This document shows, in pieces, positions 1 to 64,000 of a DNA stretch of 64,000 nucleotides. A program made the position numbers and the translations under genes. The notes beneath the pieces are model-generated. The model did not search any database. It saw only the letters and a list, made by a program, of their open reading frames with translations, and had not been told where the DNA came from. Numbering within the stretch: the first letter of the stretch is position 1; each line of letters opens with the position of its first letter. The DNA lies in the IMG/VR virus record IMGVR_UViG_3300009512_000010, positions 64,001-128,000 of that record; one strand, given 5' to 3'. The DNA is from a virus.

Positions 1-500
1 ATATCTGCTTCATGGGTATTACCATCTTGGTCTACAGTAATAGTATTGTCATCACCGTTTGCTTCTATTTTCGCACTATTGTAATCACCGTCTTGATCAA
101 TAACAATAGTTTGATCATTATCACCACCATTACCTAGTTCGCCATTTGCAAGGTTATAATTGCCATTTTGTTCAATATCAATAACACAATTATTACCATG
201 GCAATCTAAACTTGCTGAGTTGTTATCACCTGTTTGCGACAGATTGTTTATTCCATTACCAGAACTCATCCATACCCACGCTTGATTATTGTCACCTGTT
301 TGCGCATATGTAGTGCTTGTGTTGTTACCACTCACTTGAGCCTTACCGCCCGAACCAGTTATCTTATTGTTAGCACCATCTTGAGTGATGGTCATGTCTG
401 TATTATCACCAACTTGCCTCACATAAACCTCATTAGACCAACTAGCGTTGCTGATAAATGTCAATAGAGTTGCCAGTGTTATCCCCCAACCTGTAGTCAT
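1..500 (-). CDS. Curlin-repeat (CsgA/CsgB-like) secreted protein, 3' end outside window; absent from the ORF track
   Basis: Manual translation from ATG at 500 (GGGAG upstream): MTTGWGITLATLLTFISNASWS-NEVYVRQVGDNTDMTITQDGANN...QTGDNN...EQNGNYN...DQDGDYN...DQDGNTH. Signal peptide plus repeated Q-x-G-x-x-N curlin motifs; open to the window edge. Confidence 0.85.
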   Translation of the reverse strand, partial: MTTGWGITLATLLTFISNASWSNEVYVRQVGDNTDMTITQDGANNKITGSGGKAQVSGNNTSTTYAQTGDNNQAWVWMSSGNGINNLSQTGDNNSASLDCHGNNCVIDIEQNGNYNLANGELGNGGDNDQTIVIDQDGDYNSAKIEANGDDNTITVDQDGNTHEAD

Positions 501-1575
501 ATAACTCCCAATCGTTCTGTTGCAGATCTATGGTATAACCATATGCCTGATTTAATCTTAGTTGTACGAAGTTTTCTCCGCTATCATTTCTTCTAGAGAA
601 CACCCAATTAGGTGTTTGGTTTAGTAAGGAGATACCTGTCAATGGATCTAATCCGTATATATTCGCTTCCTGTCTTAGTAGCATTGCATTCTGATCGGCA
701 AGCTCATCACTAAACAACCTCTTTAATGCCTCATTCAATTGATCTAACATATCATACAGTAAGTCTTTAAGGTAGTCTACGTCCAAGTCGAGTTCAGTAA
801 GCCAAATTCCCTCTATTGAATCAACTAAGGCGTCATAGTCCAATCCCTCATACTGTAAAAAGTCTAACCCAAGAAAGTCTGCGGCCTGTCGTTTCTCAAT
901 TAGAATTCTACTTTGCTCTTCAAAGTATGGGTTCTTCTTACGTAGGATCAACAGTTGGTTGATCATGCTTTCATCAATGTCCAACAAAAGTGGTGGTGTT
1001 GGTTTATTGTTACTAGTTGATGCTACCGTAACTTGAAATGCTTTATTAAGTACGACAAATCCAGCATCTGTCTCGACTGTTATCTCTCCTGTGTAGCACA
1101 TACCTGCGGCATCACAACTTGGAAGTAATGTGACCATACTACTACCTGTTTCATCTACAACCATAATGAAGTCTGTGCCACGAACACCAATCGTTGCAGA
1201 TGGAGTTCGTATTCTTACCCTCTGTCTACTATTTTTAGCAATCTGACCACTTGCGTATCGGATTGTTCCTAAACTTGCTTTGAGACCAAGTGATCCCTTT
1301 CCAGTAGATGGGTCATAAACAAAGTCATCAATGATGAGACGTGAGTGTTCTGTTATGTCAACTCTTGTCTCATCAATGAAGTTGATAGTCATGGCAGAGT
1401 TAGCCGTAACTGCCGTATCATCCATTTGTATTCCAGTACCCTTCTCCGCACTTATTTCGGAGTTATCACGCTCAATCGCCGCACCACCTTCTTTACCTTT
1501 AAGTTGGGCAATCTCGCCAATGTTTGCATATGCCGAAGTAGACATACACACTAATAATAAAAAGTACTTTAACAT
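442..1575 (-). CDS. Secreted FecR-domain protein in curli operon
   Basis: Signal peptide; FecR-like segment (F-x-DETRVDITEHSRLII...G-x-IRY...RTPSATIGVRGTDF). Confidence 0.8.
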   Translation of the reverse strand: MLKYFLLLVCMSTSAYANIGEIAQLKGKEGGAAIERDNSEISAEKGTGIQMDDTAVTANSAMTINFIDETRVDITEHSRLIIDDFVYDPSTGKGSLGLKASLGTIRYASGQIAKNSRQRVRIRTPSATIGVRGTDFIMVVDETGSSMVTLLPSCDAAGMCYTGEITVETDAGFVVLNKAFQVTVASTSNNKPTPPLLLDIDESMINQLLILRKKNPYFEEQSRILIEKRQAADFLGLDFLQYEGLDYDALVDSIEGIWLTELDLDVDYLKDLLYDMLDQLNEALKRLFSDELADQNAMLLRQEANIYGLDPLTGISLLNQTPNWVFSRRNDSGENFVQLRLNQAYGYTIDLQQNDWELYDYRLGDNTGNSIDIYQQR

Positions 1576-2294
1576 CAGTCAGATTGTGTGATGTTTATAG
1601 CTTGTGTATCGCCATTTGTGTGAAGATCAATTACGTTGTCGTATATACCACTTTGGTTTATAACAACAGCATGCCCACGACCCTTTAGGTCAAGACTGAT
1701 TGTGTGTCCGTTAAGATCTCCATCACCAGAAACGTCAATGTCTAATGTGCTGTTACTCGTTTCAAGACTTGCGTTCTTATCAATTGCTACTGTTATAGAC
1801 GCACTTGTACCATCAACATCTGTTGTGATAACGTTTCCGCTATCGTCAACTGTGAAGTTGATTGTAGAGTTACTCGCATCTGCGGTTTCACCAATATTGA
1901 TTGTATAGTCTTGGTTGTCGCCATCGGCATCAATGTTGAGTGTCACAGTATCACAGTTACCCCCAGCGGCACTAGAACACATAAGATCGATCTCGTTATT
2001 ACTACCCAATATGTCCCAAGTACCTACATAGGTACTACCAAGAATTTGTGCCGTAATGCTGTTCGAGTTACCTGTCTGTGTTATGCTGAATGTCATAGAG
2101 TCGGAAGCACCACTAACAGATCCTAAAACTACATCTTGTAGACTAGTACCTATGGTGTTGTTCTGACCGTCTTGGACAATGTCCAAATCTAAAGTGTCGC
2201 CAACCTGTGTTATGTATATGTCGTTTGCATTAATCGGTGTCAGTGGTATACAAAGTGCGCATACCAATAGTATAAACTTTGATGAATACTTCAT
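1575..2294 (-). CDS. Curlin-like repeat protein (CsgB/CsgA-like)
   Basis: Signal peptide then NDIYITQVGD, IVQDGQNN, ITQTGNSN, INQSG; directly downstream of csgG. Confidence 0.75.
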   Translation of the reverse strand: MKYSSKFILLVCALCIPLTPINANDIYITQVGDTLDLDIVQDGQNNTIGTSLQDVVLGSVSGASDSMTFSITQTGNSNSITAQILGSTYVGTWDILGSNNEIDLMCSSAAGGNCDTVTLNIDADGDNQDYTINIGETADASNSTINFTVDDSGNVITTDVDGTSASITVAIDKNASLETSNSTLDIDVSGDGDLNGHTISLDLKGRGHAVVINQSGIYDNVIDLHTNGDTQAINITQSD

Positions 2295-2306
2295 TGTTCT
2301 TTCCTA

Positions 2307-3107
2307 TCATCCGCCAGTCTTTGGATCTACCAAAAACTTCCAGAATTGTCTGTTTTTCCCTTCGTTAATAAGTTCAATAACGCCAGCTTCTATCGCTGAT
2401 CTGACTGCATAATTAACTGGTTCATTCAAACTATAACCAGTTTCCGCTTCAACTAACTTAGTTCCCATATCAAAGAACTTGAACATATCTGCACCTGTTT
2501 GGTGACTTGCTATGTTCTTTTCAGTAGCAACACTCAGTAATACCTTACCTGTGTTAACACTAACTAATCTCATGACTATTGTGACGGTATCAACTCTATA
2601 TTGTTGTTGAACACCAAGACCAAGATACTTTGCACCTGATCCACCTGTAGCCACACTTGAGTCATAACCAACAATGCCACCCTCAAGAATGAGACCAGCA
2701 AATACCATTGGCTTTAGAGGCGTAGGTCCGTCTGCGAGGTTCTTCTCATAGACTTCTCTTGTGTTTCTAACAAGCTGTCTCTCTCTGATTAAATTGTCAA
2801 GACCAACTCGTTCAACAACCTCAAACCATGTTCCGTGACCAACATCTTGTAATGCTTTGATCACCCATACTTCCGCACCTTGAGTAACGGCACTACTTAA
2901 ACTTGCACCCCCACCGCTAGGCTTTCTCTGTCCTGTCATATCCTTAAACTGATAAACAGCAATGGTCATAATCTTACCATCCATCTGAGGATAGTCGGAA
3001 ATATCATTAGGAGAAACCTGTACCACAGGCTCTTGTCCTATAGGATACTGCGAAGGATCCACACAACCTGCAAGTAATGCTATTATCGTTATCAAAGCAA
3101 AACGCAT
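2307..3107 (-). CDS. csgG: Curli secretion channel lipoprotein CsgG
   Basis: Lipobox LLAGC; AVYQFKDMTGQRK, SSAVTQGA, WFEVVERVGLDNLIRERQLVR, EGGIVGYD, EAETGYSLNEP, all typical of CsgG. Confidence 0.95.
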   Translation of the reverse strand: MRFALITIIALLAGCVDPSQYPIGQEPVVQVSPNDISDYPQMDGKIMTIAVYQFKDMTGQRKPSGGGASLSSAVTQGAEVWVIKALQDVGHGTWFEVVERVGLDNLIRERQLVRNTREVYEKNLADGPTPLKPMVFAGLILEGGIVGYDSSVATGGSGAKYLGLGVQQQYRVDTVTIVMRLVSVNTGKVLLSVATEKNIASHQTGADMFKFFDMGTKLVEAETGYSLNEPVNYAVRSAIEAGVIELINEGKNRQFWKFLVDPKTGG

Positions 3108-3571
3108 CAGAAGTTAAACTCCCCTGATCCTGGAATAGTAATGGTTGTAGTACCATCGTCATTTGTTATGACTAAGGTGATAGATCCTGTAGTAGAATCT
3201 TTAGACCACTCAATCGTACTTCCCTCAATCTCTGTAGATCCGCTACTAGCGCAATCATCTCCTGTACACTCCGCAAACATGGAGTCAACCATCTGTTTAC
3301 TCAGTGTCGCATATATTCTACTCTCAAGGTTCTTAATAAATTTGTTTAATGTAGTATTCTCTAGCTCACGCTCAATGCGATTAGCTTCCGCTCTCATTTC
3401 GTCTTTTCGGTCTTTATTCCTATTGAACAGTAATTGCTCAGTAGATAGTGCATGGGACGAATATCCTTGCCCACTAAAGGAAGGGTTCTTAAAAGTAAAA
3501 GTTAACTCCGCATTACTTTGTGTTGGGAGTAACACCAAAGCTATTAGGCTTAGGATCATCTTCTTTTTCAT
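3107..3571 (-). CDS. csgF: Curli assembly protein CsgF
   Basis: Signal peptide then ELTFTFKNPSFSG (CsgF N-terminal F-x-NP-x-FGG-like motif); start refined to MKKKMIL at 3571; adjacent to csgG. Confidence 0.88.
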   Translation of the reverse strand: MKKKMILSLIALVLLPTQSNAELTFTFKNPSFSGQGYSSHALSTEQLLFNRNKDRKDEMRAEANRIERELENTTLNKFIKNLESRIYATLSKQMVDSMFAECTGDDCASSGSTEIEGSTIEWSKDSTTGSITLVITNDDGTTTITIPGSGEFNF

Positions 3572-3863
3572 CGGCTTGACCTGTTGAGTTGTGCGTTTCG
3601 CTCGTTGATTGGAACTTAGCAACTTCATTATCCATGCCACGATGTTCCAACACCATCGAAAGCTTACTGTTTAATCTTATCATATCATTATCAAGCATAC
3701 GAACTCTATCGACCAACCGTATCAGAGTCATCATAGTTTCGCCAATAACAGGGTCAATAGTTTCCGTAACCCACTTCCATATAAAGTAGATAAAGTAACC
3801 CATGCCAACAGAGGCAACGACAGGAAAGCCGTATTCACTTATAGCTTGGGTTACACTATCCAT
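3513..3863 (-). CDS. Small single-TM/coiled-coil membrane protein (paralog of 4102..4380)
   Basis: GFPVVASVGMGYFIYFIWKW hydrophobic helix followed by a heptad segment; start refined to ATG 3863. Confidence 0.65.
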   Translation of the reverse strand: MDSVTQAISEYGFPVVASVGMGYFIYFIWKWVTETIDPVIGETMMTLIRLVDRVRMLDNDMIRLNSKLSMVLEHRGMDNEVAKFQSTSETHNSTGQADEKEDDPKPNSFGVTPNTK

Positions 3864-3864
3864 C

Positions 3865-4101
3865 CTAGTCCTTATTCTCATAAATTATAGAAGCATATGA
3901 TTGATCATCAATAGCTTCATTATGAATATTACCGTGTATACTGCCAACATTCTCAAAGTATCCGTTAGGACCTACTCTGAACATATCACCAATTTCGAGT
4001 TTCACATCATCAATAACGAAGAACTTATCATCTGTGTTCTTTCCATTGAGAATCCGAAACCCATTACTAAACTTAGATAGTACCAAGTCTTTCCAAATCA
4101 T
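3865..4101 (-). CDS. Hypothetical protein
   Basis: 78-aa ORF packed tightly between its neighbours in the operon. Confidence 0.55.
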   Translation of the reverse strand: MIWKDLVLSKFSNGFRILNGKNTDDKFFVIDDVKLEIGDMFRVGPNGYFENVGSIHGNIHNEAIDDQSYASIIYENKD

Positions 4102-4380
4102 TTAATCTCTCCTTGCGTCTTCCTTACCTTCGTTAGCCGCAATACGGTCAATATTAGGTTTGACATTTAGAGCATAACTAAGTAAGGCATCAATTTTCAC
4201 TAAATCGTTGTTCATTGTCTGCACCCTATTGTCAAGGGAACCGATTATACTTCTAAGAGTTGTTACAGATTCTGTAACACTCGCTAGGATAAACCTCAAT
4301 GTGATAAACACGAACACCCCTGCGGCCATTGCCCCAGCTATCGGAAATCCCACTTTATCTATTATTGCAAATATATCCAT
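4102..4380 (-). CDS. Small single-TM/coiled-coil membrane protein
   Basis: GFPIAGAMAAGVFVFITLRFI TM helix; LDNRVQTMNNDLVKID resembles LVDRVRMLDNDMIRLN of 3513..3863. Confidence 0.7.
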   Translation of the reverse strand: MDIFAIIDKVGFPIAGAMAAGVFVFITLRFILASVTESVTTLRSIIGSLDNRVQTMNNDLVKIDALLSYALNVKPNIDRIAANEGKEDARRD

Positions 4381-4385
4381 ACACC

Positions 4386-4393
4386 TATTTATA
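4386..4393 (-). promoter_or_regulatory. T4-type late promoter heading the curli operon
   Basis: Exact TATAAATA on the minus strand, 5 nt before ATG 4380. Confidence 0.75.
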
Positions 4394-4394
4394 C

Positions 4395-4426
4395 AAAAAG
4401 AAAGGGGAACCCGAAGATTCCCCTTT
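4395..4426 (-). terminator. Intrinsic terminator after porin-like gene
   Basis: AAAGGGGAA-N8-TTCCCCTTT hairpin followed by a U-rich tract on the minus strand. Confidence 0.75.
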
Positions 4427-4483
4427 ACATCGTTCTCTAACCGTAGAGTTCATCGGATGTGTTAGGCCATCACACCATTCGTA

Positions 4484-5251
4484 TTAGAATGAAAAGGACA
4501 AATTCAAGGAAGGTGAATATTGTTCGCTATTCATGTCGTAGTTAAGCTTGCTTTCGATAGAAGCGGCATCACTAAGACCAATTAGATAAGAACCACCAAG
4601 GTTCTGTGTCAGGTCATTTTCGTCACCGTTCAAGTAACCTGTGATACCAAGCAATGTTGTTGAGCCTTCGTATGCCCATACATCGTTTGCGTATGTCATT
4701 ACGGTATCAACAGATTGGTCCTTGATCTCAAGACCAAAACCCACACCAACAGCAATATCTTTAGTGTTGATGTTATAGTCGGCAGAAGTAGATGCTGTAA
4801 TACCACCAAGTTCTAGTTGGTAAGCACCTTGCAAACTTGCAATGTCTGTTACGTCTGTACCGATATCAGTAAATGCGAGACCTACACTTACACCAGACCA
4901 AGCGGCTTGCAATGATGTTCCCATAGACGGATCTGCAAGTGGGCTATTTGCGGCAGAAGCTTCACCTTCTACGAAAAGGTTTCCTTGTTTACCAAAAGAC
5001 AGACTAGCTGAACCAACTGCGTGGCCTACGTTCCAGTCGCCTACTGCTAGTTTGTCGTCTGCACCAGCAACTACTTCGACGCCACCAAAGGCATCGCCTA
5101 CGGCAGTCACATCAAAAGCGATTTTCTTTGTGGCGATATACTTACCCGCAGTGTTTTCTGTGATGTCAATGTCAGCATCTACGGCGATATCCGCACCAAA
5201 TGCACTTGTTGACATAGCAATCATTGCTAGAGAAGAGATTAATAGTTTCAT
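4484..5251 (-). CDS. Outer-membrane beta-barrel, porin-like protein
   Basis: Signal peptide ending SAFG/A; alternating amphipathic strands; C-terminal LNLSFSF with terminal Phe (BAM signal). Confidence 0.7.
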   Translation of the reverse strand: MKLLISSLAMIAMSTSAFGADIAVDADIDITENTAGKYIATKKIAFDVTAVGDAFGGVEVVAGADDKLAVGDWNVGHAVGSASLSFGKQGNLFVEGEASAANSPLADPSMGTSLQAAWSGVSVGLAFTDIGTDVTDIASLQGAYQLELGGITASTSADYNINTKDIAVGVGFGLEIKDQSVDTVMTYANDVWAYEGSTTLLGITGYLNGDENDLTQNLGGSYLIGLSDAASIESKLNYDMNSEQYSPSLNLSFSF

Positions 5252-5280
5252 GTTCTTGTTATTCCTTGTTAATTGTTAGT

Positions 5281-5592
5281 ACGACTTTTCTGTTGCTAGG
5301 TAAGTCGCCAACCCCCTTAAATTAGGCCGCTAGGCGCAATTCAGAAGGAGCAAAGTTATTGTTTGCATTTAGTAGTTTTGACCAATTACGCAGTCACCCG
5401 ATAAACTCCACGTTCACTTTCACACCTGTCGATCCTAGTTCGCCCCCATCAAAAGCACATCATCTTCAACCCTCGTGAGGTCTGTGTCTCTGCAAAAACA
5501 CCTTATTGCAGTAAGGCGTAATGTGCTTGTGGTGGAGGCGTTGGGTACTGCCCCCAAGTCCAGAATGTGTCCACGTTGCTTCAACGTCTACA
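5281..5592 (-). ncRNA. ssrA: Circularly permuted two-piece tmRNA
   Basis: Minus strand order: acceptor piece ending GACTTGGGGGCAGTACCCAACGCCTCCACCA (CCA end at 5530), intervening segment, 5' piece starting GGGGGCGAACTAGGATCGAC (5447), tag frame 5366..5322 ANNNFAPSELRLAA*. Confidence 0.92.
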
Positions 5593-5598
5593 AGTTAT

Positions 5599-5627
5599 AT
5601 AGTATCACAGACCACCTAAAGTGTCAA
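5599..5627 (-). promoter_or_regulatory. Sigma70-type promoter of tmRNA
   Basis: TTGACA-17 nt-TACTAT. Confidence 0.8.
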
Positions 5628-5662
5628 CAGTCTGCGACATTGATTTAATGTTGTGATATATA

Positions 5663-6304
5663 TCACACAGGAGCGGCATACGTCTGTTCTAGTTCAACAG
5701 GTTGTGGTTCGTTGTAATCTACTTCGAACCCACCCTTATCAAACTTAGGCGGTGGCGCATTCATCTTCATTAGATGAGACACACCACCATGCAACTGTTC
5801 CATCAAGTTACGAGTGTTAAACTGCAACTCTTCAAGATCTCCATTGTTGTCGATAGTAAAGTCTGCCATCCACTGTTTAAGGCTCATGCTGTCATCGCCT
5901 TCACTAGGCAAATGATCTGAGCGATCAATCCAAATACAGAAGTCATAAACACCTGTATTCTGCATAGCAAAGAACTCACGTTTGTTACGTAGTCCACAGT
6001 AGATATCATACTCAGCAAACATTTGGCGACCTAATCGTGCGGCATCCTTCTTGTTGTATGCACAGATTGCATCATACCATTCAGCACGATGATTGTGTCG
6101 ATCTGCATAACACTCTTCAATATCTTTATAACCATATTTTGGCTTTAACATATCATAGATGAAGTGTTTACAACAAAAGTGACTACTGCTTTCAAATGTA
6201 TAGCCCATATTGTCTCTGAGCATTTCACACACGGTATCTTTACCATGCCTTCCATGCCCAATGATTAGTAGTTTTAGTTTAGGTAGTTCTGGTGCTGTTT
6301 CCAT
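5663..6304 (-). CDS. Deoxynucleoside monophosphate kinase-like P-loop protein
   Basis: N-terminal IIGHGRHGKDT P-loop; ADFTIDNNGDL near the C-terminus. Confidence 0.65.
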   Translation of the reverse strand: METAPELPKLKLLIIGHGRHGKDTVCEMLRDNMGYTFESSSHFCCKHFIYDMLKPKYGYKDIEECYADRHNHRAEWYDAICAYNKKDAARLGRQMFAEYDIYCGLRNKREFFAMQNTGVYDFCIWIDRSDHLPSEGDDSMSLKQWMADFTIDNNGDLEELQFNTRNLMEQLHGGVSHLMKMNAPPPKFDKGGFEVDYNEPQPVELEQTYAAPV

Positions 6305-6309
6305 AATGA

Positions 6310-6804
6310 TTATTTCGCTTTGTAAAAGATGTGGGTTCCGATTGTTGTTGTTTTATTCATGTATTCTTCAGTAGCCCAATTAGGACTTACGTAGTCTGCG
6401 TGGTAGTGGTCTGCACCACCAGTATTGTCTTCAACACGTTCTCTCAACACATCGTCGGCAATGAGTTTAGCCTTGTGATATGCATAAAGATCCTTGGGAC
6501 TATGATCATCTATCTGCCATGTCCAAGAGAATTGTTTACGAGCGTATACAACTTCGCATACGGTGTTGCCATGTTTAGAGGAATCCACACGGTTCATAGT
6601 AACATGAGCCACTGCGTACTGTCCCTCTTCAGATTCACCACGTGCTTCGTGATACACATTTAATGCCAAGCATTCCTTAGCTTCTGCGTATTCTTTAGTA
6701 ACGATGGTTATACATGCGCCCAACGAAAGCATCATTGCCATCGTCAGGCCACCTGATAGAATGTTTCTGATACGTATCATAAGTACCCCTGTAATTCGCC
6801 TCAT
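6310..6804 (-). CDS. SleB/Hydrolase_2 family cell-wall hydrolase
   Basis: CLALNVYHEARGE, GQYAVAHVTMNRV, QFSW, GADHYHADYVSPNW, IGTHIFY; two in-frame starts at 6804 and 6780. Confidence 0.9.
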   Translation of the reverse strand: MRRITGVLMIRIRNILSGGLTMAMMLSLGACITIVTKEYAEAKECLALNVYHEARGESEEGQYAVAHVTMNRVDSSKHGNTVCEVVYARKQFSWTWQIDDHSPKDLYAYHKAKLIADDVLRERVEDNTGGADHYHADYVSPNWATEEYMNKTTTIGTHIFYKAK

Positions 6805-6814
6805 AAGTACCCCT
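6777..6814 (-). repeat. 14-bp direct repeat duplicating RBS plus start codon
   Basis: AGGGGTACTTATGA at 6814-6801 and 6790-6777, 24-nt period. Confidence 0.85.
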
Positions 6815-6846
6815 AATATACTTCTGTTTTTACGACTTGTCAATGA

Positions 6847-7065
6847 CTAAATGTATTCTTTTTCAAGTTTCTTGATACCCAAAGACCAGTTTTCTGCGGC
6901 ATCTTGGATATATCGGATAGAATGGTTTGGAAAGTGTTCTGTGTAAAACATCTTGTCGTTACTATCAAAGTACTTAATGTAACCTCTTTCGGTTTTATAA
7001 TCGAAATGAACTTCACATTTGCCCTTTCCATCTTCAGCTTTGTAGGTTTCGAGTTTTCTACCCAT
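6847..7065 (-). CDS. Hypothetical protein
   Basis: 72-aa ORF overlapping the thyX stop. Confidence 0.6.
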   Translation of the reverse strand: MGRKLETYKAEDGKGKCEVHFDYKTERGYIKYFDSNDKMFYTEHFPNHSIRYIQDAAENWSLGIKKLEKEYI

Positions 7066-7732
7066 CTTGAACGAACTCCTTTGTCATTGGAAATATCTTT
7101 GAGATCTCGACGGCAATGGCACGTGCCAGTTCCATATGTTCTAGTTGAGTTCCGTTGCCGCTTCTCAGTTCTATATAGTGTATCCAAGAACGCAAGGTTG
7201 CGTTTGCAAACAGACGAGATACAGTATTTCCTTCGGGTAGGACAGATCTCGCTTGTTCCTTTGCAATGCCCATTGAGATTGCCCAGTTATATGCCAACTT
7301 AGCTTCGTGGATGATCTGATCTTGTTTCATTCTCCATGCTCTAGCAAGTTCTTTATCCGTATTAGGCACGGAGTTCTGTCGGTTCTTAGTATCTTGCATA
7401 CGTGCTTCTCGAACAACAAATGCCTGTTTCATATCTTGAGGATCTGCATAGCGTTGCGAAAACTCTTGAAAAGACATTGAACGGTGGCGCAACAGTTGAC
7501 GTGCGATATCACGAGTTGTTTCCACACCAAGTGTACACGACACCATCTCCAACGGTGACCAATGTTTATGCTTAACCAAATATCGGATAAGCTTATCGGC
7601 AGTTTCCGTGTTCATTTCATTGGCTGGGTTTGATACCCTAGCACAATAACTAATAAGATCTTGAGCATCTTTGATACCCCCCTCAAACAGTTCTTTTGAG
7701 GGTTGAGGTGTTACTACTGTCCATACTTTCAT
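7058..7732 (-). CDS. thyX: FAD-dependent thymidylate synthase ThyX
   Basis: HWSPLE and the RHRSMSFQEFSQRY ThyX motif. Confidence 0.93.
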   Translation of the reverse strand: MKVWTVVTPQPSKELFEGGIKDAQDLISYCARVSNPANEMNTETADKLIRYLVKHKHWSPLEMVSCTLGVETTRDIARQLLRHRSMSFQEFSQRYADPQDMKQAFVVREARMQDTKNRQNSVPNTDKELARAWRMKQDQIIHEAKLAYNWAISMGIAKEQARSVLPEGNTVSRLFANATLRSWIHYIELRSGNGTQLEHMELARAIAVEISKIFPMTKEFVQDG

Positions 7733-7736
7733 CGTA

Positions 7737-9104
7737 TCATTCCATCTTGAAGTTATTGAATTTCTCTTGTGCGGTGGTATTATCGAATACAGGAATATCC
7801 TTCATCAGACCTTCAGTCGGATCCCCTTCGGCATCCATCAGTCTCATTCGTGATCTATCTATACCCACAACAAACCGCTTATTAGTACTAACGTCATTAT
7901 ATCGGTTCTTAAGCTGTTTAACCATAACTTGACCAACAGCATCTAATTCCTCAGTTGCTATCAAAGCAACCATCAGGTCTGCCGTAGCGGGTAATCCAAA
8001 AGACTCACTCGTGTCTTCAAGCCCAACATCCGAGTTACCAAAACCAGAACGTGTCGTTTGCGTTGCAGTGAAGAGCGGGAGATCGAATTCCACCGCCAGT
8101 CCACGAAGTTCTTCTGCAATCGCCTTAATGTAAGTATAAGAATTAATTGATCCCCCCATTGCTTTCATACGTGAAGAAGAACAGATGTTCAGATAATCAA
8201 TAAAGATGATATCTGGCTTGAACTTCTTCTTTAGCTTTAATTCATTTAGTAGTGCTCTAAAGTGTCCTGCGTGTGCAGAACCTGTTGGATACTCTTTAAC
8301 AATAAGCTTACCACAGTTGCCTTTACGAAGACGTGCAATCTTTTCAGAGTATGCATCACGAGACAGTGTGTCTAGTTCGTTAATAGGAACGTTTAGAATA
8401 TTTGCATCAACACGTTCCGCAATACGTTCTTCGCTCATCTCCATTGTGATATAGAGAACGTTCTTACCTTGCTCCATAGCGGCACCAGCAATGTGACACA
8501 TGGCAAGAGATTTACCAACGCCTGTACCTGCAAGGATAACGTTTAGAGACTTGTTAGGAATACCACCTTTAGTGATTGTATTTAGCATCTCAATATCGAA
8601 AGGCATTTTCTCTTCATCAGCGTGATAGAAGTCGAAACGCTTATCGAAGTCTTCAATATAGTCGTGACCAATGTTGGCATCAAAGCTAACACTTAAAGCA
8701 TCAGACAACAGATCAGGCAAAGCATTCTTAGTCAGGGATTGGTGCTTACCATCAATGATGCTAATACCTTCCATGATTGCATTATGAACCGCACGATCTT
8801 GACACCACTTCTCAGTCTTATCAACTAGCCATTCCATGTCGATCTCTTCAATCTTGAAGATTTCTGGTAGTAGCTGAACCGCTTCATTGTATACGGCATC
8901 AGATAATCCAGAAGCTTCATCAAGTTCGATCTTGAATGACTCTAGGGTGGGAAGCCTGTTGTACTTGCCAACAAACTTCCCTACTTCTAGAAACAGCTTA
9001 GAATATACACTCCCGAAGTATTCGGGCTTGATAAAAGGTAGTACCTTGCGCATGTAGTTTTCGTCAACCAATATGTTGCGAAGTATTACCTGATCTATAT
9101 TCAT
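7737..9104 (-). CDS. 41: Replicative DNA helicase gp41
   Basis: LAGTGVGKS Walker A, ITMEMSEE, FIDYLNI, ESFGLPATAD, QLKNRY. Confidence 0.95.
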   Translation of the reverse strand: MNIDQVILRNILVDENYMRKVLPFIKPEYFGSVYSKLFLEVGKFVGKYNRLPTLESFKIELDEASGLSDAVYNEAVQLLPEIFKIEEIDMEWLVDKTEKWCQDRAVHNAIMEGISIIDGKHQSLTKNALPDLLSDALSVSFDANIGHDYIEDFDKRFDFYHADEEKMPFDIEMLNTITKGGIPNKSLNVILAGTGVGKSLAMCHIAGAAMEQGKNVLYITMEMSEERIAERVDANILNVPINELDTLSRDAYSEKIARLRKGNCGKLIVKEYPTGSAHAGHFRALLNELKLKKKFKPDIIFIDYLNICSSSRMKAMGGSINSYTYIKAIAEELRGLAVEFDLPLFTATQTTRSGFGNSDVGLEDTSESFGLPATADLMVALIATEELDAVGQVMVKQLKNRYNDVSTNKRFVVGIDRSRMRLMDAEGDPTEGLMKDIPVFDNTTAQEKFNNFKME

Positions 9105-9421
9105 TTTGATTCCCTTGTTTCTACCGATTCATCTTTAATTGAGTTTACTAATACTGCCGATAATACATCACCTACGACTAATTGTAAAGCAGTATCTTCG
9201 GGTTCTAGATCAGGATCTGGTGTAGATATGATATCAAAGTTGAACGACATCATTGGCTCTTCATTTTCGCCACTAACCTTCAACTCACCGAAAGCAAATA
9301 CAGTTTCTACGAAATCGCCTGTCATGATACGAATACACCAGTTTTCCTCTTCCCCAGGAACCATCTCATAATCTACATTCTCTTCGGGTAGTTCCCTATC
9401 GAACTGTTCATCGTATTTCAT
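9101..9421 (-). CDS. Acidic hypothetical protein at the T4 gp40 position
   Basis: Between uvsX and gp41, similar size to gp40; synteny only. Confidence 0.5.
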   Translation of the reverse strand: MKYDEQFDRELPEENVDYEMVPGEEENWCIRIMTGDFVETVFAFGELKVSGENEEPMMSFNFDIISTPDPDLEPEDTALQLVVGDVLSAVLVNSIKDESVETRESK

Positions 9422-10470
9422 TACTCTTCCTCTATTAACTTATCGAAGTCGATATTACTCTTGTAACCGATAGTGAAGGTCTGTTTGATAAAGTCTTTGA
9501 AGTCTGTCTCTGCCATGATACGTGTCCAGAACTCTTCTTTGAGCGCATCTGCCGCACGTGACTTAGATGTAAGAACTTCACCAGTTTCTGGATTAATACC
9601 CTCATACCAACCAATAGTTGGTTTACGAACAAATCCACCTGCAAGAGCAACCTCTAACAACCCACTATACTTCTCAACTCCACCTTCCCATGATACTGAG
9701 ATAGGGATCTTAGACTTCTCTTTAACAGAACGAGACTTCTCAATATTGATAACAAAGTCATACCCTGTAATATTTACACCAGTCTTAACTTGTCTACGAC
9801 CAAGGATCCAGATATCATTAGCAGAGTAGTAAATACCTGTACCACCAGACACAACTGCTTTAGAGAACATCTCTTGAGTTTGATATGTGTGGTTAACAGC
9901 CAACAATGGGATATCCTTCATAGCCAAGTATGGTGTACACATACGGAACAAACTCTTAAGTTGTTTGGCACGTGTCATATCACCTACAGACTTTTCGGAT
10001 ACTGCGTCATCCTTTTCCTTCTTGGATGCAAGGTTGCCGATAGAATCGATAACAACGACAACATTATCTTTCTTATCCATGCCCTCTAGTTGTGAGATCA
10101 AATCAAACTTGAGTTCTTCGATATCAGTAATAGGTGTGTGTAGTACACGAGATGTGTCGATACCAAACTGTTCGAAGTAACTTTGTGGGGATCCAAACTC
10201 GCTGTCATAAAACAATAGAACAGCATCTTTGTTGGCATCAAGATATGCCCCTGCCATAAGCAAGGCAAACGATGTCTTAAAGTGCTTAGATGGTCCTGCC
10301 AGAACTGTCAATCCCGGAGATAGACCCCCATCCACAGATCCAGACAAAGCAACATTGACCATAGGAACCGATGTTGGAACCATGACCTTGTTGTTGAAGA
10401 AGTCCGATTCAGAAAGCACTTCCGTGGCCTTCAGCTTCGTGTTCTTCTTGAGTTTATCCATTATACTCAT
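9421..10470 (-). CDS. uvsX: RecA-like recombinase UvsX
   Basis: AGPSKHFKT, FYDSEFG, DSIGNLASKKE, SGGTGIYYSA. Confidence 0.95.
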   Translation of the reverse strand: MSIMDKLKKNTKLKATEVLSESDFFNNKVMVPTSVPMVNVALSGSVDGGLSPGLTVLAGPSKHFKTSFALLMAGAYLDANKDAVLLFYDSEFGSPQSYFEQFGIDTSRVLHTPITDIEELKFDLISQLEGMDKKDNVVVVIDSIGNLASKKEKDDAVSEKSVGDMTRAKQLKSLFRMCTPYLAMKDIPLLAVNHTYQTQEMFSKAVVSGGTGIYYSANDIWILGRRQVKTGVNITGYDFVINIEKSRSVKEKSKIPISVSWEGGVEKYSGLLEVALAGGFVRKPTIGWYEGINPETGEVLTSKSRAADALKEEFWTRIMAETDFKDFIKQTFTIGYKSNIDFDKLIEEE

Positions 10471-10895
10471 TTAGTCTTCCTTTCATTGCAAACACGTTCT
10501 CGTAGATCACTCGTAGAGAACCTATGTGTTCGACTGTTATAATATGTTTCGATCCCCAACTGTCGAGCAAGCTCTTTACCAGTAAAGTCTCTATTCTTAT
10601 ATTCGTCACCAAGTATGCGAACATTAATTGGATACATGTTAATTATATCAATCAAATCTGATTCTGTACAGTAGATAATGACCTCATCAACATATTCAAT
10701 AGCTTCAAGTTGTGCTTGTCTTTCTACAATGCTTTGTATAGGACTATTCTTCTCATTACGATCAACAGAGGGATCAATCTGCAAGGCACAGATTAGCCAA
10801 TCACATTGTGACTTAGCCTCACGCAACATCATCACATGACCTGCATGCAATAAATCAAATGTAGAGGCAGTTAGCCCCACACGTTTAGTTGACAT
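10467..10895 (-). CDS. Cytidylyltransferase (TagD/RfaE-like)
   Basis: FDLLHAGH (HxGH) motif; C-terminal FSTS. Confidence 0.85.
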   Translation of the reverse strand: MSTKRVGLTASTFDLLHAGHVMMLREAKSQCDWLICALQIDPSVDRNEKNSPIQSIVERQAQLEAIEYVDEVIIYCTESDLIDIINMYPINVRILGDEYKNRDFTGKELARQLGIETYYNSRTHRFSTSDLRERVCNERKTK

Positions 10896-11862
10896 TATAG
10901 TATTCCTTATACCACCCTACAAACTTAGCAACCCCATCTTTCATAGGTGTAGTCGGATTATACCCCAATTTCTTAAGTTTGTCAATAGACGCCCAAGTGT
11001 CTTTTGCATCTGCTTTGTGCATTGGGACTGGATTACGAATTGCCTTGCGTCCCAAGTTATACTCAATAGCATCAACAAAATCGGTTAGTGGGATACGTTT
11101 ACCATATGCAATGTTAAAGACTTCGTTGTAATGTTCCTCATGATTAGGATGTAATCCCTGAGCGTGTGTGTGCTTCAACGTAATCATGATACCTTGTACA
11201 ACATCATCAATGTAAGTGAAGTCTCTTGACATATCACCGTAGTTATACAAATCAATACGATCCTCATCAATGATCTTGGTGGTGAAATCGAATAGTGCCA
11301 TATCGGGGCGACCCCAAGGACCGTAAACCGTAAAGAACCTAAGTCCTACTGTATTGCGAATTGGACTAGACATAAACTGCGCTTCATTAGCGGCTTTAGT
11401 AAATGAGTATGGATTGAGTGCACGTGGTAGCTTTTCGTATTCATCTTGTGGCATAGGATTACCTGCCATAACCGAAGACGAAGATGCGTACACAATGTTC
11501 TCAATACCTGCTTCCTCACAGGCTGTGATCAAGTTCTGCGAACCTGTCATGTTATTATCAATGTATTGCTGTGGATTATTAAGAGAATGTCTAACCCCAG
11601 CATATGCCGCTAGGTGCATTACGATGTCGGGGTATTCTCCCATGATGAAATCAGTGATACTATCCAGATCTTTGAGATCCATATAGGATGTCTCTACACC
11701 ACGCATTCTTAGATTGTTTGCTCTAGCATTCTTTAGAGAAACATCATAATAGTGGTTGAAGTTATCAAATCCTACAACTTCATGTCCATCGTCTAGTAGC
11801 GAGTTGGCAAGGTGATATCCTATAAACCCTGCCATTCCTGTGATCATTACTTTCATATCCAT
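10885..11862 (-). CDS. NAD-dependent epimerase (UDP-glucuronate 4-epimerase-like)
   Basis: TGMAGFIG, HLAAYAGVR, YASSSSV, YSFTK, LRFFTVYGPWGRPDMA, RDFTYIDD. Confidence 0.9.
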   Translation of the reverse strand: MDMKVMITGMAGFIGYHLANSLLDDGHEVVGFDNFNHYYDVSLKNARANNLRMRGVETSYMDLKDLDSITDFIMGEYPDIVMHLAAYAGVRHSLNNPQQYIDNNMTGSQNLITACEEAGIENIVYASSSSVMAGNPMPQDEYEKLPRALNPYSFTKAANEAQFMSSPIRNTVGLRFFTVYGPWGRPDMALFDFTTKIIDEDRIDLYNYGDMSRDFTYIDDVVQGIMITLKHTHAQGLHPNHEEHYNEVFNIAYGKRIPLTDFVDAIEYNLGRKAIRNPVPMHKADAKDTWASIDKLKKLGYNPTTPMKDGVAKFVGWYKEYYNVN

Positions 11863-11874
11863 CTCCTTTAATGC

Positions 11875-11903
11875 ATTATAGCATATCTAGGAAACGTTGT
11901 AAA
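11875..11903 (-). promoter_or_regulatory. Sigma70-type promoter
   Basis: TTTACA-17-TATAAT upstream of the epimerase. Confidence 0.7.
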
Positions 11904-12732
11904 CCACTTTCTGCTCTTTTTCTCTATCATCCAGTTCGTATTGTGAACGGATCTTGTTATTCTCTTTAATCACTAGATCAAGTATTGACATTGTTCCGCT
12001 ACCAAATGCACTGAATGCATTAGTATCTTTAGGGAAGCAAGCACCACCAAAACCAAAACGACCATCTTCACCAGGAACCACAGTATGGGAAGAATTAATC
12101 CTCTCATCAGCACCAATAGCACTAATAACAGTATCGTAATCAGAACCATTTCCATCAATCAACTCCTTAAATTGGTTGAACCACATAACCTTTGTGGCAA
12201 GAAACGAATTAACCCCATACTTAACAAACGATGCATCTTGTGCAGTCATCTTGTGTACTGGACACGGTTTACATTTACTCGATTCTTTATATAACTTGTG
12301 TAGATCATCGGTTGACTGATCAGATCCACCAAAGATGTGCATAGGCGGATTAACAAAGTCGTGTAGTGCGTTTCGTTCTGTGAGGAACTCAGGATTGTAG
12401 ACCACCCTGTCAAACATACCAGACAACTGTTTAACTATACTTGGAATGACTGTAGACTTAATAATGATAAGTCCGTTTGTTATCAAAGCAAGTTTAGTAA
12501 CCACACTTATAACTGTTGAGGCGTCAATAGATCCGTCTTCACCAAATGGTGTTGGTACGCAAACAAATGATGCATCCGTATCAGGATCCACATCATCAAC
12601 ATCTGTACCTAAATTAGGATCTATTAACTGCAATTTGTTATCCTTGTAGGTAAAGCCATGTTCAACAGCTTTACCCACAAATCCATAACCAACCACTGCA
12701 ATACGCATATTACCCACCACCTTGAAAACCAA
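11887..12732 (-). CDS. UDP-glucose/GDP-mannose dehydrogenase family protein (short form)
   Basis: GYGFVG, VCVPTP, IKSTV, NPEFL, GFGGACFPKD; lacks the C-terminal UDP-binding domain. Confidence 0.85.
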   Translation of the reverse strand: MVFKVVGNMRIAVVGYGFVGKAVEHGFTYKDNKLQLIDPNLGTDVDDVDPDTDASFVCVPTPFGEDGSIDASTVISVVTKLALITNGLIIIKSTVIPSIVKQLSGMFDRVVYNPEFLTERNALHDFVNPPMHIFGGSDQSTDDLHKLYKESSKCKPCPVHKMTAQDASFVKYGVNSFLATKVMWFNQFKELIDGNGSDYDTVISAIGADERINSSHTVVPGEDGRFGFGGACFPKDTNAFSAFGSGTMSILDLVIKENNKIRSQYELDDREKEQKVVYNVS

Positions 12733-12904
12733 CCTTTACTCTATACCACACTTTCTGATGGAAGATCTTGGCCTTTAATTCCTCAATTTCACTTGTCTCA
12801 AAGCCCACTGCACCCATTCTATGGTGTTGCAGTAGAGCTAGAGCCTCATCAATTAGCGCAATATCATTCACGCTTAATTCAAATTTAGTATTGGGTTTAG
12901 CCAT
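12710..12904 (-). CDS. Hypothetical protein
   Basis: 64-aa ORF overlapping both neighbours. Confidence 0.55.
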   Translation of the reverse strand: MAKPNTKFELSVNDIALIDEALALLQHHRMGAVGFETSEIEELKAKIFHQKVWYRVKVGFQGGG

Positions 12905-13241
12905 GCCCTACAGTTTCTCTTTTAATATCTTGATGATTGAATTCTGCCCAATACAATTCAAAGGCAACACCTTCTTCAAGACATTCAAACTGATGATACA
13001 CCCCAGGCTTTACCTTAGTGTACATCCCAGGATCTAGAATAGTCTCGTCAACAAGATCATAATCATTCTGCCAAACACGAATGAGCATACGCCCACTCTC
13101 GACATAGAAACCATTCCATTTGAATTCGTGGAGATGCTTAGAGCATACTCCACCTTTATTCATTTCAATACGATGAAACTCTAAAGCACCATTTGCTTCT
13201 ACAAGTTCCGTATTTCCCCATACTTTTCCAGCTACTGTCAT
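12897..13241 (-). CDS. Cupin-fold protein (sugar isomerase-like)
   Basis: KVWG, CSKHLH, FYVESG, VKPGVYHQF cupin motifs. Confidence 0.75.
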   Translation of the reverse strand: MTVAGKVWGNTELVEANGALEFHRIEMNKGGVCSKHLHEFKWNGFYVESGRMLIRVWQNDYDLVDETILDPGMYTKVKPGVYHQFECLEEGVAFELYWAEFNHQDIKRETVGHG

Positions 13242-14201
13242 TTAATATCCATTCGGTACTAGGACGTAATGTATCATAAGGACAATTCCCAACGAAGCAC
13301 CAAGCCCAACCATCATCTTCAAGAAGTCTTTACCTATTAATGGAAACACTGTCTTGAGTTTTCCCTTACCTGTATATGTAGCCATTGCTAACTCACGTCC
13401 ACATAAGAGACCTACAAACACCCATGTTGTTGACATAGGAATATCATTCAACTCTTTAAAGAAGAATAGAATTGCCCAATAGACTGCATCGATAATAGTA
13501 GCAGAACGTACATAACGTGTGTTGTGCTTCTCAATAACAATCTGTTGGATCTTACCACCACCTTCACGTAGCATGAATGCCAAACCACCAACAAAGACTA
13601 CACTAATCATAATCATCAATGGAACGTCAAGTTGTCTTGGAAGGAACACTGCGATATTAGCTACATCATGAGACAACCAAGTAAACCATAGGAAACCTGT
13701 TGTAACCCATTGACCAACTCGCCAATACGCTTTGTGCTCTTCTTTGACTGGTTTAGCTTCATCCAGAAGCCGACTTACGATCATCCAGATTGCATAAGCG
13801 GCAACTGCAGCAACAGCATAACCCATCATAGATTTCATTAGCATTTTCTCTAACACGAATGTAGAAGCAAATGCCGATAGAACCAAGAATGATGTGGATA
13901 CTGGAACCCCCACTCTGGTCAATAGTAAAAGTACTGCTGGTGCCATTGCATGATACCACTGTACTTCTTGAAACGGAATCTTATTAAGTCTTCCATAACT
14001 AATATCACCACCATTCGTATACCAACCATACCAAAGAGTATAGAGTAGTACACCAGAAGCGGCTAACCACATAGTCTTCCAACTAAATCTTTCGTTATTA
14101 CTTGCAATCCATGTACCCAAAGTCTGTACCGAATCGTTTGCTATTACTGAGTAAGCGGCGAATATAAATCCTACCACCATCCATATCGTCAATGCATCCA
14201 T
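13242..14201 (-). CDS. Multi-pass membrane protein, PiT-like phosphate/anion permease
   Basis: Many TM helices; duplicated PiT-like motifs IANDSVQ/SHDVAN and PVSTS/PMSTT; start refined to 14201. Confidence 0.6.
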   Translation of the reverse strand: MDALTIWMVVGFIFAAYSVIANDSVQTLGTWIASNNERFSWKTMWLAASGVLLYTLWYGWYTNGGDISYGRLNKIPFQEVQWYHAMAPAVLLLLTRVGVPVSTSFLVLSAFASTFVLEKMLMKSMMGYAVAAVAAYAIWMIVSRLLDEAKPVKEEHKAYWRVGQWVTTGFLWFTWLSHDVANIAVFLPRQLDVPLMIMISVVFVGGLAFMLREGGGKIQQIVIEKHNTRYVRSATIIDAVYWAILFFFKELNDIPMSTTWVFVGLLCGRELAMATYTGKGKLKTVFPLIGKDFLKMMVGLGASLGIVLMIHYVLVPNGY

Positions 14202-14202
14202 T

Positions 14203-14874
14203 TTATATCCTCTTTCTTCTCCACTTGTTAGCATCCTTTGGTGTATTTATTTCTATACCATTCCAGTCAACAGGATGACAACCAATTGTTGTGCCCATAT
14301 GCATCCATCTAAGTTGCTCCAAACCGTGTTCAATCTCCATGGCACAAGGTGTCGTACCATAGAATTGCAATGCTTCTCTACTATATCCGTATACACCTAA
14401 GTGGTGCTCATCTAATAGTAAAGTACGAGTAAACGATTTGGCTGTATTGGTTTTAACATCTCTGTCAACCTTAACACAATTAGGATCTCGACTTGGATTC
14501 TTAGCACACACTGTGGTCACGTCATATGTATTCAATCCTTTGAGGATCATATCGATCACATCCACAGTAACGTCTGGCATATCTCCTTGAACATTAATAA
14601 AGCGATTATACTTATGAAAGAACCCATTGTCAATAGCCCCTGCACATCTTTCTGTGCCATTATTATAAGGGGTTTCATCTATCCAACAATACCTAGATCC
14701 AAACAGTTCAAAGATCCGCATATCATCTGTGAGCACAAACGTGTCTAGTCCAGACTTTGTGCACTCATCAAACACACGTTTGATCATAGGCTTTCCATCA
14801 AGATCTACTAATGGCTTACCTTCGTATCTAGTAGATCCCCATCTAGCGGGAATAAGAATAGCGGTAGATATCAT
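14203..14874 (-). CDS. kdsB: CMP-Kdo synthetase
   Basis: IPARWGSTRYEGKPL, GTERC, INVQGD, HLGVYGY, LEQLRW. Confidence 0.9.
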   Translation of the reverse strand: MISTAILIPARWGSTRYEGKPLVDLDGKPMIKRVFDECTKSGLDTFVLTDDMRIFELFGSRYCWIDETPYNNGTERCAGAIDNGFFHKYNRFINVQGDMPDVTVDVIDMILKGLNTYDVTTVCAKNPSRDPNCVKVDRDVKTNTAKSFTRTLLLDEHHLGVYGYSREALQFYGTTPCAMEIEHGLEQLRWMHMGTTIGCHPVDWNGIEINTPKDANKWRRKRI

Positions 14875-15610
14875 AGACTATATCCTTAAAGTTTTTTAGA
14901 TACACCATATTAGCACCATCACTTGGTGCGCTTGGCGGATCCTTATGTACCTCTAAAAAGAAGTTGTTAACGCCCAAAGCAGAGGCAGAACGAGTAAGAC
15001 CTGCAACGTAATCACGATTACCACCAGACGATTTACCGAGTGCACTAGGCTTTTGTACTGAGTGCGTTGCATCAAATACCAACGGTACATCGTAGTTATC
15101 AAGCATGTACTGAATACCATTAAAATCGACCACAAGATTGTTATAACCAAAACAAACACCTCTCTCTGTAATCCATACTTCTTTAGCTCCTTCTGTTTTG
15201 GATAGCACACCAGATATATCCCAAGGTGCCATAAATTGACTTTTCTTGATATTCACGATACAGTCTGTTTCACATGCGACCTTAATAAGATCTGTTTGTC
15301 TTGCTAGGAATGCTGGAATTTGCAATACATCAACAGTACCCTTTACTCTATTAATCTCCCCTGTTGTGTGAACATCAGTAAGGATCTGAAGATTAGGAAG
15401 TTCTTTCCGCATCTCCCTAAAGGCTTTAAGTGTCTTATCTATACCAAGACCACGAACTCCACTCTCATGACTTCGGTTAGCCTTATCATAACTCGCTTTG
15501 AATATGTAATCGAACCCAAAGCTTCGACACACACTTTCACACTCAGCCGCAATTTCCATGGACTGTTCAAAGCTTTCGTGTTGACAAGGACCTGCAATGA
15601 TCCGTGTCAT
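14843..15610 (-). CDS. kdsA: Kdo-8-phosphate synthase
   Basis: IAGPC, FKASYDKANRS, QIPAFLARQTDL, TERG, FDATHSVQ, SDG. Confidence 0.95.
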   Translation of the reverse strand: MTRIIAGPCQHESFEQSMEIAAECESVCRSFGFDYIFKASYDKANRSHESGVRGLGIDKTLKAFREMRKELPNLQILTDVHTTGEINRVKGTVDVLQIPAFLARQTDLIKVACETDCIVNIKKSQFMAPWDISGVLSKTEGAKEVWITERGVCFGYNNLVVDFNGIQYMLDNYDVPLVFDATHSVQKPSALGKSSGGNRDYVAGLTRSASALGVNNFFLEVHKDPPSAPSDGANMVYLKNFKDIVYDIYRYSYSR

Positions 15611-15735
15611 TTACCCTTCTTTCTCATACGACGAAGTTTGGCATAAAGACTTTTAGTCTTACCCTCAATAATCCCCTTAATCACGGAACGGCGTACACGA
15701 GCGGTACGATCCTTTGCAATACGTTGTGCCTTCAT
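15607..15735 (-). CDS. Small highly basic protein (42 aa), absent from the ORF track
   Basis: MKAQRIAKDRTARVRRSVIKGIIEGKTKSLYAKLRRMRKKGK*; TAATG overlap upstream and ATGA overlap with kdsA. Confidence 0.7.
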   Translation of the reverse strand: MKAQRIAKDRTARVRRSVIKGIIEGKTKSLYAKLRRMRKKGK

Positions 15736-16667
15736 TATATAACTCCATTTTTGTATATATATTCCAATGCCCGATCTGCTTCAACTTGCAGTGGACGGTT
15801 GTTATACCAGTTTCCATTCTCTGCATCAAACTGAGAACACATCTCTGCAATCTGATCAGACGTTATAGGATAACCACGATAGCTTGCATTCCCTGCCGTC
15901 TTAACCATTATAGCATACATCTTAGAATACCAACCAGTCTCACTGATCGAAGCGTATTCGATTGCTAGGTTCTTAGGCCAGAATGGGCAGTCACGATAAC
16001 CTGTCCAAGTATACTGAGTATTGTTTAGTTTTGATTTGCGGTGCTCTAGCACGGCGACTTGCATCTCTGGTGAGAGACGGTCTATAAAGTTCTTACTATC
16101 ACGACTTTTGTCATATGGGTGTGATGCTAGAAGAGCATCGACATCAATAGGCCGACCAGTATTAACATAAAAGAAGCTGTTAGCGTTAGGGTAGTCAGCT
16201 GGTATGTAATACATACGAGACATGTCCTTAGTCTGTGCATCTCCAATTGAACCAAGCCACTTGTTGAGGGCATACCAGAAGTGATGAATTCTAGATTGCT
16301 CAACCTCTGTTTCAAGATCGAATACAATGCGAAACTTAGGATGTACGTCCGTGCTACTAGCAGTGCTATAAACAACGTAATTATAATCACCGTACTTAGA
16401 AGCAAGCTCATGTTCTAGGTTCCCTTCGAAGACATGATCATCAACATCAACAGCACCCCAACATCCCCAAGACAGGACATTTTTGTTCGCTCTAGTTGTA
16501 CCAGATGTATAAACAGCTGGTGATATAAGTTCTGCATGCTTTTTCCCTTCGGATGGTGTCGTTGACAGCTTCCGCAATAGTTCAACAAACTCAGGCCAAG
16601 TTTGGAAGTCAATCCGCTTGTCTGTTTTGTTATCATACTGATTCTTGAATACTGTCAACGAGTACAT
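15735..16667 (-). CDS. Primase-like protein (archaeo-eukaryotic primase superfamily-like)
   Basis: AVDVDD acidic motif, YSTASS...HPKFRIVF, KDMSRMYY; helical C-terminal domain. Confidence 0.6.
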   Translation of the reverse strand: MYSLTVFKNQYDNKTDKRIDFQTWPEFVELLRKLSTTPSEGKKHAELISPAVYTSGTTRANKNVLSWGCWGAVDVDDHVFEGNLEHELASKYGDYNYVVYSTASSTDVHPKFRIVFDLETEVEQSRIHHFWYALNKWLGSIGDAQTKDMSRMYYIPADYPNANSFFYVNTGRPIDVDALLASHPYDKSRDSKNFIDRLSPEMQVAVLEHRKSKLNNTQYTWTGYRDCPFWPKNLAIEYASISETGWYSKMYAIMVKTAGNASYRGYPITSDQIAEMCSQFDAENGNWYNNRPLQVEADRALEYIYKNGVI

Positions 16668-16689
16668 ATTATATCCTTATCTATACGTT

Positions 16690-16718
16690 AGTATAACACA
16701 TCCTATTCTGTTTGTAAA
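16690..16718 (-). promoter_or_regulatory. Sigma70-type promoter
   Basis: TTTACA-17-TATACT. Confidence 0.7.
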
Positions 16719-17068
16719 GACTTTTCATAAGACATCTCATGGGGCAGTGGTTGCATATCACCCTCTTTAACAAAGACACCATCAATCATCTTGCCTTTAC
16801 GATCTTTGATATCATCATAAGCAACCTGTAGACACTCTTCCATAGTCAACTCATTACGTGTCATGATGTTGATAAGAACAACCATCATATCACCAATGTC
16901 ATCACGAATGTCTTGACCCTTGCAGATGTTATCAGACAACTCCCCTGCTTCTTGGATCAATTTCATATATTGATCTTTATCGGTACTACCCTCAATCAAG
17001 TTGCGATCATGGTGCCATTGCGCAATCTTATCGACTAGATTGTTTGTAGATGATTTCCAAATAGACAT
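16703..17068 (-). CDS. MazG-like NTP pyrophosphohydrolase
   Basis: KLIQEAGEL...DDIGD...ECLQVAYDDIKDRKG; start refined by TAATG overlap. Confidence 0.85.
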   Translation of the reverse strand: MSIWKSSTNNLVDKIAQWHHDRNLIEGSTDKDQYMKLIQEAGELSDNICKGQDIRDDIGDMMVVLINIMTRNELTMEECLQVAYDDIKDRKGKMIDGVFVKEGDMQPLPHEMSYEKSLQTE

Positions 17069-17763
17069 TAAACAATTCCTTTTAATACTTCGTAGGTATT
17101 TTCCCACGACTTTACTGCATGTACCACACTCTGTGGCCTACTACTTACCGCTACCGCAATATCATGGTCATTACCACCTAGCGCAGTCTTGTCTCCAAAG
17201 AAGACTATCTCTCCTTCAAAATCTGGTAGGATCTGAGCCTTACCACATCCTACAGGGGTGATATCCAATCCAGTGTCACCAGCTACTGTAGCTTGAATGT
17301 GACCCTTGAATCTATAGTTGAACTCGTCAGCAATTGCTTTACGTTCATTAGTCATCTCATCATACCAAACATAGTCTTGGCGTTGATAAGGTCCTGCACC
17401 ACGACCAACCACACTGAAGTTACACAACCCAGGACGGTGATCAAAATGCTTACCTGTCCTAACACTATACAACGATCCATGCAATCTGTCAAGCAAGAAC
17501 AGGTTGGCTTCGTTAGTCAGTTTCCAATCATTTGTTTTGATACCAACTCCCTTATTATAGACATCATTACCAGAACACTGATAGACTTTTAGTTTCTCCC
17601 ATAGGTCAAAGCCAATCTGATCTATGGTCATTTCCTTTGGAGATCCTGTGACCAATGTTGTATTATGGGTAGCAATCCAATTAGTAAAGAATTCTAGGAA
17701 CTCCTTATCCATCTTAGATCTACTAGGTGTAAGCGTTCCGTCTACGTCAAATATGTAATTCAT
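17068..17763 (-). CDS. HAD-IIB phosphomannomutase-like protein
   Basis: FDVDGTLT, VTGS, NFSVVGR, FFGDKTALGGNDHDI (eukaryotic-type PMM motifs). Confidence 0.8.
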   Translation of the reverse strand: MNYIFDVDGTLTPSRSKMDKEFLEFFTNWIATHNTTLVTGSPKEMTIDQIGFDLWEKLKVYQCSGNDVYNKGVGIKTNDWKLTNEANLFLLDRLHGSLYSVRTGKHFDHRPGLCNFSVVGRGAGPYQRQDYVWYDEMTNERKAIADEFNYRFKGHIQATVAGDTGLDITPVGCGKAQILPDFEGEIVFFGDKTALGGNDHDIAVAVSSRPQSVVHAVKSWENTYEVLKGIV

Positions 17764-20273
17764 ACAAAAAAGTCCTCTAATGTCATTGTGTCTTCGTGTC
17801 TCCAACCAATCGCAGATAAGATAGGCTCTAGGGGATCTAGGAACGTCTTCTCAAACTGCTTTTCATAATCGATGTACTTATGTAGAGCCATCTCTTGAGG
17901 TAGATATTGTGGAAACGCCAAAACGTTCTCTTTGAGTGGGTTGGGTAGACGCATGTATGCAAACTTGATCTTCTCGCCATTCTGGATTAACCCATAACGC
18001 TTGTTCAGCGAAAGACGTTTGATCTCGTTGTTATAAACCAACGCACCACGAACATGAATAGGACAACCTTTTGCATAAGGCTTATTCTTGTTCTGAGTGC
18101 TTGGAACTGCTACCCACTTATCGACATCGCTCACCCCACGAGGGAATGATACCGCTTCGGGTCCTAGAGTGTTAAACTCTTTACGGAATTCCGAAATGTA
18201 CTGTTGAGTTGTTTGCTCAGTACCGTTGATGATTACATGAAAGATCTCTTTAAGTTTGGTTCGAACTACCATAGGCGTAGAAGATTTGATAGCTTCAATA
18301 CCCATGATCTTAAGCTTAGGTTCTGTGTACTGCACACCTTCGTTGTTATGAACATTCAAGATGTACCGCTTCTTGGCAGTCCAAATACCACGGTCTGCAA
18401 TCGCTTCACGCTCCATGTCCATACGGTTTGTAAGGGCATTCATGTGAGTAAACAACTCGGCGTATGAAATCTCTAGCTTCTTAACAAAATGCTCTTCACA
18501 GATCTTATCCAATCCTTTGACAGGATCTTTGAGATCTAGCCTATTGACGAGATCAGCAAACGAGACATACAAAGAGTCAGTATCAATCGCAATCACATAG
18601 TCTTTATCTTTTGTTTTGAGAATAGAATTCATCTCTTTGTTTACGGCTTTCTCTGCCCATAGAATGGACAACTGACCAGACAACGTAATGCCTTCTGCCA
18701 AACGCAAATCGTAGTAACGGAAGTAGCGGTTGCCTAACGCACCATACAAAGAGTTCAATAGGATCTTAATAGCCATCTGTTGGTTCTCAAGGTTATTGAT
18801 CAACTTCTCATCTTCGATAGAGCCTGTCTTCTCGAAACGCTTCTTGGCTTCGATCATCTTACCCTTAACGGCTTTACGTTCCGCATAGTAATCTACAATG
18901 ATCTTTGGTAGGATGCCTTGCTTGTCTTTACGATATTGCGAACCGTTAGCCGCAACTGAATACTCGCTATTAGCTGGGGATCCATTCAAGTAACGTTCCA
19001 CACCACCTTCTACCATACCAGGCATTAGTGTCTCAGGTGACATGTTGTATTGGACAATCAGGTTAGGATAGAGTGACGCAAGGTCAAATGATACAACCCA
19101 ATCATGAGCACCAACCATAGGATCTTTAACATACCCACCCGGATATGACATCTTAGGGTGATCTTGAACAGGCGGAACAATGATATTGTCTTGAGCCAAC
19201 TTACGATAAATGATGCTATCCCAAATGGCTGTAGTGCCGAATGTGTCAGATACGTTCACACCACCACGATATGTCATAGTCAGAACTAGAGCAATCAAGC
19301 CCATCTTCTCATCAATACGCTCCACAACTTGAACATCACGGATGTTATAGTCGATGAACTTTTGATAGTCATTCTTGTACAACTCGTGCAATGATCCATG
19401 CTCTTCATAGGACAACTTGCGCTCACCTAAAACTGTGTGTGCAATATGGTCTAGGGCATAGGACTCTTGTGTGCCGTATGAGTAACCAAACTTCTTGAAC
19501 AACTCCATGTAGTCGGCTTGTTGGATACCAACCAAATCATAGTATTGGTGCTCACGCCCCATGATGGTCTTGTTACGGTCATTAACCATATTCCAAGGAG
19601 ACATCCGCTTAACTGCCGTAGGAGATCCGATACGAGCCAAACGATTAATCAAGTAAGGCACGTCAAAGAACTTGATGTTCCAACCTGTAATAATGTCAGG
19701 TGGGTTCTTCTCCCAATAGGTTAAGAACTTAGTAAGTAGTTCCTCTTCACTAGCACACTTGGTGTATTGTATGAGGTCACTGCCCATGTTCAATTCTGTC
19801 TTCTCATAGTCATAGTCACCAAGACCCCACACATGGTAGACTTGAGACTTACTTGATTTCAAAGCAATTGAGATAACAGGGAATAGCGCATCTTCTGGTT
19901 TAGGGAATCCTTCATCAGAAGCAACCTCAATATCAAAGTTTACTACGTTTACATGCTCTTTCTTGAACTTGATATCATTAGGGAAACGTTCAGTAACGAA
20001 CTGTGCAATGAAGTTGGTGTTACCATAGATCTTGAAAGACTCAAGATCCTTGTACTTGTCACGAAAGTCCATAGCCTCTTTCATAGATCCAAAGTTCATA
20101 GGAGCTAGAGGCCAACCATCTAAACCACGACAAGGTGGGTTATCACGATCTTGAGATGTAATGTATAGGGTTGGTTGGAACTTGATCCGCTTGGTAATCG
20201 CAGATCCATTATCGTTATAGCCACGATATAAGAGCGTGTTGCCGTATTTGTTGATAGACGTATAGAACGACAT
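17760..20273 (-). CDS. 43: Family B DNA polymerase gp43
   Basis: FDIEV exonuclease motif, SFDLASLYP, KILLNSLYGALGN, IDTDS, KKRY. Confidence 0.97.
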   Translation of the reverse strand: MSFYTSINKYGNTLLYRGYNDNGSAITKRIKFQPTLYITSQDRDNPPCRGLDGWPLAPMNFGSMKEAMDFRDKYKDLESFKIYGNTNFIAQFVTERFPNDIKFKKEHVNVVNFDIEVASDEGFPKPEDALFPVISIALKSSKSQVYHVWGLGDYDYEKTELNMGSDLIQYTKCASEEELLTKFLTYWEKNPPDIITGWNIKFFDVPYLINRLARIGSPTAVKRMSPWNMVNDRNKTIMGREHQYYDLVGIQQADYMELFKKFGYSYGTQESYALDHIAHTVLGERKLSYEEHGSLHELYKNDYQKFIDYNIRDVQVVERIDEKMGLIALVLTMTYRGGVNVSDTFGTTAIWDSIIYRKLAQDNIIVPPVQDHPKMSYPGGYVKDPMVGAHDWVVSFDLASLYPNLIVQYNMSPETLMPGMVEGGVERYLNGSPANSEYSVAANGSQYRKDKQGILPKIIVDYYAERKAVKGKMIEAKKRFEKTGSIEDEKLINNLENQQMAIKILLNSLYGALGNRYFRYYDLRLAEGITLSGQLSILWAEKAVNKEMNSILKTKDKDYVIAIDTDSLYVSFADLVNRLDLKDPVKGLDKICEEHFVKKLEISYAELFTHMNALTNRMDMEREAIADRGIWTAKKRYILNVHNNEGVQYTEPKLKIMGIEAIKSSTPMVVRTKLKEIFHVIINGTEQTTQQYISEFRKEFNTLGPEAVSFPRGVSDVDKWVAVPSTQNKNKPYAKGCPIHVRGALVYNNEIKRLSLNKRYGLIQNGEKIKFAYMRLPNPLKENVLAFPQYLPQEMALHKYIDYEKQFEKTFLDPLEPILSAIGWRHEDTMTLEDFFV

Positions 20274-20299
20274 ATTTACTCCTTCAAGTTTGTTAGCTC

Positions 20300-20328
20300 A
20301 TTATAATACAAATGTGGGATAATGTCAA
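20300..20328 (-). promoter_or_regulatory. Sigma70-type promoter of gp43
   Basis: Perfect TTGACA-17-TATAAT. Confidence 0.85.
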
Positions 20329-20340
20329 ACCCCAAATGGT

Positions 20341-20367
20341 AAAAGGGGGCAATTAATGCCCCCCTTT
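20341..20367 (-). terminator. Intrinsic terminator
   Basis: AAAGGGGGC-AATTAAT-GCCCCCTTT hairpin with A/T tails on both sides. Confidence 0.8.
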
Positions 20368-20371
20368 ATAT

Positions 20372-20542
20372 TTAAAGATCTTTGGTATCTGTCATCATTA
20401 GATACTTAGCTTCTTCATGGTAGCCCATTCTAGCCAATTCGGATGCGGCACGAGCCTTACCTACGGATAGAAAGAAGCTGTTAAATCCGCTAAACAACCC
20501 ACTAAGTGGTGCGTTAACGTAGTTCAAGATTGCAGTAGCCAT
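20372..20542 (-). CDS. Small hypothetical protein (56 aa), absent from the ORF track
   Basis: MATAILNYVNAPLSGLFSGFNSFFLSVGKARAASELARMGYHEEAKYLMMTDTKDL*; TAATG-coupled to the DUF1127 gene and ending just before the terminator. Confidence 0.7.
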   Translation of the reverse strand: MATAILNYVNAPLSGLFSGFNSFFLSVGKARAASELARMGYHEEAKYLMMTDTKDL

Positions 20543-20823
20543 TACACTGAACCTTTCAAGTTAGGATTTACTTCTTTGATGAATTCATCGCTAAAGTTAA
20601 TTCGTTCACTTAAATGTCCTACACTGCCATTGGCAATGCTGTAAATGTCACCTCTACATAGACCGATATCATTTAGGTCTTTTGTAGATAGTTTGTTCAA
20701 CTCTTTAATAGTTTCACGAACTAATGATGCATGTCTGTGGTGTGCATAAAGCGATCTGAACGCTTCAAAGATTGTTTCGATTGCCCGAACCGAAAAGCTA
20801 TGGGCTGTTAGTATGTGTTGCAT
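20542..20823 (-). CDS. DUF1127 (YjiS-like) small protein
   Basis: RETIKELNKLSTKDLNDIGLCRGDI matches the DUF1127 pattern; start refined to ATG 20823 after GAGGA. Confidence 0.8.
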   Translation of the reverse strand: MQHILTAHSFSVRAIETIFEAFRSLYAHHRHASLVRETIKELNKLSTKDLNDIGLCRGDIYSIANGSVGHLSERINFSDEFIKEVNPNLKGSV

Positions 20824-21259
20824 TGTTAGGTTTATCCTCTGAACCAATATTGATTTTTCGAGGACGCTGATCTTCTGGGACGAGAAAGTTCAATTTAATT
20901 GCTAGAATACCGTCTTGAATATCTGCTCCGTGCACTTGCACGTGTTCTGATAGCCTAAAGGTGCGTTTGAACTTCTTCGTGGAAATACCACGATGAACGT
21001 ATTCACGACCCTTACTTTTGTGTTCTCCAGTAACAGTTAATGTCCGTTCATGCAACTCAATGTCGATACCCTCTTTACTGAAACCTGCGACTGCTAACTC
21101 AATTAGATAGTCACTCTCAGATGTCTTGAGGATATTGTGAGGTGGATAATGATCATGGGCATGTTTAGTAACATGATCCAATTCTTTAAAAAGGTGATCA
21201 AAGCCCACGAATGCGGCGGATGGAAATAGCCCTGTGGCTGTAGTGTGTTTGCTTATCAT
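20798..21259 (-). CDS. Small heat-shock protein Hsp20 (IbpA-like)
   Basis: GFDHLF, YPPHNI, IELAVAGF, YVHRGIS...FKRTFRL, DGIL, RPRKINI. Confidence 0.93.
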   Translation of the reverse strand: MISKHTTATGLFPSAAFVGFDHLFKELDHVTKHAHDHYPPHNILKTSESDYLIELAVAGFSKEGIDIELHERTLTVTGEHKSKGREYVHRGISTKKFKRTFRLSEHVQVHGADIQDGILAIKLNFLVPEDQRPRKINIGSEDKPNNATHTNSP

Positions 21260-21265
21260 AATGGT

Positions 21266-21284
21266 TTCTCCTGTAAAGCAAGAA
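21266..21284 (-). promoter_or_regulatory. ROSE-like RNA thermometer hairpin masking the hsp20 SD
   Basis: UUCUUGCU-UUAC-AGGAGAA: UUGCU pairs with AGGA leaving a bulged G. Confidence 0.65.
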
Positions 21285-21341
21285 TAGGTTAATAGCCAGA
21301 GTAATTCTGCACTACGCCCTTATTTAGTCATTTAATGTCTT

Positions 21342-21758
21342 CTACTTGTTACCTATGTTGTACTTGGGACATAGTTCCCACTTCACCTTCTCTTTGAAGG
21401 GAATGATTTTAATCTGTCTTAATGGGGCTAGAGGCTCTATATTCTGACCAGACACGATTGATACTAATCCCCAATCGGACATCAGTGTTGTAATGGTATT
21501 TCGTCTAGCGAGATCGTTCTCTTCCAAGTTTGATTTCTTACCATCCAGTAAGAAGAGTTCTTTGAAGTGTACGATAAAGTATCTACCCTGTTTGTGTAGG
21601 ATATGACAGGACTGAAACAGCTTGTTATCTTTCCTACTTGCCACACCGATACGAGTCAATGTCTCCCTAATCTTAAGGAAATCATCTGGTTCATTTAGAG
21701 TAATCTCAAGCATATGCTTGGGAGTCCACTCCACAATCTTAGTTTCTTCTTTTTCCAC
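21342..21758 (-). CDS. regA: Translational repressor RegA
   Basis: DDFLKIRETLTRIGVAS, QSCHILHKQGRYFIVHFKELF. Confidence 0.96.
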   Translation of the reverse strand: MEKEETKIVEWTPKHMLEITLNEPDDFLKIRETLTRIGVASRKDNKLFQSCHILHKQGRYFIVHFKELFLLDGKKSNLEENDLARRNTITTLMSDWGLVSIVSGQNIEPLAPLRQIKIIPFKEKVKWELCPKYNIGNK

Positions 21759-22134
21759 CCTTATTCACCTTATTCTTAATTATCGTTAATTGCTCAGGTG
21801 ACAATAGAGCCAAAGTTTGTAGGGCGATTCTGTTACTATACCCATAATATTCCTTGACAGCTTCAATATCACTTTCAGTAGACGCCTTAGTCCACTTAGA
21901 AAAGCGTTTTCTTTTCCTTACTATATTTATAAGAAATTGGAACTGTAGTTTGCTGTCGAGGTGGTGGTTAATGTTCATTTCATTAGCCACCGCTACTGTG
22001 TCTGGAAAGTAACTTAATGATCTGTTGATCATAAAAGCGGAATATGACTTCTCGGTCATATCATCTATCATGATGTCCTTCTTACTTGAGTTGATTGCGT
22101 TGAGCCAATCGAATGGACTTAATCCTTTACTCAT
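21739..22134 (-). CDS. 62: Clamp loader small subunit gp62
   Basis: FMINRSLS, RKRKRFSKW, VKEYYGYS; synteny. Confidence 0.9.
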   Translation of the reverse strand: MSKGLSPFDWLNAINSSKKDIMIDDMTEKSYSAFMINRSLSYFPDTVAVANEMNINHHLDSKLQFQFLINIVRKRKRFSKWTKASTESDIEAVKEYYGYSNRIALQTLALLSPEQLTIIKNKVNKGGKRRN

Positions 22135-22379
22135 TCGATACCACCATCAATGTTAGGCCACTCAATACGCTCAATACGACTTTCGAGATTGCTTCTATCA
22201 AGATCCGTAGAAGATCCTAGCTGTACGTCTCTGCCCTTGTAATACAATTGTGGATAGGTGGAATGGCCTTTTGGTAATGGCTCATTATTAACCGTTTCAT
22301 ATTCTAACTCCCAATCATCAAGCTTCTCTTTGAGAAAATGACAATAAACGCATTTATCTTTGGTGTATAATACTAGCAT
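22131..22379 (-). CDS. Glutaredoxin-like protein
   Basis: YTKDKCVYC, TYPQL. Confidence 0.75.
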   Translation of the reverse strand: MLVLYTKDKCVYCHFLKEKLDDWELEYETVNNEPLPKGHSTYPQLYYKGRDVQLGSSTDLDRSNLESRIERIEWPNIDGGIE

Positions 22380-23317
22380 TAGACAAACTCCACGTTAGCC
22401 ATGATCTCAGTCATACAAGCCACAACGTTTAGCTCATGATCTGCGACAAATGCATTCTTATATTGATAATCTGCTAGGATTAGAACTAGTTGAGGAATTG
22501 ACTGTGGGGAAACCTTTTCACCCATAGCATCGTAGATACCACGAAAGATAGCAGAAGCATCAACATCAATGTTGTTGACAACCCATGTACGCATCTTCTT
22601 AAAGTTCTTATCTTTAAGATGTCCTAAGAGATCATTATACTGACTACTAGTGCCCACCATCCGATTACTAATAACCAAGTGCCCACTCGTTCCAGAACGT
22701 TGTGCTTCGTTAAGAATCCTTCGCCAGTCGGGGGCGTGTTTAAGGATGATCTCTGCCGCATCTTTTGTTTCATAGGTTACACCTTCTGAATTAAGAATTG
22801 TGCCAAGACGACCTAAGAAACCTTCAGCTAGAGTAGCCATCTGCTTCTTAGACGTGTTGAATTCATAGACGCCACACCGTGAGTGGAGTGGTTCGATAAT
22901 ACGGTTCTTGAAGTTACATGTCAGGATAAACCGACAATTGTTCGAGAACTCTTCAATAAAGCCACGCAATGCTGGTTGCGTAGACTGTGGATTTAGATAG
23001 TCAGCCTCATCAAGGATAACCACCTTGTAGCCACCTTGCAATGATACAGACGAAGCAAACTGCTTAATCTTACCACGCAAGGTGTCAATGTTACCTTCTT
23101 CGGATCCATTAACTAAAATGTAATCCAAGTCTAGTTCATTACATAGTGCTTTGGCTACGGTTGTCTTTCCAAGTCCCGCTGTACCAGTGAATAGCATATT
23201 AGGCACTTCACCAGAGTCAACGATACCTTGGAAAGTATCTTTCAAATCTTTAGGCAAGATAGTATCTTTAATAGTCTTTGGGCGATACTTCTCTACCCAT
23301 AAAAAGTCTTTAGACAT
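22379..23317 (-). CDS. 44: Clamp loader large subunit gp44
   Basis: LWVEKYRP, GTAGLGKTT, ILDEAD, LHSRC. Confidence 0.95.
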   Translation of the reverse strand: MSKDFLWVEKYRPKTIKDTILPKDLKDTFQGIVDSGEVPNMLFTGTAGLGKTTVAKALCNELDLDYILVNGSEEGNIDTLRGKIKQFASSVSLQGGYKVVILDEADYLNPQSTQPALRGFIEEFSNNCRFILTCNFKNRIIEPLHSRCGVYEFNTSKKQMATLAEGFLGRLGTILNSEGVTYETKDAAEIILKHAPDWRRILNEAQRSGTSGHLVISNRMVGTSSQYNDLLGHLKDKNFKKMRTWVVNNIDVDASAIFRGIYDAMGEKVSPQSIPQLVLILADYQYKNAFVADHELNVVACMTEIMANVEFV

Positions 23318-23344
23318 TCACGTTCTCCATGATCAAGTTAATTC

Positions 23345-23373
23345 ATTATATAGTATATTGGAGTGGTTGTAAA
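23345..23373 (-). promoter_or_regulatory. Sigma70-type promoter of gp44
   Basis: TTTACA-17-TATAAT. Confidence 0.7.
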
Positions 23374-23381
23374 CCTCTAGT

Positions 23382-23606
23382 TTACGACTTGCTTCCCTTC
23401 GCTTCATATGCTTCAGACAAAGAGATAGCTTGAATGGATTGGTCACGCAATGTGCCAATTGTAGAAAGCTCTTCTCCACGAAATCCACCACGTTGTACAA
23501 TAGCGTCAATAACTGCGACTGTACTGCGTCCGATTTGAGCCATCAGACTATATGCCTGAGCATGCTCGTCTGTCGTAGGGGTTGGGGTAGGTGTATTCTT
23601 GCTCAT
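23382..23606 (-). CDS. Hypothetical protein
   Basis: 74-aa ORF between gp45 and gp44 (IDAIVQRGGFRGEEL). Confidence 0.65.
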   Translation of the reverse strand: MSKNTPTPTPTTDEHAQAYSLMAQIGRSTVAVIDAIVQRGGFRGEELSTIGTLRDQSIQAISLSEAYEAKGSKS

Positions 23607-23609
23607 AAT

Positions 23610-24290
23610 TTAAGCTCCGTATGTTGATGATTTTTCGAATGCAATCCAGTAAGAGATGCCAAGTTCGGCACAACTGAATAGTGAGATGTTCTTTGATGAG
23701 ATAGAAACTTCATAATTACCTGGAATCAGTTTAAGATTAGCAATTGTTACAATGAAGTTAAATGTCGCAGTAGTGTCAAAGTCACCAACTACGTCGATAG
23801 AGTATACATTAGAAGTGGCATTCTTACTATCAACAACAGACAACGTAAGCACACCATCACTGCCTGTAATGGATAACTCTGTATGTCCTAGTGCGGATGC
23901 GGCTCGTTTAACACGACCTAGAGTGTCAGCATCTAATGTGAAGTTTACGTCACTTGTTGGCATTACCACATTCTTACGTGGTTTAGTCAACATCTCAGGA
24001 TCTGAATAGAAATACTTGATCTTACTTCTACCAGAAGAATCACTAACGGTAAGATAGTCGTCAGAGAAATCTAGATTGGGAGTATCAACTAAGGACAACA
24101 CCCCAAGGAATGAGTTCAAGTCATATACACCGAATGTAGTCGGAAAGTCTTCAACAATTTGTGCTGATGACAAGATATTAGTGGCTTCCGAAATTGTTCG
24201 GACAGTGTTACCCTTCTCAATGACCATGTTGGAATTGATACCAGCATAGTTCTTAAGGATTGATAGCGTGTTTTCAGATAGTTCCATCAT
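23610..24290 (-). CDS. 45: Sliding clamp gp45
   Basis: LSENTLSILKNYAGIN, FGVYDLNSFL, NLKLIPGNY, YWIAFE. Confidence 0.93.
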   Translation of the reverse strand: MMELSENTLSILKNYAGINSNMVIEKGNTVRTISEATNILSSAQIVEDFPTTFGVYDLNSFLGVLSLVDTPNLDFSDDYLTVSDSSGRSKIKYFYSDPEMLTKPRKNVVMPTSDVNFTLDADTLGRVKRAASALGHTELSITGSDGVLTLSVVDSKNATSNVYSIDVVGDFDTTATFNFIVTIANLKLIPGNYEVSISSKNISLFSCAELGISYWIAFEKSSTYGA

Positions 24291-24316
24291 ATGGCTCCAT
24301 AGTTATAATGTAAATT

Positions 24317-24345
24317 AGTATAGCTCAGTTAGAACTATATGTCAA
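24317..24345 (-). promoter_or_regulatory. Sigma70-type promoter of gp45
   Basis: TTGACA-17-TATACT. Confidence 0.75.
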
Positions 24346-24349
24346 GTAG

Positions 24350-26065
24350 TTACTTCATCTTACTGAAGTTTTTGTCCTTAAAGAAGGTTAGCTTCTTATC
24401 GAACTTTCCGTCTAAGATCTCTCCTTTATGTGAGATTACAAATACGTTTGTTTCATCTCCCAAACTATATATGATCTTCATTAGATTGTCAACCCCATCA
24501 TGATCCAATGACGAGTCAAATGTTTCGTCAAGGATTAATAGGTTAGTGGATATTGAATTCTTCATCTTAGCAATCATGCGCCAAGTGAATAGTAGTGCTA
24601 GATCGATGCGTTGCTTCTCGCCTTCTGAGAATGAATCGTATGAGAATGTGTCACGATGACGTGATCTGATAGTCTCACTGAAGTTCTCATCCAGATTAAA
24701 GTGCACAAAGAAGTCTAGAATTTGTAGGTACTTATTCACCAAGTTATTGATGACAGGCAAATACTGTTTAATGATCTTAGTCTTGATGCCTGTGTCTTTA
24801 AGCATCTCACTCATAGCAATGTTGTATGCCAATGTCTCATTATCTGTAAGACGAGTTTCGAATGCGGTTTCACGCTCTTCTTGTAGATCTACAAGGTTGT
24901 TGCGCTCCTTAGAGATGTCGCCATCTTTACCACGAATAGCTTCCATTTTATCTTGGAGATCTTTGATGTGAGACTGTAGTCTAGCTATCTCCCTATTGTT
25001 AGCATTAGTGTCATTTGTTTTCGAAGCAATTATCTGTACCTTTTCATTTAATACATTCAGCCTATCCTCAATGGTACGTGCTTCACTATTAGCCTTAGTC
25101 AATCCCTTTTTAAGTTCAACCGCACGGCTCTTAGCCTTTTTAAGCTTCTGCCCCTTAAGATCTTCGGTGATGCCCTGTTCACATGTAGGGCAGTTATCAT
25201 TAGTATCAAAGAACTGCGCTTCAGCGACCACCGTACTAATCTGTTGAGTAATAGTCGCTTGGAAATGTAACAGTGATGTCTTATTGTTGTTAGTAGTGGA
25301 TAGACCATCAGATAGGCCATCAGATAGGGATTCTATCTCAAGACCAATAGATTCATTCTCTTCTTGCAATTGACGAATAGTTTCACGAGACATATCAACT
25401 TGCTCTTCACTATCGCTAATTTGTTCACCGCTTAGGTTCTCAACCTCTCGAATATACTTCTTCTGTAGGTCAATCTTCTCTTGGTATAGATCAATTTGGT
25501 ATGTAGTCTCACGAATGTTCTCTTTGAGTTCAGAGTTCTTCTCTTTAACCAATCCGTTCATCTTAGAGAATACACCAATGTCCAAGAGATCCTCAATCAC
25601 CTCACGACGATGTGCCGAAGACAACTGCATGAATGGTACGAATGATGACGAACCAAGCACAACGATTTGATGGAATGATTTGTGATTAAGCTTTAAGATG
25701 TTCTGTTCTAAGATCCGTTGGTAATCACGTGCATGTGATGACTGGTTGATCATACCACCATCTTTGTAGATTTCAAATTTAGTAGGCTTAATACCACGCA
25801 CAACCCTAAAGTCGGTCTGCCCAATAGAGAACTCTACCTCAACGATACAATCCTTCTTGTTTATTGAGTTGACTAACTGTCCCTTTGAAATGCTACGATG
25901 TGGTTTTCCGAATAGAGCAAGTGAGATACCGTCTAACATAGTAGACTTACCTGCGCCATTATGACCAAGGACAAGTGTGGACTTAGTATCAGTAAAGTCT
26001 ATCGTAGTCCAAGTGTTCCCAGACGATAGTAAGTTCTTATACTTAAGAGTTTTGAATACAATCAT
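24350..26065 (-). CDS. 46: Recombination nuclease ATPase subunit gp46 (Rad50/SbcC-like)
   Basis: GHNGAGKST, CPTC zinc hook, FSEGEKQRIDL, LILDE. Confidence 0.95.
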   Translation of the reverse strand: MIVFKTLKYKNLLSSGNTWTTIDFTDTKSTLVLGHNGAGKSTMLDGISLALFGKPHRSISKGQLVNSINKKDCIVEVEFSIGQTDFRVVRGIKPTKFEIYKDGGMINQSSHARDYQRILEQNILKLNHKSFHQIVVLGSSSFVPFMQLSSAHRREVIEDLLDIGVFSKMNGLVKEKNSELKENIRETTYQIDLYQEKIDLQKKYIREVENLSGEQISDSEEQVDMSRETIRQLQEENESIGLEIESLSDGLSDGLSTTNNNKTSLLHFQATITQQISTVVAEAQFFDTNDNCPTCEQGITEDLKGQKLKKAKSRAVELKKGLTKANSEARTIEDRLNVLNEKVQIIASKTNDTNANNREIARLQSHIKDLQDKMEAIRGKDGDISKERNNLVDLQEERETAFETRLTDNETLAYNIAMSEMLKDTGIKTKIIKQYLPVINNLVNKYLQILDFFVHFNLDENFSETIRSRHRDTFSYDSFSEGEKQRIDLALLFTWRMIAKMKNSISTNLLILDETFDSSLDHDGVDNLMKIIYSLGDETNVFVISHKGEILDGKFDKKLTFFKDKNFSKMK

Positions 26066-26289
26066 GCTACACCTATCATCTCAACGTCTGCTTCGGTTTC
26101 AATCCACAGTTTAGCACCACACGGTCTAGGGGAGTCGGGACGGTAAACCATCTTTGAAGATCCCTTGATATCAACTTCCATACAGTATGTGATATCACGA
26201 CCCTGTTCTACTCGAACCACAGGCTTACTCTCATCACGTTTGTTATTACGCTGAATGATGTTCCTGTTAATGTGTATAATAGTTGTCAT
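26062..26289 (-). CDS. Hypothetical protein
   Basis: 75-aa ORF coupled between gp47 and gp46. Confidence 0.65.
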   Translation of the reverse strand: MTTIIHINRNIIQRNNKRDESKPVVRVEQGRDITYCMEVDIKGSSKMVYRPDSPRPCGAKLWIETEADVEMIGVA

Positions 26290-27353
26290 ACTATTTCCAA
26301 CGACTGAGCCTCAGTAAATAGGTCTCGCATGCTCATCTTTAATCGATCCTTGTCAAGTTCCGTTACGACATTTTCGATATAGGCGTCTAGTAAAACAGAA
26401 GTCTCTTCAGCCGATATACCTTCATCAGATACTTTGTCACCAAGAAACTCTTGAAAGGTCTCGGCAATCTTAAGATCATGAATGTCTCTGTTTTGTATTC
26501 TATCAACAAATCGATCAAATGTAAAGAGGTCAATCTTAGTTAATACGATTATCTTTACAAACTTGCCATCTACTTGACTGAAGTCGTATGCGTCATACTT
26601 ATCAGACTTATGAGAATCGTCATAATATATACGATGAAACAGAGTATGTGGATTACGCACTTCGGTAATCTCACGTGTTTCGGTATCTAATGTATGGAAG
26701 TATTTGTTGTCATGAGCATCAGACCAAGTGAACTCTAACTGAGATCCAAGGTAATGAATGTTGTCTTGATTCGATTTAGTGTGGAAGTGTCCAGACATAA
26801 CTAACTCAAACCTAGAGAACAATGCAGGATCCATACCTTTAGGGTTTACTACACCCTTCATCATATCAAAACCCTGTAGCTCTAGGTGACCACCCAAGAT
26901 ATCAGCCTTACAGTTTGCAATGAAGTCTAGGCTTTCAGCTTCGTTCTCATCACAAATCCAAGGCAACAATGCCATCTTCATACCATCGTAGTCCATCACT
27001 GTAGGTTTGTGTACAATGTGGATCTCATTCATATAGTGACCAAGTAGCTCTTTCAAGCTATTCAGTTCATTAGTATTCTTGAAGAATGTGTCATGGTTAC
27101 CACAGATGATGTCCATGGTAATGCCATAGTCTCTCAGTTTCGCAAGAAAGAACTGGCGGTTACGATTAAGAGCATTGAAGTTAATGAACTTTCTGTTATC
27201 AAAGTAATCACCAAGATGCACGATATGCTTAATATCATGCGCCAAAAGGTGAGGAAAGAATACATCAGTATAGAACTTCTCAGCATTATTGAGAAAGATA
27301 TCATCACTATTGCGCACCCCAAGATGGGTATCATTTAGAATTGCAATTTTCAT
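26286..27353 (-). CDS. 47: Recombination nuclease gp47 (Mre11/SbcD-like)
   Basis: DTHLG, HLGDYFD, GNHD, GHLE, SGHFH. Confidence 0.95.
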   Translation of the reverse strand: MKIAILNDTHLGVRNSDDIFLNNAEKFYTDVFFPHLLAHDIKHIVHLGDYFDNRKFINFNALNRNRQFFLAKLRDYGITMDIICGNHDTFFKNTNELNSLKELLGHYMNEIHIVHKPTVMDYDGMKMALLPWICDENEAESLDFIANCKADILGGHLELQGFDMMKGVVNPKGMDPALFSRFELVMSGHFHTKSNQDNIHYLGSQLEFTWSDAHDNKYFHTLDTETREITEVRNPHTLFHRIYYDDSHKSDKYDAYDFSQVDGKFVKIIVLTKIDLFTFDRFVDRIQNRDIHDLKIAETFQEFLGDKVSDEGISAEETSVLLDAYIENVVTELDKDRLKMSMRDLFTEAQSLEIV

Positions 27354-27359
27354 TATAAA

Positions 27360-27965
27360 TTAGTCCTTATCGTTTAGGAACTCACTAAGATCAGAATCGG
27401 CTTTAACTTCTCGCTTCTTACGTTTCTTCTCCGCTTTAACAAACTCTTTAACAACACTATCGTTCTCTTTGACCTTTTCGATACGATCTTTCAAGATATC
27501 AACATAGTTAGTACCAACCAACCTACTGAACTCTTCAGACATGTCTAGGCTCATAAACGCTTCAACGCCTTGAGTTGTCATAAATTTGTACTTAATGTCT
27601 TGTTGTTTCTTCTCTTTAGCGATCCGTCGAAGGAATGCATACCAAGAGATCTGAGTGAAGTACGCAAACGCATTGGGTTTACCTGTACGTGTAGCCGCCT
27701 CAATGTTGTAATTTTCAACTGCACGTAAACAATTCTCAACTGCATCCATAACCATCTCTTCACGGTAAGTGTACCGAATGAAGTTAGATTTGTGAGACAG
27801 TCCTTCAGCAATCTTTAGAAAGCATTGAGCAATGTAATTAGGAACAATAGGTAGTGCAACCTCATTGTCCTTAGCAATCATAACAGTCTTCACATACTCA
27901 ACAACAGACGCAGAAAACTCTGCATTGTTAACGTAGTGAATACTAGCTCTTTTGGTTCGTGCCAT
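27360..27965 (-). CDS. 55: Late-transcription sigma factor gp55
   Basis: HYVNNAEF, NFIRYTYREEMVMDAVENC, NAFAYFTQI...AFLRRIAKEKKQ. Confidence 0.95.
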   Translation of the reverse strand: MARTKRASIHYVNNAEFSASVVEYVKTVMIAKDNEVALPIVPNYIAQCFLKIAEGLSHKSNFIRYTYREEMVMDAVENCLRAVENYNIEAATRTGKPNAFAYFTQISWYAFLRRIAKEKKQQDIKYKFMTTQGVEAFMSLDMSEEFSRLVGTNYVDILKDRIEKVKENDSVVKEFVKAEKKRKKREVKADSDLSEFLNDKD

Positions 27966-27989
27966 TAGTGGCTCCTTTCAATTACAATT

Positions 27990-28018
27990 ATTGTACCACA
28001 TATGACACAGGTTGTAAA
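27990..28018 (-). promoter_or_regulatory. Sigma70-type promoter of gp55
   Basis: TTTACA-17-TACAAT. Confidence 0.7.
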
Positions 28019-28030
28019 GCATAAAATAGA

Positions 28031-28118
28031 GTTGTACTTTGATGCCTACAAAGTATAACTAATGCCTGCATGTTGTACTTTGATGCCTACAAAGTATAAC
28101 TAATGCCTGCATGTTGTA
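28031..28118. repeat. Tandem 41-bp direct repeat (two copies plus a partial); each copy holds an 11-bp inverted repeat
   Basis: GTTGTACTTTG-ATGCCTA-CAAAGTATAAC-TAATGCCTGCAT at 28031-28071 and 28072-28112, then GTTGTA. Confidence 0.95.
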
Positions 28119-28127
28119 TTTTAGGGG

Positions 28128-28156
28128 TTGACAGAATCGCTATTCTATAGTATAAT
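28128..28156 (+). promoter_or_regulatory. Consensus sigma70 promoter with no downstream sense ORF
   Basis: TTGACA-17-TATAAT firing antisense into 28190..28594 and uvsW. Confidence 0.75.
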
Positions 28157-28189
28157 AAAGTAACACTTTGGGAAACAGGGGAGAGAGTA

Positions 28190-28594
28190 TTAATGCATCT
28201 TATCTTTGCGATTCCTTAAAAAGGAAATGATGTTATCTTTCTCTTCTTCTGTCACTACAGACAGGCTTTCCTCTATAGATTCCTCAACAGCCTCTTCTAG
28301 ATTCATATCTATTTGAAGAAACTTAACTGTTTCTGTGTAGTTATCTATAGTCTCTGGTGCGGGCTGTGCATCAAGAGTGATGTGTCCAGCATTCAAAACC
28401 ATAATCATATCATGTTGTACTTGTTGTAGCATCCACGGACGCATAGAGCACATACGATGCTCATCCTTCATCACATAGTGTATGACTAGGGCATTCTTAA
28501 TGACAACCTCATCAGATTCATCACTGTTCCAATCTATTACGTCACAGACAATCTCAGACCCATCTACTAGCTTAAACTGTCTTATATCACTCAT
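28190..28594 (-). CDS. Hypothetical protein downstream of uvsW
   Basis: 134-aa ORF, KLVDGSEIVC N-terminus, ATGA-coupled to uvsW. Confidence 0.7.
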   Translation of the reverse strand: MSDIRQFKLVDGSEIVCDVIDWNSDESDEVVIKNALVIHYVMKDEHRMCSMRPWMLQQVQHDMIMVLNAGHITLDAQPAPETIDNYTETVKFLQIDMNLEEAVEESIEESLSVVTEEEKDNIISFLRNRKDKMH

Positions 28595-30105
28595 TGTTTT
28601 AGTTCCACTTCATATATTTTGTGCTTAAATGATTCCCTTGCGTATATCTTAACACGTTCTGCCGAATGTAAAAGGGTGTAATTCTTTCGGCTCTTCCAGT
28701 GTAAATCATCTGCAATATCATATAACTGTGTAGTCGATCCATCATCTGAGTTACGCAGTCCACGTCCGATAGACTGTAGGACTTTAACCTGTGACTTAGA
28801 CGGTGATGCAAACACAATGTTATGTAGGTTACGAATATTGATCCCTGTAGAGAACGTACCTAAACTTGCTACAATGATTGCATTCTTTTGTGTTTCAATG
28901 ATTTGCCTGATTGCTTCCCTATCATTAGTATCTACCTCACCAGACACAAAGAAGATCTTACGCTTACTGTGTGCTTTGTTCTTAATTAACTCATATAGTA
29001 CTTTACCATGCTTTTCAACATATTGAAAGAGAACTAACGTGTTCCCACTCTGATCTAAAGCTAGGTTAGTGATTAAGCGGTTTCTTGCTTCATTTTTTAC
29101 GATAAAGTCTAGTTCCGCATGGTAGTCTTTCTTACCCCAAGCCTTTCTAACATCTTCTGGATATTTAAGTAATAGAACCTTAATATCTAACGGTGCTAGT
29201 GTATTATCGTCTTGAAGCTTCTTTGTGGTTGTAACATTATATATACGTCCAAATAGTCCTTCTAACACCAACTTGTGTGTTTTAGTTCCATCAAGTGTAC
29301 CTGTTGTACCAAATCTATACTCAGCTTCTCTACTCTTATTCATGATGCCAGTAAGCGACTTGGATTTAAAGTTGTGTACCTCATCTCCAAAGATGGTGCC
29401 AAACTGTTCAAACCATACTCCAGGTAATTTGTAGATAGACTGCCATGTCGATACGAATACACGTTGGCTCATGTTCATCTTAGGTTTACCAGAATAGATC
29501 CTGTGCACTTCCTTCTCTACATCAAAGCTCTCGTCATAGGTTGAGTAGTCTTCGAAATCTGCATACATCTGTTGCACCAAGGATGTTGTGGGAACAACAA
29601 CCAACACCTTCTTAGTGGAGTTCTGTAGCATCCACCGCATCAGCATATAGATGATCAATGACTTACCAGATCCTGTTGGTGATAGTAGAATGGCTCTTTT
29701 ACGATGAACAGCCTCTACCATTGCCTCTAATTGGTATTCTCTAGGAGCAATCTTATTACCCCGACTTGTTAACTTTAGTCCTTTTACGAAGTTGATTAGA
29801 TCATCAAAGTCGATATCATTAACCGAGTCAGGTCTACCATAGTACGAATCGTGCTCAATTTCAATCACATAGCCACGTGCTTTGGCGAACTCTTCTACGT
29901 ATGAGAACAGGCCAATGGGCAACTCGCATGACTGAGAATTAAAGAGTCGGATCTTTCCATCCCACATCTTATTCCTATACGATGGTACGAACTTGTATCC
30001 TGGCACATAGAATGAGAAGAAGTCAACTAATTCATTTGCTATTCCGGGTATTGTGTGTACAAGACATACAGATTGATTCTTTTGGGTTATTACTAATTTA
30101 TCCAC
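28591..30105 (-). CDS. uvsW: DNA helicase UvsW
   Basis: WDGKIRLF, PREYQ, SPTGSGKS, GDEVH, QSIGRGLR. Confidence 0.95.
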   Translation of the reverse strand: MDKLVITQKNQSVCLVHTIPGIANELVDFFSFYVPGYKFVPSYRNKMWDGKIRLFNSQSCELPIGLFSYVEEFAKARGYVIEIEHDSYYGRPDSVNDIDFDDLINFVKGLKLTSRGNKIAPREYQLEAMVEAVHRKRAILLSPTGSGKSLIIYMLMRWMLQNSTKKVLVVVPTTSLVQQMYADFEDYSTYDESFDVEKEVHRIYSGKPKMNMSQRVFVSTWQSIYKLPGVWFEQFGTIFGDEVHNFKSKSLTGIMNKSREAEYRFGTTGTLDGTKTHKLVLEGLFGRIYNVTTTKKLQDDNTLAPLDIKVLLLKYPEDVRKAWGKKDYHAELDFIVKNEARNRLITNLALDQSGNTLVLFQYVEKHGKVLYELIKNKAHSKRKIFFVSGEVDTNDREAIRQIIETQKNAIIVASLGTFSTGINIRNLHNIVFASPSKSQVKVLQSIGRGLRNSDDGSTTQLYDIADDLHWKSRKNYTLLHSAERVKIYARESFKHKIYEVELKQ

Positions 30106-30547
30106 CAGCTTCGAACTGCCTCCATTTAATCATGTTACCAATTGTTTGATGTCTCCAATTGATATTAGTAACGATTTCCTTAAGTGCTTCTACGTTAGTC
30201 TGTCGCAGTGTGATTAGTTCCACAGTCTTTTGGATATCAGTGTCAGCATCATAGTAGTAGTCCATCTCCCCCTTAAGAACTTTAAGACCATTGAACGGAT
30301 CGTATTCCCAACCCAAATCTTCAATTTGGTCTTGAGTTAGCTTACCATTATAGTAGAGCCACTTTTTCTTTAACAGTGATTTTTGTGAAAGTTCTGCCTT
30401 CTTCAACTGCAACTTGGCAATTGATAGAAGTTCTAGATACTTTGCGTGTAGTGTTGGTGAATTTCTACTAGTCTCATCTAGGTTGAATTGCTCAATAACA
30501 CTATCGGTTTTCCACATTTCCAGAACAGTTTCTAGGTTCATTATCAA
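30098..30547 (-). CDS. uvsY: Recombination mediator UvsY
   Basis: LHAKYL, WLYYNGK, YYDADTDI, IGNMIKWRQFEAG. Confidence 0.9.
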   Translation of the reverse strand: MIMNLETVLEMWKTDSVIEQFNLDETSRNSPTLHAKYLELLSIAKLQLKKAELSQKSLLKKKWLYYNGKLTQDQIEDLGWEYDPFNGLKVLKGEMDYYYDADTDIQKTVELITLRQTNVEALKEIVTNINWRHQTIGNMIKWRQFEAGG

Positions 30548-30574
30548 ACTCCATAATCATTTTATATACCTTAT

Positions 30575-31063
30575 CTATACGATATCAAAGTAGGTAAAAC
30601 TGAACGATATCGGCGCAGTGATGTATTGCACATCCGCCGCATTAGCAGTTAAGTTTACACTCCCAAGCAAAGTTGGGACGCAGTCTCTGTAGATGAATTT
30701 GTTCGTTGTGTTGTTGTGGCTAGACAGTATGGACAGTGTAATGTCGGCTACTGAAGAAACTCCTGCATCACTCGCACGAACATCTTTAGTCTCAACCAAG
30801 CGTTCTAACCATGTGTACATTTCTTTATAACCACTCATGTCCTCATCTAATAGGATCTCCATAGTCAATTCGTCATACAGGATCTTATCACCAGCAGTAT
30901 GAATTGCGACACGACTATACTGTACCTCAGTCTGTGCTACAGATACTGATGGGTGTACTACCGATTGAACAAAGAACTCAAGGTTAGGATAGTTTTTCCT
31001 ATTGATTGATATCTTGTATCCAGTTGGTTGTAAGAAGTTCTCGTTCTTGGTTAAAGTTGCCAT
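30575..31063 (-). CDS. 3: Tail completion/sheath stabilizer gp3
   Basis: NFLQPTGY, YDELTMEILLDEDM, YRDCVPT, FSFTYF; synteny. Confidence 0.85.
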   Translation of the reverse strand: MATLTKNENFLQPTGYKISINRKNYPNLEFFVQSVVHPSVSVAQTEVQYSRVAIHTAGDKILYDELTMEILLDEDMSGYKEMYTWLERLVETKDVRASDAGVSSVADITLSILSSHNNTTNKFIYRDCVPTLLGSVNLTANAADVQYITAPISFSFTYFDIV

Positions 31064-31072
31064 GGTCTTTCC

Positions 31073-31432
31073 TTAGAATTGTGGGACAGCTAGAGCATCG
31101 ATGTCGAAGTTTACGCTAACTCCACATCCACAACTACTCTTAGCGTTGGGGTTATTGACTTCAAAGTTGCTTCCTGTGAGACTTTGCACATAGTCAACTT
31201 CAGTGCCAATTAGAAACATAACACTAGCTGTGCTAATTACGAAGTTACCAGACTCACATTCAATGACTTCATCTTGAGGGTTTACTTCATCCGATTGCAT
31301 TGTACCCCAATCATACTCAAATCCTGCGCAACCACCACCTTTAAGGTTTAGGCTAATCGCATAACAATCGTTCTCAATACAAAGCCTACTAATCTGTGCA
31401 TCTGCTTTGGGGGTGACTGTGCATATAGTCAT
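31073..31432 (-). CDS. A-type Fe-S cluster carrier (IscA/SufA/HesB family)
   Basis: GGGCAGFEY, GTEVDY, NPNAKSSCGCGVS; start refined to 31432. Confidence 0.92.
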   Translation of the reverse strand: MTICTVTPKADAQISRLCIENDCYAISLNLKGGGCAGFEYDWGTMQSDEVNPQDEVIECESGNFVISTASVMFLIGTEVDYVQSLTGSNFEVNNPNAKSSCGCGVSVNFDIDALAVPQF

Positions 31433-31453
31433 ATAGGTTCTCCTCTTCATGTC

Positions 31454-31461
31454 TATTTATA
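31454..31461 (-). promoter_or_regulatory. T4 late promoter
   Basis: TATAAATA upstream of the iscA-like gene and gp3. Confidence 0.75.
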
Positions 31462-31475
31462 CTCAAAAATAATGC

Positions 31476-31504
31476 TTGACTGTGCATTTCGAATCATATA
31501 TAAA
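31476..31504 (+). promoter_or_regulatory. Sigma70-type early promoter
   Basis: TTGACT-17-TATAAA. Confidence 0.65.
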
Positions 31505-31534
31505 GATGGTATAGCAACAGAGAAAGAGATCGAC

Positions 31535-31732
31535 ATGCACAAGAAAAACAGTTATTTCTTTGAGTCAAAAGAAGAAGCGCAAAAGTATATGGAAGGGTTT
31601 AATATGCCAAATACTGGACGCCCTGATCGTGACACATATGTAACAGGACCTTTCGATCATGATAGCGGTCACCAAGTTGGAGACCCAAAACGTCAAGTCG
31701 GGTTTGCTGTCGAAGTTGAAATCTATAAGTAA
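31535..31732 (+). CDS. Small hypothetical protein, opposite orientation to its neighbours
   Basis: ATG 31535 after a purine-rich leader; has its own promoter and terminator. Confidence 0.6.
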   Translation: MHKKNSYFFESKEEAQKYMEGFNMPNTGRPDRDTYVTGPFDHDSGHQVGDPKRQVGFAVEVEIYK

Positions 31733-31737
31733 ATTGC

Positions 31738-31781
31738 AAAAAAAAGGCTATCGCCTTAGTTGATACCTAGAAGCGATAGCC
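31738..31781 (-). terminator. Terminator downstream of gp23
   Basis: GGCTATCGC...GCGATAGCC stem with a U-run on the minus strand. Confidence 0.6.
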
Positions 31782-31792
31782 AGTAATGATGT

Positions 31793-31819
31793 GGGTGGGG
31801 TTTGATCCCCACCCTTTTT
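31793..31819 (+). terminator. Terminator for the plus-strand gene
   Basis: GGGTGGGG-TTTGAT-CCCCACCC-TTTTT. Confidence 0.75.
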
Positions 31820-31826
31820 GTTATGT

Positions 31827-33143
31827 TTATGCAGAAACCATGATGTTGTCTACACGGAAGATTCTGTAGTATTGGTTAGTCTTAGCAGTTGCCAAGCCAT
31901 CACGTCCAGAAGCCGCACCAACGAATGGGTTAGAAACCATGCCGTAGCGTGTTTTGAAACCGATTTTTGGTTGGAAGTTATCTTCACCAACAGCCCGCAT
32001 CATTGTAAGCGGTACGTATGGGCAATAGAATACACCAGCATCGTATGGGTTTGTGCCTTTATAGCCTACAGTTACGTAGTCTACTGTTGCATATGGATCG
32101 ATGTACACTTTTGTACGTCCGTTAAGAACACCAGCAAACAAGTTACCTGTGTCATCTACGTTCAAGTTAGCCGCAATAGCTGGAGCGTAATCCAACATGC
32201 CAGCCGCCGCTAGTGCAGAAGCAACATCAGAAGAACACATAACTACGTTACCTTTTCCTCTACGTGTTTCTTTAGCAATTGCGTTTGCTTCACGTTCGAT
32301 TTGTACCATCAAACCTTTAAACTTCTCAGCAGACCAACGACCATCAGCATCTGTGCTCATGTTGAAGATACCACGTACTGCAACGTTAGACTGTTGTGCA
32401 CCTGATTTAGCTTGTGAGTTGATTGTACGGATTACTTCACGGTTCATTTCGCTCAAGATTTCAGTTGACAAGATGTTTGCCAATTCTGTTTCAGCATCCA
32501 AACCATGGATTGCTTTCAAGTCTTGTGCTAGTTCTAGTGAGTACTCAGCTTTCAAAGCACGTGATTTTGCAGTCACTGTTGCTTTTTCGATTGAGAAGCC
32601 CATTTCAGCAAAAGCGTTACCAGCGGCATCGCCAAGTGCTTCAGCAGAGTCTGTATCCATTCCGCCACCTGCAAGTGCAGTCAAACGGTCTGAGTCAATT
32701 GTTTTCACATCGTTTGCGTTTGCAACGTCAAGACCTGATGGGCTTGATGGTTGTGCGGCAGAGTTCTGTGTACCTGAGAAGCGTGTATCTGCTTCGTTGA
32801 ACAAAGCTTCTGTACCACCTTGTGATGTGTACTTTGACTTCATTGCGAAGATCAAGCCTGTTGGACCTGACATTGGCTGAACACCAGCAAGGTCATATGC
32901 CAACATGTTTGGAGCGGCACGACGAACTAGTGAGATCAAGATTGGATCCCAGTTTGCTACGTTTGAGCCTGTTGCGTTAGTCGGTGCGGCTTCAGTCAAC
33001 TGACGCTCTTCAAGAAGAGCCTTTTCAGTGTTTTCCAAAAGAGCGGCAGTTACCGAGCGTTTGTGTGAGTCTGTAATGGAACCAGCAGTTTCTTCGTTAA
33101 GAACTGGTGACCATTTTTCGACTAGGTTGTCGTATGTATTCAT
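31827..33143 (-). CDS. 23: Major capsid protein gp23
   Basis: GVQPMSGPTGLIFAM, KSRALKAEYSLELAQDLKAIHGLDAE, FYCPYVPL, FQPKIGFKTRYG. Confidence 0.98.
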   Translation of the reverse strand: MNTYDNLVEKWSPVLNEETAGSITDSHKRSVTAALLENTEKALLEERQLTEAAPTNATGSNVANWDPILISLVRRAAPNMLAYDLAGVQPMSGPTGLIFAMKSKYTSQGGTEALFNEADTRFSGTQNSAAQPSSPSGLDVANANDVKTIDSDRLTALAGGGMDTDSAEALGDAAGNAFAEMGFSIEKATVTAKSRALKAEYSLELAQDLKAIHGLDAETELANILSTEILSEMNREVIRTINSQAKSGAQQSNVAVRGIFNMSTDADGRWSAEKFKGLMVQIEREANAIAKETRRGKGNVVMCSSDVASALAAAGMLDYAPAIAANLNVDDTGNLFAGVLNGRTKVYIDPYATVDYVTVGYKGTNPYDAGVFYCPYVPLTMMRAVGEDNFQPKIGFKTRYGMVSNPFVGAASGRDGLATAKTNQYYRIFRVDNIMVSA

Positions 33144-33158
33144 TGGAATAATTCCCTT

Positions 33159-34172
33159 TTACTTTTGAGATTTTCTGATTGCAGAAAGGTAGGTTTGCAT
33201 CACGTCTGAAGTTGCTTCGGAGATTGCATCAGATGCATCGTCTACAGTTTCTTCTGCGATAGTGGATTCAATTGCTTCTGGTTTGAAATTTGCTTCCTTC
33301 ACGATTGCAACTTTTTCTGCAAACGATTCAGCATCATGGAATTCAAAACCTTCAACTAATTTGGTTAGTTTTTCAACTTGGGTATCTGCCAAACCTTTAG
33401 ATGCTTCAGCAATAACTGCTTCACGTCTAAATGTGTCTAGCTCTACAGACAATGACATTGCTTCTTCAGTGCGCTCGTTAATTGCTGTTTCCAGTTCTTT
33501 AACTTGCTCAGATAGATCGTCAACTAGGTCGAGTTTCTCATCTGGTACTGCAATGTAAGATTCGGTGAATACGTCTTTCAACTTCTCCATGAATCCTTCT
33601 GCGATTTCTGTGCGAAGTCCTGATTGAATGGCAACTTTGTTGTCCTCAACCCATGACTCAACTACATAGTTTAGGTAGCTATCAACTTGTTCAGCCAATT
33701 CAGCTTTCTGTGTAGAAAGTTCTTCAGCTAATTCAGTTGCATAAGTTTCTTCCAGACGATCAATTTCCTCTGTAAGCTTGGCTTTAATAGCAGATTCAAA
33801 GATAATGCTGGTTTTAGTCTTGAACTCTTCGGAAAGAGTTGCTTCAGACTCAACTAATGCATCAAGCTCGTTAGTATAGTTGAATTCTACTGCACTAGCT
33901 TCTGCTACTGCGGTTCCTTCAGCGTCTACTTCTTCGCCCATCATTTTACTGTAAGACGCTTGAAGATCTGTTTTCTTCATCTTCGAAATCTTACCGTACA
34001 TTGCATTAATCATTCCAGCTTTGGTCTTTGGTGCCGCCGCCTGTGTTGTTGCTTTTGCGGCTTTATCGACAGAGTCGACAGAGTTCGCTTCAGCGTTTTT
34101 TGGATCATGAGCTTCTTCCACAACGTTCTCGTCATGGAGTTCTGCATCGATGATCTGAGTTTCTTCAGACAT
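33159..34172 (-). CDS. 22: Prohead core scaffold gp22
   Basis: Acidic coiled-coil; LSEEFK, YLNYVVESW; between gp21 and gp23. Confidence 0.9.
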   Translation of the reverse strand: MSEETQIIDAELHDENVVEEAHDPKNAEANSVDSVDKAAKATTQAAAPKTKAGMINAMYGKISKMKKTDLQASYSKMMGEEVDAEGTAVAEASAVEFNYTNELDALVESEATLSEEFKTKTSIIFESAIKAKLTEEIDRLEETYATELAEELSTQKAELAEQVDSYLNYVVESWVEDNKVAIQSGLRTEIAEGFMEKLKDVFTESYIAVPDEKLDLVDDLSEQVKELETAINERTEEAMSLSVELDTFRREAVIAEASKGLADTQVEKLTKLVEGFEFHDAESFAEKVAIVKEANFKPEAIESTIAEETVDDASDAISEATSDVMQTYLSAIRKSQK

Positions 34173-34183
34173 GCTGTACTCCT

Positions 34184-34846
34184 TTACATGCTTTTTGTTT
34201 TGAGTAACGAGAGGAAATTCTTAAACTCACGTGTTTGAGCCTCATAGAGGTCAGCACGTGGAGCCTTCTTAATCTCAGTCTCCATTCTTTCAATTTCTCT
34301 TGCTTCGATTACGCCGTTATTCCAAACCCAGTCCACACCTTCCATTATTCCATTTACGAAAGCTTGCGGGGCGGATGGATCTTGTACAATATCAACTGTA
34401 TTTAGAATGAAATCGTCTTTGACCATTGTTACGCCGTTTCTCTGTTCGAGACTACCCATACCACGAGTTGACACACCTAGTTGAACACCACCATCCAGCA
34501 GACCTTTTACAATCTTACCCATAGGTGTATCCAATATTTGCGCCTTACCCATCACATTATCACCAGCCCATTCGAGCTTGGTGATTAGATGGGATACCTT
34601 GTCTAAGTTAACAGTTGGACCTTCGGGGTGATTTAACTCACCAACTGCTCTCTTAGTCATTACTTGATCCGTAACGTATTTATCTACTGCCTTCTCCATT
34701 ATGGCTTTAGGGTAGATACGCCCATTACGGTTTTTTGATTCAGCCATTGCAAAGATACCTTCGATAACATACGATTTCTCGCCTTTATCGTTAGCCTCGA
34801 CTATGCATTGCACATCGGTCTCAGTATACTCTGTAATTAGCTTCAT
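34184..34846 (-). CDS. 21: Prohead protease gp21
   Basis: NRNGRIYP, GELNHP, GVSTRGMGS, DIVQDPSAP. Confidence 0.96.
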   Translation of the reverse strand: MKLITEYTETDVQCIVEANDKGEKSYVIEGIFAMAESKNRNGRIYPKAIMEKAVDKYVTDQVMTKRAVGELNHPEGPTVNLDKVSHLITKLEWAGDNVMGKAQILDTPMGKIVKGLLDGGVQLGVSTRGMGSLEQRNGVTMVKDDFILNTVDIVQDPSAPQAFVNGIMEGVDWVWNNGVIEAREIERMETEIKKAPRADLYEAQTREFKNFLSLLKTKSM

Positions 34847-34866
34847 GTTCTTGTGTCCTAATGTTC

Positions 34867-34921
34867 TATTTATACTATTTATACATTTTAGAACTTGTAG
34901 TTATATATAACTTTATTTATA
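34867..34921 (-). promoter_or_regulatory. Three T4 late promoter boxes upstream of gp21
   Basis: TATAAATA at 34867-34874, 34876-34883 and 34914-34921. Confidence 0.75.
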
Positions 34922-35309
34922 ACCAAATTCTTTGTGGGGCAGAAGGTGTCACGCCATGTGACGTGTCCAATGCTTCCACTGCTTCTCTAACTTCATCACC
35001 CACTAAACGGATATTCACGTGCCAACCATCTAAGGCTTGTATCTCAGGATACTCCATGTCATTATCATCTGTCAGTGTATTGCCTGTAGGTTCGCTTAGT
35101 GTTCCCACAACATCAATAGCATAGTTAGATGTGTTTGACACTAGGTAAGGATCGCCTACGTTTGTAGTGGTCTCCTCGCCTGTATCCTCGTTTACTGTAG
35201 TTTCAGTGTCTTGTGTATAGAAGTCTGATAATACTGTAGTCATTGCGGCTTCGTTAGCTAACTTTAAATAAAAGTCAATCTTTATTGTTTCTAATTCTTC
35301 AATGCTCAT
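34917..35309 (-). CDS. Fibre-associated small protein
   Basis: AIDVVGTL...GWHVNIR...P-x-x-P-x-RIW; ATGA-coupled to the fibre gene. Confidence 0.55.
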   Translation of the reverse strand: MSIEELETIKIDFYLKLANEAAMTTVLSDFYTQDTETTVNEDTGEETTTNVGDPYLVSNTSNYAIDVVGTLSEPTGNTLTDDNDMEYPEIQALDGWHVNIRLVGDEVREAVEALDTSHGVTPSAPQRIWL

Positions 35310-36916
35310 GTTGTTAGCTCCTGTAGCTGTGTGTCTGATAATCTACGTGGGTAGTATTTGACTGACTTGATGTGTCCTAGTTGATCGCCAGCAAGTTGAT
35401 AGTCTACGTCAGTATAGCCGGCTACTGTGGCAGTATGTATGGTGGTATTAGAAAGAACCGAGTTTTGACCAATCGAACCACCATCTACACAAACAGATAT
35501 ATACTCGCCATTTTTAACCACAACCGCAATTTTAGATGTTTGGTTAGCTGTTATAGGGAAATTGGGACTAGAGGCACTATTCATAAACTGAGCAGTCATG
35601 GTACCCGAATATGTTGACCAAATGCTGAAATCATAACCAGCCCCATATCTAGTTAGTAGCACCTGATTAGTATCAACAGATGGAAATGTTGGGGTAAACT
35701 CAACTACCCAAGTAGAAGCCTCGTTGTTATGTCCAAAACTTGACCTTGGGATGATAGCATCATCTGCCGCCCTAGTAACGGTGACACTAAATCCTGTTGG
35801 GATGTAGGACGAAGGGAAAGCGCCAGCTTCGAATTGTGCGCCCCATAAGAACACACTATCTCCAATCGCATTAGTGACATTACTCCAAGGGTCGCCATTG
35901 CCCTCTGTTGGCTTTGGAGAGAACAACACACGATTCCAGCCAGTAGTTATGCCCCATGCTTGGCAAAGATACCAACCATTAGGGTAAGCGGTTATTTTGG
36001 TGTGACCAATAGTAGTGGACTTGTTCCCTGTAACGCCATTTGCAAGGTCAAAGTACGCCCAGCAATCCCCAGCTTGTCCGAAACCAAGCCAATCAACTGT
36101 GTCAGCTTTAGCGAAGACACTAACGCAACCACCAGTAGGCACATCTTCATTTGTAAAAGCTCCATTGTTTGCGGACGCATTCTTAGCGGCAATTCTGTCG
36201 GCTGTTAAATTGCCATCAGGTGCAACTGCTACATTACCTGTTGTTGTTACTGCATTATATGCCTTCCAGTACGAATTCGTGAAATCCTCAGAATACCTCG
36301 CAATGTTAGTCCGAGCTTCCTCAATCAGTAAACCTTTGACTGCACCAGTAGCATCGTACTCAATGCGAGGGATGTTATTTGCATGGTTCCAAAGTTGAAG
36401 TGTGCCATCAGCTTGATCGAAGAGGACTTCTTCAATGGATACGTTGTCAATAAACTTGTCAAAGCTATTAGAGATTACGTTATCAAAGGCCATATAGCCG
36501 TTTGCTGTTGGAGATATAAGAAGCTCGTTTGAGCCAGTGTTTATATAGCTTCCATTGTAGATAAATGTACCTGTTCCGTTATCATTACCCCAAATCCGAA
36601 GTTTCATGCTTGTGTTCACTGGAGTACCAACAGATGTTGAAGCATCAAATCTAACTCTATATGTTTTTCCTACCTTTACATAAGCTTTAGTAGATGAAAG
36701 GCTTTGGTTAGGTTCACTATTAGCCAGAAGTGCCGCTTTGCCATTGCTGTAAGTCCAACTACTCTCAGCGTTCCAACCAGATAAATCAGTATCAAACGTG
36801 CCATTCGTAACCAAATTGTTGCCATAGCTAATCTTGCGTAGTGCTGTACCCCCACTTGCACGGGAGAATGTAAGTATATCAGTTGCACTGTCGTATTGTT
36901 TAGTACCCATGATCAT
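35306..36916 (-). CDS. Putative virion fibre/head-spike protein with carbohydrate-binding-like modules
   Basis: TFSRAS, LVTNGTFDTDLSGW, GLLIEEARTN, WGAQFEAG...SYIPT...TRAAD, LamG-like C-terminus. Confidence 0.65.
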   Translation of the reverse strand: MIMGTKQYDSATDILTFSRASGGTALRKISYGNNLVTNGTFDTDLSGWNAESSWTYSNGKAALLANSEPNQSLSSTKAYVKVGKTYRVRFDASTSVGTPVNTSMKLRIWGNDNGTGTFIYNGSYINTGSNELLISPTANGYMAFDNVISNSFDKFIDNVSIEEVLFDQADGTLQLWNHANNIPRIEYDATGAVKGLLIEEARTNIARYSEDFTNSYWKAYNAVTTTGNVAVAPDGNLTADRIAAKNASANNGAFTNEDVPTGGCVSVFAKADTVDWLGFGQAGDCWAYFDLANGVTGNKSTTIGHTKITAYPNGWYLCQAWGITTGWNRVLFSPKPTEGNGDPWSNVTNAIGDSVFLWGAQFEAGAFPSSYIPTGFSVTVTRAADDAIIPRSSFGHNNEASTWVVEFTPTFPSVDTNQVLLTRYGAGYDFSIWSTYSGTMTAQFMNSASSPNFPITANQTSKIAVVVKNGEYISVCVDGGSIGQNSVLSNTTIHTATVAGYTDVDYQLAGDQLGHIKSVKYYPRRLSDTQLQELTT

Positions 36917-39432
36917 TCACTCCAATCTAGTACGGTAAAGCTGGTTTCACTGCCGTCGAAGGTCAGGCTCAGAGATGGTTCAGTTGATGGTAGAGTTGCT
37001 TCAACTATACCTGCGTCTGTTAAGTCTTCATTCCACACTCTGAATTGAGCTATTGTACCCATGAAGTCATAGCCTAAGTTTAGGTCTGTGGTTGACAGAT
37101 CAGGTAAAGCTACAGGTGTTGTGTTGGCTGTTAGTGCTGTACCATCGGTAGCTCCGTTGATAAACGTAGAGCCTTGGCGAGAACTCAGGTTAAACGGAAC
37201 AAGAATGCCTTCATTGTATACAACTCCAGTAGCAATAGTGTCATTAACACCACCCGCAACCTGTTGAAACAAAACTCTAAGACCATCGCCTGTATTAGTC
37301 CCACCTACTATTGAGATATTGTCACTACCATTTGCTCTCCAACGCATAAATTGGTGAGCACTAAACTCATCCTGATCAGCATAAGTTATCTTACCGTCCA
37401 TCTGTATTGACACAGAGAGAGGGTTGATTTCTTTTACTGAGATGTTGTCGAAAGCTGATACGTTACCTCCATTACCCATTACGATTGCGGAAATATAAGA
37501 CGTTGTTGCTGTTGCCTTAAAAGTAAGACCTAACGGCGCATCAGTGGCAGTATAGTTTATGATACCACCCTTAATCGTACCGCCACCACTATTTGTAAGG
37601 TAAAGTGTCGCCCCTGGTCCACCATTACCAGATATGGCTCGACCAACGCCACTGACCTGATAAAACCTTCCAACGATAGTGGGAACACCTGTTACAACTC
37701 TACCATTGGCTGGCCCAGCAGTGAGATGCATTTCACCACTAACAGCGGCAGAGGTTGCGGAGGAGCTACCAGCCACCCAACCAGATACATCCGTATCAAA
37801 TGTACCATTAGTAACCAACTCAGTGCCTGTAGTCTCAACAGGAGTAGGATAAGTCAGGTTAGCGGCAGGGACTGTTAGTGTCTCAGCCGCCCTAGTAACG
37901 GCGACATTATCTGCCGAGATGTAGCTTGATGGGGTTGCGCCTTCTTCCATTTGTGCGCCATAAACAAAGATAGTACCAGCCTGTGTTGCTAAAATTCTAG
38001 CTCTAACTTGGTCAGGTGTTCCCGAAGCGAGAGTCGACGTAACGGTAAACCGTTGCCATTCATTAGTAAGGGTATGAGTTACTGCGGTGTAACCAAGTCC
38101 ACCACCACTAAATAGCAGAACAGTGCTTACTTCACTAGCAGTCCCTGCCTTTATCCAGACAGAGAACGTATAGGTCTGACCAACACTAGGAACATGACCA
38201 GATATCTTTCTAGTGTAGCCATTAGAAGCCATGTCAAACTTTGTAGCATTTGTTGTGCCATCAGGGGAAATTGCAGAGTTTGGGGTAACAGTGATGTTTG
38301 ATGGAAGCCATTTAAGATATGCCACATTACCAAAGTCGTTAGAGTATGTGCATATGTTAGTCCGAGCTTCACTCTCGTGGAGGATGCCTTCGTTAACCCA
38401 AGCATCACCATTGTAGATGTGATGACCACGACGAGAAAGGTAGGCAGGAGTAGTTGTCGTTGGAACGTAGCTGTCACCACGGTCAGGGTTGTTTACCATG
38501 CCACCGAGGTCACTGCGGAATGTGTGTGCGCCCCAGACATAGATGCCCGAAGTTCCATCTCCTACAAGTGCAGGGCTTGGGTTAACAGGATTACCAGACT
38601 GGTTAAAAGGCATGATAGCCGCCCAAGGAGATGAGCCTGTCTGTGTTGTAATATCAACAGCGCACAAATACCATCCGTCTCCAACAGAAGTAATAGTGGG
38701 ATTACCAACATAACCAACAGTACCGTATTGTACCCCACCAGCGAGTGTTCCTGATGTTAAGTTGAAAGTAGCAACTGACCAGTAACCTGAACCATTTGTA
38801 ACAGCTAATGCAACATGGTCCCATTCTGCGGCTTTAGCATAAACAGCTATTGTTCTTCCCGCTACTGCCACACTCTGTTGAGACCTACCCCTTGTATCTC
38901 CAGAACCTTCGATTATCTTATCGGCAGTTAATGTACCATCTGGTGCAGTAGTAGCGTTTGCAACAGATGTTAAGTTCGTTACCCAATTTGAATTAGTGAA
39001 GTCTTGACTATAGGTCATCAAGTTATGCGGACGCCACTTCAGCAAGCCATCACTGTCTGTCATGGTCGCATTAGAGGAAGCTGAGTGAGTTATAGATGCA
39101 TCAAAGGTACTAGCAGTGCCATTCGTGTCAAAGACACTCTCCTTGAAGTCGAGAATGAGCTTTGGTTCAAGAGCAAGTACTCCATACGAAGACACCGACG
39201 ATCTCAAATCCCAATAGGATTTACTGATCTCGCCATGAACATGGGGATCATTAGGATCAGCTTCATTACTTCCTACTCTGTGACAGCGCACATAGGTTGA
39301 TTGACCGTGCTCAGTTCTTATACCATTTTCTGATTTCTGCCATAGCGCACGTAGGGGGTGCCCGACACCTGGATCAGGAGGGGATTGGTCGTACTGATAC
39401 TGAGAGTTTCCTGGTATATGCCTAAATGCCAT
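36913..39432 (-). CDS. Putative virion fibre/head-spike protein
   Basis: GILHESEARTN, YGAQMEEG...SYI...TRAAE, LVTNGTFDTDVSGW; modules shared with 35306..36916. Confidence 0.65.
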   Translation of the reverse strand: MAFRHIPGNSQYQYDQSPPDPGVGHPLRALWQKSENGIRTEHGQSTYVRCHRVGSNEADPNDPHVHGEISKSYWDLRSSVSSYGVLALEPKLILDFKESVFDTNGTASTFDASITHSASSNATMTDSDGLLKWRPHNLMTYSQDFTNSNWVTNLTSVANATTAPDGTLTADKIIEGSGDTRGRSQQSVAVAGRTIAVYAKAAEWDHVALAVTNGSGYWSVATFNLTSGTLAGGVQYGTVGYVGNPTITSVGDGWYLCAVDITTQTGSSPWAAIMPFNQSGNPVNPSPALVGDGTSGIYVWGAHTFRSDLGGMVNNPDRGDSYVPTTTTPAYLSRRGHHIYNGDAWVNEGILHESEARTNICTYSNDFGNVAYLKWLPSNITVTPNSAISPDGTTNATKFDMASNGYTRKISGHVPSVGQTYTFSVWIKAGTASEVSTVLLFSGGGLGYTAVTHTLTNEWQRFTVTSTLASGTPDQVRARILATQAGTIFVYGAQMEEGATPSSYISADNVAVTRAAETLTVPAANLTYPTPVETTGTELVTNGTFDTDVSGWVAGSSSATSAAVSGEMHLTAGPANGRVVTGVPTIVGRFYQVSGVGRAISGNGGPGATLYLTNSGGGTIKGGIINYTATDAPLGLTFKATATTSYISAIVMGNGGNVSAFDNISVKEINPLSVSIQMDGKITYADQDEFSAHQFMRWRANGSDNISIVGGTNTGDGLRVLFQQVAGGVNDTIATGVVYNEGILVPFNLSSRQGSTFINGATDGTALTANTTPVALPDLSTTDLNLGYDFMGTIAQFRVWNEDLTDAGIVEATLPSTEPSLSLTFDGSETSFTVLDWSE

Positions 39433-39434
39433 TG

Positions 39435-39647
39435 TTAAGCCTTATATTGCTTGACGAATTCCGCCCCAGCCTTTTTTGCTGTGTTTAAGTCACGGAATGT
39501 GTCCAACTTGTCGTTGTCAACGTAGGTAACAAACTTGTTTTTTATCTTGTGAACCATTACACTAATACCAGAAATTTTGGTATCGAAGACATGTTCGCCC
39601 GGAGGCATCTTCTTTTTAGCTTCACGTATCTCTGAGAACTTCTTCAT
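39435..39647 (-). CDS. Small basic prohead/internal protein
   Basis: MKKFSEIRE N-terminus resembles T4 capsid-targeting leaders; late promoter upstream. Confidence 0.55.
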   Translation of the reverse strand: MKKFSEIREAKKKMPPGEHVFDTKISGISVMVHKIKNKFVTYVDNDKLDTFRDLNTAKKAGAEFVKQYKA

Positions 39648-39672
39648 TGATGTTACCTTTTGTTTCAGCTAT

Positions 39673-39680
39673 TATTTATA
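39673..39680 (-). promoter_or_regulatory. T4 late promoter
   Basis: TATAAATA. Confidence 0.75.
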
Positions 39681-39696
39681 ACAATTAGCCTTGCTA

Positions 39697-39930
39697 TTAT
39701 GCGGCAGTTTCTTCTACTTCTGGTACATCAATTTCGACCTCAGTAGCGTCATTATCAACTACAGCATCTTCACCACCATTGTGGATGATATTAGCAACCG
39801 CAATCTTCTCAGCATCTAATGCGTCACCAATCTTTGCGGTCATCATATCTTGGAACGTTGGTTCCGCTTTCGCAAAGTCTTTGACTGCTACTTGATCAAT
39901 GAAGTTTGTTAGTGTATCGTTCATTTCCAT
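39697..39930 (-). CDS. Small acidic prohead core protein (gp67-like)
   Basis: Follows gp20, acidic; synteny. Confidence 0.6.
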   Translation of the reverse strand: MEMNDTLTNFIDQVAVKDFAKAEPTFQDMMTAKIGDALDAEKIAVANIIHNGGEDAVVDNDATEVEIDVPEVEETAA

Positions 39931-41588
39931 TATTTATCATCTTTCTTTTGTTTAGGATCCTTGGGATCTTTCTTAGGCTTGTCAGTGTCTACCCTTGGTT
40001 TCTCTTCGGGTTCGTCTGGCACTACCTTGACTTCAACTGGTGCAGGTTTGGGTTCGTTATACTCTTCATCCCCACCTTCATCTGGCATAGTCTCGCCATC
40101 AGCTTCTTCCTGCTTCATTTGTTTCTTCATCTCTTCCATCTCTTCATCAGATAGGTTCAAGACGTTCTTAAATACCCATTCCTTAGAATAGAACTCGCCA
40201 ACGTACTGTTGTGTCATATCTAGGGTCTGTAGTCTTTCTCTGACCAATTCTGCATTGCGAAGTTCTGCAAAATGGTTATCAGACACATAGTCAACAACCA
40301 TCTCGTTACGCCATGCTTCCCAATCTTCATTAGTAATAGTTCCTTTCAGAACAAGTTGCTTTCTAAGGATCTCTAGGAATAGTCCAGAGAAGCGGCGACG
40401 AAGTCTATCGACGAACTTCTGAAATTTAAGTTCGTCACGGTTGATCTCTGTGGATCTACCTAATAGCCCACTCTGTTGCTCTCCCTCTAGTCTTGAGGCA
40501 GGGACATTCAATGATCTATATAGACGTTTCTGGAAGTAGATAATATCGTCAATCTGTCCAAGGTTCTCTCCACCCGGAAGTGTAGAGATTTCTGTACCAC
40601 GACCACCTTCACGTCTTGGTAGCCAAAAGTCTTCCAACATAGACATGTGCTTGCGGTCATCTTTAAGCTTACCTGTATTAGCATCGTATACCAACTTATT
40701 GCGGTACTTAGTCATAATGCCCTTCATGTACTCTTCTGACTTACCACGTGGCATGTTGCCTACGTCAATGTAGAAGATCCTACGTTCTGGTGCACGTGCT
40801 AAACGATAGATGACCAAACTGTCTTCCATCATACGCAATTGGTTAATTGGTTTTAGAGCTTTATGTAGATATGAAACAACCTTCTTACGGCTCTCATCTA
40901 ATAGACCAGATGTCACATAACTCACACTGTCTGGTGTTAACTTAATACCGTTGACTGTTTCTCCAGGTTTATCCTGATAGATGAAGTGTTCGTCAACTTT
41001 CTCGACGATCTTTGCACCTGTTAGTGGATCTTTCTTAGTCCTTACTTCCTTAACCTTACGGATCTTGGTAGCATCGATAGCACGTACTTCTTGAATACCT
41101 GCTTTTAGATTTGATTCATTTACAACTAGGTGGTGATACATCCGCCCATCGATATAAAAGCGTCTGAAGATGTCATGTCCAAGATCGTTGAACTTAAGCA
41201 TAACCAATACGTTATCAAACTCTAGTTGGATCTCTTTCTTAATTTTATCTGAAGCTTCGACATCATCAAGAACAAGCTTGACTGATAGTCCCTTATCCTC
41301 AATGGTAACTGCTTCGTTTACAATATCTTCGATAGCCGCATCGACTTCGGGATGCATAGCAACCCCACGATACTGCCTAATTAGTTCTACGTTGTCTTTG
41401 GATTCATCACCGTCTAGGTTTACATATTGACCGAAGTGAGAACCAGATGCAGTAACGTATCCTGCTCCATCATCATCCGTTGGTGGTACAATGGAATCAA
41501 GTTGATTCTTAGCCGCCGCTTTACGTGCGCCAGCTCTACGAATCTCGAAGCCGAATAATTTAATGCCTTGATTACTGTTGTCTGCCAT
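39930..41588 (-). CDS. 20: Portal protein gp20
   Basis: HPEVDAAIEDIVNE, YRLARAPERRIFYIDVGN, EDFWLPRREGGRGTEISTLPGG. Confidence 0.97.
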   Translation of the reverse strand: MADNSNQGIKLFGFEIRRAGARKAAAKNQLDSIVPPTDDDGAGYVTASGSHFGQYVNLDGDESKDNVELIRQYRGVAMHPEVDAAIEDIVNEAVTIEDKGLSVKLVLDDVEASDKIKKEIQLEFDNVLVMLKFNDLGHDIFRRFYIDGRMYHHLVVNESNLKAGIQEVRAIDATKIRKVKEVRTKKDPLTGAKIVEKVDEHFIYQDKPGETVNGIKLTPDSVSYVTSGLLDESRKKVVSYLHKALKPINQLRMMEDSLVIYRLARAPERRIFYIDVGNMPRGKSEEYMKGIMTKYRNKLVYDANTGKLKDDRKHMSMLEDFWLPRREGGRGTEISTLPGGENLGQIDDIIYFQKRLYRSLNVPASRLEGEQQSGLLGRSTEINRDELKFQKFVDRLRRRFSGLFLEILRKQLVLKGTITNEDWEAWRNEMVVDYVSDNHFAELRNAELVRERLQTLDMTQQYVGEFYSKEWVFKNVLNLSDEEMEEMKKQMKQEEADGETMPDEGGDEEYNEPKPAPVEVKVVPDEPEEKPRVDTDKPKKDPKDPKQKKDDK

Positions 41589-41607
41589 AGTTTCTTTCCA
41601 TTTAAAA

Positions 41608-41637
41608 GTAAGGTAGAGGAGTTTCCCCCTCTACCTT
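41608..41637 (-). terminator. Hairpin/terminator after gp19
   Basis: AAGGTAGAGG-loop-CCTCTACCTT. Confidence 0.65.
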
Positions 41638-41639
41638 GT

Positions 41640-41647
41640 TATTTATA
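41640..41647 (-). promoter_or_regulatory. T4 late promoter upstream of gp20
   Basis: TATAAATA. Confidence 0.7.
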
Positions 41648-41653
41648 CTACTA

Positions 41654-42181
41654 TTAAGTAGTGGTATTTGATTCCCAGTATTGGATTTGGAATTCAACAG
41701 GGAACTCCTCAATCGCACCAGTTGTATCATAATTCAGATCAATAGCACCTACATTGGTTGGGAAACAACCACGGAAAGTGTATGATTTGAGTACTGTTTC
41801 GTCACGATCCAATTGCTCAACAATAAGATCAGACTGATAGTCAGCAGGGTTAACAATACCAGTGTTAGTTGTGTGACCGTTAATACCGTTCATCCAACGT
41901 TCCATACTGTCACGAACACCGAAGTCCGTATCGTTAATGATTGTTACAGTCCATGGTTCAAATGTTCTGTCGCCAGCAATTTGCAATTGTCTACCTCTGA
42001 ATGATACAGGGATAGGTGCAATCACAGATGCAGGTAACTGAGCACCCTTACACATGAATGATGTTTGTTCGACGTTGCCACCAGCATAAGCAGGGAAGTT
42101 GACTGTTACCTTAAATAGGTTAGGTCTAGCTCCACCACCAGCGAGTTTGGCTTTAAAATCGTCTACTCCAAGAATAGCCAT
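41654..42181 (-). CDS. 19: Tail tube protein gp19
   Basis: GGARPNLF, AGDRTFEPWTVT, FPTNVGAIDL. Confidence 0.95.
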   Translation of the reverse strand: MAILGVDDFKAKLAGGGARPNLFKVTVNFPAYAGGNVEQTSFMCKGAQLPASVIAPIPVSFRGRQLQIAGDRTFEPWTVTIINDTDFGVRDSMERWMNGINGHTTNTGIVNPADYQSDLIVEQLDRDETVLKSYTFRGCFPTNVGAIDLNYDTTGAIEEFPVEFQIQYWESNTTT

Positions 42182-42204
42182 TTAAATGTTCCTTTCTACT
42201 CTAC

Positions 42205-43932
42205 TTATACCGTGCCTACAACTTCTTCAAACTCTACGCCGCTACGTACTGCAACGAAGTTAAGGGTGATGAAGTTGATGGAACGTGCTGGTTTGATGAA
42301 AATGTTAGCGATAAATTCGTTACGATCAATAACAGACGATGTGTTATTTGTTTCGTCACAAACTACCTTAAAGTCTGTAATGCCACGGCGACCTTTGATT
42401 TCTCTTAGGACTGGCTCTACGATGTTAACAAATTCTGCACGAGTGAACTCATCATTAAGTTCAAACATTACGTTTTTAGCCGCTTCGCCAATGGCTCTCT
42501 CAACTACGAGGAACAATCTGCGAACATTGATACGATCAAATGCGGATGGTCTACTCATGTGTGTCTTATCACCAAAGAGTAAAACACCTTGACCTGGAAT
42601 ATTGCCAACAGGGTTAATGCCTGCTTTATACAATGTATCACGTTGCGTTTTAGTTGGATTGTAAACAGTAGATGTAACACCTAAGTATTGACCACGTCTT
42701 CCACCAGCTGGTGAGATCCATGGTGCACCGTTTGCATCAGATGCAGACATAATGCCCGCTGTAGATGAAGCGGCAGGGATGCTAACATACTTATCGTTGT
42801 ACTTGTCATACACTTTCAGCCAGTTACAATCGACAAACAATGTGCTGTCGTATGTAAATGTGTCGGCTGTAGCAGTAACATTTGTTGTGATTGTAGTTGA
42901 GTTGTTTACGCCAATGATGTCACTACTAGCAGGACCTGCAACCACTACGCAATCTTTACGTAATTTTGCTGTTGCAACAAGATCGTTAACGACTGTTGTT
43001 TGGTCTGCACGACTTGTCATACCCGGAGCAATCAAGAAGTCTACTGTAACCGTATCAACGTCTTCGTATAGATCGAAGCTTGATGTGATATCTCCAGCAG
43101 TGAAGCCACTTGATGTTACGCCACCTGATAGGTTATATGTCTTAACAGCAGGTGCTGATAGGATGAAATCTTCTCCACTATCTGCTAGTGTGCCTGCACC
43201 TACATCTGTAAATGCTGTTTCAAATCCAGCCATCCAAACATAGTTTGAACCTGTGTTGACGATGTCTTTAACGTAGTTGGTTGAGCCATCTGCGTTCTTA
43301 GCACCAAGTGCCAAAGATACGAATGGGTAAGTTTCAAGAACTGCACCCTTTGATCCAAAGTTACCATCTTTATCGATAACCGCAATGTGAACCTCATCGT
43401 TCAAAGCGTTTTTGTCTGCCGCATGTGCGGATGTTCCGGGTTGACCATCAAAGCTAGGTTTATAAGCCCAATTTGTGAATGATGCTGTGTGTGCAGGACA
43501 TACTTGAATTTCTAATGCATCCCCAAGCTCACCTGGGTATTTTGCAATGAATGTGTGACCGTCTGAGTCACGGCTTGCGATTTGGGTGTCCCAATCGTCT
43601 GCGTTTTTGATTACTGGGTTGTCTGTAGTGGCGTTAACATTATCGTGTGCATTTCTTGCATTTGATGTGATAGAACGTGTTACAAACAAGTCTGAGCTAT
43701 AACGTAAGTAGTATGCCGCAGTGTGAAAGTCTGAACTGAAAGCATCGTTAGGTGTGCCAAATGTAGCCGCAAGTTCGGTCTCGTTAGAGATACGCTGTCT
43801 TGTTTCTACTGGACCCCAACGGAAGCCGCCAACTATTGCACCAGTTGTAGATTGTACGTTAGGCACTGTGCCTGACAGATCTACTTCTTTGATAACAATC
43901 GCTGGACTTTGGGATGGTGTTCCAATTGCCAT
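42205..43932 (-). CDS. 18: Tail sheath protein gp18
   Basis: KEVDLS, FRWGP, PWISPAG, DRINVRRLF, IKPARSINFI. Confidence 0.96.
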   Translation of the reverse strand: MAIGTPSQSPAIVIKEVDLSGTVPNVQSTTGAIVGGFRWGPVETRQRISNETELAATFGTPNDAFSSDFHTAAYYLRYSSDLFVTRSITSNARNAHDNVNATTDNPVIKNADDWDTQIASRDSDGHTFIAKYPGELGDALEIQVCPAHTASFTNWAYKPSFDGQPGTSAHAADKNALNDEVHIAVIDKDGNFGSKGAVLETYPFVSLALGAKNADGSTNYVKDIVNTGSNYVWMAGFETAFTDVGAGTLADSGEDFILSAPAVKTYNLSGGVTSSGFTAGDITSSFDLYEDVDTVTVDFLIAPGMTSRADQTTVVNDLVATAKLRKDCVVVAGPASSDIIGVNNSTTITTNVTATADTFTYDSTLFVDCNWLKVYDKYNDKYVSIPAASSTAGIMSASDANGAPWISPAGGRRGQYLGVTSTVYNPTKTQRDTLYKAGINPVGNIPGQGVLLFGDKTHMSRPSAFDRINVRRLFLVVERAIGEAAKNVMFELNDEFTRAEFVNIVEPVLREIKGRRGITDFKVVCDETNNTSSVIDRNEFIANIFIKPARSINFITLNFVAVRSGVEFEEVVGTV

Positions 43933-43995
43933 GGTTATTTTCCTTTTGAAATGATAAGTAATACATAATGCGGTGGGATTTCAAGGTTACGCTGT

Positions 43996-44003
43996 TATTT
44001 ATA
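43996..44003 (-). promoter_or_regulatory. T4 late promoter upstream of gp18
   Basis: TATAAATA. Confidence 0.75.
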
Positions 44004-44015
44004 AGAAAACTATTC

Positions 44016-45632
44016 CTAGCTTAAGTCCCACTTATCACTTACCGTTATCCCCCAACCGAATCTTTCGTGATCTACTGGTGGTGGTTGATCCCCCACACCA
44101 TCATCCACAAACCCAAATGGTAAAACGTCCGCTTCAATATCAGCCATTCGTTGTTGAAACAACATGTCTTTGAGATTGATATCCGTCATATCACCAAAGA
44201 ATGCACTAGAAGCAAAATATCCAAACATAACAAAGTTCATCACAAGATCGTCATGGTTGCCGTTAGATGCTTCAAAAGAGTTGCCTCTAGCCTCAAATGT
44301 GGAGATCTCAATGATGGTCTGTTCGTCCACAATATCGAGTTTGTGGTTCTCAAGGATGTCTTTAAAACCAGAACAACCAATACGTTTAATCTTTCTGTTC
44401 ATCTCAATGCCGATACCACTACTCTTTGTAGCACTTTCGACGTGCATATTCTCATACTCTAGATCTTGGTATAACCCTTGACACACCAAAGACCCCTGAT
44501 CATTACTCTCTACTATCACGTATGCGTTGTTATATGCTGTGGCGAACTTAAAGATAATGTCTGGAAACAGAATAGGTGAGATCCTATTATTTCTATAGAC
44601 AGCCACTTGTCTGAATGGTACTGTACTAATATCGATCATATTGAATGTCGAGTAGTCTTGACCTCTGCCTTTAGCCACGTCAACACAACAAATGTATTCG
44701 TGGTTCTTTACTGTTTCTTCATAGATTAGACAATCCCCATTAACTCTAATGGGGTTCTTGGCTCTCAACTTCATCAGTGTTTCAGCATCGATTAATGTAT
44801 CACCTGTACCAAAGAACGTATTACCGTACTCTTGGTCAAACTGTAATTGGCTTGTGTTGTTGATCGTCTCTTGTTTCCACGCATCATCACGACCCGGAAC
44901 ATCCCACCAATCAACTCTGAACGGTATGAATGTATTGGTTTGTTGTTGAGCACCTTCCCAAATCTTATGGAATACATTACCAATGCCGTTAGCAGTGGAT
45001 GTAATGATAACCTTGGTGTCCTTACCAGATGACACAACAGGATATGTTGATGTGTAGAATTGAGCATCGTTCTCAACGAATGCAAACTCGTCAAGGAACA
45101 GTAGGTTGATAGATAGACCACGAATAGAAGATCCGCTTGTAGCAGACGCAAGGATCTTAGAGTTGTTACTGAATTCTATTGAACCTTTGTTAAGTGCTTT
45201 AGTTCCTGGTTGTAGGAAGTATGGTAGGTTCTCTAACATAAGAGTAACACGTGCCAACATCTCCCTAGCAGTAGCACCTTTGTTTGCTAGGATAGCAACG
45301 TTCTTCTCTGTGTGGAAGATAGCATACCATAGAATGTACGCAACGGATGAGATAGATTTACCAGATTGCCGACAGGCCAACACAATAGAGAAACGATTAT
45401 TGTTGAAGTGGTCAAACATCGTCTCTTGATATGGATACAGATCGAAGTTAACTAAGCCTCTGTCAAGGTGAATAACCTTACAGTAGTTCTTAGCAAAATA
45501 CTTAGGATCTTCCATACACTTTTTGTACTCAAGGATCGTTTCCTGAGACCATGGAGCTATTACCCCATCCTTCTTGACGTTATTATTGCCAAGGTAGCCT
45601 TGTTCTTTATTCACCATCAGGCGTAATGTCAA
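44016..45632 (-). CDS. 17: Terminase large subunit gp17
   Basis: YLGN, RQSGKS, LDEFAF, ITSTANG, DVAKGRGQDYS, HDDLVM. Confidence 0.96.
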   Translation of the reverse strand: MTLRLMVNKEQGYLGNNNVKKDGVIAPWSQETILEYKKCMEDPKYFAKNYCKVIHLDRGLVNFDLYPYQETMFDHFNNNRFSIVLACRQSGKSISSVAYILWYAIFHTEKNVAILANKGATAREMLARVTLMLENLPYFLQPGTKALNKGSIEFSNNSKILASATSGSSIRGLSINLLFLDEFAFVENDAQFYTSTYPVVSSGKDTKVIITSTANGIGNVFHKIWEGAQQQTNTFIPFRVDWWDVPGRDDAWKQETINNTSQLQFDQEYGNTFFGTGDTLIDAETLMKLRAKNPIRVNGDCLIYEETVKNHEYICCVDVAKGRGQDYSTFNMIDISTVPFRQVAVYRNNRISPILFPDIIFKFATAYNNAYVIVESNDQGSLVCQGLYQDLEYENMHVESATKSSGIGIEMNRKIKRIGCSGFKDILENHKLDIVDEQTIIEISTFEARGNSFEASNGNHDDLVMNFVMFGYFASSAFFGDMTDINLKDMLFQQRMADIEADVLPFGFVDDGVGDQPPPVDHERFGWGITVSDKWDLS

Positions 45633-45969
45633 TCACTTCTGTGGGTAATTCTTTGACATCCTGTAACATACGTTGAAGATCTGTACTAGATCCGATAAAG
45701 ACATTGTTATTGGTTGTTCCAGCACTTTCAATAGCTGGAGCATCACTCTTCTGAATATCTTTATTCTTCTTATTAAGATCCATAAGCTTGTCGTTAACAT
45801 CAGCAACGTTCTTGATCATACCAGACAACACCTCATAGGCACGTGGATGTTCACTTTCTCGTGCAACTTCCATCATCATGCTTAAGGCATCTTGTCCCTT
45901 TTCGATCAGATCGTAATATGTCTCTCGTGACTTATCATAATCACTCTTGATATTAGTCTCATCCGTCAT
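45607..45969 (-). CDS. 16: Terminase small subunit gp16
   Basis: ESEHPRAYEV, NNVFIGSSTDLQRML. Confidence 0.92.
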   Translation of the reverse strand: MTDETNIKSDYDKSRETYYDLIEKGQDALSMMMEVARESEHPRAYEVLSGMIKNVADVNDKLMDLNKKNKDIQKSDAPAIESAGTTNNNVFIGSSTDLQRMLQDVKELPTEVIDITPDGE

Positions 45970-46735
45970 CGCTCGTTATTTCCTCATAATTATAAGTCTT
46001 AGTAAATCCGTAGTCAGAATCATACATTGGTATTATTGTGGGGGTTGTCGTTGTCGTAAGTACCTTAGTACCCTTTTCGAGTTCGTATTCCATGATAGAC
46101 TTAGTAATGACTTCGCCATCATCGATTGCACCTGTGAAGCTAGTCTTAACTTCAAAGTCCATTACATATTGTACTGACTGTCTTTGTTCTTGTTGACCCT
46201 CACCCTCATTGACAAACGCCACTGATTGTAGTGTAATTGGAACATCTTCTTTGATATCTGGATAGTCTTTGTACGGTCTCATAGTCACAGTGTATTGTGG
46301 TGCAAAGGTTGGTATGATCTGTTCTACAATTTGTAGAGCATCATCCTGATTATTTGCATAGATCCCAAGAGAAAATGTTACAATGTAGGGAACTGATTGT
46401 TTTACTTTGGCACGTTTACTGTTGTCGTTTACTGTCGCTTGTTGAAGTCTAGCGTTAGTCTTAGACAACTGTCGTGTCGCATCATATGCCATTGAAGTCA
46501 TCTCAAAGGTCATGCGTGGCAACTTTATAGCAACTGAATCGTCAACACCAAATTCGCCCACCTGTTGTAACCTAAGAAGAAACTTAGATCTAGGAGAGTA
46601 TGCCAAAGGAACACGAATTGTGCTTAACACTTTGCCGTTCTTGTCCGTTCTCATTACATGGATCTTTGTAAAGAGCGAACCGAATATAGCTACTGTTTTA
46701 CGTAGTCTCTCGTGATAAAAGTAATCATTAAACAT
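45959..46735 (-). CDS. 15: Tail sheath stabilizer/completion protein gp15
   Basis: YFYHE, FGSLF, VPLAYSP, LPRMTFE, QIVEQIIP. Confidence 0.92.
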   Translation of the reverse strand: MFNDYFYHERLRKTVAIFGSLFTKIHVMRTDKNGKVLSTIRVPLAYSPRSKFLLRLQQVGEFGVDDSVAIKLPRMTFEMTSMAYDATRQLSKTNARLQQATVNDNSKRAKVKQSVPYIVTFSLGIYANNQDDALQIVEQIIPTFAPQYTVTMRPYKDYPDIKEDVPITLQSVAFVNEGEGQQEQRQSVQYVMDFEVKTSFTGAIDDGEVITKSIMEYELEKGTKVLTTTTTPTIIPMYDSDYGFTKTYNYEEITSDDG

Positions 46736-47547
46736 TAGCTTGAAAGTCCTGTGCTTTTACTGATTTCGCCAAATGGATTGCCTTCACTAAAGTCTAGGAA
46801 GTCCTCTATCTCAGTAGCAAATTCGAAGTTCTGTTGATCTACAGTATCTTTCTGCGTAGAGCTAACAATCTTAGCAGTAGCACCTGAGTTTTGCCCAGTG
46901 AGATACTTGCCAGTCGATGGTAGTGCGAATGATCCCAAGTTGTTTGCCGAACCAACATGAATAAGCGATAAGATTTCGCTACTATCATTGTATGCCGCAA
47001 CTTCGGCTGTCAAAACACCACCGTCTGATGCGCTGTCTTGGTTAACATATTCGCCAACAAGAAACGGTTGGAATAGCTGTGGATCTGATATTAGAATAGA
47101 TGGTGGGGAAGTATAGAAATCTCCACTGTCCACAATTGTTATTGAAGTAAGTTTACTAGTAGCACTGTCTAGATTTGGGTATCCAACTGCAATAAAGTCA
47201 GTCGCATTCTTACTTGGACCTAAAATCGTAACAGCAGGTACAGATTGATATCCTTGACCACTATCCGTTAGAGTAACCGAGTTAACTCTTCCGTTTAGAA
47301 CTGTTGCAGTTGCAGTTGCCGTAGTGCCAACACTAGATGCAATTGTAATAGTAGGAGTAGATCCATCCTCATAGTAGCTTCCGCCACTATCGATGTTAAT
47401 TTGGTTAAGACTGCCACTATTCAAAATAGCGATTAGTCTTGCTGGTTTCTTGGCTGTTGTGGGTGCCGAAAAGGTTATGGAAGGAACTGTTGTGTATAGA
47501 TCACCACTGTCAGTAAGAGTAATGCTTGTGATACCTTGTAATGACAT
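46735..47547 (-). CDS. Repeat-containing virion protein carrying a gp14-type C-terminus
   Basis: Four ~37-aa repeats (TLTDSG-x-x-Y...P-x-ITI); ends LDFSEGNPFGE. Confidence 0.7.
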   Translation of the reverse strand: MSLQGITSITLTDSGDLYTTVPSITFSAPTTAKKPARLIAILNSGSLNQINIDSGGSYYEDGSTPTITIASSVGTTATATATVLNGRVNSVTLTDSGQGYQSVPAVTILGPSKNATDFIAVGYPNLDSATSKLTSITIVDSGDFYTSPPSILISDPQLFQPFLVGEYVNQDSASDGGVLTAEVAAYNDSSEILSLIHVGSANNLGSFALPSTGKYLTGQNSGATAKIVSSTQKDTVDQQNFEFATEIEDFLDFSEGNPFGEISKSTGLSS

Positions 47548-48140
47548 TATGAAATACTCGCTGTTGCTGTTGCGGTCTTACCACGATTAACTTTAATGTC
47601 ATATCTATAGGCATTATCAATCTCAATTTGATCGATATTCGCATTACCTGTATCAATATCTTCGTCATTGTATTCAAACAATTCACAACGGATCTTATAT
47701 GTTGGTAGGTTGTTTAGCTGATAGAAAGGCTGTTCGTGCTCAACGTGCACGATCTGAAACAGTTTGCCTGCAAATGGGGTGTAAATAAGATCGCCTTCTG
47801 CTGGCCTATCTGTCTTAATCTCGTTATCAAACTTACGTACTGTTTGGTTCCAACGCCTTTTGGCTACGACAAGTGTTACACTGTCTCTGATCTCTACACC
47901 AAACTTACTGAATAAGTCGCCTTCACCGTCAAACCCATCATTGTTCTCCACATACATCTCAAGTCTGTAACTAGAGTTGAATGAGGATACTGGATCTTCT
48001 TTAAACACATCATCTACGTTCACTAGATCACGTGGCATGTAATACATGTCCTGACCATAGATCCGCAATGCTTCGATTGTTAGATCTTCGTAAAGAAGTT
48101 GTTCTGACTTATGACCATCTGAAAAGTATAAATTGCGCAT
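47547..48140 (-). CDS. 14: Neck protein gp14 (N-terminal portion)
   Basis: EQLLYEDL..EALRIYGQDMYYMPR, GDLFSKFG, RPAEGDLIY, CELFEY. Confidence 0.9.
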   Translation of the reverse strand: MRNLYFSDGHKSEQLLYEDLTIEALRIYGQDMYYMPRDLVNVDDVFKEDPVSSFNSSYRLEMYVENNDGFDGEGDLFSKFGVEIRDSVTLVVAKRRWNQTVRKFDNEIKTDRPAEGDLIYTPFAGKLFQIVHVEHEQPFYQLNNLPTYKIRCELFEYNDEDIDTGNANIDQIEIDNAYRYDIKVNRGKTATATASIS

Positions 48141-48141
48141 A

Positions 48142-48894
48142 TTAACCTACAAAGAATTCTACAGGGAGTTCATGCTCTAGTCTCATATCCTCTTCGAGTT
48201 TCAATACTTCTGCGTTTGCGGCCTCTAGTATAGCCAAGCCATTCATCGTCACACCACCAGGCAATTGCATACCTTCAAACTTACTAAGGTTTTGCCCCCA
48301 TTGTTGCTTGACCAATGCAGTAAAGTATGCCTTAACAAACCTGTCGTTATACACTGATGTGTTTGCTACAGGATCTACAAGTTGAGTGCCTTCTACAATA
48401 ATGTATTGGCCTTCTTTAATATCTTGTGTTTCAAACTCGCCATGAATGTATAGCTTACTTTCGTATTGAGAGTAATTAACCTGTGGCATTCCGTTTAGTG
48501 TTTGGTCAATCATAGCAATGTGCTGTTGCATCATTGTATAATATGCCATGTCTCCCATGAACTTACCCATGACTGCAAGATCGTTCAACCTAAGCTGATA
48601 GCCCAAAGAGAACATTCCGCTAGAAGAAGCCCCACCATTGATTGGAAGGACTCTTTTCACAAATAGATAGTCGGATGGGATAGGGATATATTTGTTAGTG
48701 ACATCATCTGCCGTAATAAGATACTTTAGATAGACTGTCTTAGTCGCATCAGAATGGTACTCTTGAAAGTATTCAAGAGCTTCGTCCAATCTGTCTTCTA
48801 CTTGATCCTCATCAACATTAATTTCGAGAACAGGCTCACCCAATCTTCGCTTTGCATAGTCAATTAATGTCGATCTTGAATTCGGTTTTGCCAT
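48142..48894 (-). CDS. 13: Neck protein gp13
   Basis: RRLGEPVLEINVDEDQ, KQQWGQNLSKFEGMQLPGGVTMNG. Confidence 0.94.
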   Translation of the reverse strand: MAKPNSRSTLIDYAKRRLGEPVLEINVDEDQVEDRLDEALEYFQEYHSDATKTVYLKYLITADDVTNKYIPIPSDYLFVKRVLPINGGASSSGMFSLGYQLRLNDLAVMGKFMGDMAYYTMMQQHIAMIDQTLNGMPQVNYSQYESKLYIHGEFETQDIKEGQYIIVEGTQLVDPVANTSVYNDRFVKAYFTALVKQQWGQNLSKFEGMQLPGGVTMNGLAILEAANAEVLKLEEDMRLEHELPVEFFVG

Positions 48895-48925
48895 CTAACT
48901 CGTCCCATGTGTAATCCGTTACTTC

Positions 48926-48933
48926 TATTTATA
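48926..48933 (-). promoter_or_regulatory. T4 late promoter upstream of gp13
   Basis: TATAAATA. Confidence 0.75.
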
Positions 48934-50862
48934 CTAATTTATATCCCCAGGGTAGCGTTGTGTCCACATTGTAAAGCTATATTTCGTTCCCGAAACAAGT
49001 TCTGTACACTCATGACCGTGTGTGACCATGCCCGGAAACAGAATCATCTTACCACAAGGCACATCATCGTTGTTAACACCCTGTCTTGGGTAGATCAAAG
49101 ACGCACCTTTATAGTCATCATTGAGCTTAACGGATCCTGTAACAAGAGAGGCATCATTGTGCAAAGGCAAACTCTTTTGAGTGTCCACCGAATATCGCAT
49201 AACGAATGCATCACGCATACCATACATTTCAATAGGGTGCCAAAGCTTCTCTACGATTGGTACGATATGTTCTTTCCAATGGGTTTCTAGCTCATTCCAC
49301 AATCCTAGTTCTTTGACACGGATCTCATATGCTGGAAACTTATCTTCTGGCATAGGTGCCCACTTGCCGTGGTTATCACCCATTTCAATCAAACGATCAC
49401 ACTGGCTTTGTGTCATGAAGTCCACAACCATCATGTCCTTTTCAAGCATGTCAACCTTACCGTGATGGGGGATGAACATCGGAGACTGTGGAGTTGTTCC
49501 TAAAGCGGTTTTAGGTTTAGGCAATGCCTTTGTGTATTTGGTGTGCACTTGGCTCCATAGGTTATCAAACTTTACTTTAGCCTCAAACCCACCGTTACCA
49601 TGATATAGACAAGGAACAGTATTCGTGATTGGGTTCCATAGCTCATTACCTACGTCTACTTCTGGCTCGTGCGTTTGGAAGATATATTGTTCATAGTCCA
49701 ACCCTACAGAGAATTTAGTAGTATCGTTTAGCCAGACACGTTGCATGTATAGCTGATCGTCATCATCATCGTTAAGTCGTTCTCCAAAGAAGTCTTTTAA
49801 TGCACCAACCCTACCAATGTATTGTCCACTGTTGAGGTATTTGTAATGAAAGAGGTTGGGTTCTGGATGTAGGCTTTGCATGCTCTCGTCAGGCCAACAG
49901 CTTGCTTCTGCCCCGAATAGGATCTCTACAGAAGCGTCCATATACCGTTTAACGATTTCTTGTAGATTATTTGTAAAGAATACGTCATATGCATCTGTGA
50001 ATAGAAGAATATCGTTTTCGGGCAAGGTGTCGAGATAGTCTCGCACCAAGTTAACTTTATGTCCACCACCAGGGCCTTGCATGTCTGTACCAGCCCAATC
50101 GACATTAGTGCCCAAGTTCTTAACATCAAATCCCATTAGTGCCGCACTGTCATTCAATGCTACACACTTAGATCTATCCGTACCAACCGTAACCGCATGA
50201 ACATTGAAGTTTTGGAACCAATCGTCATGGCTTTGTGGCTCAATGTCAGATCCAAGAGCTTCTCTACTAATCTGTGTCGCAATCTCTACTTTGAGTGCTT
50301 GTACGTTATGTGTCTTTACCTTCTGAGCCAAGACCTCATCTACAGGGATGATCTTTCTGTGGAAACCACTATTAATAAGATCATGCGCCATTTTAACAGT
50401 TAGCATATATGCATGACCATTGTATGGATAGCAAGGCTTAACTAGGTGTTGATTGCCACCTTCTGTGACACCAGTTTCGTTATTCTCGTTGTGACCCAAA
50501 TATAGTAGATCGATATTATGCTCATCCATCCACTCGTGGTATTCGTTCTCTTTCCACTTAAATCTGTCGATCTTAACATCATCTTCGAAGATGATTGTAG
50601 TCTCGTTTAGTTCAACTACTTTCTGCCACGCCTGATAGTGTGATAGGAAGCAACCAACCTCACCCTTTGTAATTCTACGGTTCTTGAATGGATCACGCCA
50701 TTTGTGATTAACACCAAATTCATTGTCTACCATACGTTGGTGATCAATGTCATGACCATCAATAGCAAATACGAATTGATAATCTTCCAACCAACCACAT
50801 TCACCCATAAAGGATCTTTTTCTGTCAGTTCTTCGATTTAGATTAATAACTAGCTTGTGCAT
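48934..50862 (-). CDS. Tri-domain protein: GT25 (COLGALT-like) + PLOD-type glycosyltransferase + 2OG-Fe(II) lysyl-hydroxylase-like
   Basis: GT25: INLNRRTDRK, KGEVGCFLSH, FEDD. PLOD-GT: GGGHKV, FTDAYDV, AEASCWPD, YLNSG, DDDDDQLY, HGNG. Hydroxylase: FVMRY...LHND...THGHE...GTKY. Confidence 0.85.
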   Translation of the reverse strand: MHKLVINLNRRTDRKRSFMGECGWLEDYQFVFAIDGHDIDHQRMVDNEFGVNHKWRDPFKNRRITKGEVGCFLSHYQAWQKVVELNETTIIFEDDVKIDRFKWKENEYHEWMDEHNIDLLYLGHNENNETGVTEGGNQHLVKPCYPYNGHAYMLTVKMAHDLINSGFHRKIIPVDEVLAQKVKTHNVQALKVEIATQISREALGSDIEPQSHDDWFQNFNVHAVTVGTDRSKCVALNDSAALMGFDVKNLGTNVDWAGTDMQGPGGGHKVNLVRDYLDTLPENDILLFTDAYDVFFTNNLQEIVKRYMDASVEILFGAEASCWPDESMQSLHPEPNLFHYKYLNSGQYIGRVGALKDFFGERLNDDDDDQLYMQRVWLNDTTKFSVGLDYEQYIFQTHEPEVDVGNELWNPITNTVPCLYHGNGGFEAKVKFDNLWSQVHTKYTKALPKPKTALGTTPQSPMFIPHHGKVDMLEKDMMVVDFMTQSQCDRLIEMGDNHGKWAPMPEDKFPAYEIRVKELGLWNELETHWKEHIVPIVEKLWHPIEMYGMRDAFVMRYSVDTQKSLPLHNDASLVTGSVKLNDDYKGASLIYPRQGVNNDDVPCGKMILFPGMVTHGHECTELVSGTKYSFTMWTQRYPGDIN

Positions 50863-50887
50863 AATGATTCCTTTTCAGTGTTATATA

Positions 50888-51448
50888 TTAGTCTCTGTAG
50901 AGATACAAATCAACAGGGACGCAGATCCGTAGTTCGGAGTAGTAAGGGTTGACGTGGTGATAAGCGAAACTTGGGAAGATCAAGAAGTCTCCTGTCTCAG
51001 GTTGATGATGATGTCTGTTAAACATTGGATTGAAATATTCGTCATACCCCCGATTGGCATTAGATCTAGGATCGTGTAGCACCAAGTCGCCGCCCGAATT
51101 TTGATCTTCTGCTAGTATATAGAACACGCCAGATAAGTGTGCTCCCGAATGATTGTGAATAGTCATTGAATAGTCTTTACCGTGACCAGTGATCCAACCC
51201 TTTAGCTTGTAGTTGTCCCAATCCTCAATAGAGCAATCAATAGTACTCTTTAGGTAGTCATTAAAAGCACTCTTAACAGTACTATTAAAGGCACTCATAA
51301 CAGCACTCTTATCATCCAATATGTTATATCCACCCAAATCGCTAGGTGGTTCGTTTAGATTGTATGTGCTAAATATATGTTCCACTAAACCAGTGGTGTC
51401 GAACTTTCCTTGACCCATCTGTGTAGGCCATAGATTATGGATATCCAT
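50888..51448 (-). CDS. 2OG-Fe(II) oxygenase
   Basis: HNHSGAHLSGVFY, GGDLVLHDPR, LIFPSFAYHHV, R-I. Confidence 0.85.
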   Translation of the reverse strand: MDIHNLWPTQMGQGKFDTTGLVEHIFSTYNLNEPPSDLGGYNILDDKSAVMSAFNSTVKSAFNDYLKSTIDCSIEDWDNYKLKGWITGHGKDYSMTIHNHSGAHLSGVFYILAEDQNSGGDLVLHDPRSNANRGYDEYFNPMFNRHHHQPETGDFLIFPSFAYHHVNPYYSELRICVPVDLYLYRD

Positions 51449-51499
51449 CTCACTTCTTTCATCATGTTAATATACATCTATATATACTAGTAATAACAC

Positions 51500-51528
51500 T
51501 TGACTCTATGTTTCGGGTATGCTAGAAA
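51500..51528 (+). promoter_or_regulatory. Sigma70-type promoter heading the plus-strand rSAM operon
   Basis: TTGACT-17-TAGAAA with TG extended -10. Confidence 0.55.
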
Positions 51529-51540
51529 TAGGTATAACAA

Positions 51541-51843
51541 ATGAAAAGAGAGAATCACATGACTATGATGAACACAGTACTTGACCAAATCAATCGTATG
51601 GACGCTTCAGAAATCAACCGTGTAGTTGAAGCGATCAAATCTCGCCGCAACTCACTGTCTTATGCCACAAACGCTACCTTGCGTGTTGGCGATATTGTCT
51701 CTTGGATGCGCCGTGATGGAAGCACTGTAACAGGATCTGTTAAGAAAGTTAATCAGAAAACAGTTATAGTAAATGAACGTAATAACCCCAATGTTTGGAA
51801 AGTATCTTCAAGCATGCTTACTCCACTGTCTATAGGTGGATAA
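51541..51843 (+). CDS. Small hypothetical protein (SH3/KOW-like beta C-terminus)
   Basis: LRVGDIVSW...VTGSVKKVNQKTVIV...WKV; start probably 51559. Confidence 0.65.
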   Translation: MKRENHMTMMNTVLDQINRMDASEINRVVEAIKSRRNSLSYATNATLRVGDIVSWMRRDGSTVTGSVKKVNQKTVIVNERNNPNVWKVSSSMLTPLSIGG

Positions 51844-52307
51844 TGACATTTGACGAATTCTTCGACTTCTTGATGAGTGAAGAATGTTTTAATGACTGTT
51901 CGGTCTCCTTTATTAACAATAGAGGAGAACAACAGTACATAGAGCATGACGATTTATTTGCATATAGGGGCAAGGTGGTTGATCTTTGGTTTAGTGGAGA
52001 TGATACGATTAAGGTAGAGGGATATGAACGTATCCAACCTTATGATGGGACTATCCATATATTCTATGCTCCTACAAATGCTCCTTCATTTCCTGTACAT
52101 ACAGATCCTATAGATATCTATATCGAATGCCTTGATGGGCGTAAGATAATGGAAATTGACGACCAATACGTGATGATAGAAAAGGGAACGAAGATCTTTA
52201 TTCCCGCAGACACACCACACGTTGCGCTCAACTCAGAGAAAGCATTGACATTAAGCTATGGCATTAACGACACAAACACATTCGGTAATCTACGTAAAGA
52301 CTACTGA
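51843..52307 (+). CDS. JmjC/cupin-like Fe(II) oxygenase
   Basis: SFPVHTDP (HxD), LDGRK, FIPADTPHVA; TAATG-coupled start at 51843. Confidence 0.7.
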   Translation: MTFDEFFDFLMSEECFNDCSVSFINNRGEQQYIEHDDLFAYRGKVVDLWFSGDDTIKVEGYERIQPYDGTIHIFYAPTNAPSFPVHTDPIDIYIECLDGRKIMEIDDQYVMIEKGTKIFIPADTPHVALNSEKALTLSYGINDTNTFGNLRKDY

Positions 52308-53289
52308 AACTTGTAATCTTAATTGCAGTCACTGTTTTACTTCTGGTATGAATGGGCGTAAGATCTATTTTGATCACGTGAAGACCGCAAATTGGTGTAA
52401 CGAACTCGACACTGGCTCTAACCAGATCCATTTAGAGTACCATGGTGGTGAGCCTATGCTTGCGCCCATGGCACACCTACGAGAATTCCATGACATCACT
52501 AAAGCTCAATGGGGTGATCGTGCAACTCATGGTATCACAACAAATCTTGTGTTTAAGCTTACCGAAGAGAAACTTGCATTCTTTAGTGAAATCATTACAG
52601 GTGGTAACATCGGCACCTCATGGGATCCTAATATTCGTTTTACTAACGAACATCAAAGGAAGATGTGGGAAAATAATGTTAAGCAGTTGACAGGACTTGG
52701 GCATAGTGTCAAGTGCTTTATCTCTGTATCTAAGGATGTTATTAAACTACAACCGTTGGAGATTGCTGATTATATGGAGTCTCTTGGTGTTGCTGAGATC
52801 TCTTATGAACGACTTACCCATGATGGTAATGCCACAATCAATACGGACATCTTTCCTCATAACTCTGAACTAGATGCTTGGTGGATGCTGATGCATGAAC
52901 AAACTCAAGATCACCCTGTAGAAAACGGCTTTATGGGATCCATCTACGACAAGTTCAACAAAGGGCAGTTCCAGATCGGCACATTCTGTCGTGATTGCGA
53001 ACAAAAGATCCACACTATTAATGCAGACGGTACTGTCGCAGGCTGTCCTAACACCGCACCAACCATGCATTATGGTCATATAGATACACCAGCAAAGGAA
53101 GTAAGATTAAGTCCTAAGCGTATGGAGATCATATCTTGTGAACAGCATGAACGTGATGAACGGTGTTACAAATGTCCAGTCTTTATGTATTGCCATTCTG
53201 ACTGTCATCAGTTACAATGGATGGATGATGTGTGCCCTGCGCCTAAAACATTGATGATGAAGTTAGCGAAAGAGAAGAAATGGATTTAA
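52258..53289 (+). CDS. Radical SAM/SPASM protein
   Basis: CNLNCSHC, HGGEP; SPASM-like C...G-x4-CP...CYKC-x5-C-x3-C...C. Confidence 0.92.
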   Translation: MALTTQTHSVIYVKTTETCNLNCSHCFTSGMNGRKIYFDHVKTANWCNELDTGSNQIHLEYHGGEPMLAPMAHLREFHDITKAQWGDRATHGITTNLVFKLTEEKLAFFSEIITGGNIGTSWDPNIRFTNEHQRKMWENNVKQLTGLGHSVKCFISVSKDVIKLQPLEIADYMESLGVAEISYERLTHDGNATINTDIFPHNSELDAWWMLMHEQTQDHPVENGFMGSIYDKFNKGQFQIGTFCRDCEQKIHTINADGTVAGCPNTAPTMHYGHIDTPAKEVRLSPKRMEIISCEQHERDERCYKCPVFMYCHSDCHQLQWMDDVCPAPKTLMMKLAKEKKWI

Positions 53290-54317
53290 TCGTAAAGCCA
53301 ACCGAAGCGTGTAACTTCAAGTGTACATTTTGCTCGTCAACAGATATCGATCCCAATGAGGTTGGTCTGTTAGACTTGAGCTATATCTATAGGTTCTTAG
53401 AAAGGTTTCCAGAGACTAACACAATTATTGTTAATGGTGGTGACCCTCTTATGGTCAAGCCACAGTATTATCAAGATCTAATTGACCACCTTAATGAGCA
53501 TGATTACCCAGCAAGCATTAGCTTTACGTCCAACCTTTGGCCTTTCCTAATGAAACCTAAGAAGTGGTTACCCATCTTTCAGAACGAACGATTTGGTTGT
53601 GCCACATCATTTCAGTATGGTGGCGGTAGACTAAAAGGCGATTATTCAGAGTTCACAGAGGCAGACTTTTGGATGGTGTCTAATGCCATGTTGAAGCATA
53701 CAGGTGAACGTCCAGATTTTATCGCAGTTATTACAGAAGAGAATGAGCATCTCGCCATTAAGAATGTAGAACTAGCAAAAGAGATGGGCGTCGAGTGTAA
53801 GTTGAACTATGCTATGGCTTCTGGTGTACAGGGATCTACGTATCAATTAAGCAAGATCTACGAAACATATCTTGAGATTTATGACCGTGGTCTAGCCGAT
53901 CATGAGTTCAACACTAAGCAAATGATGAAACGTCTTGGGGGATCTTCTACATCATGCCCACAGAATAGAGCGTGTGATGAAGGTATCCGTGCATTTAACC
54001 CAGGAGGTGATTACTACTCTTGTGGTTCATTTGCAGATGATATGGATTATCCTATCGACTTCGAAACTGAGATGGCAGGAAAGTTGCAAACACCACTGCA
54101 ACACGACCCCAACATTCAGACAATGAAGATGGCTTGTTACACATGCCCTATGTTTGAAATCTGCAATGGTTGTAAGAAAACTGTGCGTGATATGAAACGT
54201 GAAGGTACTGTTGAAGGTCATTGTAGGCAGATGAAAGCATTGGCACCTCGTATCCTTGCTACCAATAATATGAGTCCTGATGGAGTGACGCCCTATGTCG
54301 ATGAATCTATCAATTAA
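53280..54317 (+). CDS. Radical SAM/SPASM protein
   Basis: KPTEACNFKCTFC, NGGDP; C...GDYYSC...CYTC-x5-CNGC...C. Confidence 0.92.
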   Translation: MDLIVKPTEACNFKCTFCSSTDIDPNEVGLLDLSYIYRFLERFPETNTIIVNGGDPLMVKPQYYQDLIDHLNEHDYPASISFTSNLWPFLMKPKKWLPIFQNERFGCATSFQYGGGRLKGDYSEFTEADFWMVSNAMLKHTGERPDFIAVITEENEHLAIKNVELAKEMGVECKLNYAMASGVQGSTYQLSKIYETYLEIYDRGLADHEFNTKQMMKRLGGSSTSCPQNRACDEGIRAFNPGGDYYSCGSFADDMDYPIDFETEMAGKLQTPLQHDPNIQTMKMACYTCPMFEICNGCKKTVRDMKREGTVEGHCRQMKALAPRILATNNMSPDGVTPYVDESIN

Positions 54318-55224
54318 CCCAACTTACTATTGTAACTTCTCTTGCGACTTTTGTTACTTGACAAAGCAACAGTTAAATGATAGACACAAGATAAACCCAA
54401 TGTGGTTACAACATTCTATGGGTCAAATAACAGATCCTATAACTCATGTTGATTTATATGGCGGTGAGATTGGATTACTAACACCAGAGTATTATTATTC
54501 GATCAAAGAGGTGATTAGGAGATACTATGGTGGTAGTATCCACATCAACACAAATCTGTCAGCATTTCCAGACTTCTTCCGTGATGATGATGTTACCCTA
54601 TCGGTATCTTATGACTTCCACGCAAGAGAGAAAGAACAGTTTGTTCTAAATAACATGATGAATGCTAATAAGGATCTTGCTGTCCTTATCCTTGCATCGC
54701 CTAAAGTATTGAAGATGGATGTGGAGTTTATGATCTTCACTCTTAACATGGTTTCTAATGTCAAGTCGGTAGAGATCAAGCCTTACTCTATCAACCAAGC
54801 CAATGCATTTGATGTTACTCATAAAGACTTTGAGGACTTCGTTATTAGGTTTGATGAGGCTAAGACTAAGAAGAACTTTGACTTCCAAAACATACACAAC
54901 ATTTATAGAAGTATAGATAAAGAGTACAATGCCTTTTCCAATGACCACGTCTATATCACACCATCTGGTAAGTTTGGCGTATTGGAGTTTGATAAGCATG
55001 ATAAAGAGTACTTCAAGGAGTATAGCACATATTATGAATATAAACAATGGGCAGATAACGAAGCTGTTGATAATCTTAGCGACATTTGTCGTAGCTGTAC
55101 CTATTTCGGTACATGTCTTACCGAGCACTATCGGTACGTATTGGATTTAGACAACAGTTGCAATGGATATAAAGGATTACTAGATTACTATGGAAAATTG
55201 GAAAGCGAGACAGAAGGCGTATAA
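54295..55224 (+). CDS. Radical SAM protein with reduced SPASM-like tail
   Basis: CNFSCDFC, YGGEI, CRSC-x5-C...C. Confidence 0.88.
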   Translation: MSMNLSINPTYYCNFSCDFCYLTKQQLNDRHKINPMWLQHSMGQITDPITHVDLYGGEIGLLTPEYYYSIKEVIRRYYGGSIHINTNLSAFPDFFRDDDVTLSVSYDFHAREKEQFVLNNMMNANKDLAVLILASPKVLKMDVEFMIFTLNMVSNVKSVEIKPYSINQANAFDVTHKDFEDFVIRFDEAKTKKNFDFQNIHNIYRSIDKEYNAFSNDHVYITPSGKFGVLEFDKHDKEYFKEYSTYYEYKQWADNEAVDNLSDICRSCTYFGTCLTEHYRYVLDLDNSCNGYKGLLDYYGKLESETEGV

Positions 55225-55588
55225 TCATATGACAACAAACCACCGTGACGATTTGACGGATGTTGATGTATTGAATAGGCCAGAATTTATTGTAGAAGAT
55301 GCTTTGATGCACTTCGATAAGAGAGTGGATCAGTGGATCTACCCAGCGAAGTCGTTCTTCGTTGCAATCTGCTATGCCAATTGGATAGCCGAAGACTTTG
55401 GTGAGCAGTTCTATGATGTACTAAACTATAACGAATTACTACCAGACGATCCACACTTCCTACCATATGAGAGAAGTAAAGAGATCTATGATGAGATCCT
55501 TTCTAAAGTTAATTTTGATAATACTAATGGTATGGTTCCAGATGTCTATGAGTATTACCAAGAGGAATTCATGATTGGACAACTTTGA
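55190..55588 (+). CDS. Hypothetical protein in the rSAM operon
   Basis: 132 aa, overlaps both flanking rSAM genes. Confidence 0.7.
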   Translation: MENWKARQKAYNHMTTNHRDDLTDVDVLNRPEFIVEDALMHFDKRVDQWIYPAKSFFVAICYANWIAEDFGEQFYDVLNYNELLPDDPHFLPYERSKEIYDEILSKVNFDNTNGMVPDVYEYYQEEFMIGQL

Positions 55589-56657
55589 CTTCACCAAACA
55601 GCTACTGGAATCTAAACGTCCAGACATAGCCGAGATTGAGATGACACTCTTTGAGAACTGTCACCTCAACTGTTCTTTTTGTCACCACGACAAGAAGTCT
55701 ACAGTAGGCTTGTCTCGTGAAGAGATCTTCTCCAAGATCCCTCTAGTAGAAGAGCATGTTATTAAGATGAAGAACCGTGCAGACGTTATTCAGATCAATA
55801 TGCTTGGTGGAGAATTGTTTCAAGACCGAATATCTGAGTGGGCTTATGAGGTCTACTACGACTTCTTAGTTGAGATTAAGAAGATCTATGATGAACATAA
55901 GCAGAACATTAAAGTAGTTTGGGTAACATCCTTTCAGTTTAGTAAACGTGAGAGAGTTCAAAAACTACTTGATGATTTGAATGCAATAGACATTCCATCC
56001 TATATTATCTGTTCTTATGACTTTGATGGTAGACCTGTCAAAGGACCTTATGGCAAGAACATAGAATACTTTGCTGATTATATCACATCTATTAATATGG
56101 TTGCAACCACTATTTCTATTAAAAAGTTTATGGCAGATGAGGACGAGTACTTTCACTATCTGTATAATAAGTTTGATAACTTCTACTTTGATGATTACAT
56201 TCCTGATCGTGGTTATGACTATATGATCCCATCAGATAGTGAGTATCTTGAGTTCCTAAAGTTTGTGTATCATAACTATCCAGACATCAATCCTATCAAG
56301 GATCTGATCTATAACGAAACAAATCATATGCATTGCTTGGCTCTTAACAAGGTTACAATCTTTCCTGATAACTCTACATCAAACTGTAGATGGGATAGAT
56401 ATGACCAACGTGACTTCAACACGAAGTATGAGCCTAAAGATAATGCTGGTATGATGCAAGCTTATATGGATGAGAATGGTTGCTTGTCATGTAAGTGGTA
56501 CAACAAGTGTGGCTTTAGATGTTATACACAATGGGATTGGAAGAACCGTGAACGAGATCTGCCCGACTGTATAATGCGCATGTGGTTTAACTACATGGAC
56601 AAGACAGGACAAAACCAAATCACAGGATTTGATTACGTGGGAACAAACACTCCGTAA
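55575..56657 (+). CDS. Radical SAM/SPASM-like protein
   Basis: CHLNCSFC, LGGEL, C...C...CLSC-x5-C-x3-C...C. Confidence 0.88.
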   Translation: MDNFDFTKQLLESKRPDIAEIEMTLFENCHLNCSFCHHDKKSTVGLSREEIFSKIPLVEEHVIKMKNRADVIQINMLGGELFQDRISEWAYEVYYDFLVEIKKIYDEHKQNIKVVWVTSFQFSKRERVQKLLDDLNAIDIPSYIICSYDFDGRPVKGPYGKNIEYFADYITSINMVATTISIKKFMADEDEYFHYLYNKFDNFYFDDYIPDRGYDYMIPSDSEYLEFLKFVYHNYPDINPIKDLIYNETNHMHCLALNKVTIFPDNSTSNCRWDRYDQRDFNTKYEPKDNAGMMQAYMDENGCLSCKWYNKCGFRCYTQWDWKNRERDLPDCIMRMWFNYMDKTGQNQITGFDYVGTNTP

Positions 56658-57642
56658 CACCGTGATGCTCCATGTAGGATTGCACACCCTTATCGATACA
56701 CGTCATCATATGAGCACATCCAGAACAACTATCTGTATTGGCAGTGTATGCTAATTGCGACCCAAAGTTGTCGCTTTTGGCACTTATCCAAGATTCAATA
56801 TCATTCTCATCATGTACTTTAAACTTGTCTGTGCCTATCTTAACAATATCGTAGACGAATGGTGTCCAGAAGAAGTTGCCATTACAGTATGTGTAGTTAA
56901 GTTCTAAGGATCCGCCCTGTGCTTGATCGATGATAGTAGAGGGAAAAGCGTCTTCTGCCCAATCATCTAGCTTCTTCCACTTGTCTATTAGATGTTTCTG
57001 TACCTTAAACTTATCCGCTCTAAGAAACGATGGGTTAAGAGTTAAGATCGTGTCAAACTCATCGTCAGCAATATCTGAGAACTCTATGACTTTGGCATTG
57101 GTCTTATCGTCATTACCCATATTCATTACAAGATAGTAATTCAGATCGTCATCGAATAGGTTTAGCTTATCGATCATATCTTTGTATCCATGGGGGAACT
57201 TTTTAGGATCGATTGCTATGTTAGCATCGTACATGAACCCATCTATTTTGGGTATGCTGTTAAGTAATTCGATAACCTCCGTTGAGATGTTGGTTAGAGT
57301 CGTCACGAATTGTATAGTAGAAACCTTACTCAAACACTCTCGAAATGTTTCATCTCGCAATAACTCTATGACGTTGTTGTTGCCGAATAGATCAGTTGGT
57401 CCGATATTGATAGTGGAAACCCTATACCCATTATTATTGAACAAGTCAATAGCATTGTTTAATCTTTCGTAGGATCCCATGTTAGTGCCTAGTTTGTTTA
57501 CAAAACAACCCACACACTTGAACTCACATCCTGACAGAACTTCAGCATTGAATATAACCTTGATCTCGTGTCCTTCGTTAAAGGATAGATCAAAGTCTGC
57601 ATCAGCCTGAGCTTCTTTCTTGTTGTTAGTAACTATTCCCAT
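56620..57642 (-). CDS. Divergent radical SAM-like protein (GPTD subfamily)
   Basis: GCEFKCVGCF, IGPTDLF, CSGC-x5-C...C; start refined to 57642. Confidence 0.8.
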   Translation of the reverse strand: MGIVTNNKKEAQADADFDLSFNEGHEIKVIFNAEVLSGCEFKCVGCFVNKLGTNMGSYERLNNAIDLFNNNGYRVSTINIGPTDLFGNNNVIELLRDETFRECLSKVSTIQFVTTLTNISTEVIELLNSIPKIDGFMYDANIAIDPKKFPHGYKDMIDKLNLFDDDLNYYLVMNMGNDDKTNAKVIEFSDIADDEFDTILTLNPSFLRADKFKVQKHLIDKWKKLDDWAEDAFPSTIIDQAQGGSLELNYTYCNGNFFWTPFVYDIVKIGTDKFKVHDENDIESWISAKSDNFGSQLAYTANTDSCSGCAHMMTCIDKGVQSYMEHHGVTECLFPRNQIL

Positions 57643-58759
57643 GGTAATCCTCGTTATCGAATAGAGCAATAACATCTTTGTTTAATATACATTCAGATCT
57701 TCCCTCAAACATCGTATCCATAACTTTGGGTATCAATCTGTTGGAGCACACGTTGAGGTACTTACACGTTCCGCATTCTTTATTAGAACTATTTATTATC
57801 TGATCTGTAACGACTTGGTGTTTGTAATTTAAGATACCTTCTACTGTATGTGTAGTGATCTCGAAGTCATCTTTATAGATCTGAGCATTCTCATAGATGA
57901 ATGGTGACGCATATAGTTTGCCGTTGTGGATGTTCACCACCGCATAGTGAAATGCTTTGTGAGATAGATCCCCCTGTAAGAAGTGAAACTTGTTCTTAAA
58001 ACGATTGACATCACTAGACAAGTTTGTCAACATATCATTCCAAGCGAATAGTTTGTCTCCATGCTTGGTAGAATGGTTAAAGGATCTGACAACAGAGGGT
58101 AAGATTTCAATGACCGTGTCGTAGGTTTCACGTATGTAGTCGATAGCTTCGTATAGCCTGTCTTCGATACCCTCTACAATGTTAGTTGCCATAGAGATCT
58201 CAAAGTCCAACGAACTCTCTTTGAAGTTCATCACTCTGTTTCTCAATGCTTTCCTGTATCTTTTATCATCCAATACACGCACAAGATCTAAAGCAATCTG
58301 CACATCCCAAGACTCAACAACCTTACCAAGAGGAGACTTTTCGATAGCCTTGATCTTACCTAGAATATCATCTTCCGATAGAGACCCCATGATAGAACAG
58401 TTATGTTGAATGTTTCTATTACCTTCTGGTATCATAGAGATGGCATCAGATAATCTGGCATTGTGTATGATTTCTTCTAGGTTTTCTGCACCATAGAAGT
58501 CTGTAGGTCCGATAACAATATCGTCTAACACGACATCAGTTCTACCATGTAATTCGTATGCCAGATTGTGAAACATCTTAATTGACTTGGGATTCCAATT
58601 ACCTCTACGTTTAACAAAACAACCAGGACACATGTAAGAGCACCCTTCAAGTAATTCTAAAGTAACTTGGATCTTGTACTGCGTCATTGAGGATACTGAA
58701 GTAAACTCTTCTCCCACACCACCGTGCTTAACAATGTCTTTCCAACTATTATTTAACAT
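57626..58759 (-). CDS. Divergent radical SAM-like protein (GPTD subfamily)
   Basis: GCSYMCPGCF, IGPTDFY, CGTC-x5-C...C. Confidence 0.8.
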   Translation of the reverse strand: MLNNSWKDIVKHGGVGEEFTSVSSMTQYKIQVTLELLEGCSYMCPGCFVKRRGNWNPKSIKMFHNLAYELHGRTDVVLDDIVIGPTDFYGAENLEEIIHNARLSDAISMIPEGNRNIQHNCSIMGSLSEDDILGKIKAIEKSPLGKVVESWDVQIALDLVRVLDDKRYRKALRNRVMNFKESSLDFEISMATNIVEGIEDRLYEAIDYIRETYDTVIEILPSVVRSFNHSTKHGDKLFAWNDMLTNLSSDVNRFKNKFHFLQGDLSHKAFHYAVVNIHNGKLYASPFIYENAQIYKDDFEITTHTVEGILNYKHQVVTDQIINSSNKECGTCKYLNVCSNRLIPKVMDTMFEGRSECILNKDVIALFDNEDYHGNSY

Positions 58760-59912
58760 AGGAGATGTCCTTAATTCGTTCTAGTTCTGGATCGTCATCT
58801 GTTGTAACAAGAAACCTCTTACGATAACCCTTCTTATCGTTTTCAACAGAATAGTCATCCCACTGATACATCTTCTGAGCAGGTGCATTATAGTTATGTA
58901 TATGTTCCATCATATTCTGCTTAGGAGCAATACAACGATCAACTCCAAGGTAATCTCTGAGTAGAATAATCTTTCTATTGTAACAAGACATCATCAAGGG
59001 ACAAGTTTCGCACTCTGTGCCCTTGACCCTTTCCAACTGAGATTGTACAATAGGAAGCACATCGTCAAAGTTATCCACTTTAAACATCTCATGGTACAAT
59101 GCCATGTTTTCGTACATAAACGGCGAAATGAACCATTCGCCCTTTTTATAGTTTAGTACGGTATAGTTCATGCCACCGTGTGAGTGGTCTACCATTATGT
59201 TATTTAATTCTGTTTCTTTATAAGCACTTAGCTCGTTAAAGAAGTCATTAAACTTGTCTAATGTATCTAATATTAGTTTAGGCTTGTGAGAACGTGAAAC
59301 AGACGGTACAAAGTCTAATATCGTTTTAAAGCGTTCTATTGCACTTTTATGCAGTTTAACGTAGTCTAGGCCATAATCACGTATATTGACCACAAACGTA
59401 TATGTCACTTCATGTTCTAGGTTTTTATCAATGTACTCCAACATCTTGTGAATATGCTGTACATAATCCTCATCAAAGAACTTGTTAACATTCGTTGCGA
59501 TACCAATTTCAATCTCAGTATCTATGTTAATATTATTTGTTATGAAAGCAACCCATCGTGGAAGATCCCCATCAATCAGTGTGCTGACAAATGCAAGAAT
59601 GGGTGAGTTCTCATTAATGATATCGACTAGAGATGGCATGACCTCATAGAAGTTTTCGGACGCAAGAAAGTCTGTAGGTCCGATAAGGATCTCGTCAACC
59701 AAGATGCCTCTATCAGTTATGTCTCGTATGAAGTCTTTGGCTTTATGGATCTGATGTTCATCACTAGCATTACCTCTGCGATGCACAAAACATCCCGGAC
59801 ATTTGTGATGACAACCATCTAGGATATCAAGCTGAAGTTTAACCGCCGAGACTGGTTTAGTTTGCGTCTCTGTGGTTAGCTCGTAATATAAGTTGTTCTT
59901 AATTAACGGCAT
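58749..59912 (-). CDS. Divergent radical SAM-like protein (GPTD subfamily)
   Basis: GCHHKCPGCF, IGPTDFL, CETC-x5-C...C. Confidence 0.8.
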   Translation of the reverse strand: MPLIKNNLYYELTTETQTKPVSAVKLQLDILDGCHHKCPGCFVHRRGNASDEHQIHKAKDFIRDITDRGILVDEILIGPTDFLASENFYEVMPSLVDIINENSPILAFVSTLIDGDLPRWVAFITNNINIDTEIEIGIATNVNKFFDEDYVQHIHKMLEYIDKNLEHEVTYTFVVNIRDYGLDYVKLHKSAIERFKTILDFVPSVSRSHKPKLILDTLDKFNDFFNELSAYKETELNNIMVDHSHGGMNYTVLNYKKGEWFISPFMYENMALYHEMFKVDNFDDVLPIVQSQLERVKGTECETCPLMMSCYNRKIILLRDYLGVDRCIAPKQNMMEHIHNYNAPAQKMYQWDDYSVENDKKGYRKRFLVTTDDDPELERIKDISYVK

Positions 59913-60924
59913 GCATATATTCTTTCAAGGCAACACAAGTGTTCAACTTCCTTGACTTCATATACACGTGTATGTTTCTTTCTGCGCAACTCATTAGGTA
60001 TTCGCATGTGTTACAATCGTCTACTGTCTTTGCATACTCTAGGTTAGTGCCCAACCATTCCTGATCCATTGTAGTTTGAAACTCAGGTGTTCTCTGAATG
60101 ATTGCGTCATATAAAAATGGATTGATGTATAATTTGCCGTTGTAGAAACTATAGTTCTGACAGCCATATCCATTAAACCTAGCATCAAAGAATGTGTATA
60201 AGTTCCTCCACTCATCATTTATCTTCTGCTTACGCAGATCTGCCCTAAACATATCAAGAAACTTATTGACCTTACCACGTGCATTCTTGTCTGTCAAGAA
60301 AGAAGGTGCGATGACTATGGGTGCGTTAAAGTCTTCCTTGACTTTGGCACACAGATCATTATATCCTATTCTGTCAAACAAATCAGGAGTGTAGTTAACT
60401 CTGAACTGAACAGATCCAATGGTAAACATCTTTATGTTTTCAAGGAAGTTGGGGTCAAGGTCATCATCAAGATACGCCTCAACATCTAACACAATCTTAA
60501 AGTCGATATCTGGAATTCTATTGATGTTACGATAGATCTGCCAAATCATATCAAGTTTAGGCTTGACAACCTTTGGGTCTTGTAATAGTGTAGATGTAAA
60601 TCCGACACCACTTATAGCATACAGGTCTGTCATCGATGGGTGTGTCATCACCTCATCAAAGTTCTGAGCATCAAAGATGTCAGTTGGACCTATAGTAATT
60701 TCATCTGGATAGAACTGTCCCTTACACAACTCATCGTATAGAGTAGCCATGTGATCAGGTGATGTCAAGTTCTTTCTTGGGATAAAGCATCCGGGACACA
60801 TCTGATCACAACCATGGAGAATATCCAAGTTGATCTCTGTGCGTAGGAAATCGGTATTAACAGGGCTTATGCCATGAACGTAACGATAGTACCCTGCTTC
60901 TGTTGCATTAAGCTTTGTTATCAT
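59899..60924 (-). CDS. Divergent radical SAM-like protein (GPTD subfamily)
   Basis: GCDQMCPGCF, IGPTDIF, CNTC-x5-C...C. Confidence 0.8.
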   Translation of the reverse strand: MITKLNATEAGYYRYVHGISPVNTDFLRTEINLDILHGCDQMCPGCFIPRKNLTSPDHMATLYDELCKGQFYPDEITIGPTDIFDAQNFDEVMTHPSMTDLYAISGVGFTSTLLQDPKVVKPKLDMIWQIYRNINRIPDIDFKIVLDVEAYLDDDLDPNFLENIKMFTIGSVQFRVNYTPDLFDRIGYNDLCAKVKEDFNAPIVIAPSFLTDKNARGKVNKFLDMFRADLRKQKINDEWRNLYTFFDARFNGYGCQNYSFYNGKLYINPFLYDAIIQRTPEFQTTMDQEWLGTNLEYAKTVDDCNTCEYLMSCAERNIHVYMKSRKLNTCVALKEYMHAVN

Positions 60925-61666
60925 CTAGAATCAACATGAAATCGTCGGGAAAGAATGATACGATCTGATCCGTAATCTTAGTCTCACACATAATATGATA
61001 GAGATCTTTGCCGAAATATTTGGGGGAGTCGTTAAACACTTGTTTATTATATTCAATCGACAATCCGTTTTTACTCAAGATTAGTAGAAGCGCATCATAG
61101 CCTGTAGTGAGAAGTCTGGCAATATTAGGTCCACACGTAGCTGGTTTATCAACTACCTTGATGTCTTCAACCAGTTCTTTTAGATTTTTTTCGGTTAGCT
61201 TCATATCATCGTCAAGCCCATCGTATAGTTTAGTTAGGGCAAATGGTACTGAAGATGCAACTGTGGCGATTAAATCGTCAACCAATTGTTCATTATCTTC
61301 AATAAACTTATCGATAAGTTTTGGTGGGAACAGATATAATAGTTGGCTCTCTTGTTCACCAATGTCATGTCTATATTTGAACTTAATAATAAGAACAATG
61401 ATCCTAGCCAATAGAGGACAGTCAACCATAAAGTCTGATTTGATATACGCTTTAATCAAGTCTTCGTCAATAGAAGAGAACGTTGTCTTAAAGTTAGTGT
61501 TAGCCAAATAGATGATAATGTGCTGTGCAGACAACTTCTCTTTACTCTTAGCATAATCAACCCAAAGAACGTATTCTTCAAGTTCACTCTTGTCTTTATA
61601 GATCTGTACTAAGTGTTGAGGAGATAGTGGTAACTCATAACACGTACTCTCGTCTGGAGTTGTCAT
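60908..61666 (-). CDS. Hypothetical protein in the rSAM operon
   Basis: Helical-looking ORF; start refined to MTTPDE at 61666. Confidence 0.7.
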   Translation of the reverse strand: MTTPDESTCYELPLSPQHLVQIYKDKSELEEYVLWVDYAKSKEKLSAQHIIIYLANTNFKTTFSSIDEDLIKAYIKSDFMVDCPLLARIIVLIIKFKYRHDIGEQESQLLYLFPPKLIDKFIEDNEQLVDDLIATVASSVPFALTKLYDGLDDDMKLTEKNLKELVEDIKVVDKPATCGPNIARLLTTGYDALLLILSKNGLSIEYNKQVFNDSPKYFGKDLYHIMCETKITDQIVSFFPDDFMLILDDNKA

Positions 61667-61679
61667 AATATAGTATTCC

Positions 61680-62783
61680 TTACAATGGGTACTTGTGGAT
61701 AAGATATGGAATGCGGTTTTGTCTCTTAGAGAAGAACTGCACATCTGTATTTATCAGCTTCAAATCTGCGGTTAGATTGTCCATGTCAAAGTCATTCTGC
61801 AATACCTTGCGCACGATAGGAAACACATTCTTAAACTCTGTGTATAGATCCATATATTCCCAACCATCTGCGTCACTATCTGCCTTAGATTGGTGAGCCG
61901 CAAGGAATGCAGTATCGTCTTTAACCAAGTTCCACAACTCTTCTAGTTGATAGAAAGCGGCAGTATAGTTTCCAGCATTAGCCTTAGTAACATAACAGGA
62001 TCTGATCCACGTAGTCTTGTTGGTTGCATATTCTGCATTACGTGATACATTGGCATTCATCCAATCGATGACTGCTAAAATATAAGCCAAGTAGTGGCGT
62101 CTTGATGTAAAGTGTTCCATCACATCTTGTGCCATTGTGGATTGGTGTACTGTAAACTTCTCTTTGATTAGTAGTTGTACTGAATTATTTGTATAGTAAT
62201 CGTTTAAGAAGAACAGTAGGTCATAACTGAAGTTCTTGCCATTCTGATAGATCACCGTATAAGGAGTTACTGCCCCACCACCTGAGTCTGTGGAGAATAG
62301 TGTGTCTACATGATTTGATACATCTAAAATAGTTTCATTGTCAAGCACCATAGTGAGCATAACATCCATAGAGAAGATCTTCTCAAGGAATGCTCCAACC
62401 ATTGCATTAACGTTAGTAGACGAGTCATAGAAACCAGATGCCGTAATAAGACCTGATGTGTAACGTGCAAAAACTGTGATCATATCTTCAACAGTAGAAA
62501 ATAGAATGATAACCTTATCACTGTTTTGAATATAGTCGATATCATCTACATCAGCGTAATCCATATAACTAATCAAATCGTTAGCATTTGCTCTAATCGT
62601 ATTAGCAATAGACTCATACTGAGCCGCCAATAATTGATCACCATTAGATCGGTGTACAATCACGATGTTACGTGGGGTTGCTGTGTGATAATACGAGTTT
62701 AACTCGAAACACACTGTTCCCAAGTTGTTAATAGTTGAGATATACTTTGAGTTGTTTAAGTAATAGAGATTTTGACCGATCAT
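61680..62783 (-). CDS. Hypothetical protein in the rSAM operon
   Basis: 367-aa ORF with no recognisable motif. Confidence 0.7.
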   Translation of the reverse strand: MIGQNLYYLNNSKYISTINNLGTVCFELNSYYHTATPRNIVIVHRSNGDQLLAAQYESIANTIRANANDLISYMDYADVDDIDYIQNSDKVIILFSTVEDMITVFARYTSGLITASGFYDSSTNVNAMVGAFLEKIFSMDVMLTMVLDNETILDVSNHVDTLFSTDSGGGAVTPYTVIYQNGKNFSYDLLFFLNDYYTNNSVQLLIKEKFTVHQSTMAQDVMEHFTSRRHYLAYILAVIDWMNANVSRNAEYATNKTTWIRSCYVTKANAGNYTAAFYQLEELWNLVKDDTAFLAAHQSKADSDADGWEYMDLYTEFKNVFPIVRKVLQNDFDMDNLTADLKLINTDVQFFSKRQNRIPYLIHKYPL

Positions 62784-62785
62784 GG

Positions 62786-63964
62786 TTACGCTCCGTCTTT
62801 CATTTTGTATTTAGTTGCATCATCATTCCATGTAAAGTCGAATGGATTATAGTGTTTCAATGTTTCTTTAGGTAATACACACCCATCAATATTGAGACTA
62901 TCTTGAGCCTCGAATACCAATCTACTTGCACAAGCCATAGCAAACTGACAGTCTGCACAATCTTTTACCTTACTAGACTTATTTATACCCTTTGTAATCA
63001 GTTCGTTCTTACGTTGTAAGATCTCTTCGAATGTAAGTCCTGTTACGTCTAGGTTCTTATTAGTTATAAAGAACGCTTGTTCGTGAAGCATTACATTCAA
63101 GTGTGTCGTAGGTCCGTTCTCTCCTGGAACAATAGTAATGCCCACAAAGTTGATTGAGTTACAGTAGAGATTAGCCATAGACATAACAGTCTCACTAGCA
63201 TTGTTCTCATCAATAACCGACTCAAGGAACTTATTCCACGCAAACAAGTTGTTACGTTGAATGATTTGATTAGGTGCCCTAGCGAATGCAGGGTTCATTT
63301 CCATAATAGTGCCGAAGTCGTTTACAGAACGATCAATCAGCCTATTGTATTTCTCTTTGTCAATCTGCTTACCGACAACGTTAGAAGCCTGTAATGTCCA
63401 AGACCAATCCATCATCTTTGGAGTTTCGTTCTTAAAGAACTCTATTTTCTCCATAACTCTGTTATAGTAATCGTCATCATCCAACATCTCGTTAATACGA
63501 CCAATCGGCATAATGAATTCGATAACCATGTCACGTCTATACGCATCTAGGTCATCCAGAATAGCAAAGATCTCTCTGACCTTTTCCATTGAAGCATTGT
63601 CGAACTTAGCTGGAGACGCAATACGTGCATTAGTGTGTTCTCTCATTATAGCTTGAACAGTTGGGTTTGTCAATACTTCTTTTGTATTCTTAGCAGAAAA
63701 TAGATCTGTAGGTCCGATAACAAACTCTCTTAGGTTACCACCCACACGTAATACACCATCAGCAAGTTCCTTAGCACGATCAATGATCTGTTGATTGCTT
63801 ACAGGATCAATTGCTTTGTCAACGAAACATCCAAGACAGCCCTGTTCACATCCAGCCAGAACTTCCATCTGAATAAGAACATCGAACTTTGTTGCATCAG
63901 ATGGTGCCAGACTTTCGGGTCCTGAGTATCTCATCTGCTTACAATATGATTGTTGCATTGTCAT
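62786..63964 (-). CDS. Divergent radical SAM-like protein (GPTD subfamily)
   Basis: GCEQGCLGCF, IGPTDLF, CADC-x5-C...C. Confidence 0.8.
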   Translation of the reverse strand: MTMQQSYCKQMRYSGPESLAPSDATKFDVLIQMEVLAGCEQGCLGCFVDKAIDPVSNQQIIDRAKELADGVLRVGGNLREFVIGPTDLFSAKNTKEVLTNPTVQAIMREHTNARIASPAKFDNASMEKVREIFAILDDLDAYRRDMVIEFIMPIGRINEMLDDDDYYNRVMEKIEFFKNETPKMMDWSWTLQASNVVGKQIDKEKYNRLIDRSVNDFGTIMEMNPAFARAPNQIIQRNNLFAWNKFLESVIDENNASETVMSMANLYCNSINFVGITIVPGENGPTTHLNVMLHEQAFFITNKNLDVTGLTFEEILQRKNELITKGINKSSKVKDCADCQFAMACASRLVFEAQDSLNIDGCVLPKETLKHYNPFDFTWNDDATKYKMKDGA

Positions 63965-63965
63965 G

Positions 63966-64000
63966 TTATCGTCTTCCTCTTGATGTATGACAGCTGGTGT
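63966..64000 (-). CDS. C-terminal end of an upstream gene, ...TSCHTSRGRR* (candidate modification substrate)
   Basis: Minus strand AC ACC AGC TGT CAT ACA TCA AGA GGA AGA CGA TAA; stop lies 1 nt before the rSAM ATG. Only 35 nt visible. Confidence 0.6.
   Translation of the reverse strand, partial: TSCHTSRGRR

Follow-up and report, generated by a model that had tools for sequence, protein, structure and literature searches.

A marine T4-like phage genome encodes one protein that unites three domains of the collagen hydroxylysine-glycosylation pathway. To our knowledge, the hydroxylation of collagen lysines and their ensuing Gal-Glc glycosylation count as an animal pathway, to which mimiviruses are the sole viral exception. 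The gene (P0001) is a stop-free ORF of 642 aa on the minus strand at positions 48934..50862 of the window, by which we mean the whole 64,000-nucleotide stretch analysed. Its product carries, in this order, a GT25 domain, a PLOD-type glycosyltransferase (GT) domain and a lysyl hydroxylase domain. An earlier note, made from the letters of this DNA, had proposed such a protein, and Pfam, phmmer, the conserved catalytic residues and the predicted fold all agree on the three domains. Every motif quoted there is present: WRDPFKNRRITKGEVGCFLSH (aa 55-75), GGGHKV (265-270), FTDAYDV (288-294), AEASCWPD (318-325), LNSG (343-346), DDDDDQLY (365-372) and HGNG (421-424), while the HxD...H oxygenase motif takes the form HND...H (H568/D570/H617). 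The phmmer and Pfam resemblance to collagen enzymes is far above chance, and collagen enzymes are the best Foldseek neighbours of each domain. The reading of this gene as collagen hydroxylysine glycosylation in a phage is supported by sequence and predicted structure. We consider it likely that the single-chain enzyme modifies lysines of the phage's own collagen-like fibre proteins, by hydroxylation and then by the addition of two sugars.

The enzyme matches phrog_61 over its full length (3.4e-107), and an NCBIfam scan returned no matching model. Metagenomes hold at least 120 clusters of full-length homologues, and relatives are encoded on 447 IMG/VR contigs; when the phage collection was searched with the locus by megablast, no near relative came up. 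Members of the same family in phrog_61 and other database entries are labelled '2OG-Fe(II) oxygenase', 'GR25 family glycosyltransferase involved in LPS biosynthesis' or 'hypothetical protein', names that refer to a single domain and make no tie to collagen-like fibres. A full-text literature search found no paper on a bacteriophage lysyl hydroxylase or hydroxylysine glycosyltransferase. The AlphaFold2 model of the protein has a mean pLDDT of 86.9 and a pTM of 0.79. Conservation was scored over 30 homologues with 48-84% identity to the enzyme, among which E93/D94/D95, C71, D290/D293, D368/D369, H421/N423, H568/D570/H617 and K627 are invariant. These residues map onto ones needed in the human enzymes by mutagenesis (PMC12003778; PMC6082870), and they lend support to a role in collagen-lysine modification.

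The N-terminal domain (aa 1-197; 50272..50862, minus strand) is a COLGALT-type GT25 catalytic domain and a putative hydroxylysine galactosyltransferase. Glyco_transf_25 (PF01755) matched aa 2-110 at 1.2e-23 (84.4 bits, cut-off 24), and a phmmer search of PDB sequences aligned the catalytic GT2 domain of human COLGALT1 to aa 5-194 at 5e-19. COLGALT1 scored 72 bits, whereas a bacterial GT25 beta-1,4-galactosyltransferase scored 23 (5.8e-4). Foldseek ranked the two in the same order (E-values of 4e-15 versus 4e-08), with an rmsd to COLGALT1 of 3.3-4.0 over 220-242 columns. In COLGALT1, a Glu-Asp-Asp motif (E435/D436/D437) binds Mn2+ and a helix with Gly408, Gly411 and Cys412 positions the uridine (PMC12003778). 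The phage residues E93-D94-D95 (within FEDD, aa 92-95) align to the former and GEVGC (aa 67-71) to the latter, C71 corresponding to C412. Relative to human COLGALT1/GLT25D1 (PDB 9evj, 9u7h and 8zgc chain U), the phage domain keeps the EDD Mn motif, the Gly-x-x-Gly-Cys helix and PVDE, but not the non-catalytic N-terminal GT1 domain. Neither Pfam nor phmmer found a GT1-like domain in the 642-aa enzyme, whose N-terminus starts straight with the catalytic domain, and no equivalent of Asp570 in the C-terminal lid loop of COLGALT1 could be placed in the phage alignment. For these two reasons the domain is minimal and falls short of a full orthologue of COLGALT.

The middle domain (aa 220-446; 49525..50205, minus strand) is of the PLOD/LH3 type and a putative glucosyltransferase. 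It matches GT_PLOD (PF25342) at 1.3e-45 (156 bits, cut-off 27), and phmmer against PDB sequences returned the GT domain of LH3 at 1.3e-23 and mimivirus R699 at 2.5e-21. In the LH3 domain, a DxxD motif (D112/D115) and H253 form the Mn site, W75 and Y114 stack against UDP, W145 is the gate, and D190/D191 belong to a poly-Asp repeat (PMC6082870). Their aligned counterparts in the phage protein are D290/D293, H421, W256, Y292, W323 (in CWPD) and D368/D369, respectively. Among the 30 homologues, W256, D290/D293, D368/D369, H421 and N423 are invariant and Y292 nearly so. Foldseek gave a TM of 0.83 and an rmsd of 2.4 to the human GGT domain 6wfv, and an rmsd of 1.9-2.0 to R699.

The C-terminal domain (aa 471-642; 48937..49452, minus strand) is identified by phmmer, Foldseek and its facial triad as a PLOD-type Fe(II)/2-oxoglutarate (2OG) lysyl hydroxylase domain. 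It is the weakest match of the three, at about 37 bits to LH3, and in a Pfam scan of this domain no model, oxygenase ones included, rose above threshold. Searched alone against PDB sequences with phmmer, it matched the hydroxylase domain of LH3 (LH3 542-710) at 2.2e-08 and that of mimivirus L230 at 2e-4; the next-best match was PiuC at 0.011. By fold, L230 came first (6ax6 and 9nev; TM 0.73, rmsd 2.4-2.7), ahead of prolyl hydroxylases. LH3 binds Fe through H667, D669 and H719 and lines its 2OG pocket with Tyr656, Cys691 and Arg729 (PMC6082870). The triad H568/D570/H617 is in register with this Fe site and invariant in the homologues. Two of the three pocket residues are changed, R729 to an invariant K627 and C691 to an invariant L589, while Y656 is kept as Y557, which is also invariant. 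Since a basic residue is retained at the position of R729, 2OG binding by this domain appears plausible.

Human LH3/PLOD3 (PDB 6fxk, 6fxr and 8zgc) and the phage enzyme have in common the DxxD and His of the Mn site, the UDP-stacking Trp and Tyr, the gating Trp, the poly-Asp repeat, the HxD...H Fe site and the Tyr of the 2OG pocket. Human LH3 is a multifunctional lysyl hydroxylase/glycosyltransferase whose GT and hydroxylase domains are separated by an accessory (AC) domain; in the phage enzyme a low-pLDDT linker of 24 residues (aa 447-470) stands in this place. Both the phmmer alignment and the AlphaFold2 model show that an AC domain, as in LH1-3 and R699, is absent after the middle domain. 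The phage enzyme further differs from LH3 by its extra N-terminal GT25 domain. As no signal peptide is apparent, it is probably located in the cytoplasm and not in an ER lumen.

We know of no virus-encoded collagen lysine modification system other than that of mimivirus. Acanthamoeba polyphaga mimivirus has a counterpart of every phage domain by sequence and fold (rmsd 1.9-2.7), namely L230, R699 and R655. We take these to be a collagen hydroxylase/glucosyltransferase, a galactosylhydroxylysyl glucosyltransferase and a putative GT25 enzyme, respectively. The mimivirus enzymes had been described in the earlier note as separate, which does not hold for L230, itself a bifunctional hydroxylase-glycosyltransferase. 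Mimivirus, a giant virus of eukaryotes, divides these activities among three proteins, whereas the phage has one 642-aa chain and assembles in the bacterial cytoplasm. Mimivirus resembles the enzyme-bearing phages in that its own genome also encodes collagen-like fibre proteins to go with the modification enzymes. Bit scores place each phage domain closer to the human enzyme than to the mimivirus one (86 versus 79 for the PLOD-type GT, 72 versus 31 for GT25 and 37 versus 24 for the hydroxylase).

The position of the enzyme gene directly upstream of the neck genes was borne out by Pfam and phrog matches. Directly downstream of it lies a gene for a gp13-like neck protein or head-tail adaptor (48142..48894, minus strand; phrog_211, 4e-38), followed by one for a gp14-like neck protein (47547..48140, minus strand; PF11649, 6.7e-35; phrog_460, 5.9e-72). 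Of 82 related loci, 43 conserve this enzyme-gp13-gp14 order, including loci whose enzyme is as little as 47% identical. It is also correct that the window holds no Gly-X-Y gene, but the search of the genome for such proteins that had been suggested beforehand found two Gly-X-Lys-rich genes of the tail-fibre cluster just past the right end (genome 128739-129812 and 129816-131516). They lie 0.7-3.5 kb beyond the window and about 14 kb from the enzyme gene. The encoded proteins are proline-free and have 39 and 40 Gly-X-Y triplets. Lys occupies Y in 42 of these 79 triplets and X in none, so that about half are Gly-X-Lys. The two collagen-like proteins are the likely substrates of the enzyme in this genome. 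When the 357-aa collagen protein (the product of 128739-129812) was compared with phage records by tblastn, its repeats were masked by the low-complexity filter and only the C-terminal fibre domain matched, to tail-fibre/virion proteins of Campylobacter, Pseudomonas and other phages.

The same pairing was found in other phages. In S-PRM1, S-CAM9, S-8S55 and Roseobacter phage CRP-6, a Gly-X-Lys-rich tail-fibre gene lies 0.4-2.3 kb upstream of the enzyme gene. Gly-X-Lys repeats occur on the strand of the enzyme gene in 37 of 80 IMG/VR loci and in 21 of the 31 loci of at least 15 kb, counts that are not independent events as many of these loci are close relatives. Across 81 distinct enzyme-linked collagen runs (3988 triplets), Lys fills Y 1333 times (33%) and X not once, and no run is without Lys at Y; Thr is the second commonest residue at Y (26%). 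By comparison, 245 control viral collagen runs (7392 triplets), drawn from an arbitrary slice of IMG/VR that was not habitat-matched, have Lys at Y in 496 triplets (6.7%) and at X in 123 (1.7%), and 150 of them have no Lys at Y at all (Mann-Whitney p = 2.5e-33). Part of this enrichment in Lys could also come about with the residues left unmodified, because a Y-position Lys ahead of Gly-Glu/Asp gives triple helices electrostatic stability as well. The enzyme was absent from all 71 control viral records with collagen. A collagen match was present in all four enzyme-positive isolated phages and in four of five large enzyme-positive IMG/VR records; the fifth (71% complete) had none. As no T4-like genome was found among the large control records, five enzyme-negative Kyanoviridae genomes were taken as a matched negative control instead, and none of the five had a collagen match. 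The co-occurrence of the enzyme with Lys-at-Y collagen fibres is thus tight and holds in both directions.

The analysis itself shows the domain identities, the integrity and conservation of the active sites, the fold predictions and this co-occurrence; catalysis, the sugars and their order, the virion fibre as target and a benefit to the phage are what we infer. Acting in the cytoplasm, the enzyme would modify the collagen-like fibre proteins either ahead of trimerisation or while it is under way. Its C-terminal Fe(II)/2-oxoglutarate domain would turn the Y-position Lys of Gly-X-Lys into 5-hydroxylysine, the N-terminal GT25 domain would place a hexose (by analogy galactose, from UDP-Gal) on the new hydroxyl, and the central LH3-type domain would add a second hexose (by analogy glucose, from UDP-Glc). 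Plausible benefits would be a stabilised or hydrated triple helix without hydroxyproline, shielding from proteases, or receptor recognition. Galactose followed by glucose should not be assumed for the phage enzyme, since mimivirus L230 is reported (Luther et al. 2011) to put glucose directly onto hydroxylysine. We give even chances to the full proposal, namely that phages of at least two virion types use a minimal, one-polypeptide form of the metazoan pathway to put a hydroxylysine-linked disaccharide on proline-free Gly-X-Lys virion fibres.

The enzyme might instead modify collagen-like fibres by a chemistry other than that of animals, with a single hexose or other sugars on hydroxylysine, with a GT domain of purely structural role, or with GT activity on Thr/Ser of the repeats. 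The direct glucosylation by L230 and the frequency of Thr at Y are in keeping with this, donor-sugar specificity is not readable from sequence, and human COLGALT1 itself contains a non-catalytic GT domain (PMC12003778). However, the metal- and UDP-binding residues are all invariant in both phage GT domains, which argues against a purely structural role. The central domain also has the gating Trp and the poly-Asp repeat, which are not conserved in other glycosyltransferases/LH enzymes (PMC6082870), and the unusual EDD motif seen in COLGALT1 recurs in the N-terminal domain (PMC12003778). We therefore regard a different chemistry as unlikely.

Considerably less probable is an auxiliary metabolic or superinfection-exclusion role, in which the enzyme would remodel host lipopolysaccharide or another host glycan, the common interpretation of glycosyltransferases in marine myophages, with a small molecule or sugar as the target of its oxygenase domain. 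The names of homologues in the source databases and the title of the GT25 family in Pfam both refer to LPS biosynthesis, the phage carries other LPS-type nucleotide-sugar genes, and the pelagimyophage literature reads phage glycosyltransferases as modifiers of the host O-chain (PMC7029224). Yet collagen enzymes rank above LPS or glycan enzymes for all three domains by sequence and by Foldseek, as in the scores of the GT25 domain against COLGALT1 and the bacterial GT25 enzyme; this is the opposite of the better alignment to LPS/glycan enzymes that the earlier note had named among its grounds for refutation. GT25 is moreover fused to an LH3-type GT and a lysyl hydroxylase domain, neither of which has a known LPS role. 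The gene belongs to fibre or neck modules, goes together with Gly-X-Lys collagen genes and is nearly absent from bacterial genomes (four MAG contigs among 185,579 species). On these grounds we reject the host-LPS role in favour of collagen-lysine modification. The poorest candidate is that the co-occurrence is a by-product of shared ancestry or gene cassettes and that the true substrate is some other protein of phage or host whose lysines are exposed. The close kinship of many enzyme-linked loci and the roughly 14 kb between the two kinds of gene in this genome speak for it. Against it, the pairing is seen again in two virion types that are unrelated (T4-like myoviruses with adjoining gp13/gp14, and tape-measure phages such as CRP-6), the fibre genes range from 357 to about 1830 aa and vary in architecture, and X lacks Lys in each of the 81 distinct runs.

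Reviews describe prokaryotic and phage collagens as essentially unmodified (PMC8968730). If true, modification of collagen lysines by this enzyme would be the first hydroxylysine glycosylation reported among bacteria and phages. It would add a new virion post-translational modification to marine phages that are abundant (447 IMG/VR contigs, and metagenome protein clusters in the hundreds), and would offer an explanation of how phage collagen fibres that lack hydroxyproline could be made stable or be varied for recognition of the host. In genomes of cyanophages and pelagiphage-like phages, genes annotated as 'LPS glycosyltransferase' or '2OG oxygenase' would be re-annotated, and a compact enzyme working in the bacterial cytoplasm would become available for hydroxylated, glycosylated recombinant collagen. 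The family would also bear on the origin of PLOD and COLGALT, because each phage domain scores nearer to the animal than to the mimivirus enzymes. Since the cassette is present in isolated phages (S-PRM1, S-CAM9, the S-8S5x group and CRP-6), collagen-lysine modification is directly testable.

Upstream, the enzyme gene adjoins a gene for a 186-aa 2OG-Fe(II) oxygenase (50888..51448, minus strand; PF13759, 8.1e-15), which occupies this position in 20 of the 82 related loci, for the most part close relatives. A scan of 48700-51700, the intergenic gap included, revealed no terminator-like site, and the two genes are possibly co-transcribed. Orthology to the oxygenases beside cyanophage enzymes was considered and rejected; the families differ (PF13759 versus PF13640), so the neighbouring oxygenases are not a conserved partner. 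A cyanophage identity of the window was unsupported, as psbA was not found. The phage has a CsgG homologue and rfaE-like and UDP-glucose-dehydrogenase-like genes, as described for pelagimyophages (PMC7029224). No exact copy of the T4-type late-promoter motif TATAAATA lies upstream of the enzyme gene, and the sole nearby copy (48926..48933, minus strand), between the enzyme stop codon and the gp13 start, serves gp13. In the whole window this motif has 11 exact matches against 4.6 expected by chance, all on the minus strand.

The gene at window 48934-50862 (-) is a single ORF of 642 codons. All the motifs listed in the earlier note fall within it, at residues 55-75, 265-270, 288-294, 318-325, 343-346, 365-372, 421-424 and 568-570/617, and, as that note stated, it lies directly upstream of neck genes, here gp13- and gp14-like. 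Pfam assigned a GT25 domain (PF01755, 1.2e-23) and a PLOD glycosyltransferase (GT) domain (PF25342, 1.3e-45, aa 220-444). A phmmer search against all PDB sequences matched human LH3 (PLOD3) in two separate stretches, the GT domain at aa 224-430 (1.3e-23) and the hydroxylase domain at aa 476-631 (LH3 542-710; 2.2e-08 when searched alone). The human collagen galactosyltransferase COLGALT1 matched aa 5-194 (5e-19), and the mimivirus proteins R699, R655 and L230 were also matched. These hits bear out the suggested resemblance to COLGALT and to the GT and hydroxylase domains of PLOD/LH3.

A genome search for Gly-X-Y genes had also been proposed, and a six-frame scan of all 159,934 bp found two adjacent (-) genes just past the window's right end. 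These encode 357 aa with 39 triplets (genome 128739-129812) and 566 aa with 29 + 11 triplets (genome 129816-131516). Both proteins satisfy the Pfam Collagen model and have hits in PHROG tail-fibre families, and their genes are surrounded by virion structural and fibre genes. The non-collagen C-terminus of the 357-aa protein resembles tail-fibre/virion proteins of other phages. In this genome Lys occupies Y in 42 of the 79 triplets and X in none, and Pro occurs only once. The established site of lysyl hydroxylases is Gly-X-Lys, with Lys at Y (see also PMC2877668).

We compared enzyme-linked collagen runs with unselected IMG/VR runs, an arbitrary sample unmatched for habitat, counting each distinct run once. 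The 81 enzyme-linked runs (3988 triplets) contained Lys at Y 1333 times and at X never, and none was without Lys at Y. The 245 control runs (7392 triplets) contained Lys at Y 496 times and at X 123 times, and 150 of them had none at Y. Per-run Lys-at-Y fractions differed strongly between the sets (Mann-Whitney p = 2.5e-33, on counts inflated by kinship among loci). A preference for Lys-Gly-Glu/Asp salt bridges can enrich Lys at Y even if no Lys is modified, but the roughly five-fold enrichment at Y and the complete absence from X go well beyond the control. The tri-domain enzyme was found in 0 of the 71 control collagen-bearing viral records.

Four isolated phages have a tail-fibre gene rich in Gly-X-Lys a short distance upstream of the enzyme gene: Synechococcus phages S-PRM1, S-CAM9 and S-8S55 (55-59 triplets, 22-24 with Lys at Y) and Roseobacter phage CRP-6 (99 triplets, Lys at Y in 26), where a tail-assembly chaperone gene alone separates the two. 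Same-strand Gly-X-Lys repeats were present in 37 of 80 IMG/VR loci and in 21 of the 31 of at least 15 kb, usually 2-6 kb upstream; of five large myovirus-type records, four had them elsewhere on the contig. All four enzyme-positive isolates had a Collagen match, versus none of five enzyme-negative Kyanoviridae, which included the nearest named relative by gp15, Phage C48C1. Across the isolates, this genome and five large IMG/VR records, collagen was present in 8/9 versus 0/5 enzyme-negative genomes (Fisher's exact p 0.003, calculated by hand on partly non-independent genomes). The pairing with collagen is seen in T4-like myoviruses, whose gp13/gp14 directly follow the enzyme gene at 43 of 82 loci, and again in phages of about 50 kb that have a tape-measure gene. 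Its presence in two virion types argues against simple hitch-hiking.

In an alignment of 30 homologues (48-84% identity), the invariant residues were E93-D94-D95 and C71 in the GT25 domain, D290, D293, D368-D369, H421, N423 and W256 in the LH3-type GT domain, and H568, D570, H617, Y557 and K627 in the hydroxylase domain. In pairwise alignment, E93/D94/D95 and C71 fall on COLGALT1 E435/D436/D437 and C412; the EDD is an unusual Mn site whose mutation abolishes activity (PMC12003778). The GT-domain invariants fall on LH3 D112/D115/H253 (Mn site), W75/Y114 (UDP stacking) and D190/D191 (poly-Asp repeat), and those of the hydroxylase domain on H667/D669/H719/Y656 (Fe and 2OG site; PMC6082870). The gating Trp (CWPD) and a DDDDD run are present in the phage enzyme, and neither the gating Trp nor the poly-Asp is conserved in other glycosyltransferases or other LH enzymes (PMC6082870). 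LH3 R729, of the 2OG salt bridge, is replaced by an invariant Lys and C691 by an invariant Leu.

An AlphaFold2 model built from the alignment had a mean pLDDT of 86.9 and a pTM of 0.79, the second linker being its sole low-confidence part. In a Foldseek search against the PDB, the central domain superposed on the human GGT domain 6wfv (TM 0.83, rmsd 2.4) and on R699 (rmsd 1.9-2.0), the N-terminal domain on COLGALT1 and the C-terminal domain on the hydroxylase of mimivirus L230 (TM 0.73). Prolyl hydroxylases and the GT25 galactosyltransferases of bacteria came clearly lower in the ranking, and neither phmmer nor Foldseek placed the domains nearer to LPS/glycan enzymes, the contrary reading raised in the earlier note.

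Among known systems, the phage enzyme comes closest to the LH3-COLGALT1 pair of animals and the L230/R699/R655 set of mimivirus, and it is predicted to work like them. It consists of concatenated catalytic domains only, with short linkers where COLGALT1 has its GT1 domain and LH3 its accessory domain. Lacking the GT1 domain, unlike the COLGALT family, and the accessory domain, unlike the PLOD family, from which its 2OG pocket also differs, it is a full member of neither.

Domain identity, conserved catalytic residues, predicted fold and substrate association are what the analysis shows. The best-supported course for the catalysis that we infer is that the hydroxylase domain would convert Y-position Lys of nascent fibre chains to hydroxylysine, the GT25 domain would then add a first presumed hexose and the LH3-type GT domain a second, all in the bacterial cytoplasm. 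By eye, no signal peptide was apparent in the enzyme's N-terminal sequence. The animal sugar order is not guaranteed, since mimivirus L230 is reported to glucosylate hydroxylysine directly (Luther et al. 2011). The benefit to the phage may be a helix stabilised or hydrated by glycosylated hydroxylysine, given that these collagens contain neither hydroxyproline nor, one residue apart, Pro. Shielding of the fibre and participation in receptor binding are other conceivable roles. The position immediately before gene 13 is occupied in T4 by wac (fibritin). At some loci the collagen gene adjoins the enzyme there, so what is modified could be a fibre of the neck or whiskers rather than of the tail.

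No account of a lysyl hydroxylase or hydroxylysine glycosyltransferase from a bacteriophage turned up in our literature searches, and a review describes phage collagens as short and unmodified (PMC8968730). The family is already databased as phrog_61 ('2OG-Fe(II) oxygenase'), with other entries labelled 'GR25 ... LPS biosynthesis' or 'hypothetical protein'. The family is frequent in marine viral sequence: a search at E <= 1e-5 gave 990 protein clusters, of which at least 120 are full length, and 447 IMG/VR contigs encode a relative. In prokaryotes it is almost absent, with only four MAG contigs among 185,579 species genomes. In five metagenome proteins of 1437-2881 aa (P0122-P0126), the PLOD GT domain occurs together with a GT10 fucosyltransferase domain, usually with GT25 as well and in some cases with further GT domains, which suggests larger putative multi-glycosyltransferase assemblies built from the same modules.

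The T4 late-promoter motif TATAAATA occurs at 11 window sites (4.6 expected by chance), including 48926-48933 (-). All are on (-), which fits a late structural operon layout; the window scan found none upstream of the enzyme gene. A nucleotide-sugar gene cluster at window 10467-14874 (-) encodes an RfaE-domain-II-like nucleotidyltransferase (10467-10895), an SDR epimerase/dehydratase (10885-11862), a UDP-glucose 6-dehydrogenase-like ORF (11887-12732) and a KdsB-like cytidylyltransferase (14203-14874), all (-). The SDR protein scores equally as GalE and heptose epimerase, below both cut-offs, and that it supplies UDP-Gal to the GT25 domain is speculation. A homologue of CsgG (curli secretion) is encoded at window 2337-2978 (-) (8e-51), and the genes for psbA and ribosomal protein S21 are absent from the genome. 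Considering these traits and the rfaE-, UDP-glucose-dehydrogenase-like and radical SAM genes, the genome appears to resemble pelagimyophages (PMC7029224) more than cyanophages.

Several neighbouring genes were also observed. Directly downstream of the collagen fibre genes, genome 126786-128738 (-) (786-2738 of the extracted stretch L001) contains two tandem 128-aa paralogues, both ending ...LCHSSCHTSCHTSRGRR, and then a 423-aa ORF with a CxxxCxxC motif. The sole match in this region was phrog_35144 (unknown function). The paralogues could be Cys-rich accessory proteins of the fibre, and the 423-aa ORF a maturation enzyme. In the S-CAM9 locus (L218 4839-6004), and with the same layout in those of S-8S55 (L219) and S-PRM1 (L002), the collagen tail-fibre gene is separated from the tri-domain enzyme by two PF13640 (Pfam 2OG-FeII_Oxy_3) oxygenases. 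We take this family to include prolyl 4-hydroxylase-like enzymes. The collagens of these three phages have many Gly-Pro-X triplets, while the genome studied here, whose collagens contain a single Pro, carries a PF13759 oxygenase gene in the equivalent place. This contrast possibly points to prolyl hydroxylation of those phage collagens that contain Pro. Window 51795-54317 (+), divergently transcribed from the enzyme operon, encodes a cupin/JmjC-like ORF of 170 aa and two radical SAM ORFs of 343 and 345 aa that overlap each other, the former with an additional weak SPASM match; each of the three has homologues in 16-19 of the 82 related loci. A 270-aa ORF (window 46735-47547 (-)), located between the gp14-like and the gp15-like gene, matches the C-terminal part of phrog_460 'head closure'. 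It also matches a repeat that occurs in giant proteins of the baseplate, fibres and virion structure, so from sequence the equivalent of gp14 appears to be split or extended.

Follow-up and report, generated by a model that had tools for sequence, protein, structure and literature searches.

What would a phage do with nine radical SAM (rSAM) enzymes encoded in one locus? The genes are located at the end of a 64,000-nucleotide stretch of viral DNA (the window) from a marine T4-like phage. The plus strand encodes four of them and the minus strand five, and all nine proteins carry CxxxCxxC near the N-terminus and a C-terminal Cx2Cx5C...C. They form two converging operons, which overlap by 38 nt where they meet, with overlaps of 10-65 nt between adjacent genes. 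Homologs of the neck and tail-completion proteins gp13, gp14 and gp15 are encoded beside them (45959-48894). An initial annotation had described the main features of the locus together with a JmjC-like gene and had noted that the locus runs off the window. All of this is borne out, and in the genome copy the sequence beyond 64000 holds two further genes of the system, which code for the CHxS proteins described below, and fibre genes. The three orphan ORFs that had been reported exist, but the non-rSAM ORFs besides the cupin number four (51541-51843, 55190-55588, 60908-61744 and 61680-62783). The answer favored here, with a probability of about 0.55, is that the locus is a conserved phage system for rSAM maturation of a retained virion protein, probably associated with the fibres.

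Before the plus-strand operon there is a minus-strand gene of a 2OG-Fe(II) oxygenase (50888..51448; PF13759, E 8e-15). It belongs to family F9, a recurrent accessory gene with 38 members among 28 related loci, and is 84% identical to the copy in locus L122. A promoter-like site, TTGACT-N17-TAGAAA, is located in the 92-nt intergenic gap upstream of the first ORF of the operon (51541..51843, plus), which codes for a basic chain of 100 residues. Its membership is doubtful; it has no homolog in any related locus and only a sub-threshold match to DUF2187. The Cupin/JmjC-like protein (51795..52307, plus) is a probable Fe(II) oxygenase and a core component, with an HxD...H triad (H102-x-D104...H142) that at least 85% of 66 family members retain. 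In 69 loci a member of the family immediately precedes rSAM-A. Its matches to JmjC_2, Cupin_2 and MPI_cupin are sub-threshold or borderline; the JmjC_2 match of 24.3 bits is nominally above the 22-bit cut-off without any individually significant stretch.

The four plus-strand rSAM proteins all match phrog_1802, "radical SAM domain-containing protein" (E 6e-19 to 6e-54). In rSAM-A (52258..53289), with C19/C23/C26 and HGGE62-65, the SPASM set C247..G258x4C263, C303x2C306x5C312x3C316 and C326 is retained by 90% or more of 81 members. It scores 29.9 bits against TIGR04085 SPASM (cut-off 27), and its profile matches anSME 4k37 (1.3e-9). rSAM-B (53280..54317), with C11/C15/C18 and eight conserved C-terminal Cys residues, is the most conserved component, at 51-63% identity across phages; it scores 31 bits against PF04055 (cut-off 29.5), and its orthologs include RSL2 ORF075 (56%) and Atu_ph07 gp165 (59%). 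rSAM-C (54295..55224; orthologs RSL2 ORF077 and Atu_ph07 gp164) conserves C13/C17/C20, GGE56-58 and a single four-Cys auxiliary motif, C265x2C268x5C274...C289. It is usually adjoined by an acidic protein of 132 residues (55190..55588, plus), which is found in 19 loci and has no match in Pfam and NCBIfam searches. rSAM-D (55575..56657), found in 71 loci with orthologs RSL2 ORF072 and Atu_ph07 gp168, has C29/C33/C36, GGE78-80 and seven conserved C-terminal Cys residues including C303x2C306x5C312x3C316. By their sequences, rSAM-A, -B and -D have the complete cysteine complement of SPASM, an auxiliary Fe-S domain.

The minus-strand enzymes constitute a separate family, E, with four members in tandem (E1 56620-57675, E2 57626-58759, E3 58749-59912 and E4 59899-60924). 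The fifth, E5 (62786..63964; C39/C43/C46, C336x2C339x5C345...C362), is directly downstream of both CHxS genes, and its orthologs, 72-94% identical, occupy the same position in related contigs. The five are mutual paralogs with 20-27% identity (E 1e-16 to 1e-28) and the motifs CxxxCxGCF, Cx2Cx5C...C and GPTD, the last where GGE is expected. An alignment with rSAM-A by hhalign gives E 2.8e-4 over 290 columns. The model of E3 (pLDDT 77) matches anSME, ChlB, EpeE, CteB, SuiB and SkfB with a Foldseek probability of 1.0 and TM of 0.43-0.5. Family E is modelled as an anSME/ChlB/CteB-like rSAM/SPASM-like fold, and its members, in which GPTD replaces the SAM-binding motif GGE, are putative enzymes. The five copies are a lineage-specific expansion beside a conserved core of four rSAMs, so the nine-enzyme, multi-step pathway initially proposed need not have nine steps. 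The proposed target class, a peptide or virion protein, agrees with the nearest relatives by sequence or modelled fold, which are anSME, DarE/DynA, PapB, CteB, ChlB and EpeE. The rSAM proteins would belong with the peptide- and protein-modifying SPASM group, the substrate class being suggested by weak similarity and by context.

Two other proteins are encoded among the family E genes. F11 (61680..62783, minus, 367 residues) occurs only in the Type II (marine T4-like) arrangement, in 29 loci. The NCBIfam/Pfam family search gave nothing for it beyond a 21-bit LicT match, and hhalign gives it only a weak similarity (probability 17%, E 0.0015) to F8/F22 (RSL2 ORF069), its positional counterpart in Type I loci. 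F3 (60908..61744, minus; probable start 61666, 252 residues) accompanies the CHxS gene more constantly than any other protein and is encoded directly or one gene downstream of it in most loci. Its family, to which RSL2 ORF070 and Atu_ph07 gp169 belong, counts 116 members from 115 loci, and family searches, Pfam and NCBIfam included, matched it to no known family. A complex model of F3 with CHxS-1 scored 0.77 against 0.01 for the best control, with individual runs at 0.00, 0.82 and 0.77, run agreement of at least 0% and partner pLDDT of at least 41. Of 80 solved complexes, 58 reach this mark, as do 2 of 110 mismatched pairs. The modelled interface consists of CHxS residues 4-35 and 52-57, including the invariant L21, R22 and F24. 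The model supports a putative binding of the CHxS protein by F3.

The CHxS proteins are the probable candidate substrates. Only the 3' end of CHxS-1 is inside the window (63966..64000, minus); the full gene spans 63966-64352 (966-1352 of L003) and adjoins that of its paralog CHxS-2 (64352-64738, minus; 1352-1738 of L003). Both proteins have 128 residues and end in ...CHSSCHTSCHTSRGRR, with LCHSSCHTSCHTSRGRR as the C-terminus. This tail of 16 residues at the extreme C-terminus consists of three Cys-His-x-Ser units and RGRR. The two proteins are 56% identical overall; their tails are identical in amino acids, yet 9 of 17 codons differ. Elsewhere the proteins range from ~106 to 541 residues, and the tail ends 116 of 120 homologs and 112 of 127 protein clusters at 50% identity. 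These comparisons indicate strict selection on the tail while the remainder of the protein diverges. In the model, the tail has low confidence (pLDDT 53-61), with a helix at 115-124. The minus operon opens beyond the window with collagen-like fibre genes and both CHxS genes. The fibre genes (64739-74424) include those of proteins of 357 and 566 residues with collagen repeats, and the gaps between CHxS and fibre genes are 0 to 3 nt. Fibre-like genes precede the CHxS genes in each lineage, and 80 loci have family F4. Also encoded in the region are a PLOD-like glycosyltransferase/hydroxylase and 2OG oxygenases, whose plausible substrates are collagen-like fibres.

A degenerate DNA pattern for (CHxS)3-RGRR-stop, with a chance of occurrence that we estimate at ~1e-16 per site, was found in at least 119 IMG/VR contigs and 18 MAG contigs. 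At least one ortholog of rSAM-A to -D or family E is present in the fetched flank in most viral loci and in 18/18 MAG contigs; the tail loci whose fetched flank has none are short. The cultured jumbo phages RSL2, Atu_ph07, Phosso and pPa_SNUABM_DT01 encode the tail, and all four cultured lineages with an rSAM-A ortholog have the CHxS gene directly after it, as do Type I loci generally. In most loci the CHxS gene is flanked by rSAM-A and F3. By these comparisons, the conserved core is four rSAMs, cupin, F3 and oxygenases, and the system is essentially phage-restricted, widespread and recurrent in many unrelated phages. The locus is large, as had been remarked, but not unique to this phage.

The virion proteome of Atu_ph07 (PMC6102473) bears directly on the fate of the protein. 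Its ESI-MS/MS table lists the CHxS protein gp170 (31.89 kDa, 8 peptides, 35% coverage), in bands 1-9 with a peak in band 1 at the top of the gel; other proteins of ~30 kDa have their maximum in bands 7-8. The table also lists gp176 (family F4) and gp177, while gp164-169 and gp171-172 are absent. The masses computed for the proteins agree exactly with the table numbering. The loading buffer, as described, has no reducing agent, so disulfide linkage, rather than the rSAMs, could account for the peak of gp170 in the top band. The preparation was PEG-purified, and some of the 112 "additional" virion proteins reported may be contaminants. The homolog in virions and the absence of the enzymes support the earlier suggestion of a retained rather than secreted substrate.

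Beside the observed gene content, motif invariance, co-occurrence, enzyme fold class and virion location of the Atu_ph07 homolog, we infer the tail as substrate, its binding by F3 and its chemistry. The substrate would be a small protein with the C-terminal (CHxS)3-RGRR, here in two tandem copies translationally coupled to collagen-like tail-fibre genes. F3, as a leader-recognition or chaperone element, may grip it by the conserved N-terminal helix and hairpin. The four conserved rSAMs, predicted to hold two auxiliary Fe-S clusters in A, B and D and one in C, would modify the 16-residue tail together with the Fe(II) cupin and 2OG oxygenases. By analogy, the most likely chemistry would be intrachain crosslinks, His(i)-Cbeta(Ser i+2) cyclophanes and/or Cys thioethers, or oxidation of Cys/Ser to formylglycine. 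If so, a rigid, metal-binding or covalently crosslinking tip is possible. The product would be kept on the protein, and the protein incorporated into the virion, where its probable place is on or beside the fibre protein of family F4, whose gene is immediately upstream. The marine T4-like lineage has a duplicate of the candidate substrate gene, and in it the divergent family E, predicted to have one auxiliary cluster, has expanded to five copies.

Other readings have to be weighed against the maturation of a retained virion protein. It is rather unlikely that the protein is the precursor of a released RiPP, with an N-terminal leader of ~110 residues bound by F3 and a 16-residue core modified, cut off and set free, for example as a metallophore or a toxin against host or competitors. 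The layout is the classic one, with the core at the C-terminus, a recognition patch conserved within an otherwise variable N-terminal region, and several SPASM maturases; the weak best matches include the RiPP maturases DarE, DynA, PapB and AmcB. However, no protease or transporter family occurs among the locus proteins or recurrent neighbour families, in line with the initial annotation; CHxS proteins reach 541 residues, always stand alongside fibre genes, and in Atu_ph07 are found in the virion at 35% coverage. Very improbable is a role in DNA or nucleotide hypermodification or in cofactor synthesis, comparable with QueE, MoaA or viperin. Some rSAM enzymes of phages are known to take part in thymidine hypermodification, the RSL2 cluster contains a dihydrofolate reductase gene, and there are weak matches to viperin, MoaA and NrdG. 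These matches reach only 16-28 bits against cut-offs of 126-349 and are confined to the N-terminal cluster-binding stretch, the reductase gene is lineage-specific, and the recurrent families include no hypermodification kinase, glycosylase or transferase. The earlier statement that none of the enzymes resembles NrdG, QueE or MoaA holds, as nucleotide and cofactor families score no better than others and far below cut-offs.

The tail could also be an unmodified metal or Fe-S site or an assembly chaperone element, with the rSAMs directed at another target such as a glycan, a cofactor or the collagen-like fibres. Cys and His at i, i+4 and i+8 would line one face of a modelled helix, and the collagen-like fibres are plausible targets of the PLOD-like enzyme and 2OG oxygenases. 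This is improbable, however, as the enzymes co-occur with the CHxS gene even in RSL2 and pPa_SNUABM_DT01, whose loci have no F4 fibre family member, and as rSAM-A and F3 flank that gene. In bacterial HXS, the effector has five basic HxS repeats and is matured by two rSAMs, with a gain of +8 Da on SHRSS, and phage DNA entry is blocked (PMC13128918). The phage tail has three HxS units and an RGRR end, and its virion location would deliver it at entry, where a matured basic tail in the periplasm might exclude superinfecting phages, or else act against bacterial HXS as a decoy or counter-measure. Such a cousin of HxsA/HxsB/HxsC is unlikely: CHxS proteins match no NCBIfam model, HxsA included; HxsB scores 27 bits (cut-off 370) and HxsC 25 (cut-off 268), and unrelated rSAM families score as well. 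Pfam and NCBIfam detect no HxsD-like protein, signal-peptide domain or peptidoglycan-binding domain, and a Cys in each repeat and the strictly C-terminal position are foreign to HxsA as described (PMC13128918).

Maturation of a retained virion protein remains the preferred reading, and it is probably an undescribed route of chemical maturation for such a protein. Our literature search found no paper that describes the CHxS/rSAM system. Pelagimyophages have "Radical SAM gene cassettes" in their host-recognition cluster (PMC7029224), and rSAM, cupin and 2OG genes have been listed for the jumbo phages RSL2, RSF1, FLC6 and S13 (PMC8066314, PMC11898562). Both sets are the same genes or orthologs in the same genome place; these papers give annotations only and do not mention the CHxS-tail protein, F3 or a function. 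No locus protein reaches the cut-off of any named rSAM family. With the SPASM maturases (anSME, CteB, PapB, DarE/DynA, ChlB, EpeE/YydG and SuiB) the phage enzymes share CxxxCxxC and GGE, the seven- or eight-Cys SPASM motif in rSAM-A, -B and -D, the fold of the E3 model, and a neighbour protein whose target segment is short and conserved and bears repeats. However, they score only 20-48 bits against family cut-offs of 300-650; the candidate substrate is a virion-associated protein of 106-541 residues rather than a short secreted peptide or a sulfatase, and four to nine rSAMs per locus are phage-encoded in a tail-fibre module. Triceptide SPASM enzymes link Cbeta of residue i+2 to an aromatic residue i, a pattern that H-x-S fits; MscB acts on Phe-x-Ser, and HaaB and YhhB on His motifs (PMC11002830). 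The invariant Cys ahead of each phage His has no counterpart in triceptide motifs, and matches to AmcB, YhhB, XyeB and GrrM are weak, all far below cut-off. HXS (HxsA-D) is similar in its His-x-Ser repeat effector, flanking basic residues, and two rSAMs with a small partner. It differs in being bacterial with a periplasmic product, and its HxsA/B/C models are unmatched by the phage proteins, which have exactly three C-H-x-S units at the extreme C-terminus and the accessory cupin, F3 and 2OG oxygenases. The matured HXS product stays a protein (PMC13128918), as is proposed for the phage product.

The radical SAM (rSAM) locus lies in a 159,934-bp contig of a T4-like marine myovirus, which encodes homologs of gp23, gp20, gp18, gp17, gp15, gp14 and gp13. 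Its major head protein shares 63-68% identity with the counterparts in Phage C48C1, OM43 phage Melnitz and Pelagibacter phage HTVC008M. The locus begins directly after the neck genes. A CxxxCxxC motif within the first 60 residues, combined with a C-terminal Cx2Cx5C...C pattern, is found in nine ORFs between positions 52258 and 63964, in agreement with the initial annotation of four plus-strand and five minus-strand rSAM genes. The plus-strand enzymes are rSAM-A (52258-53289), rSAM-B (53280-54317), rSAM-C (54295-55224) and rSAM-D (55575-56657). The minus-strand paralogs, family E (E1-E5), occupy 56620-57675, 57626-58759, 58749-59912 (E3), 59899-60924 and 62786-63964 (E5). The JmjC-like gene of the initial annotation is a cupin (51795-52307), and its HxD/E...H metal triad of H102, D104 and H142 is conserved in at least 85% of 66 members. 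The Cupin_2 and MPI_cupin models score below their cut-offs, and JmjC_2, at 24.3 bits, is nominally over its 22-bit cut-off without any individually significant stretch. Three orphan ORFs had been counted, but four ORFs that are neither rSAM nor cupin are present: a 100-aa ORF (51541-51843), a 132-aa ORF (55190-55588) and two minus-strand genes without the Cys motifs, F3 (60908-61744) and F11 (61680-62783), named after protein families clustered from related loci. Adjoining genes overlap by 10-65 nt, and the plus and minus operons converge with an overlap of 38 nt. A megablast comparison of the locus with GenBank phages gave no match.

The CxxxCxxC motif is present near the N-terminus of all nine proteins and is kept in at least 85-90% of the members of each family; conservation figures here refer to alignments with orthologs from related loci at 85-90% or better. 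The PF04055 gathering score of 29.5 bits is passed by rSAM-B alone (31.0 bits), four other proteins reach 18.9-22 bits, and four of family E have no match. In PHROGs, rSAM-A to rSAM-D match phrog_1802, "radical SAM domain-containing protein" (E 6e-19 to 6e-54), and family E weakly matches phrog_31457, which has no known function. The proposed GG(E/D) SAM-binding motif holds for the four plus-strand enzymes, but family E has GPTD instead. Similarly, the expected SPASM-like Cys tails are complete in three of the plus-strand enzymes. The seven-Cys SPASM motif (TIGR04085 / PF13186) supplies ligands for two auxiliary clusters. The full set is found in rSAM-A (C247..G258x4C263, C303x2C306x5C312x3C316, C326), with a TIGR04085 score of 29.9 bits against a cut-off of 27. 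Eight conserved Cys in rSAM-B, which scores 21.1 bits and thus below that cut-off, and seven in rSAM-D follow the pattern Cx9-15Gx4C ... Cx2Cx5Cx3C ... C. However, rSAM-C and family E have only four conserved C-terminal Cys (Cx2Cx5C...C), which, judged from the sequence, would be enough for one auxiliary cluster.

Against solved structures, the rSAM-A profile matches anSME (1.3e-9), ChlB, CteB and YydG, and the family-E profile has no meaningful match among PDB sequences. The two profiles align end to end (hhalign E 2.8e-4, probability 41%). The AlphaFold model of E3 (pLDDT 77) has a Foldseek probability of 1.0 to anSME, ChlB, EpeE, CteB, SuiB, SkfB and viperin, with TM values of 0.43-0.57 to solved rSAM enzymes; the partial TIM-barrel fold was checked for E3 alone. 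The best NCBIfam matches, DarE, DynA, PapB, AmcB and anSME, are sub-threshold (30-48 bits against cut-offs of 300-650). These profile, fold and NCBIfam results together place the SPASM-type enzymes in the peptide- and protein-modifying neighbourhood, outside every named family. The five minus-strand genes were also considered as degenerate non-enzymes; this was ruled out, since all cluster-binding Cys are conserved across 116 members.

The locus does run off the end of the window, as had been noted. Directly upstream of E5 lie two minus-strand paralogs of 128 aa each, CHxS-1 (63966-64352; 966-1352 in L003, the genome stretch past the window end) and CHxS-2 (64352-64738; L003 1352-1738). They are 56% identical overall and both end in LCHSSCHTSCHTSRGRR. 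Their 17-residue tails have the same amino acids, with codons differing at 9 of 17 positions; the C-terminal motif is invariant and under protein-level selection. Upstream, with gaps of 0-17 nt, come first two collagen-repeat proteins (357 aa and 566 aa) and next two proteins of 982 aa and 772 aa, so that a fibre operon appears to end with the CHxS and family-E genes; a 514-aa gene follows the latter pair after 67 nt. The fibre-like family F4 corresponds to the C-terminal domain of the 357-aa protein. On the opposite flank of the locus are a 2OG-Fe(II) oxygenase (50888-51448) and a fusion of GT25 and PLOD-type glycosyltransferases (48934-50862, minus strand). The occurrence of this fusion near two collagen-repeat fibre proteins (64739-67516, minus strand) suggests that the phage fibres undergo collagen-style hydroxylation and glycosylation.

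The CHxS-1 model (pLDDT 80) has two helices (6-21 and 81-102) with a long beta-hairpin between them (25-56), and the tail is of low confidence. It matched no known fold, the best PDB hit having an E of 0.4 and the ESM Atlas hits a TM of 0.37 at most, and neither CHxS nor F3 matched a Pfam or NCBIfam family, NCBIfam being searched for CHxS to E 0.05. With CHxS-1 as query, tblastn recovered nothing from phages up to an E of 1, probably owing to low-complexity masking of the tail; the motif was instead located by a degenerate DNA pattern. Longer fused forms were not found, a weak negative as that search relies on shared words.

A TTGACT-N17-TAGAAA site precedes the plus operon, and the fibre operon extends into the CHxS and family-E genes. 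This weakly hints that the core enzymes may be made before the substrate. Within E5 there are a perfect sigma-70 consensus, TTGACA-17-TATAAT (12/12; 63673-63645, minus strand), and, upstream of F11, a T4-type late-promoter box, TATAAATA (62980-62987, minus strand); both may serve the enzyme genes downstream as internal promoters. An antisense ORF family, F13 (25 members), is conserved inside rSAM-A orthologs, here at 52530-53117 on the minus strand; it is most likely no gene and merely reflects the conservation of the coding strand opposite. Five further CxxxCxxC rSAM-like genes elsewhere in the 160-kb genome bring the total to 14. Four are beyond the window at 76631-77575 (-), 82638-83318 (+), 83664-84497 (+) and 84490-85167 (+), that is, 631-1575 and 6638-9167 of the fetched locus L143, and one precedes it at genome position 25194-26096 (+; 1194-2096 of locus L144). 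Their best matches, all sub-threshold, are to the tungsten-cofactor maturase, MoaA, viperin, TrsS and NirJ families, and they are not orthologs of enzymes A-E.

Of the 141 CHxS homologs found by homology search, 120 were listed, and 116 of these have CHxxCHxxCHxxRxRR as their C-terminus. A profile search across 1.84 billion representatives yielded 127 clusters (50% identity). The motif terminates 112 of them and the rest are mostly fragments; across the 127 clusters the proteins reach 541 aa and the motif match is always C-terminal. The DNA pattern for the tail plus stop codon occurs in at least 119 IMG/VR contigs, and this conservation rules out an artefact of sequencing or reading frame. In the genomes of 185,579 prokaryote species only 18 contigs contain it, all from metagenome-assembled genomes (MAGs). 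Eight of these 18 are binned as Bdellovibrionota, two such hits being on contigs of 299 kb and 382 kb; they could be mis-binned phage contigs, prophages or true cellular copies. In four cultured jumbo phages the protein encoded directly after the rSAM-A ortholog ends in the motif: ...CHSSCHTSCHGSRGRR in RSL2, ...CHSSCHASCHNSRSRR in Atu_ph07, ...CHTSCHASCHSSRSRR in Phosso and ...CHTSCHTSCHSARGRR in pPa_SNUABM_DT01. The rSAM cluster of jumbo phages RP12/RP31 differs from this one.

Clustering of the ORFs of all fetched loci gave two types of arrangement of a conserved gene set. Type I occurs in many lineages, jumbo phages among them, in the order large protein F12, fibre-like F4, cupin, rSAM-A, CHxS, F3, F8, rSAM-D, F14 (sometimes then F15), rSAM-B, 2OG oxygenase, rSAM-C, 132-aa protein and 2OG oxygenase. 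Marine T4-like relatives, and this phage with them, have Type II, in the order F4 fibre, two CHxS genes, E, F11, F3 and three or four E genes; the Type I enzyme operon on which it converges has no CHxS gene of its own here. The motif and the enzymes co-occur both ways. Enzymes A-D have one-to-one orthologs in RSL2 and Atu_ph07 with 30-59% identity, and no partner is more constant than F3, which has 116 members spread over 115 loci. Family F8 corresponds to RSL2 ORF069 (hhalign probability 99.8%), and F11 is at best its remote relative (probability 17%). A paralogy of F11 with E5 was not detected by BLASTP, and hhalign of F11, F8 and F22 gave no link to families E and D. In RSL2 an annotated dihydrofolate reductase gene, ORF073 (15045-15581 of the RSL2 locus, L001), stands between rSAM-D and rSAM-B; it is lineage-specific and absent from the window and from Atu_ph07. 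The 151-kb genome IMGVR_UViG_3300025138_000014 (L052, L065) carries two 128-aa CHxS genes in the Type II arrangement and, apart from these, a Type I CHxS gene of 195 aa with its own rSAM-A; one phage can therefore hold three proposed substrates.

Purified Atu_ph07 particles have been studied by ESI-MS/MS of gel slices (PMC6102473, Supplementary Table S5). The masses computed from the Atu_ph07 locus equal those of the table exactly, and therefore its gp numbers are the RefSeq numbers. The CHxS homolog gp170 (31.89 kDa) is spread over bands 1-9 (8 unique peptides, 35% coverage) and is most abundant in band 1 at the top of the gel; for twelve or so other proteins in the 29-32 kDa range the peak lies in bands 7-8 (PMC6102473). 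The table also includes gp176 (66.07 kDa, family F4) and gp177; gp164-169 and gp171-172, namely the rSAM enzymes, F3 and the cupin, are absent from it (PMC6102473). The homolog of the proposed substrate is thus virion-associated, with the caveat that the preparation was PEG-purified (PMC6102473), the enzymes are not, and gp170 migrates far above its own mass. The loading buffer is described without a reducing agent (PMC6102473), so disulfides through the three tail Cys could explain this shift.

F3 belongs to no Pfam family in 26 of 26 members, and its Atlas feature matches (up to 0.81) are at chance level. The predicted complex of F3 with CHxS-1 scored 0.77 (0.00, 0.82 and 0.77 in three runs), and the best of three controls scored 0.01; of 80 solved complexes, 58 come up to the mark for this score, as do 2 of 110 mismatched pairs. 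Agreement in contacts between runs is at least 0%, and the pLDDT of the partner is at least 41. On the CHxS side, the confident interface is formed by the helix and hairpin near the N-terminus (residues 4-35 and 52-57), with the family-invariant L21, R22 and F24 among them, and the tail is left free. The model supports, but does not show, binding of CHxS-1 by F3, which may be a recognition or chaperone subunit that would present the tail to the enzymes.

The CHxS tail would be the substrate of the rSAM enzymes, and the product would stay on the protein and work in the adsorption apparatus. Four different conserved rSAM enzymes together with oxygenases imply several distinct steps. Three-residue cyclophane-forming SPASM enzymes link Phe to Cβ of Ser in F-x-S, and also C2 of His to Cβ of residue i+2 (PMC11002830), a pattern that H-x-S would fit by analogy. 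A thioether of the sacti or ranthi type is suggested by the invariant Cys, and an anSME-like oxidation to formylglycine would be a third option. In a more far-reaching reading, phages of unrelated lineages, namely T4-like marine myoviruses and phiKZ-like and Rak2-like jumbo phages, would share a dedicated rSAM pathway by which a virion protein associated with the fibres would receive crosslinks or reactive groups on its (CHxS)3-RGRR tail. The result would be an SDS-resistant, possibly covalently linked or metal-bearing adsorption structure, and a possible evolutionary counterpart of the bacterial HXS effector. We give this reading, taken as a whole, a probability of roughly 0.4.

The rSAM/SPASM maturases are known for secreted peptides, sulfatases and, recently, one bacterial defence effector. 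A conserved rSAM set acting on a virion protein would, if true, be a new class of viral post-translational modification, widespread in phages, with a new target motif joining the known rSAM substrates and with new accessory proteins. It would be the first radical-SAM post-translational chemistry built into a virus particle. The "radical SAM cassettes" would also gain a function; they have long been noted and never explained in the host-recognition regions of abundant marine myophages and several cultured jumbo phages. The literature found on these genes gives annotations only, with no description of the CHxS tail or its function, and a search on the tail-motif strings returned no relevant match. 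The hypothesis is directly testable because cultured carriers exist (Atu_ph07, RSL2/RSF1, pPa_SNUABM_DT01 and Phosso).

A released RiPP would be consistent with the leader/core layout of the CHxS proteins. However, the virion data and the fibre context argue against it, and in a strict RiPP pathway a protease would cut off the leader and the core would be exported; in line with the initial annotation, no peptidase or transporter family is found among the locus proteins or recurrent neighbour families, though host enzymes might stand in. A tail that merely binds metal, with the enzymes acting on some other target, is a less likely possibility and would leave the consistent flanking of the CHxS gene by rSAM-A and F3 unexplained. 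DNA or cofactor chemistry has almost no support: matches to the nucleotide and cofactor rSAM families NrdG, QueE, MoaA and viperin reach 16-28 bits against cut-offs of 126-349 and are confined to the cluster-binding N-terminus, which bears out the early impression that none of the nine is NrdG-, QueE- or MoaA-like. A link to the bacterial HXS defence is attractive, since HXS matures a basic HxS-repeat protein with rSAM enzymes and acts at DNA entry (PMC13128918). The accessory genes differ, however, and the family models are unmatched, with HxsB (TIGR03978) at 27.4 bits against 370, HxsC (TIGR03977) at 25.2 against 268, and no match of CHxS to HxsA (TIGR03979).

Modification of the virion-protein tail, the reading preferred here, can be compared with known maturation systems. 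For the CXXX-repeat peptide maturase (TIGR04115), the match is 20.2 bits against 350 and covers the N-terminal 60 residues only. The anaerobic sulfatase maturase (TIGR03942) gives 30.6 and 37.5 bits against an equivalog cut-off of 349, and its target C/S-x-P/A-x-R is loosely resembled only by the last phage repeat, C-H-T-S-R. The triceptide 3-CyFE maturases (AmcB, YhhB, XyeB and GrrM/OscB) score 16-36 bits against equivalog cut-offs of 310-450. Their target is aromatic-x-x, and H-x-S occurs three times in every phage tail, a resemblance at the level of the motif.

What the first reader, a model, noticed from the sequence alone, without database searches (positions are those of the whole stretch)
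63966..64000. Window-edge gene ends ...TSCHTSRGRR*: probable substrate of the rSAM locus
Seen: the 35 nt upstream of the first minus-strand rSAM read xAC-T-S-C-H-T-S-R-G-R-R-stop. If the cut codon is CAC this is HTS-C-HTS, a tandem C-H-x-S repeat with a basic tail. Known: His-Xaa-Ser repeat peptides and Cys-rich peptides are substrates associated with rSAM/SPASM maturases. Inference: a repeated CHxS core at a protein C-terminus is crosslinked or converted to a metal-binding motif. Only ten codons are visible, and AGAGGA also serves as the next gene's SD, so caution is needed.
Basis: partly seen in the sequence, partly recalled or inferred. Interest (0 to 1): 0.85.

Follow-up and report, generated by a model that had tools for sequence, protein, structure and literature searches.

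The report
Radical-SAM-linked Cys-His tail on phage protein
The ten codons at the window edge are the end of a real 128-residue phage late protein whose near-invariant tail, (Cys-His-x-Ser)x3-Arg-Gly-Arg-Arg, is always encoded beside a dedicated set of radical-SAM enzymes, which points to an undescribed chemical finishing step on a virus-particle protein.

Summary
Reading past the window edge gives a 128-aa ORF ending CHSSCHTSCHTSRGRR*, and the cut codon is CAC. A 128-aa paralogue with the same tail lies directly upstream, behind tail-fibre-like genes of a 160-kb marine T4-like phage contig.

Among 120 whole-protein homologues (down to 38% identity), 116 keep (CHxx)3-RGRR and 90 have no other cysteine. 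A DNA pattern for the tail hit at least 119 viral contigs and 18 MAG contigs. Of these 138 loci, 134 carry homologues of this window's radical-SAM/cupin/2OG-oxygenase genes. The other 4 are cut off at the flank.

Five cultured phage lineages (RSL2, SURPRISE13, Atu_ph07, Phosso, pPa_SNUABM_DT01) show cupin, then rSAM/SPASM, then a tail protein.

In published proteomics the Atu_ph07 counterpart, gp170, is a virion protein. It peaks in the top gel slice despite a mass of 31.9 kDa, and its enzymes are absent from particles.

Best reading: a folded virion-associated protein whose tail is the substrate of the cassette. The linkage is shown. The modification and its chemistry are inferred.

No Pfam or NCBIfam family fits, and I found no paper on it. 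The closest known systems are the bacterial HXS system and anSME.

This scan has already met the same cassette on other DNA, in at least 17 genomes.

The parts
63966..64000 (-). Last 11 codons plus stop of the downstream tail-carrier gene. The full gene runs beyond the window: contig 127966-128352 = L001:966-1352(-), 128 aa, ending CHSSCHTSCHTSRGRR*. Its twin, the upstream carrier (128 aa, same tail), is at L001:1352-1738(-), outside the window.
   Evidence: 120 homologues; phrog_35144 (unknown function) E 1.9e-6 and 3.3e-9
62786..63964 (-). q15: 392-aa rSAM-like paralogue (Cx3Cx2C at 39-46, GPTD in place of GGE, C-terminal Cx2Cx5C..C). It starts 1 nt after the carrier's stop codon.
   Evidence: (phrog_31457); directly follows the carrier pair in the type-B loci whose downstream flank is kept
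61680..62783 (-). q14: 367-aa protein with no family match and no Cx3Cx2C motif.
   Evidence: syntenic in type-B loci
60908..61744 (-). q13: 278-aa partner protein of unknown fold. In single-carrier (type-A) loci its homologue often directly follows the carrier gene.
   Evidence: alignment A3; AF2 pLDDT 83.7; no clear structural match
59899..60924 (-). q12: 341-aa rSAM-like paralogue (Cx3Cx2C, GPTD).
58749..59912 (-). q11: 387-aa rSAM-like paralogue (Cx3Cx2C, GPTD). Weak Pfam Radical_SAM hit. Its homologue in RSL2 is ORF071.
57626..58759 (-). q10: 377-aa rSAM-like paralogue (Cx3Cx2C, GPTD).
56620..57675 (-). q09: 351-aa rSAM-like paralogue (Cx3Cx2C, GPTD); last gene of the minus-strand operon.
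55575..56657 (+). q08: 360-aa canonical rSAM (Cx3Cx2C, GGE) with a Cys-rich C-terminal region; a core cassette gene.
55190..55588 (+). q07: 132-aa protein with no family match; a core cassette gene.
54295..55224 (+). q06: 309-aa canonical rSAM (Cx3Cx2C, GGE).
53280..54317 (+). q05: 345-aa rSAM/SPASM enzyme. Best but sub-threshold matches are DynA and anSME.
52258..53289 (+). q04: 343-aa rSAM/SPASM enzyme, the gene most tightly linked to the tail. In single-carrier loci it sits immediately upstream of the carrier. Invariant Cx3Cx2C, HGGEP and SPASM Cx2Cx5Cx3C.
51795..52307 (+). q03: 170-aa cupin/JmjC-like protein, placed directly before q04 in most loci that keep that flank.
50888..51448 (-). 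q01: 186-aa 2OG-Fe(II) oxygenase (PF13759); recurs in the cassette elsewhere.

Best explanation
The edge ORF is the end of the downstream member of a tandem pair of 128-aa late proteins in a marine T4-like phage.

Both proteins belong to a large, unnamed family. The family is defined by a C-terminal module of about 55 residues: an amphipathic helix, a short beta-like linker, then (Cys-His-x-Ser)x3-Arg-Gly-Arg-Arg-COOH. This module is attached to very different N-terminal bodies.

Proposed mechanism:
1. The protein is made late, together with fibre and structural proteins.
2. Its tail is threaded into the dedicated rSAM/SPASM enzyme (q04, 52258-53289). This enzyme, helped by the cupin/JmjC-like and 2OG oxygenases and the further rSAM enzymes, abstracts hydrogen atoms from the Cys/His/Ser units. 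The result is covalent modification: thioether or C-C crosslinks, or anSME-like oxidation of Cys.
3. The finished protein is built into the virion near the fibres or baseplate. The enzymes stay behind in the cell.

Shown here: the gene, its twin, the invariance of the tail, the strict gene linkage, the enzymes' rSAM/SPASM motifs, and the virion location of one distant counterpart.

Inferred: that the tail is modified at all, which enzyme acts first, the chemistry, and that this phage's own pair is in its virion.
For: Gene and twin:
-.

Tail conservation, independent of the pattern search:
- 116 of 120 whole-protein homologues (94-38% identity) keep (CHxx)3RGRR. 113 keep (CHxS)3RGRR. 90 of 120 have no Cys outside the tail.
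- Of 148 representatives at 50% identity that were inspected, 120 end (CHxx)3-RGRR and 15 more end RSRR, RNRR or GGRR. The tail is always at the extreme C-terminus, on bodies of 58-747 aa.
- Selection acts on the protein. Both Ser codon families and both Arg codon families are used at the fixed positions.

Linkage:
- 116 of 120 viral loci and 18 of 18 genome loci with the tail carry homologues of the window's cassette genes. The 4 exceptions lack the downstream flank.
- In five cultured phage lineages the order is cupin, then q04-type rSAM/SPASM, then tail protein.

Enzyme:
- q04 has invariant Cx3Cx2C, HGGEP and a complete SPASM Cys set.
- It reaches the SPASM domain model's cut-off (29.9 bits against 27).
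- Its nearest solved relatives are 8vpo, anSME, the sactisynthase CteB (5wgg) and ChlB (9gm3).

Body:
- The body is folded (AF2 pLDDT 78.9).
- Types A and B share only the last ~55 residues (hhalign 99.1%, E 1e-18).

Virion location:
- Atu_ph07 gp170 (296 aa, 31.89 kDa, ends CHSSCHASCHNSRSRR) was found in purified particles with 8 peptides and 35% coverage. It was most abundant in band 1, while other ~30-kDa proteins peak in bands 7-8. gp171 (rSAM) and gp172 (cupin) are not in the particle list (PMC6102473 Table S5; mapping and mass checked).

Context here:
- The carriers directly follow a 982-aa cyanophage-type virion structural protein and two collagen-like fibre genes, with gaps of at most a few tens of nt.
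- The upstream and downstream twins are two old paralogue lineages kept in fixed order (2 label changes on the tree against 15.6 when shuffled).
Against: - No mass-spectrometric or other direct evidence that any tail is modified.
- Here the closest neighbour of the tail is a non-canonical rSAM paralogue, and q04 lies 10 kb away on the other strand.
- Virion evidence comes from one phage whose protein shares only the C-terminal module with this one.
- The Atu_ph07 sample buffer lists no reducing agent, so the top-of-gel position may reflect disulfides from the three Cys rather than enzymatic crosslinks.
- Three Cys plus three His could simply be a metal site.
- All specific rSAM family models are missed by hundreds of bits, so no chemistry can be transferred by homology.
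I could not see which part.
Confidence: 0.65

Rival explanations
1. The tail is an unmodified metal-binding or Fe-S-binding motif (three Cys and three His, possibly pooled in an oligomer) that stabilises a fibre or baseplate part. The neighbouring rSAM enzymes act on something else.
For: The composition is Cys/His only. Cys at i, i+4 and i+8 would line one face of a helix, and the AF2 model draws residues 115-124 as a low-confidence helix. 90 of 120 homologues have no other Cys. From general knowledge, not tested here: phage fibres and tail tips are known to bind Fe or Zn through His or Cys.
Against: A metal site does not explain two things. One is the near-invariant Ser in each unit and the RGRR-COOH end. 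The other is the strict co-inheritance with one particular rSAM/SPASM gene across phages of Alpha-, Beta- and Gammaproteobacteria, marine phages and Bdellovibrionota.
Confidence: 0.12
2. A classical RiPP: the 112-residue body is a long leader, and the 16-residue core is modified, cut off and released as a small bioactive peptide or metallophore.
For: Precursor-like layout, with the variable part first and an invariant C-terminal core. The gene lies beside SPASM maturases whose weak best hits are RiPP maturases such as DarE, PapB, AmcB and DynA.
Against: Among the cassette genes scanned, none matched a protease or exporter family. The body is folded and conserved and reaches 747 aa in relatives. 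Atu_ph07 gp170 is found in particles with 35% coverage. The genes sit inside late structural operons.
Confidence: 0.1
3. The tail protein is not the substrate but an accessory of the cassette, for example a scaffold, a cluster or electron carrier, or a substrate-presenting adaptor. The real target would be another fibre protein, a glycan or DNA.
For: The cassette holds many more enzymes (9 Cx3Cx2C proteins here) than a 16-residue tail seems to need. A sugar- and collagen-modifying island lies next to it (notes, not tested here).
Against: An accessory would not be expected in purified virions while the enzymes are absent. The tail is the only element shared by otherwise unrelated bodies, which is the hallmark of a recognised substrate.
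Confidence: 0.08

Closest known systems
HXS antiphage system (HxsA with His-Xaa-Ser repeats, rSAM enzymes HxsB and HxsC, HxsD; Li et al., Nat Commun 2026, PMC13128918)
   Same: A folded protein, not a small peptide, carries tandem H-x-S units rich in basic residues. It is matured by dedicated rSAM enzymes. In HxsA, a +8 Da change was mapped to an SHRSS motif whose His and Ser are essential.
   Different: Here each unit begins with an invariant Cys. There are three units at the extreme C-terminus, followed by RGRR. The system is encoded by phages and the protein goes into virions, rather than into the periplasm of a defending cell. No Pfam or NCBIfam family, peptidoglycan-binding or other, matched either carrier. 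q04 and q05 score 27 and 25 bits against HxsB and HxsC, whose cut-offs are 370 and 268.
Anaerobic sulfatase-maturating enzyme (anSME/AtsB, TIGR03942, PDB 4K36-4K39) acting on sulfatases
   Same: A compact rSAM/SPASM enzyme of about 350 aa without a leader-binding RRE domain modifies a Cys in a folded protein. anSME is among the best solved matches of the q04 profile (E 3e-8). The last unit, C-H-[TSG]-S-R, has Ser at +3 and Arg at +4, like the sulfatase motif C-T-P-S-R (the motif is from general knowledge).
   Different: Scores are 30-38 bits against a cut-off of 349. There is no Pro or Ala at +2. There are three tandem units and many more enzymes plus oxygenases. The target is not a sulfatase.
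CXXX-repeat peptide system (TIGR04115 rSAM maturase, CXXX-repeat target family) and other SPASM RiPP maturases (PapB, CteB, DarE, AmcB, XyeB)
   Same: The target has Cys at every fourth residue. SPASM maturases of this kind form thioether or cyclophane crosslinks on short repeated motifs.
   Different: q04 scores 20 bits against a cut-off of 350 for TIGR04115, and is similarly far below every other equivalog. The substrate is a structural phage protein. No family membership can be claimed.

Membership tests
SPASM-domain radical SAM enzymes (superfamily level) | Cx3Cx2C cluster motif, GGE SAM motif, and a C-terminal SPASM Cys set (Cx2Cx5Cx3C plus upstream Cys); TIGR04085 domain cut-off of 27 bits | tested here: met
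   q04 has invariant C19/C23/C26, H62-G-G-E-P66, and C244, C247, C263, C303, C306, C312, C316 and C326 in 44 sequences. It scores 29.9 bits on TIGR04085.
HXS system (HxsA/B/C/D) | HxsB (TIGR03978) and HxsC (TIGR03977) equivalog scores | tested here: not met
   27.4 bits against a cut-off of 370, and 25.2 bits against 267.9. The minus-strand paralogues give no hit at all.
HXS system (HxsA/B/C/D) | Substrate with tandem His-Xaa-Ser repeats | tested here: met
   H-x-S occurs three times inside (C-H-x-S)3. The intervening invariant Cys and the C-terminal position differ from HxsA as the paper describes it.
HXS system (HxsA/B/C/D) | HxsD partner, and an HxsA peptidoglycan-binding domain with N-terminal processing | tested here: not met
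   No NCBIfam or Pfam hit to HxsD or HxsA, or to any PG-binding domain, in the carriers or cassette proteins. N-terminal processing was not testable.
anSME / sulfatase maturation | TIGR03942 equivalog score; substrate motif C/S-x-P/A-x-R in a sulfatase | tested here: not met
   30.6 bits (q04) and 37.5 bits (q05) against a cut-off of 349. The tail has C-H-x-S-R without Pro or Ala at +2. The carrier has no sulfatase domain.
CXXX-repeat target rSAM maturase (TIGR04115) | Equivalog score of 350 bits | tested here: not met
   20.2 bits, covering the N-terminal cluster region only.
Cyclophane-forming rSAM maturases (XyeB, GrrM/OscB, AmcB, YhhB) | Equivalog scores (380-450 bits) | tested here: not met
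   Best score is 35.7 bits (AmcB) for q04. The others are at or below 25 bits.
RiPP precursor (class definition) | Leader removed by proteolysis and the modified core released | not testable with these tools
   None of the cassette proteins scanned matched a protease or transporter family. The published virion detection of the Atu_ph07 counterpart argues against release.
PHROG 35144 (phage proteins of unknown function) | Profile match | tested here: met
   E 1.9e-6 (residues 88-128) and 3.3e-9 (residues 31-128), aligned to the profile's C-terminal end. The family has no annotated function.
Virion structural protein | Detection in purified particles | tested here: inconclusive
   Only the distant counterpart Atu_ph07 gp170 has proteomic evidence. 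There are no data for this phage. The late structural-operon context is supportive.

The most novel reading that the evidence does not exclude
Phages from many lineages, and Bdellovibrio-like predators, use a multi-enzyme radical-SAM/oxygenase pathway to turn an invariant (Cys-His-x-Ser)3-RGRR tail into a new covalent structure on a particle protein. That structure could be a crosslinking handle or a cofactor-like, metal-binding warhead at the host-contact apparatus. It would then explain why Atu_ph07 gp170 runs at the top of an SDS gel. This would be a new class of enzymatic virion maturation.
Probability: 0.3. Interest if true: 0.88.

Novelty: new variant of a known kind. Interest (0 to 1): 0.72.

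Why it matters
Post-translational chemistry of phage particles is known mostly as proteolysis, glycosylation and isopeptide crosslinks. A dedicated battery of radical-SAM enzymes finishing a virion protein would be a new kind of virus maturation.

The system is widespread. It occurs in more than 119 viral contigs, in cultured jumbo phages of plant pathogens and Pseudomonas, in marine T4-like phages and in predatory bacteria. It is completely unannotated.

It also offers the rSAM field a compact new substrate motif, with culturable models (Atu_ph07, RSL2, SURPRISE13, pPa_SNUABM_DT01) in which the product can be read directly by mass spectrometry. If the tail sits at the adsorption apparatus, it may matter for host recognition and particle stability.

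Tried and rejected
- Complex prediction of q04 with carrier residues 78-128. Score 0.01 against a mark of 0.32, so there is no verdict. This counts neither for nor against binding.
- Fold searches with the carrier model: Foldseek against PDB and BFVD, and VIA-align wide. Nothing above generic helical-hairpin level (best Z 5.7).
- Fold searches with the q13 model. Best Z is 4.7. Weak partial alignments to the rear half of rSAM barrels (Cfr, SkfB, CteB, ChlB) are not enough to call it a degenerate rSAM.
- Single-sequence PDB searches with q04, q13 and q15 gave only noise.
- tblastn of both carrier types against 50,697 phage records found nothing, although the tail is present in those genomes. 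The bodies are too divergent and the tail is short.
- The ESM Atlas feature search returned only unnamed clusters.
- No Pfam family matched any of 44 type-A carriers.
- Literature searches found no description of the system. I searched for the motif strings and for phage + SPASM/radical SAM + virion/tail fibre.
- Collagen-crosslink idea: that the tail is oxidised to an aldehyde and crosslinks the neighbouring G-X-K collagen-like fibres. I rejected it as a general mechanism, because collagen-like ORFs occur in only 7 of 32 type-B and 3 of 85 type-A loci.
- Sigma-70 promoter and terminator scans of the locus were at or below shuffle expectation.
- phiRP12/phiRP31 also carry an rSAM cluster (PMC5468394). 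I could not check their sequences for the tail, so they are not used as evidence.

Full report
**Observation.** The reverse complement of window 63966-64000 reads x-T-S-C-H-T-S-R-G-R-R-stop. The window is bases 64001-128000 of a single 159,934-bp contig with 40.7% G+C, so I read on past the edge.
- The cut codon is CAC.
- The frame runs back to an ATG and gives a 128-aa protein, L001:966-1352(-), ending SISAVLCHSSCHTSCHTSRGRR*.
- A second 128-aa gene with the same 16-residue tail lies directly upstream at L001:1352-1738(-).
- These are the only two such tails in the contig.
- The next gene (q15, 62786-63964) starts 1 nt after the stop. The R-G-R codons AGAGGAAGA double as its Shine-Dalgarno sequence.

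**Context.** Upstream on the same strand, with gaps of at most a few tens of nucleotides, lie:
- two collagen-repeat proteins that hit many PHROG tail-fibre families;
- a 982-aa protein that is 45% identical to a 'virion structural protein' of Synechococcus phages S-CAM1 and S-CAM3.

The contig is therefore a marine T4-like myovirus, and the twins close a late structural operon.

Downstream are seven minus-strand genes. Five of them (q15, q12, q11, q10, q09) are paralogues with Cx3Cx2C, GPTD in place of GGE, and a C-terminal Cys cluster. The other two (q14, q13) have no family match.

A plus-strand operon converges on them. It holds a cupin/JmjC-like protein (q03), four canonical rSAM enzymes (q04, q05, q06, q08; q04 and q05 with SPASM-type Cys sets) and a small unknown protein (q07). 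A 2OG-Fe(II) oxygenase (q01) lies beside it.

**Is the tail real and selected?** A whole-protein search found 121 homologues; the best 120 are listed, all unannotated.
- 116 of the 120 listed keep (CHxx)3RGRR and 113 keep (CHxS)3RGRR, although overall identity falls to 38%.
- 90 have no cysteine elsewhere.
- A profile search of 1.84 billion representatives found 152 clusters at 50% identity. I inspected the tails of the 148 new proteins among the 150 listed. 120 end (CHxx)3-RGRR and 15 more end R-[S/N]-R-R or GGRR. The tail is always at the very C-terminus, on bodies of 58 to 747 aa.
- In 131 distinct DNA versions, the fixed Ser positions use both AGY and TCN codons and the Arg positions use both AGR and CGN codons. 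Selection therefore acts on the peptide, not on the DNA or the ribosome-binding site.

**Linkage.** All 18 are MAG contigs, and nine are from Bdellovibrionota, some on contigs of 299-382 kb.

I searched the ORFs of all fetched loci with the window's 15 cassette proteins. 116 of 120 viral loci and 18 of 18 genome loci hold at least one homologue, usually several. The four exceptions are loci cut off just downstream of the carrier.

Two architectures appear:
- Type A: cupin (q03), then rSAM/SPASM (q04), then a single carrier of 170-310 aa, then q13, q08, q05, q06, q07 and q01.
- Type B (this window): a large structural or fibre gene, then two tandem carriers of about 127 aa, then q15, q14, q13, q12, q11, q10 and q09. 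The q03-q08 operon converges on this block.

In five cultured lineages the order cupin, rSAM/SPASM, tail protein is exact. These are Ralstonia RSL2, Burkholderia SURPRISE13, Agrobacterium Atu_ph07, Sinorhizobium Phosso and Pseudomonas pPa_SNUABM_DT01.

q04 is therefore the universal partner. The five GPTD-type paralogues next to the tail here are a lineage-specific expansion.

**The carrier.**
- AlphaFold2 with 65 homologues gives a moderately confident model (pLDDT 78.9): helix, long beta-hairpin, loop, helix, then a low-confidence tail. No structural neighbour was found.
- Profile-profile comparison shows that type-A and type-B carriers share only the last ~55 residues, that is the helix, linker and tail (probability 99.1%, E 1e-18). 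The unit of conservation is a C-terminal module grafted onto different bodies, as expected for an enzyme-recognised substrate.
- In a tree built without the tail, 21 of 23 upstream twins form one strongly supported clade (98/100). Position in the pair needs only 2 changes on the tree, against 15.6 for shuffled labels. The duplication is old and both copies are kept in fixed order, which suggests that they work together.

**The enzymes.**
- In 44 sequences q04 keeps Cx3Cx2C, HGGEP and a full SPASM set, Cx2C...GC...Cx2Cx5Cx3C...C.
- It reaches the SPASM domain model's cut-off but misses every specific equivalog by hundreds of bits: DarE, PapB, AmcB, DynA, anSME, HxsB, the CXXX-repeat family and XyeB.
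- Its profile's best solved relatives are 8vpo, anSME, CteB and ChlB.
- q13 folds confidently (pLDDT 83.7) but has no clear structural relative.

**Virion evidence.** I mapped Atu_ph07 AUZ94952.1 to gp170 by gene order, gene lengths and mass. It is 296 aa, 31.89 kDa, has three Cys (all in the tail) and ends CHSSCHASCHNSRSRR.

Table S5 of Attai et al. 2018 (PMC6102473) lists gp170 among proteins of purified particles, with 8 unique peptides and 35% coverage. It was found in bands 1-9 and was most abundant in band 1. That top slice is where proteins above 100 kDa run, whereas the other 29-32-kDa proteins peak in bands 7-8.

gp171 (rSAM) and gp172 (cupin) are not listed. The sample buffer as described contains no reductant, so the high apparent mass may be due to disulfides or to another covalent link.

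**Interpretation.** It is now backed by strict co-inheritance across very distant phages. That a modification occurs, and what it is, remain inferred. The complex prediction gave no verdict.

I favour, at about 0.65, a folded virion-associated protein whose tail is covalently modified by q04 and its partners. The rivals are:
- an unmodified metal site (0.12);
- a released RiPP (0.10);
- an accessory role for the tail protein (0.08).

**Comparison with what is known.** The closest described system is the bacterial HXS defence system, in which rSAM enzymes mature a protein with HxS repeats (PMC13128918). anSME is the closest enzyme-substrate analogy. Membership of either was tested and not met.

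I found no paper on the (CHxS)3-RGRR family. In the cultured genomes the carrier genes are annotated only as hypothetical proteins.

Earlier agents of this scan reached similar readings on other genomes. I re-derived the linkage, the virion datum and the HXS comparison independently here. One note says that part of a similar claim fell on checking, but I could not see which part.

Noticed in passing
L001:1739-2812(-) and L001:2816-4516(-) (contig 128739-131516, just beyond the window): Two collagen-like proteins with long G-X-K/G-X-Y repeat runs lie directly upstream of the twin carriers, and they hit many PHROG tail-fibre families. Such collagen-like neighbours occur in only 7 of 32 type-B loci, so they are not part of the conserved cassette.
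   Followed up: partly
L049 and L062 (both from IMGVR_UViG_3300025138_000014, 151 kb): One phage contig carries two systems: a type-B twin pair behind its fibre genes, and a separate type-A single carrier (195 aa) with its own q04-type rSAM.
   Followed up: partly
L129, L130, L132-L136, L138, L140 (Bdellovibrionota MAG contigs; L133 from a 382-kb contig and L135 from a 299-kb contig): The tail plus cassette also occurs in predatory bacteria, some with four CHxS units (for example ...CHSSCHSSCHGSCHGSRGRR). I did not determine whether these are prophages or cellular genes.
   Followed up: partly
window 62980-62987(-), and ten other minus-strand sites in the window: The T4-type late-promoter motif TATAAATA occurs 11 times in the window against 4.55 expected, all on the minus strand. 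One copy lies inside the 3' end of q15, just upstream of q14. None lies between the fibre genes and the carriers.
   Followed up: partly
window 63969-63980, and the same position in 131 related tails: The R-G-R codons are mostly AGA-GGA-AGA (100, 79 and 94 of 131). This creates an AGAGGA Shine-Dalgarno-like sequence for the gene that follows within 1-4 nt, which suggests translational coupling of the carrier and the next gene.
   Followed up: partly
P0194 (1621 aa) and P0266 (564 aa): Two large proteins match the body of the type-B carrier (profile positions about 9-94) several times over, and neither has the tail. The small body domain may be a repeat unit of larger fibre-like proteins.
   Followed up: no
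window 60908-61744(-) (q13): The confident AF2 model has no clear structural relative. Residues 21-110 align weakly (Z 3.4-4.7) with the rear half of several rSAM barrels (Cfr, SkfB, CteB, ChlB). This hints at a degenerate rSAM paralogue without the cluster, but does not show it.
   Followed up: partly
phiRP12/phiRP31 (PMC5468394, Supplementary Tables): These phiKZ-like Ralstonia phages list a differently arranged cluster of rSAM, 'arylsulfatase regulator (Fe-S oxidoreductase)', MoaA-like and MgoB-like genes. It follows two unannotated ORFs of 125 and 295 aa. I did not check whether those ORFs carry the tail.
   Followed up: no
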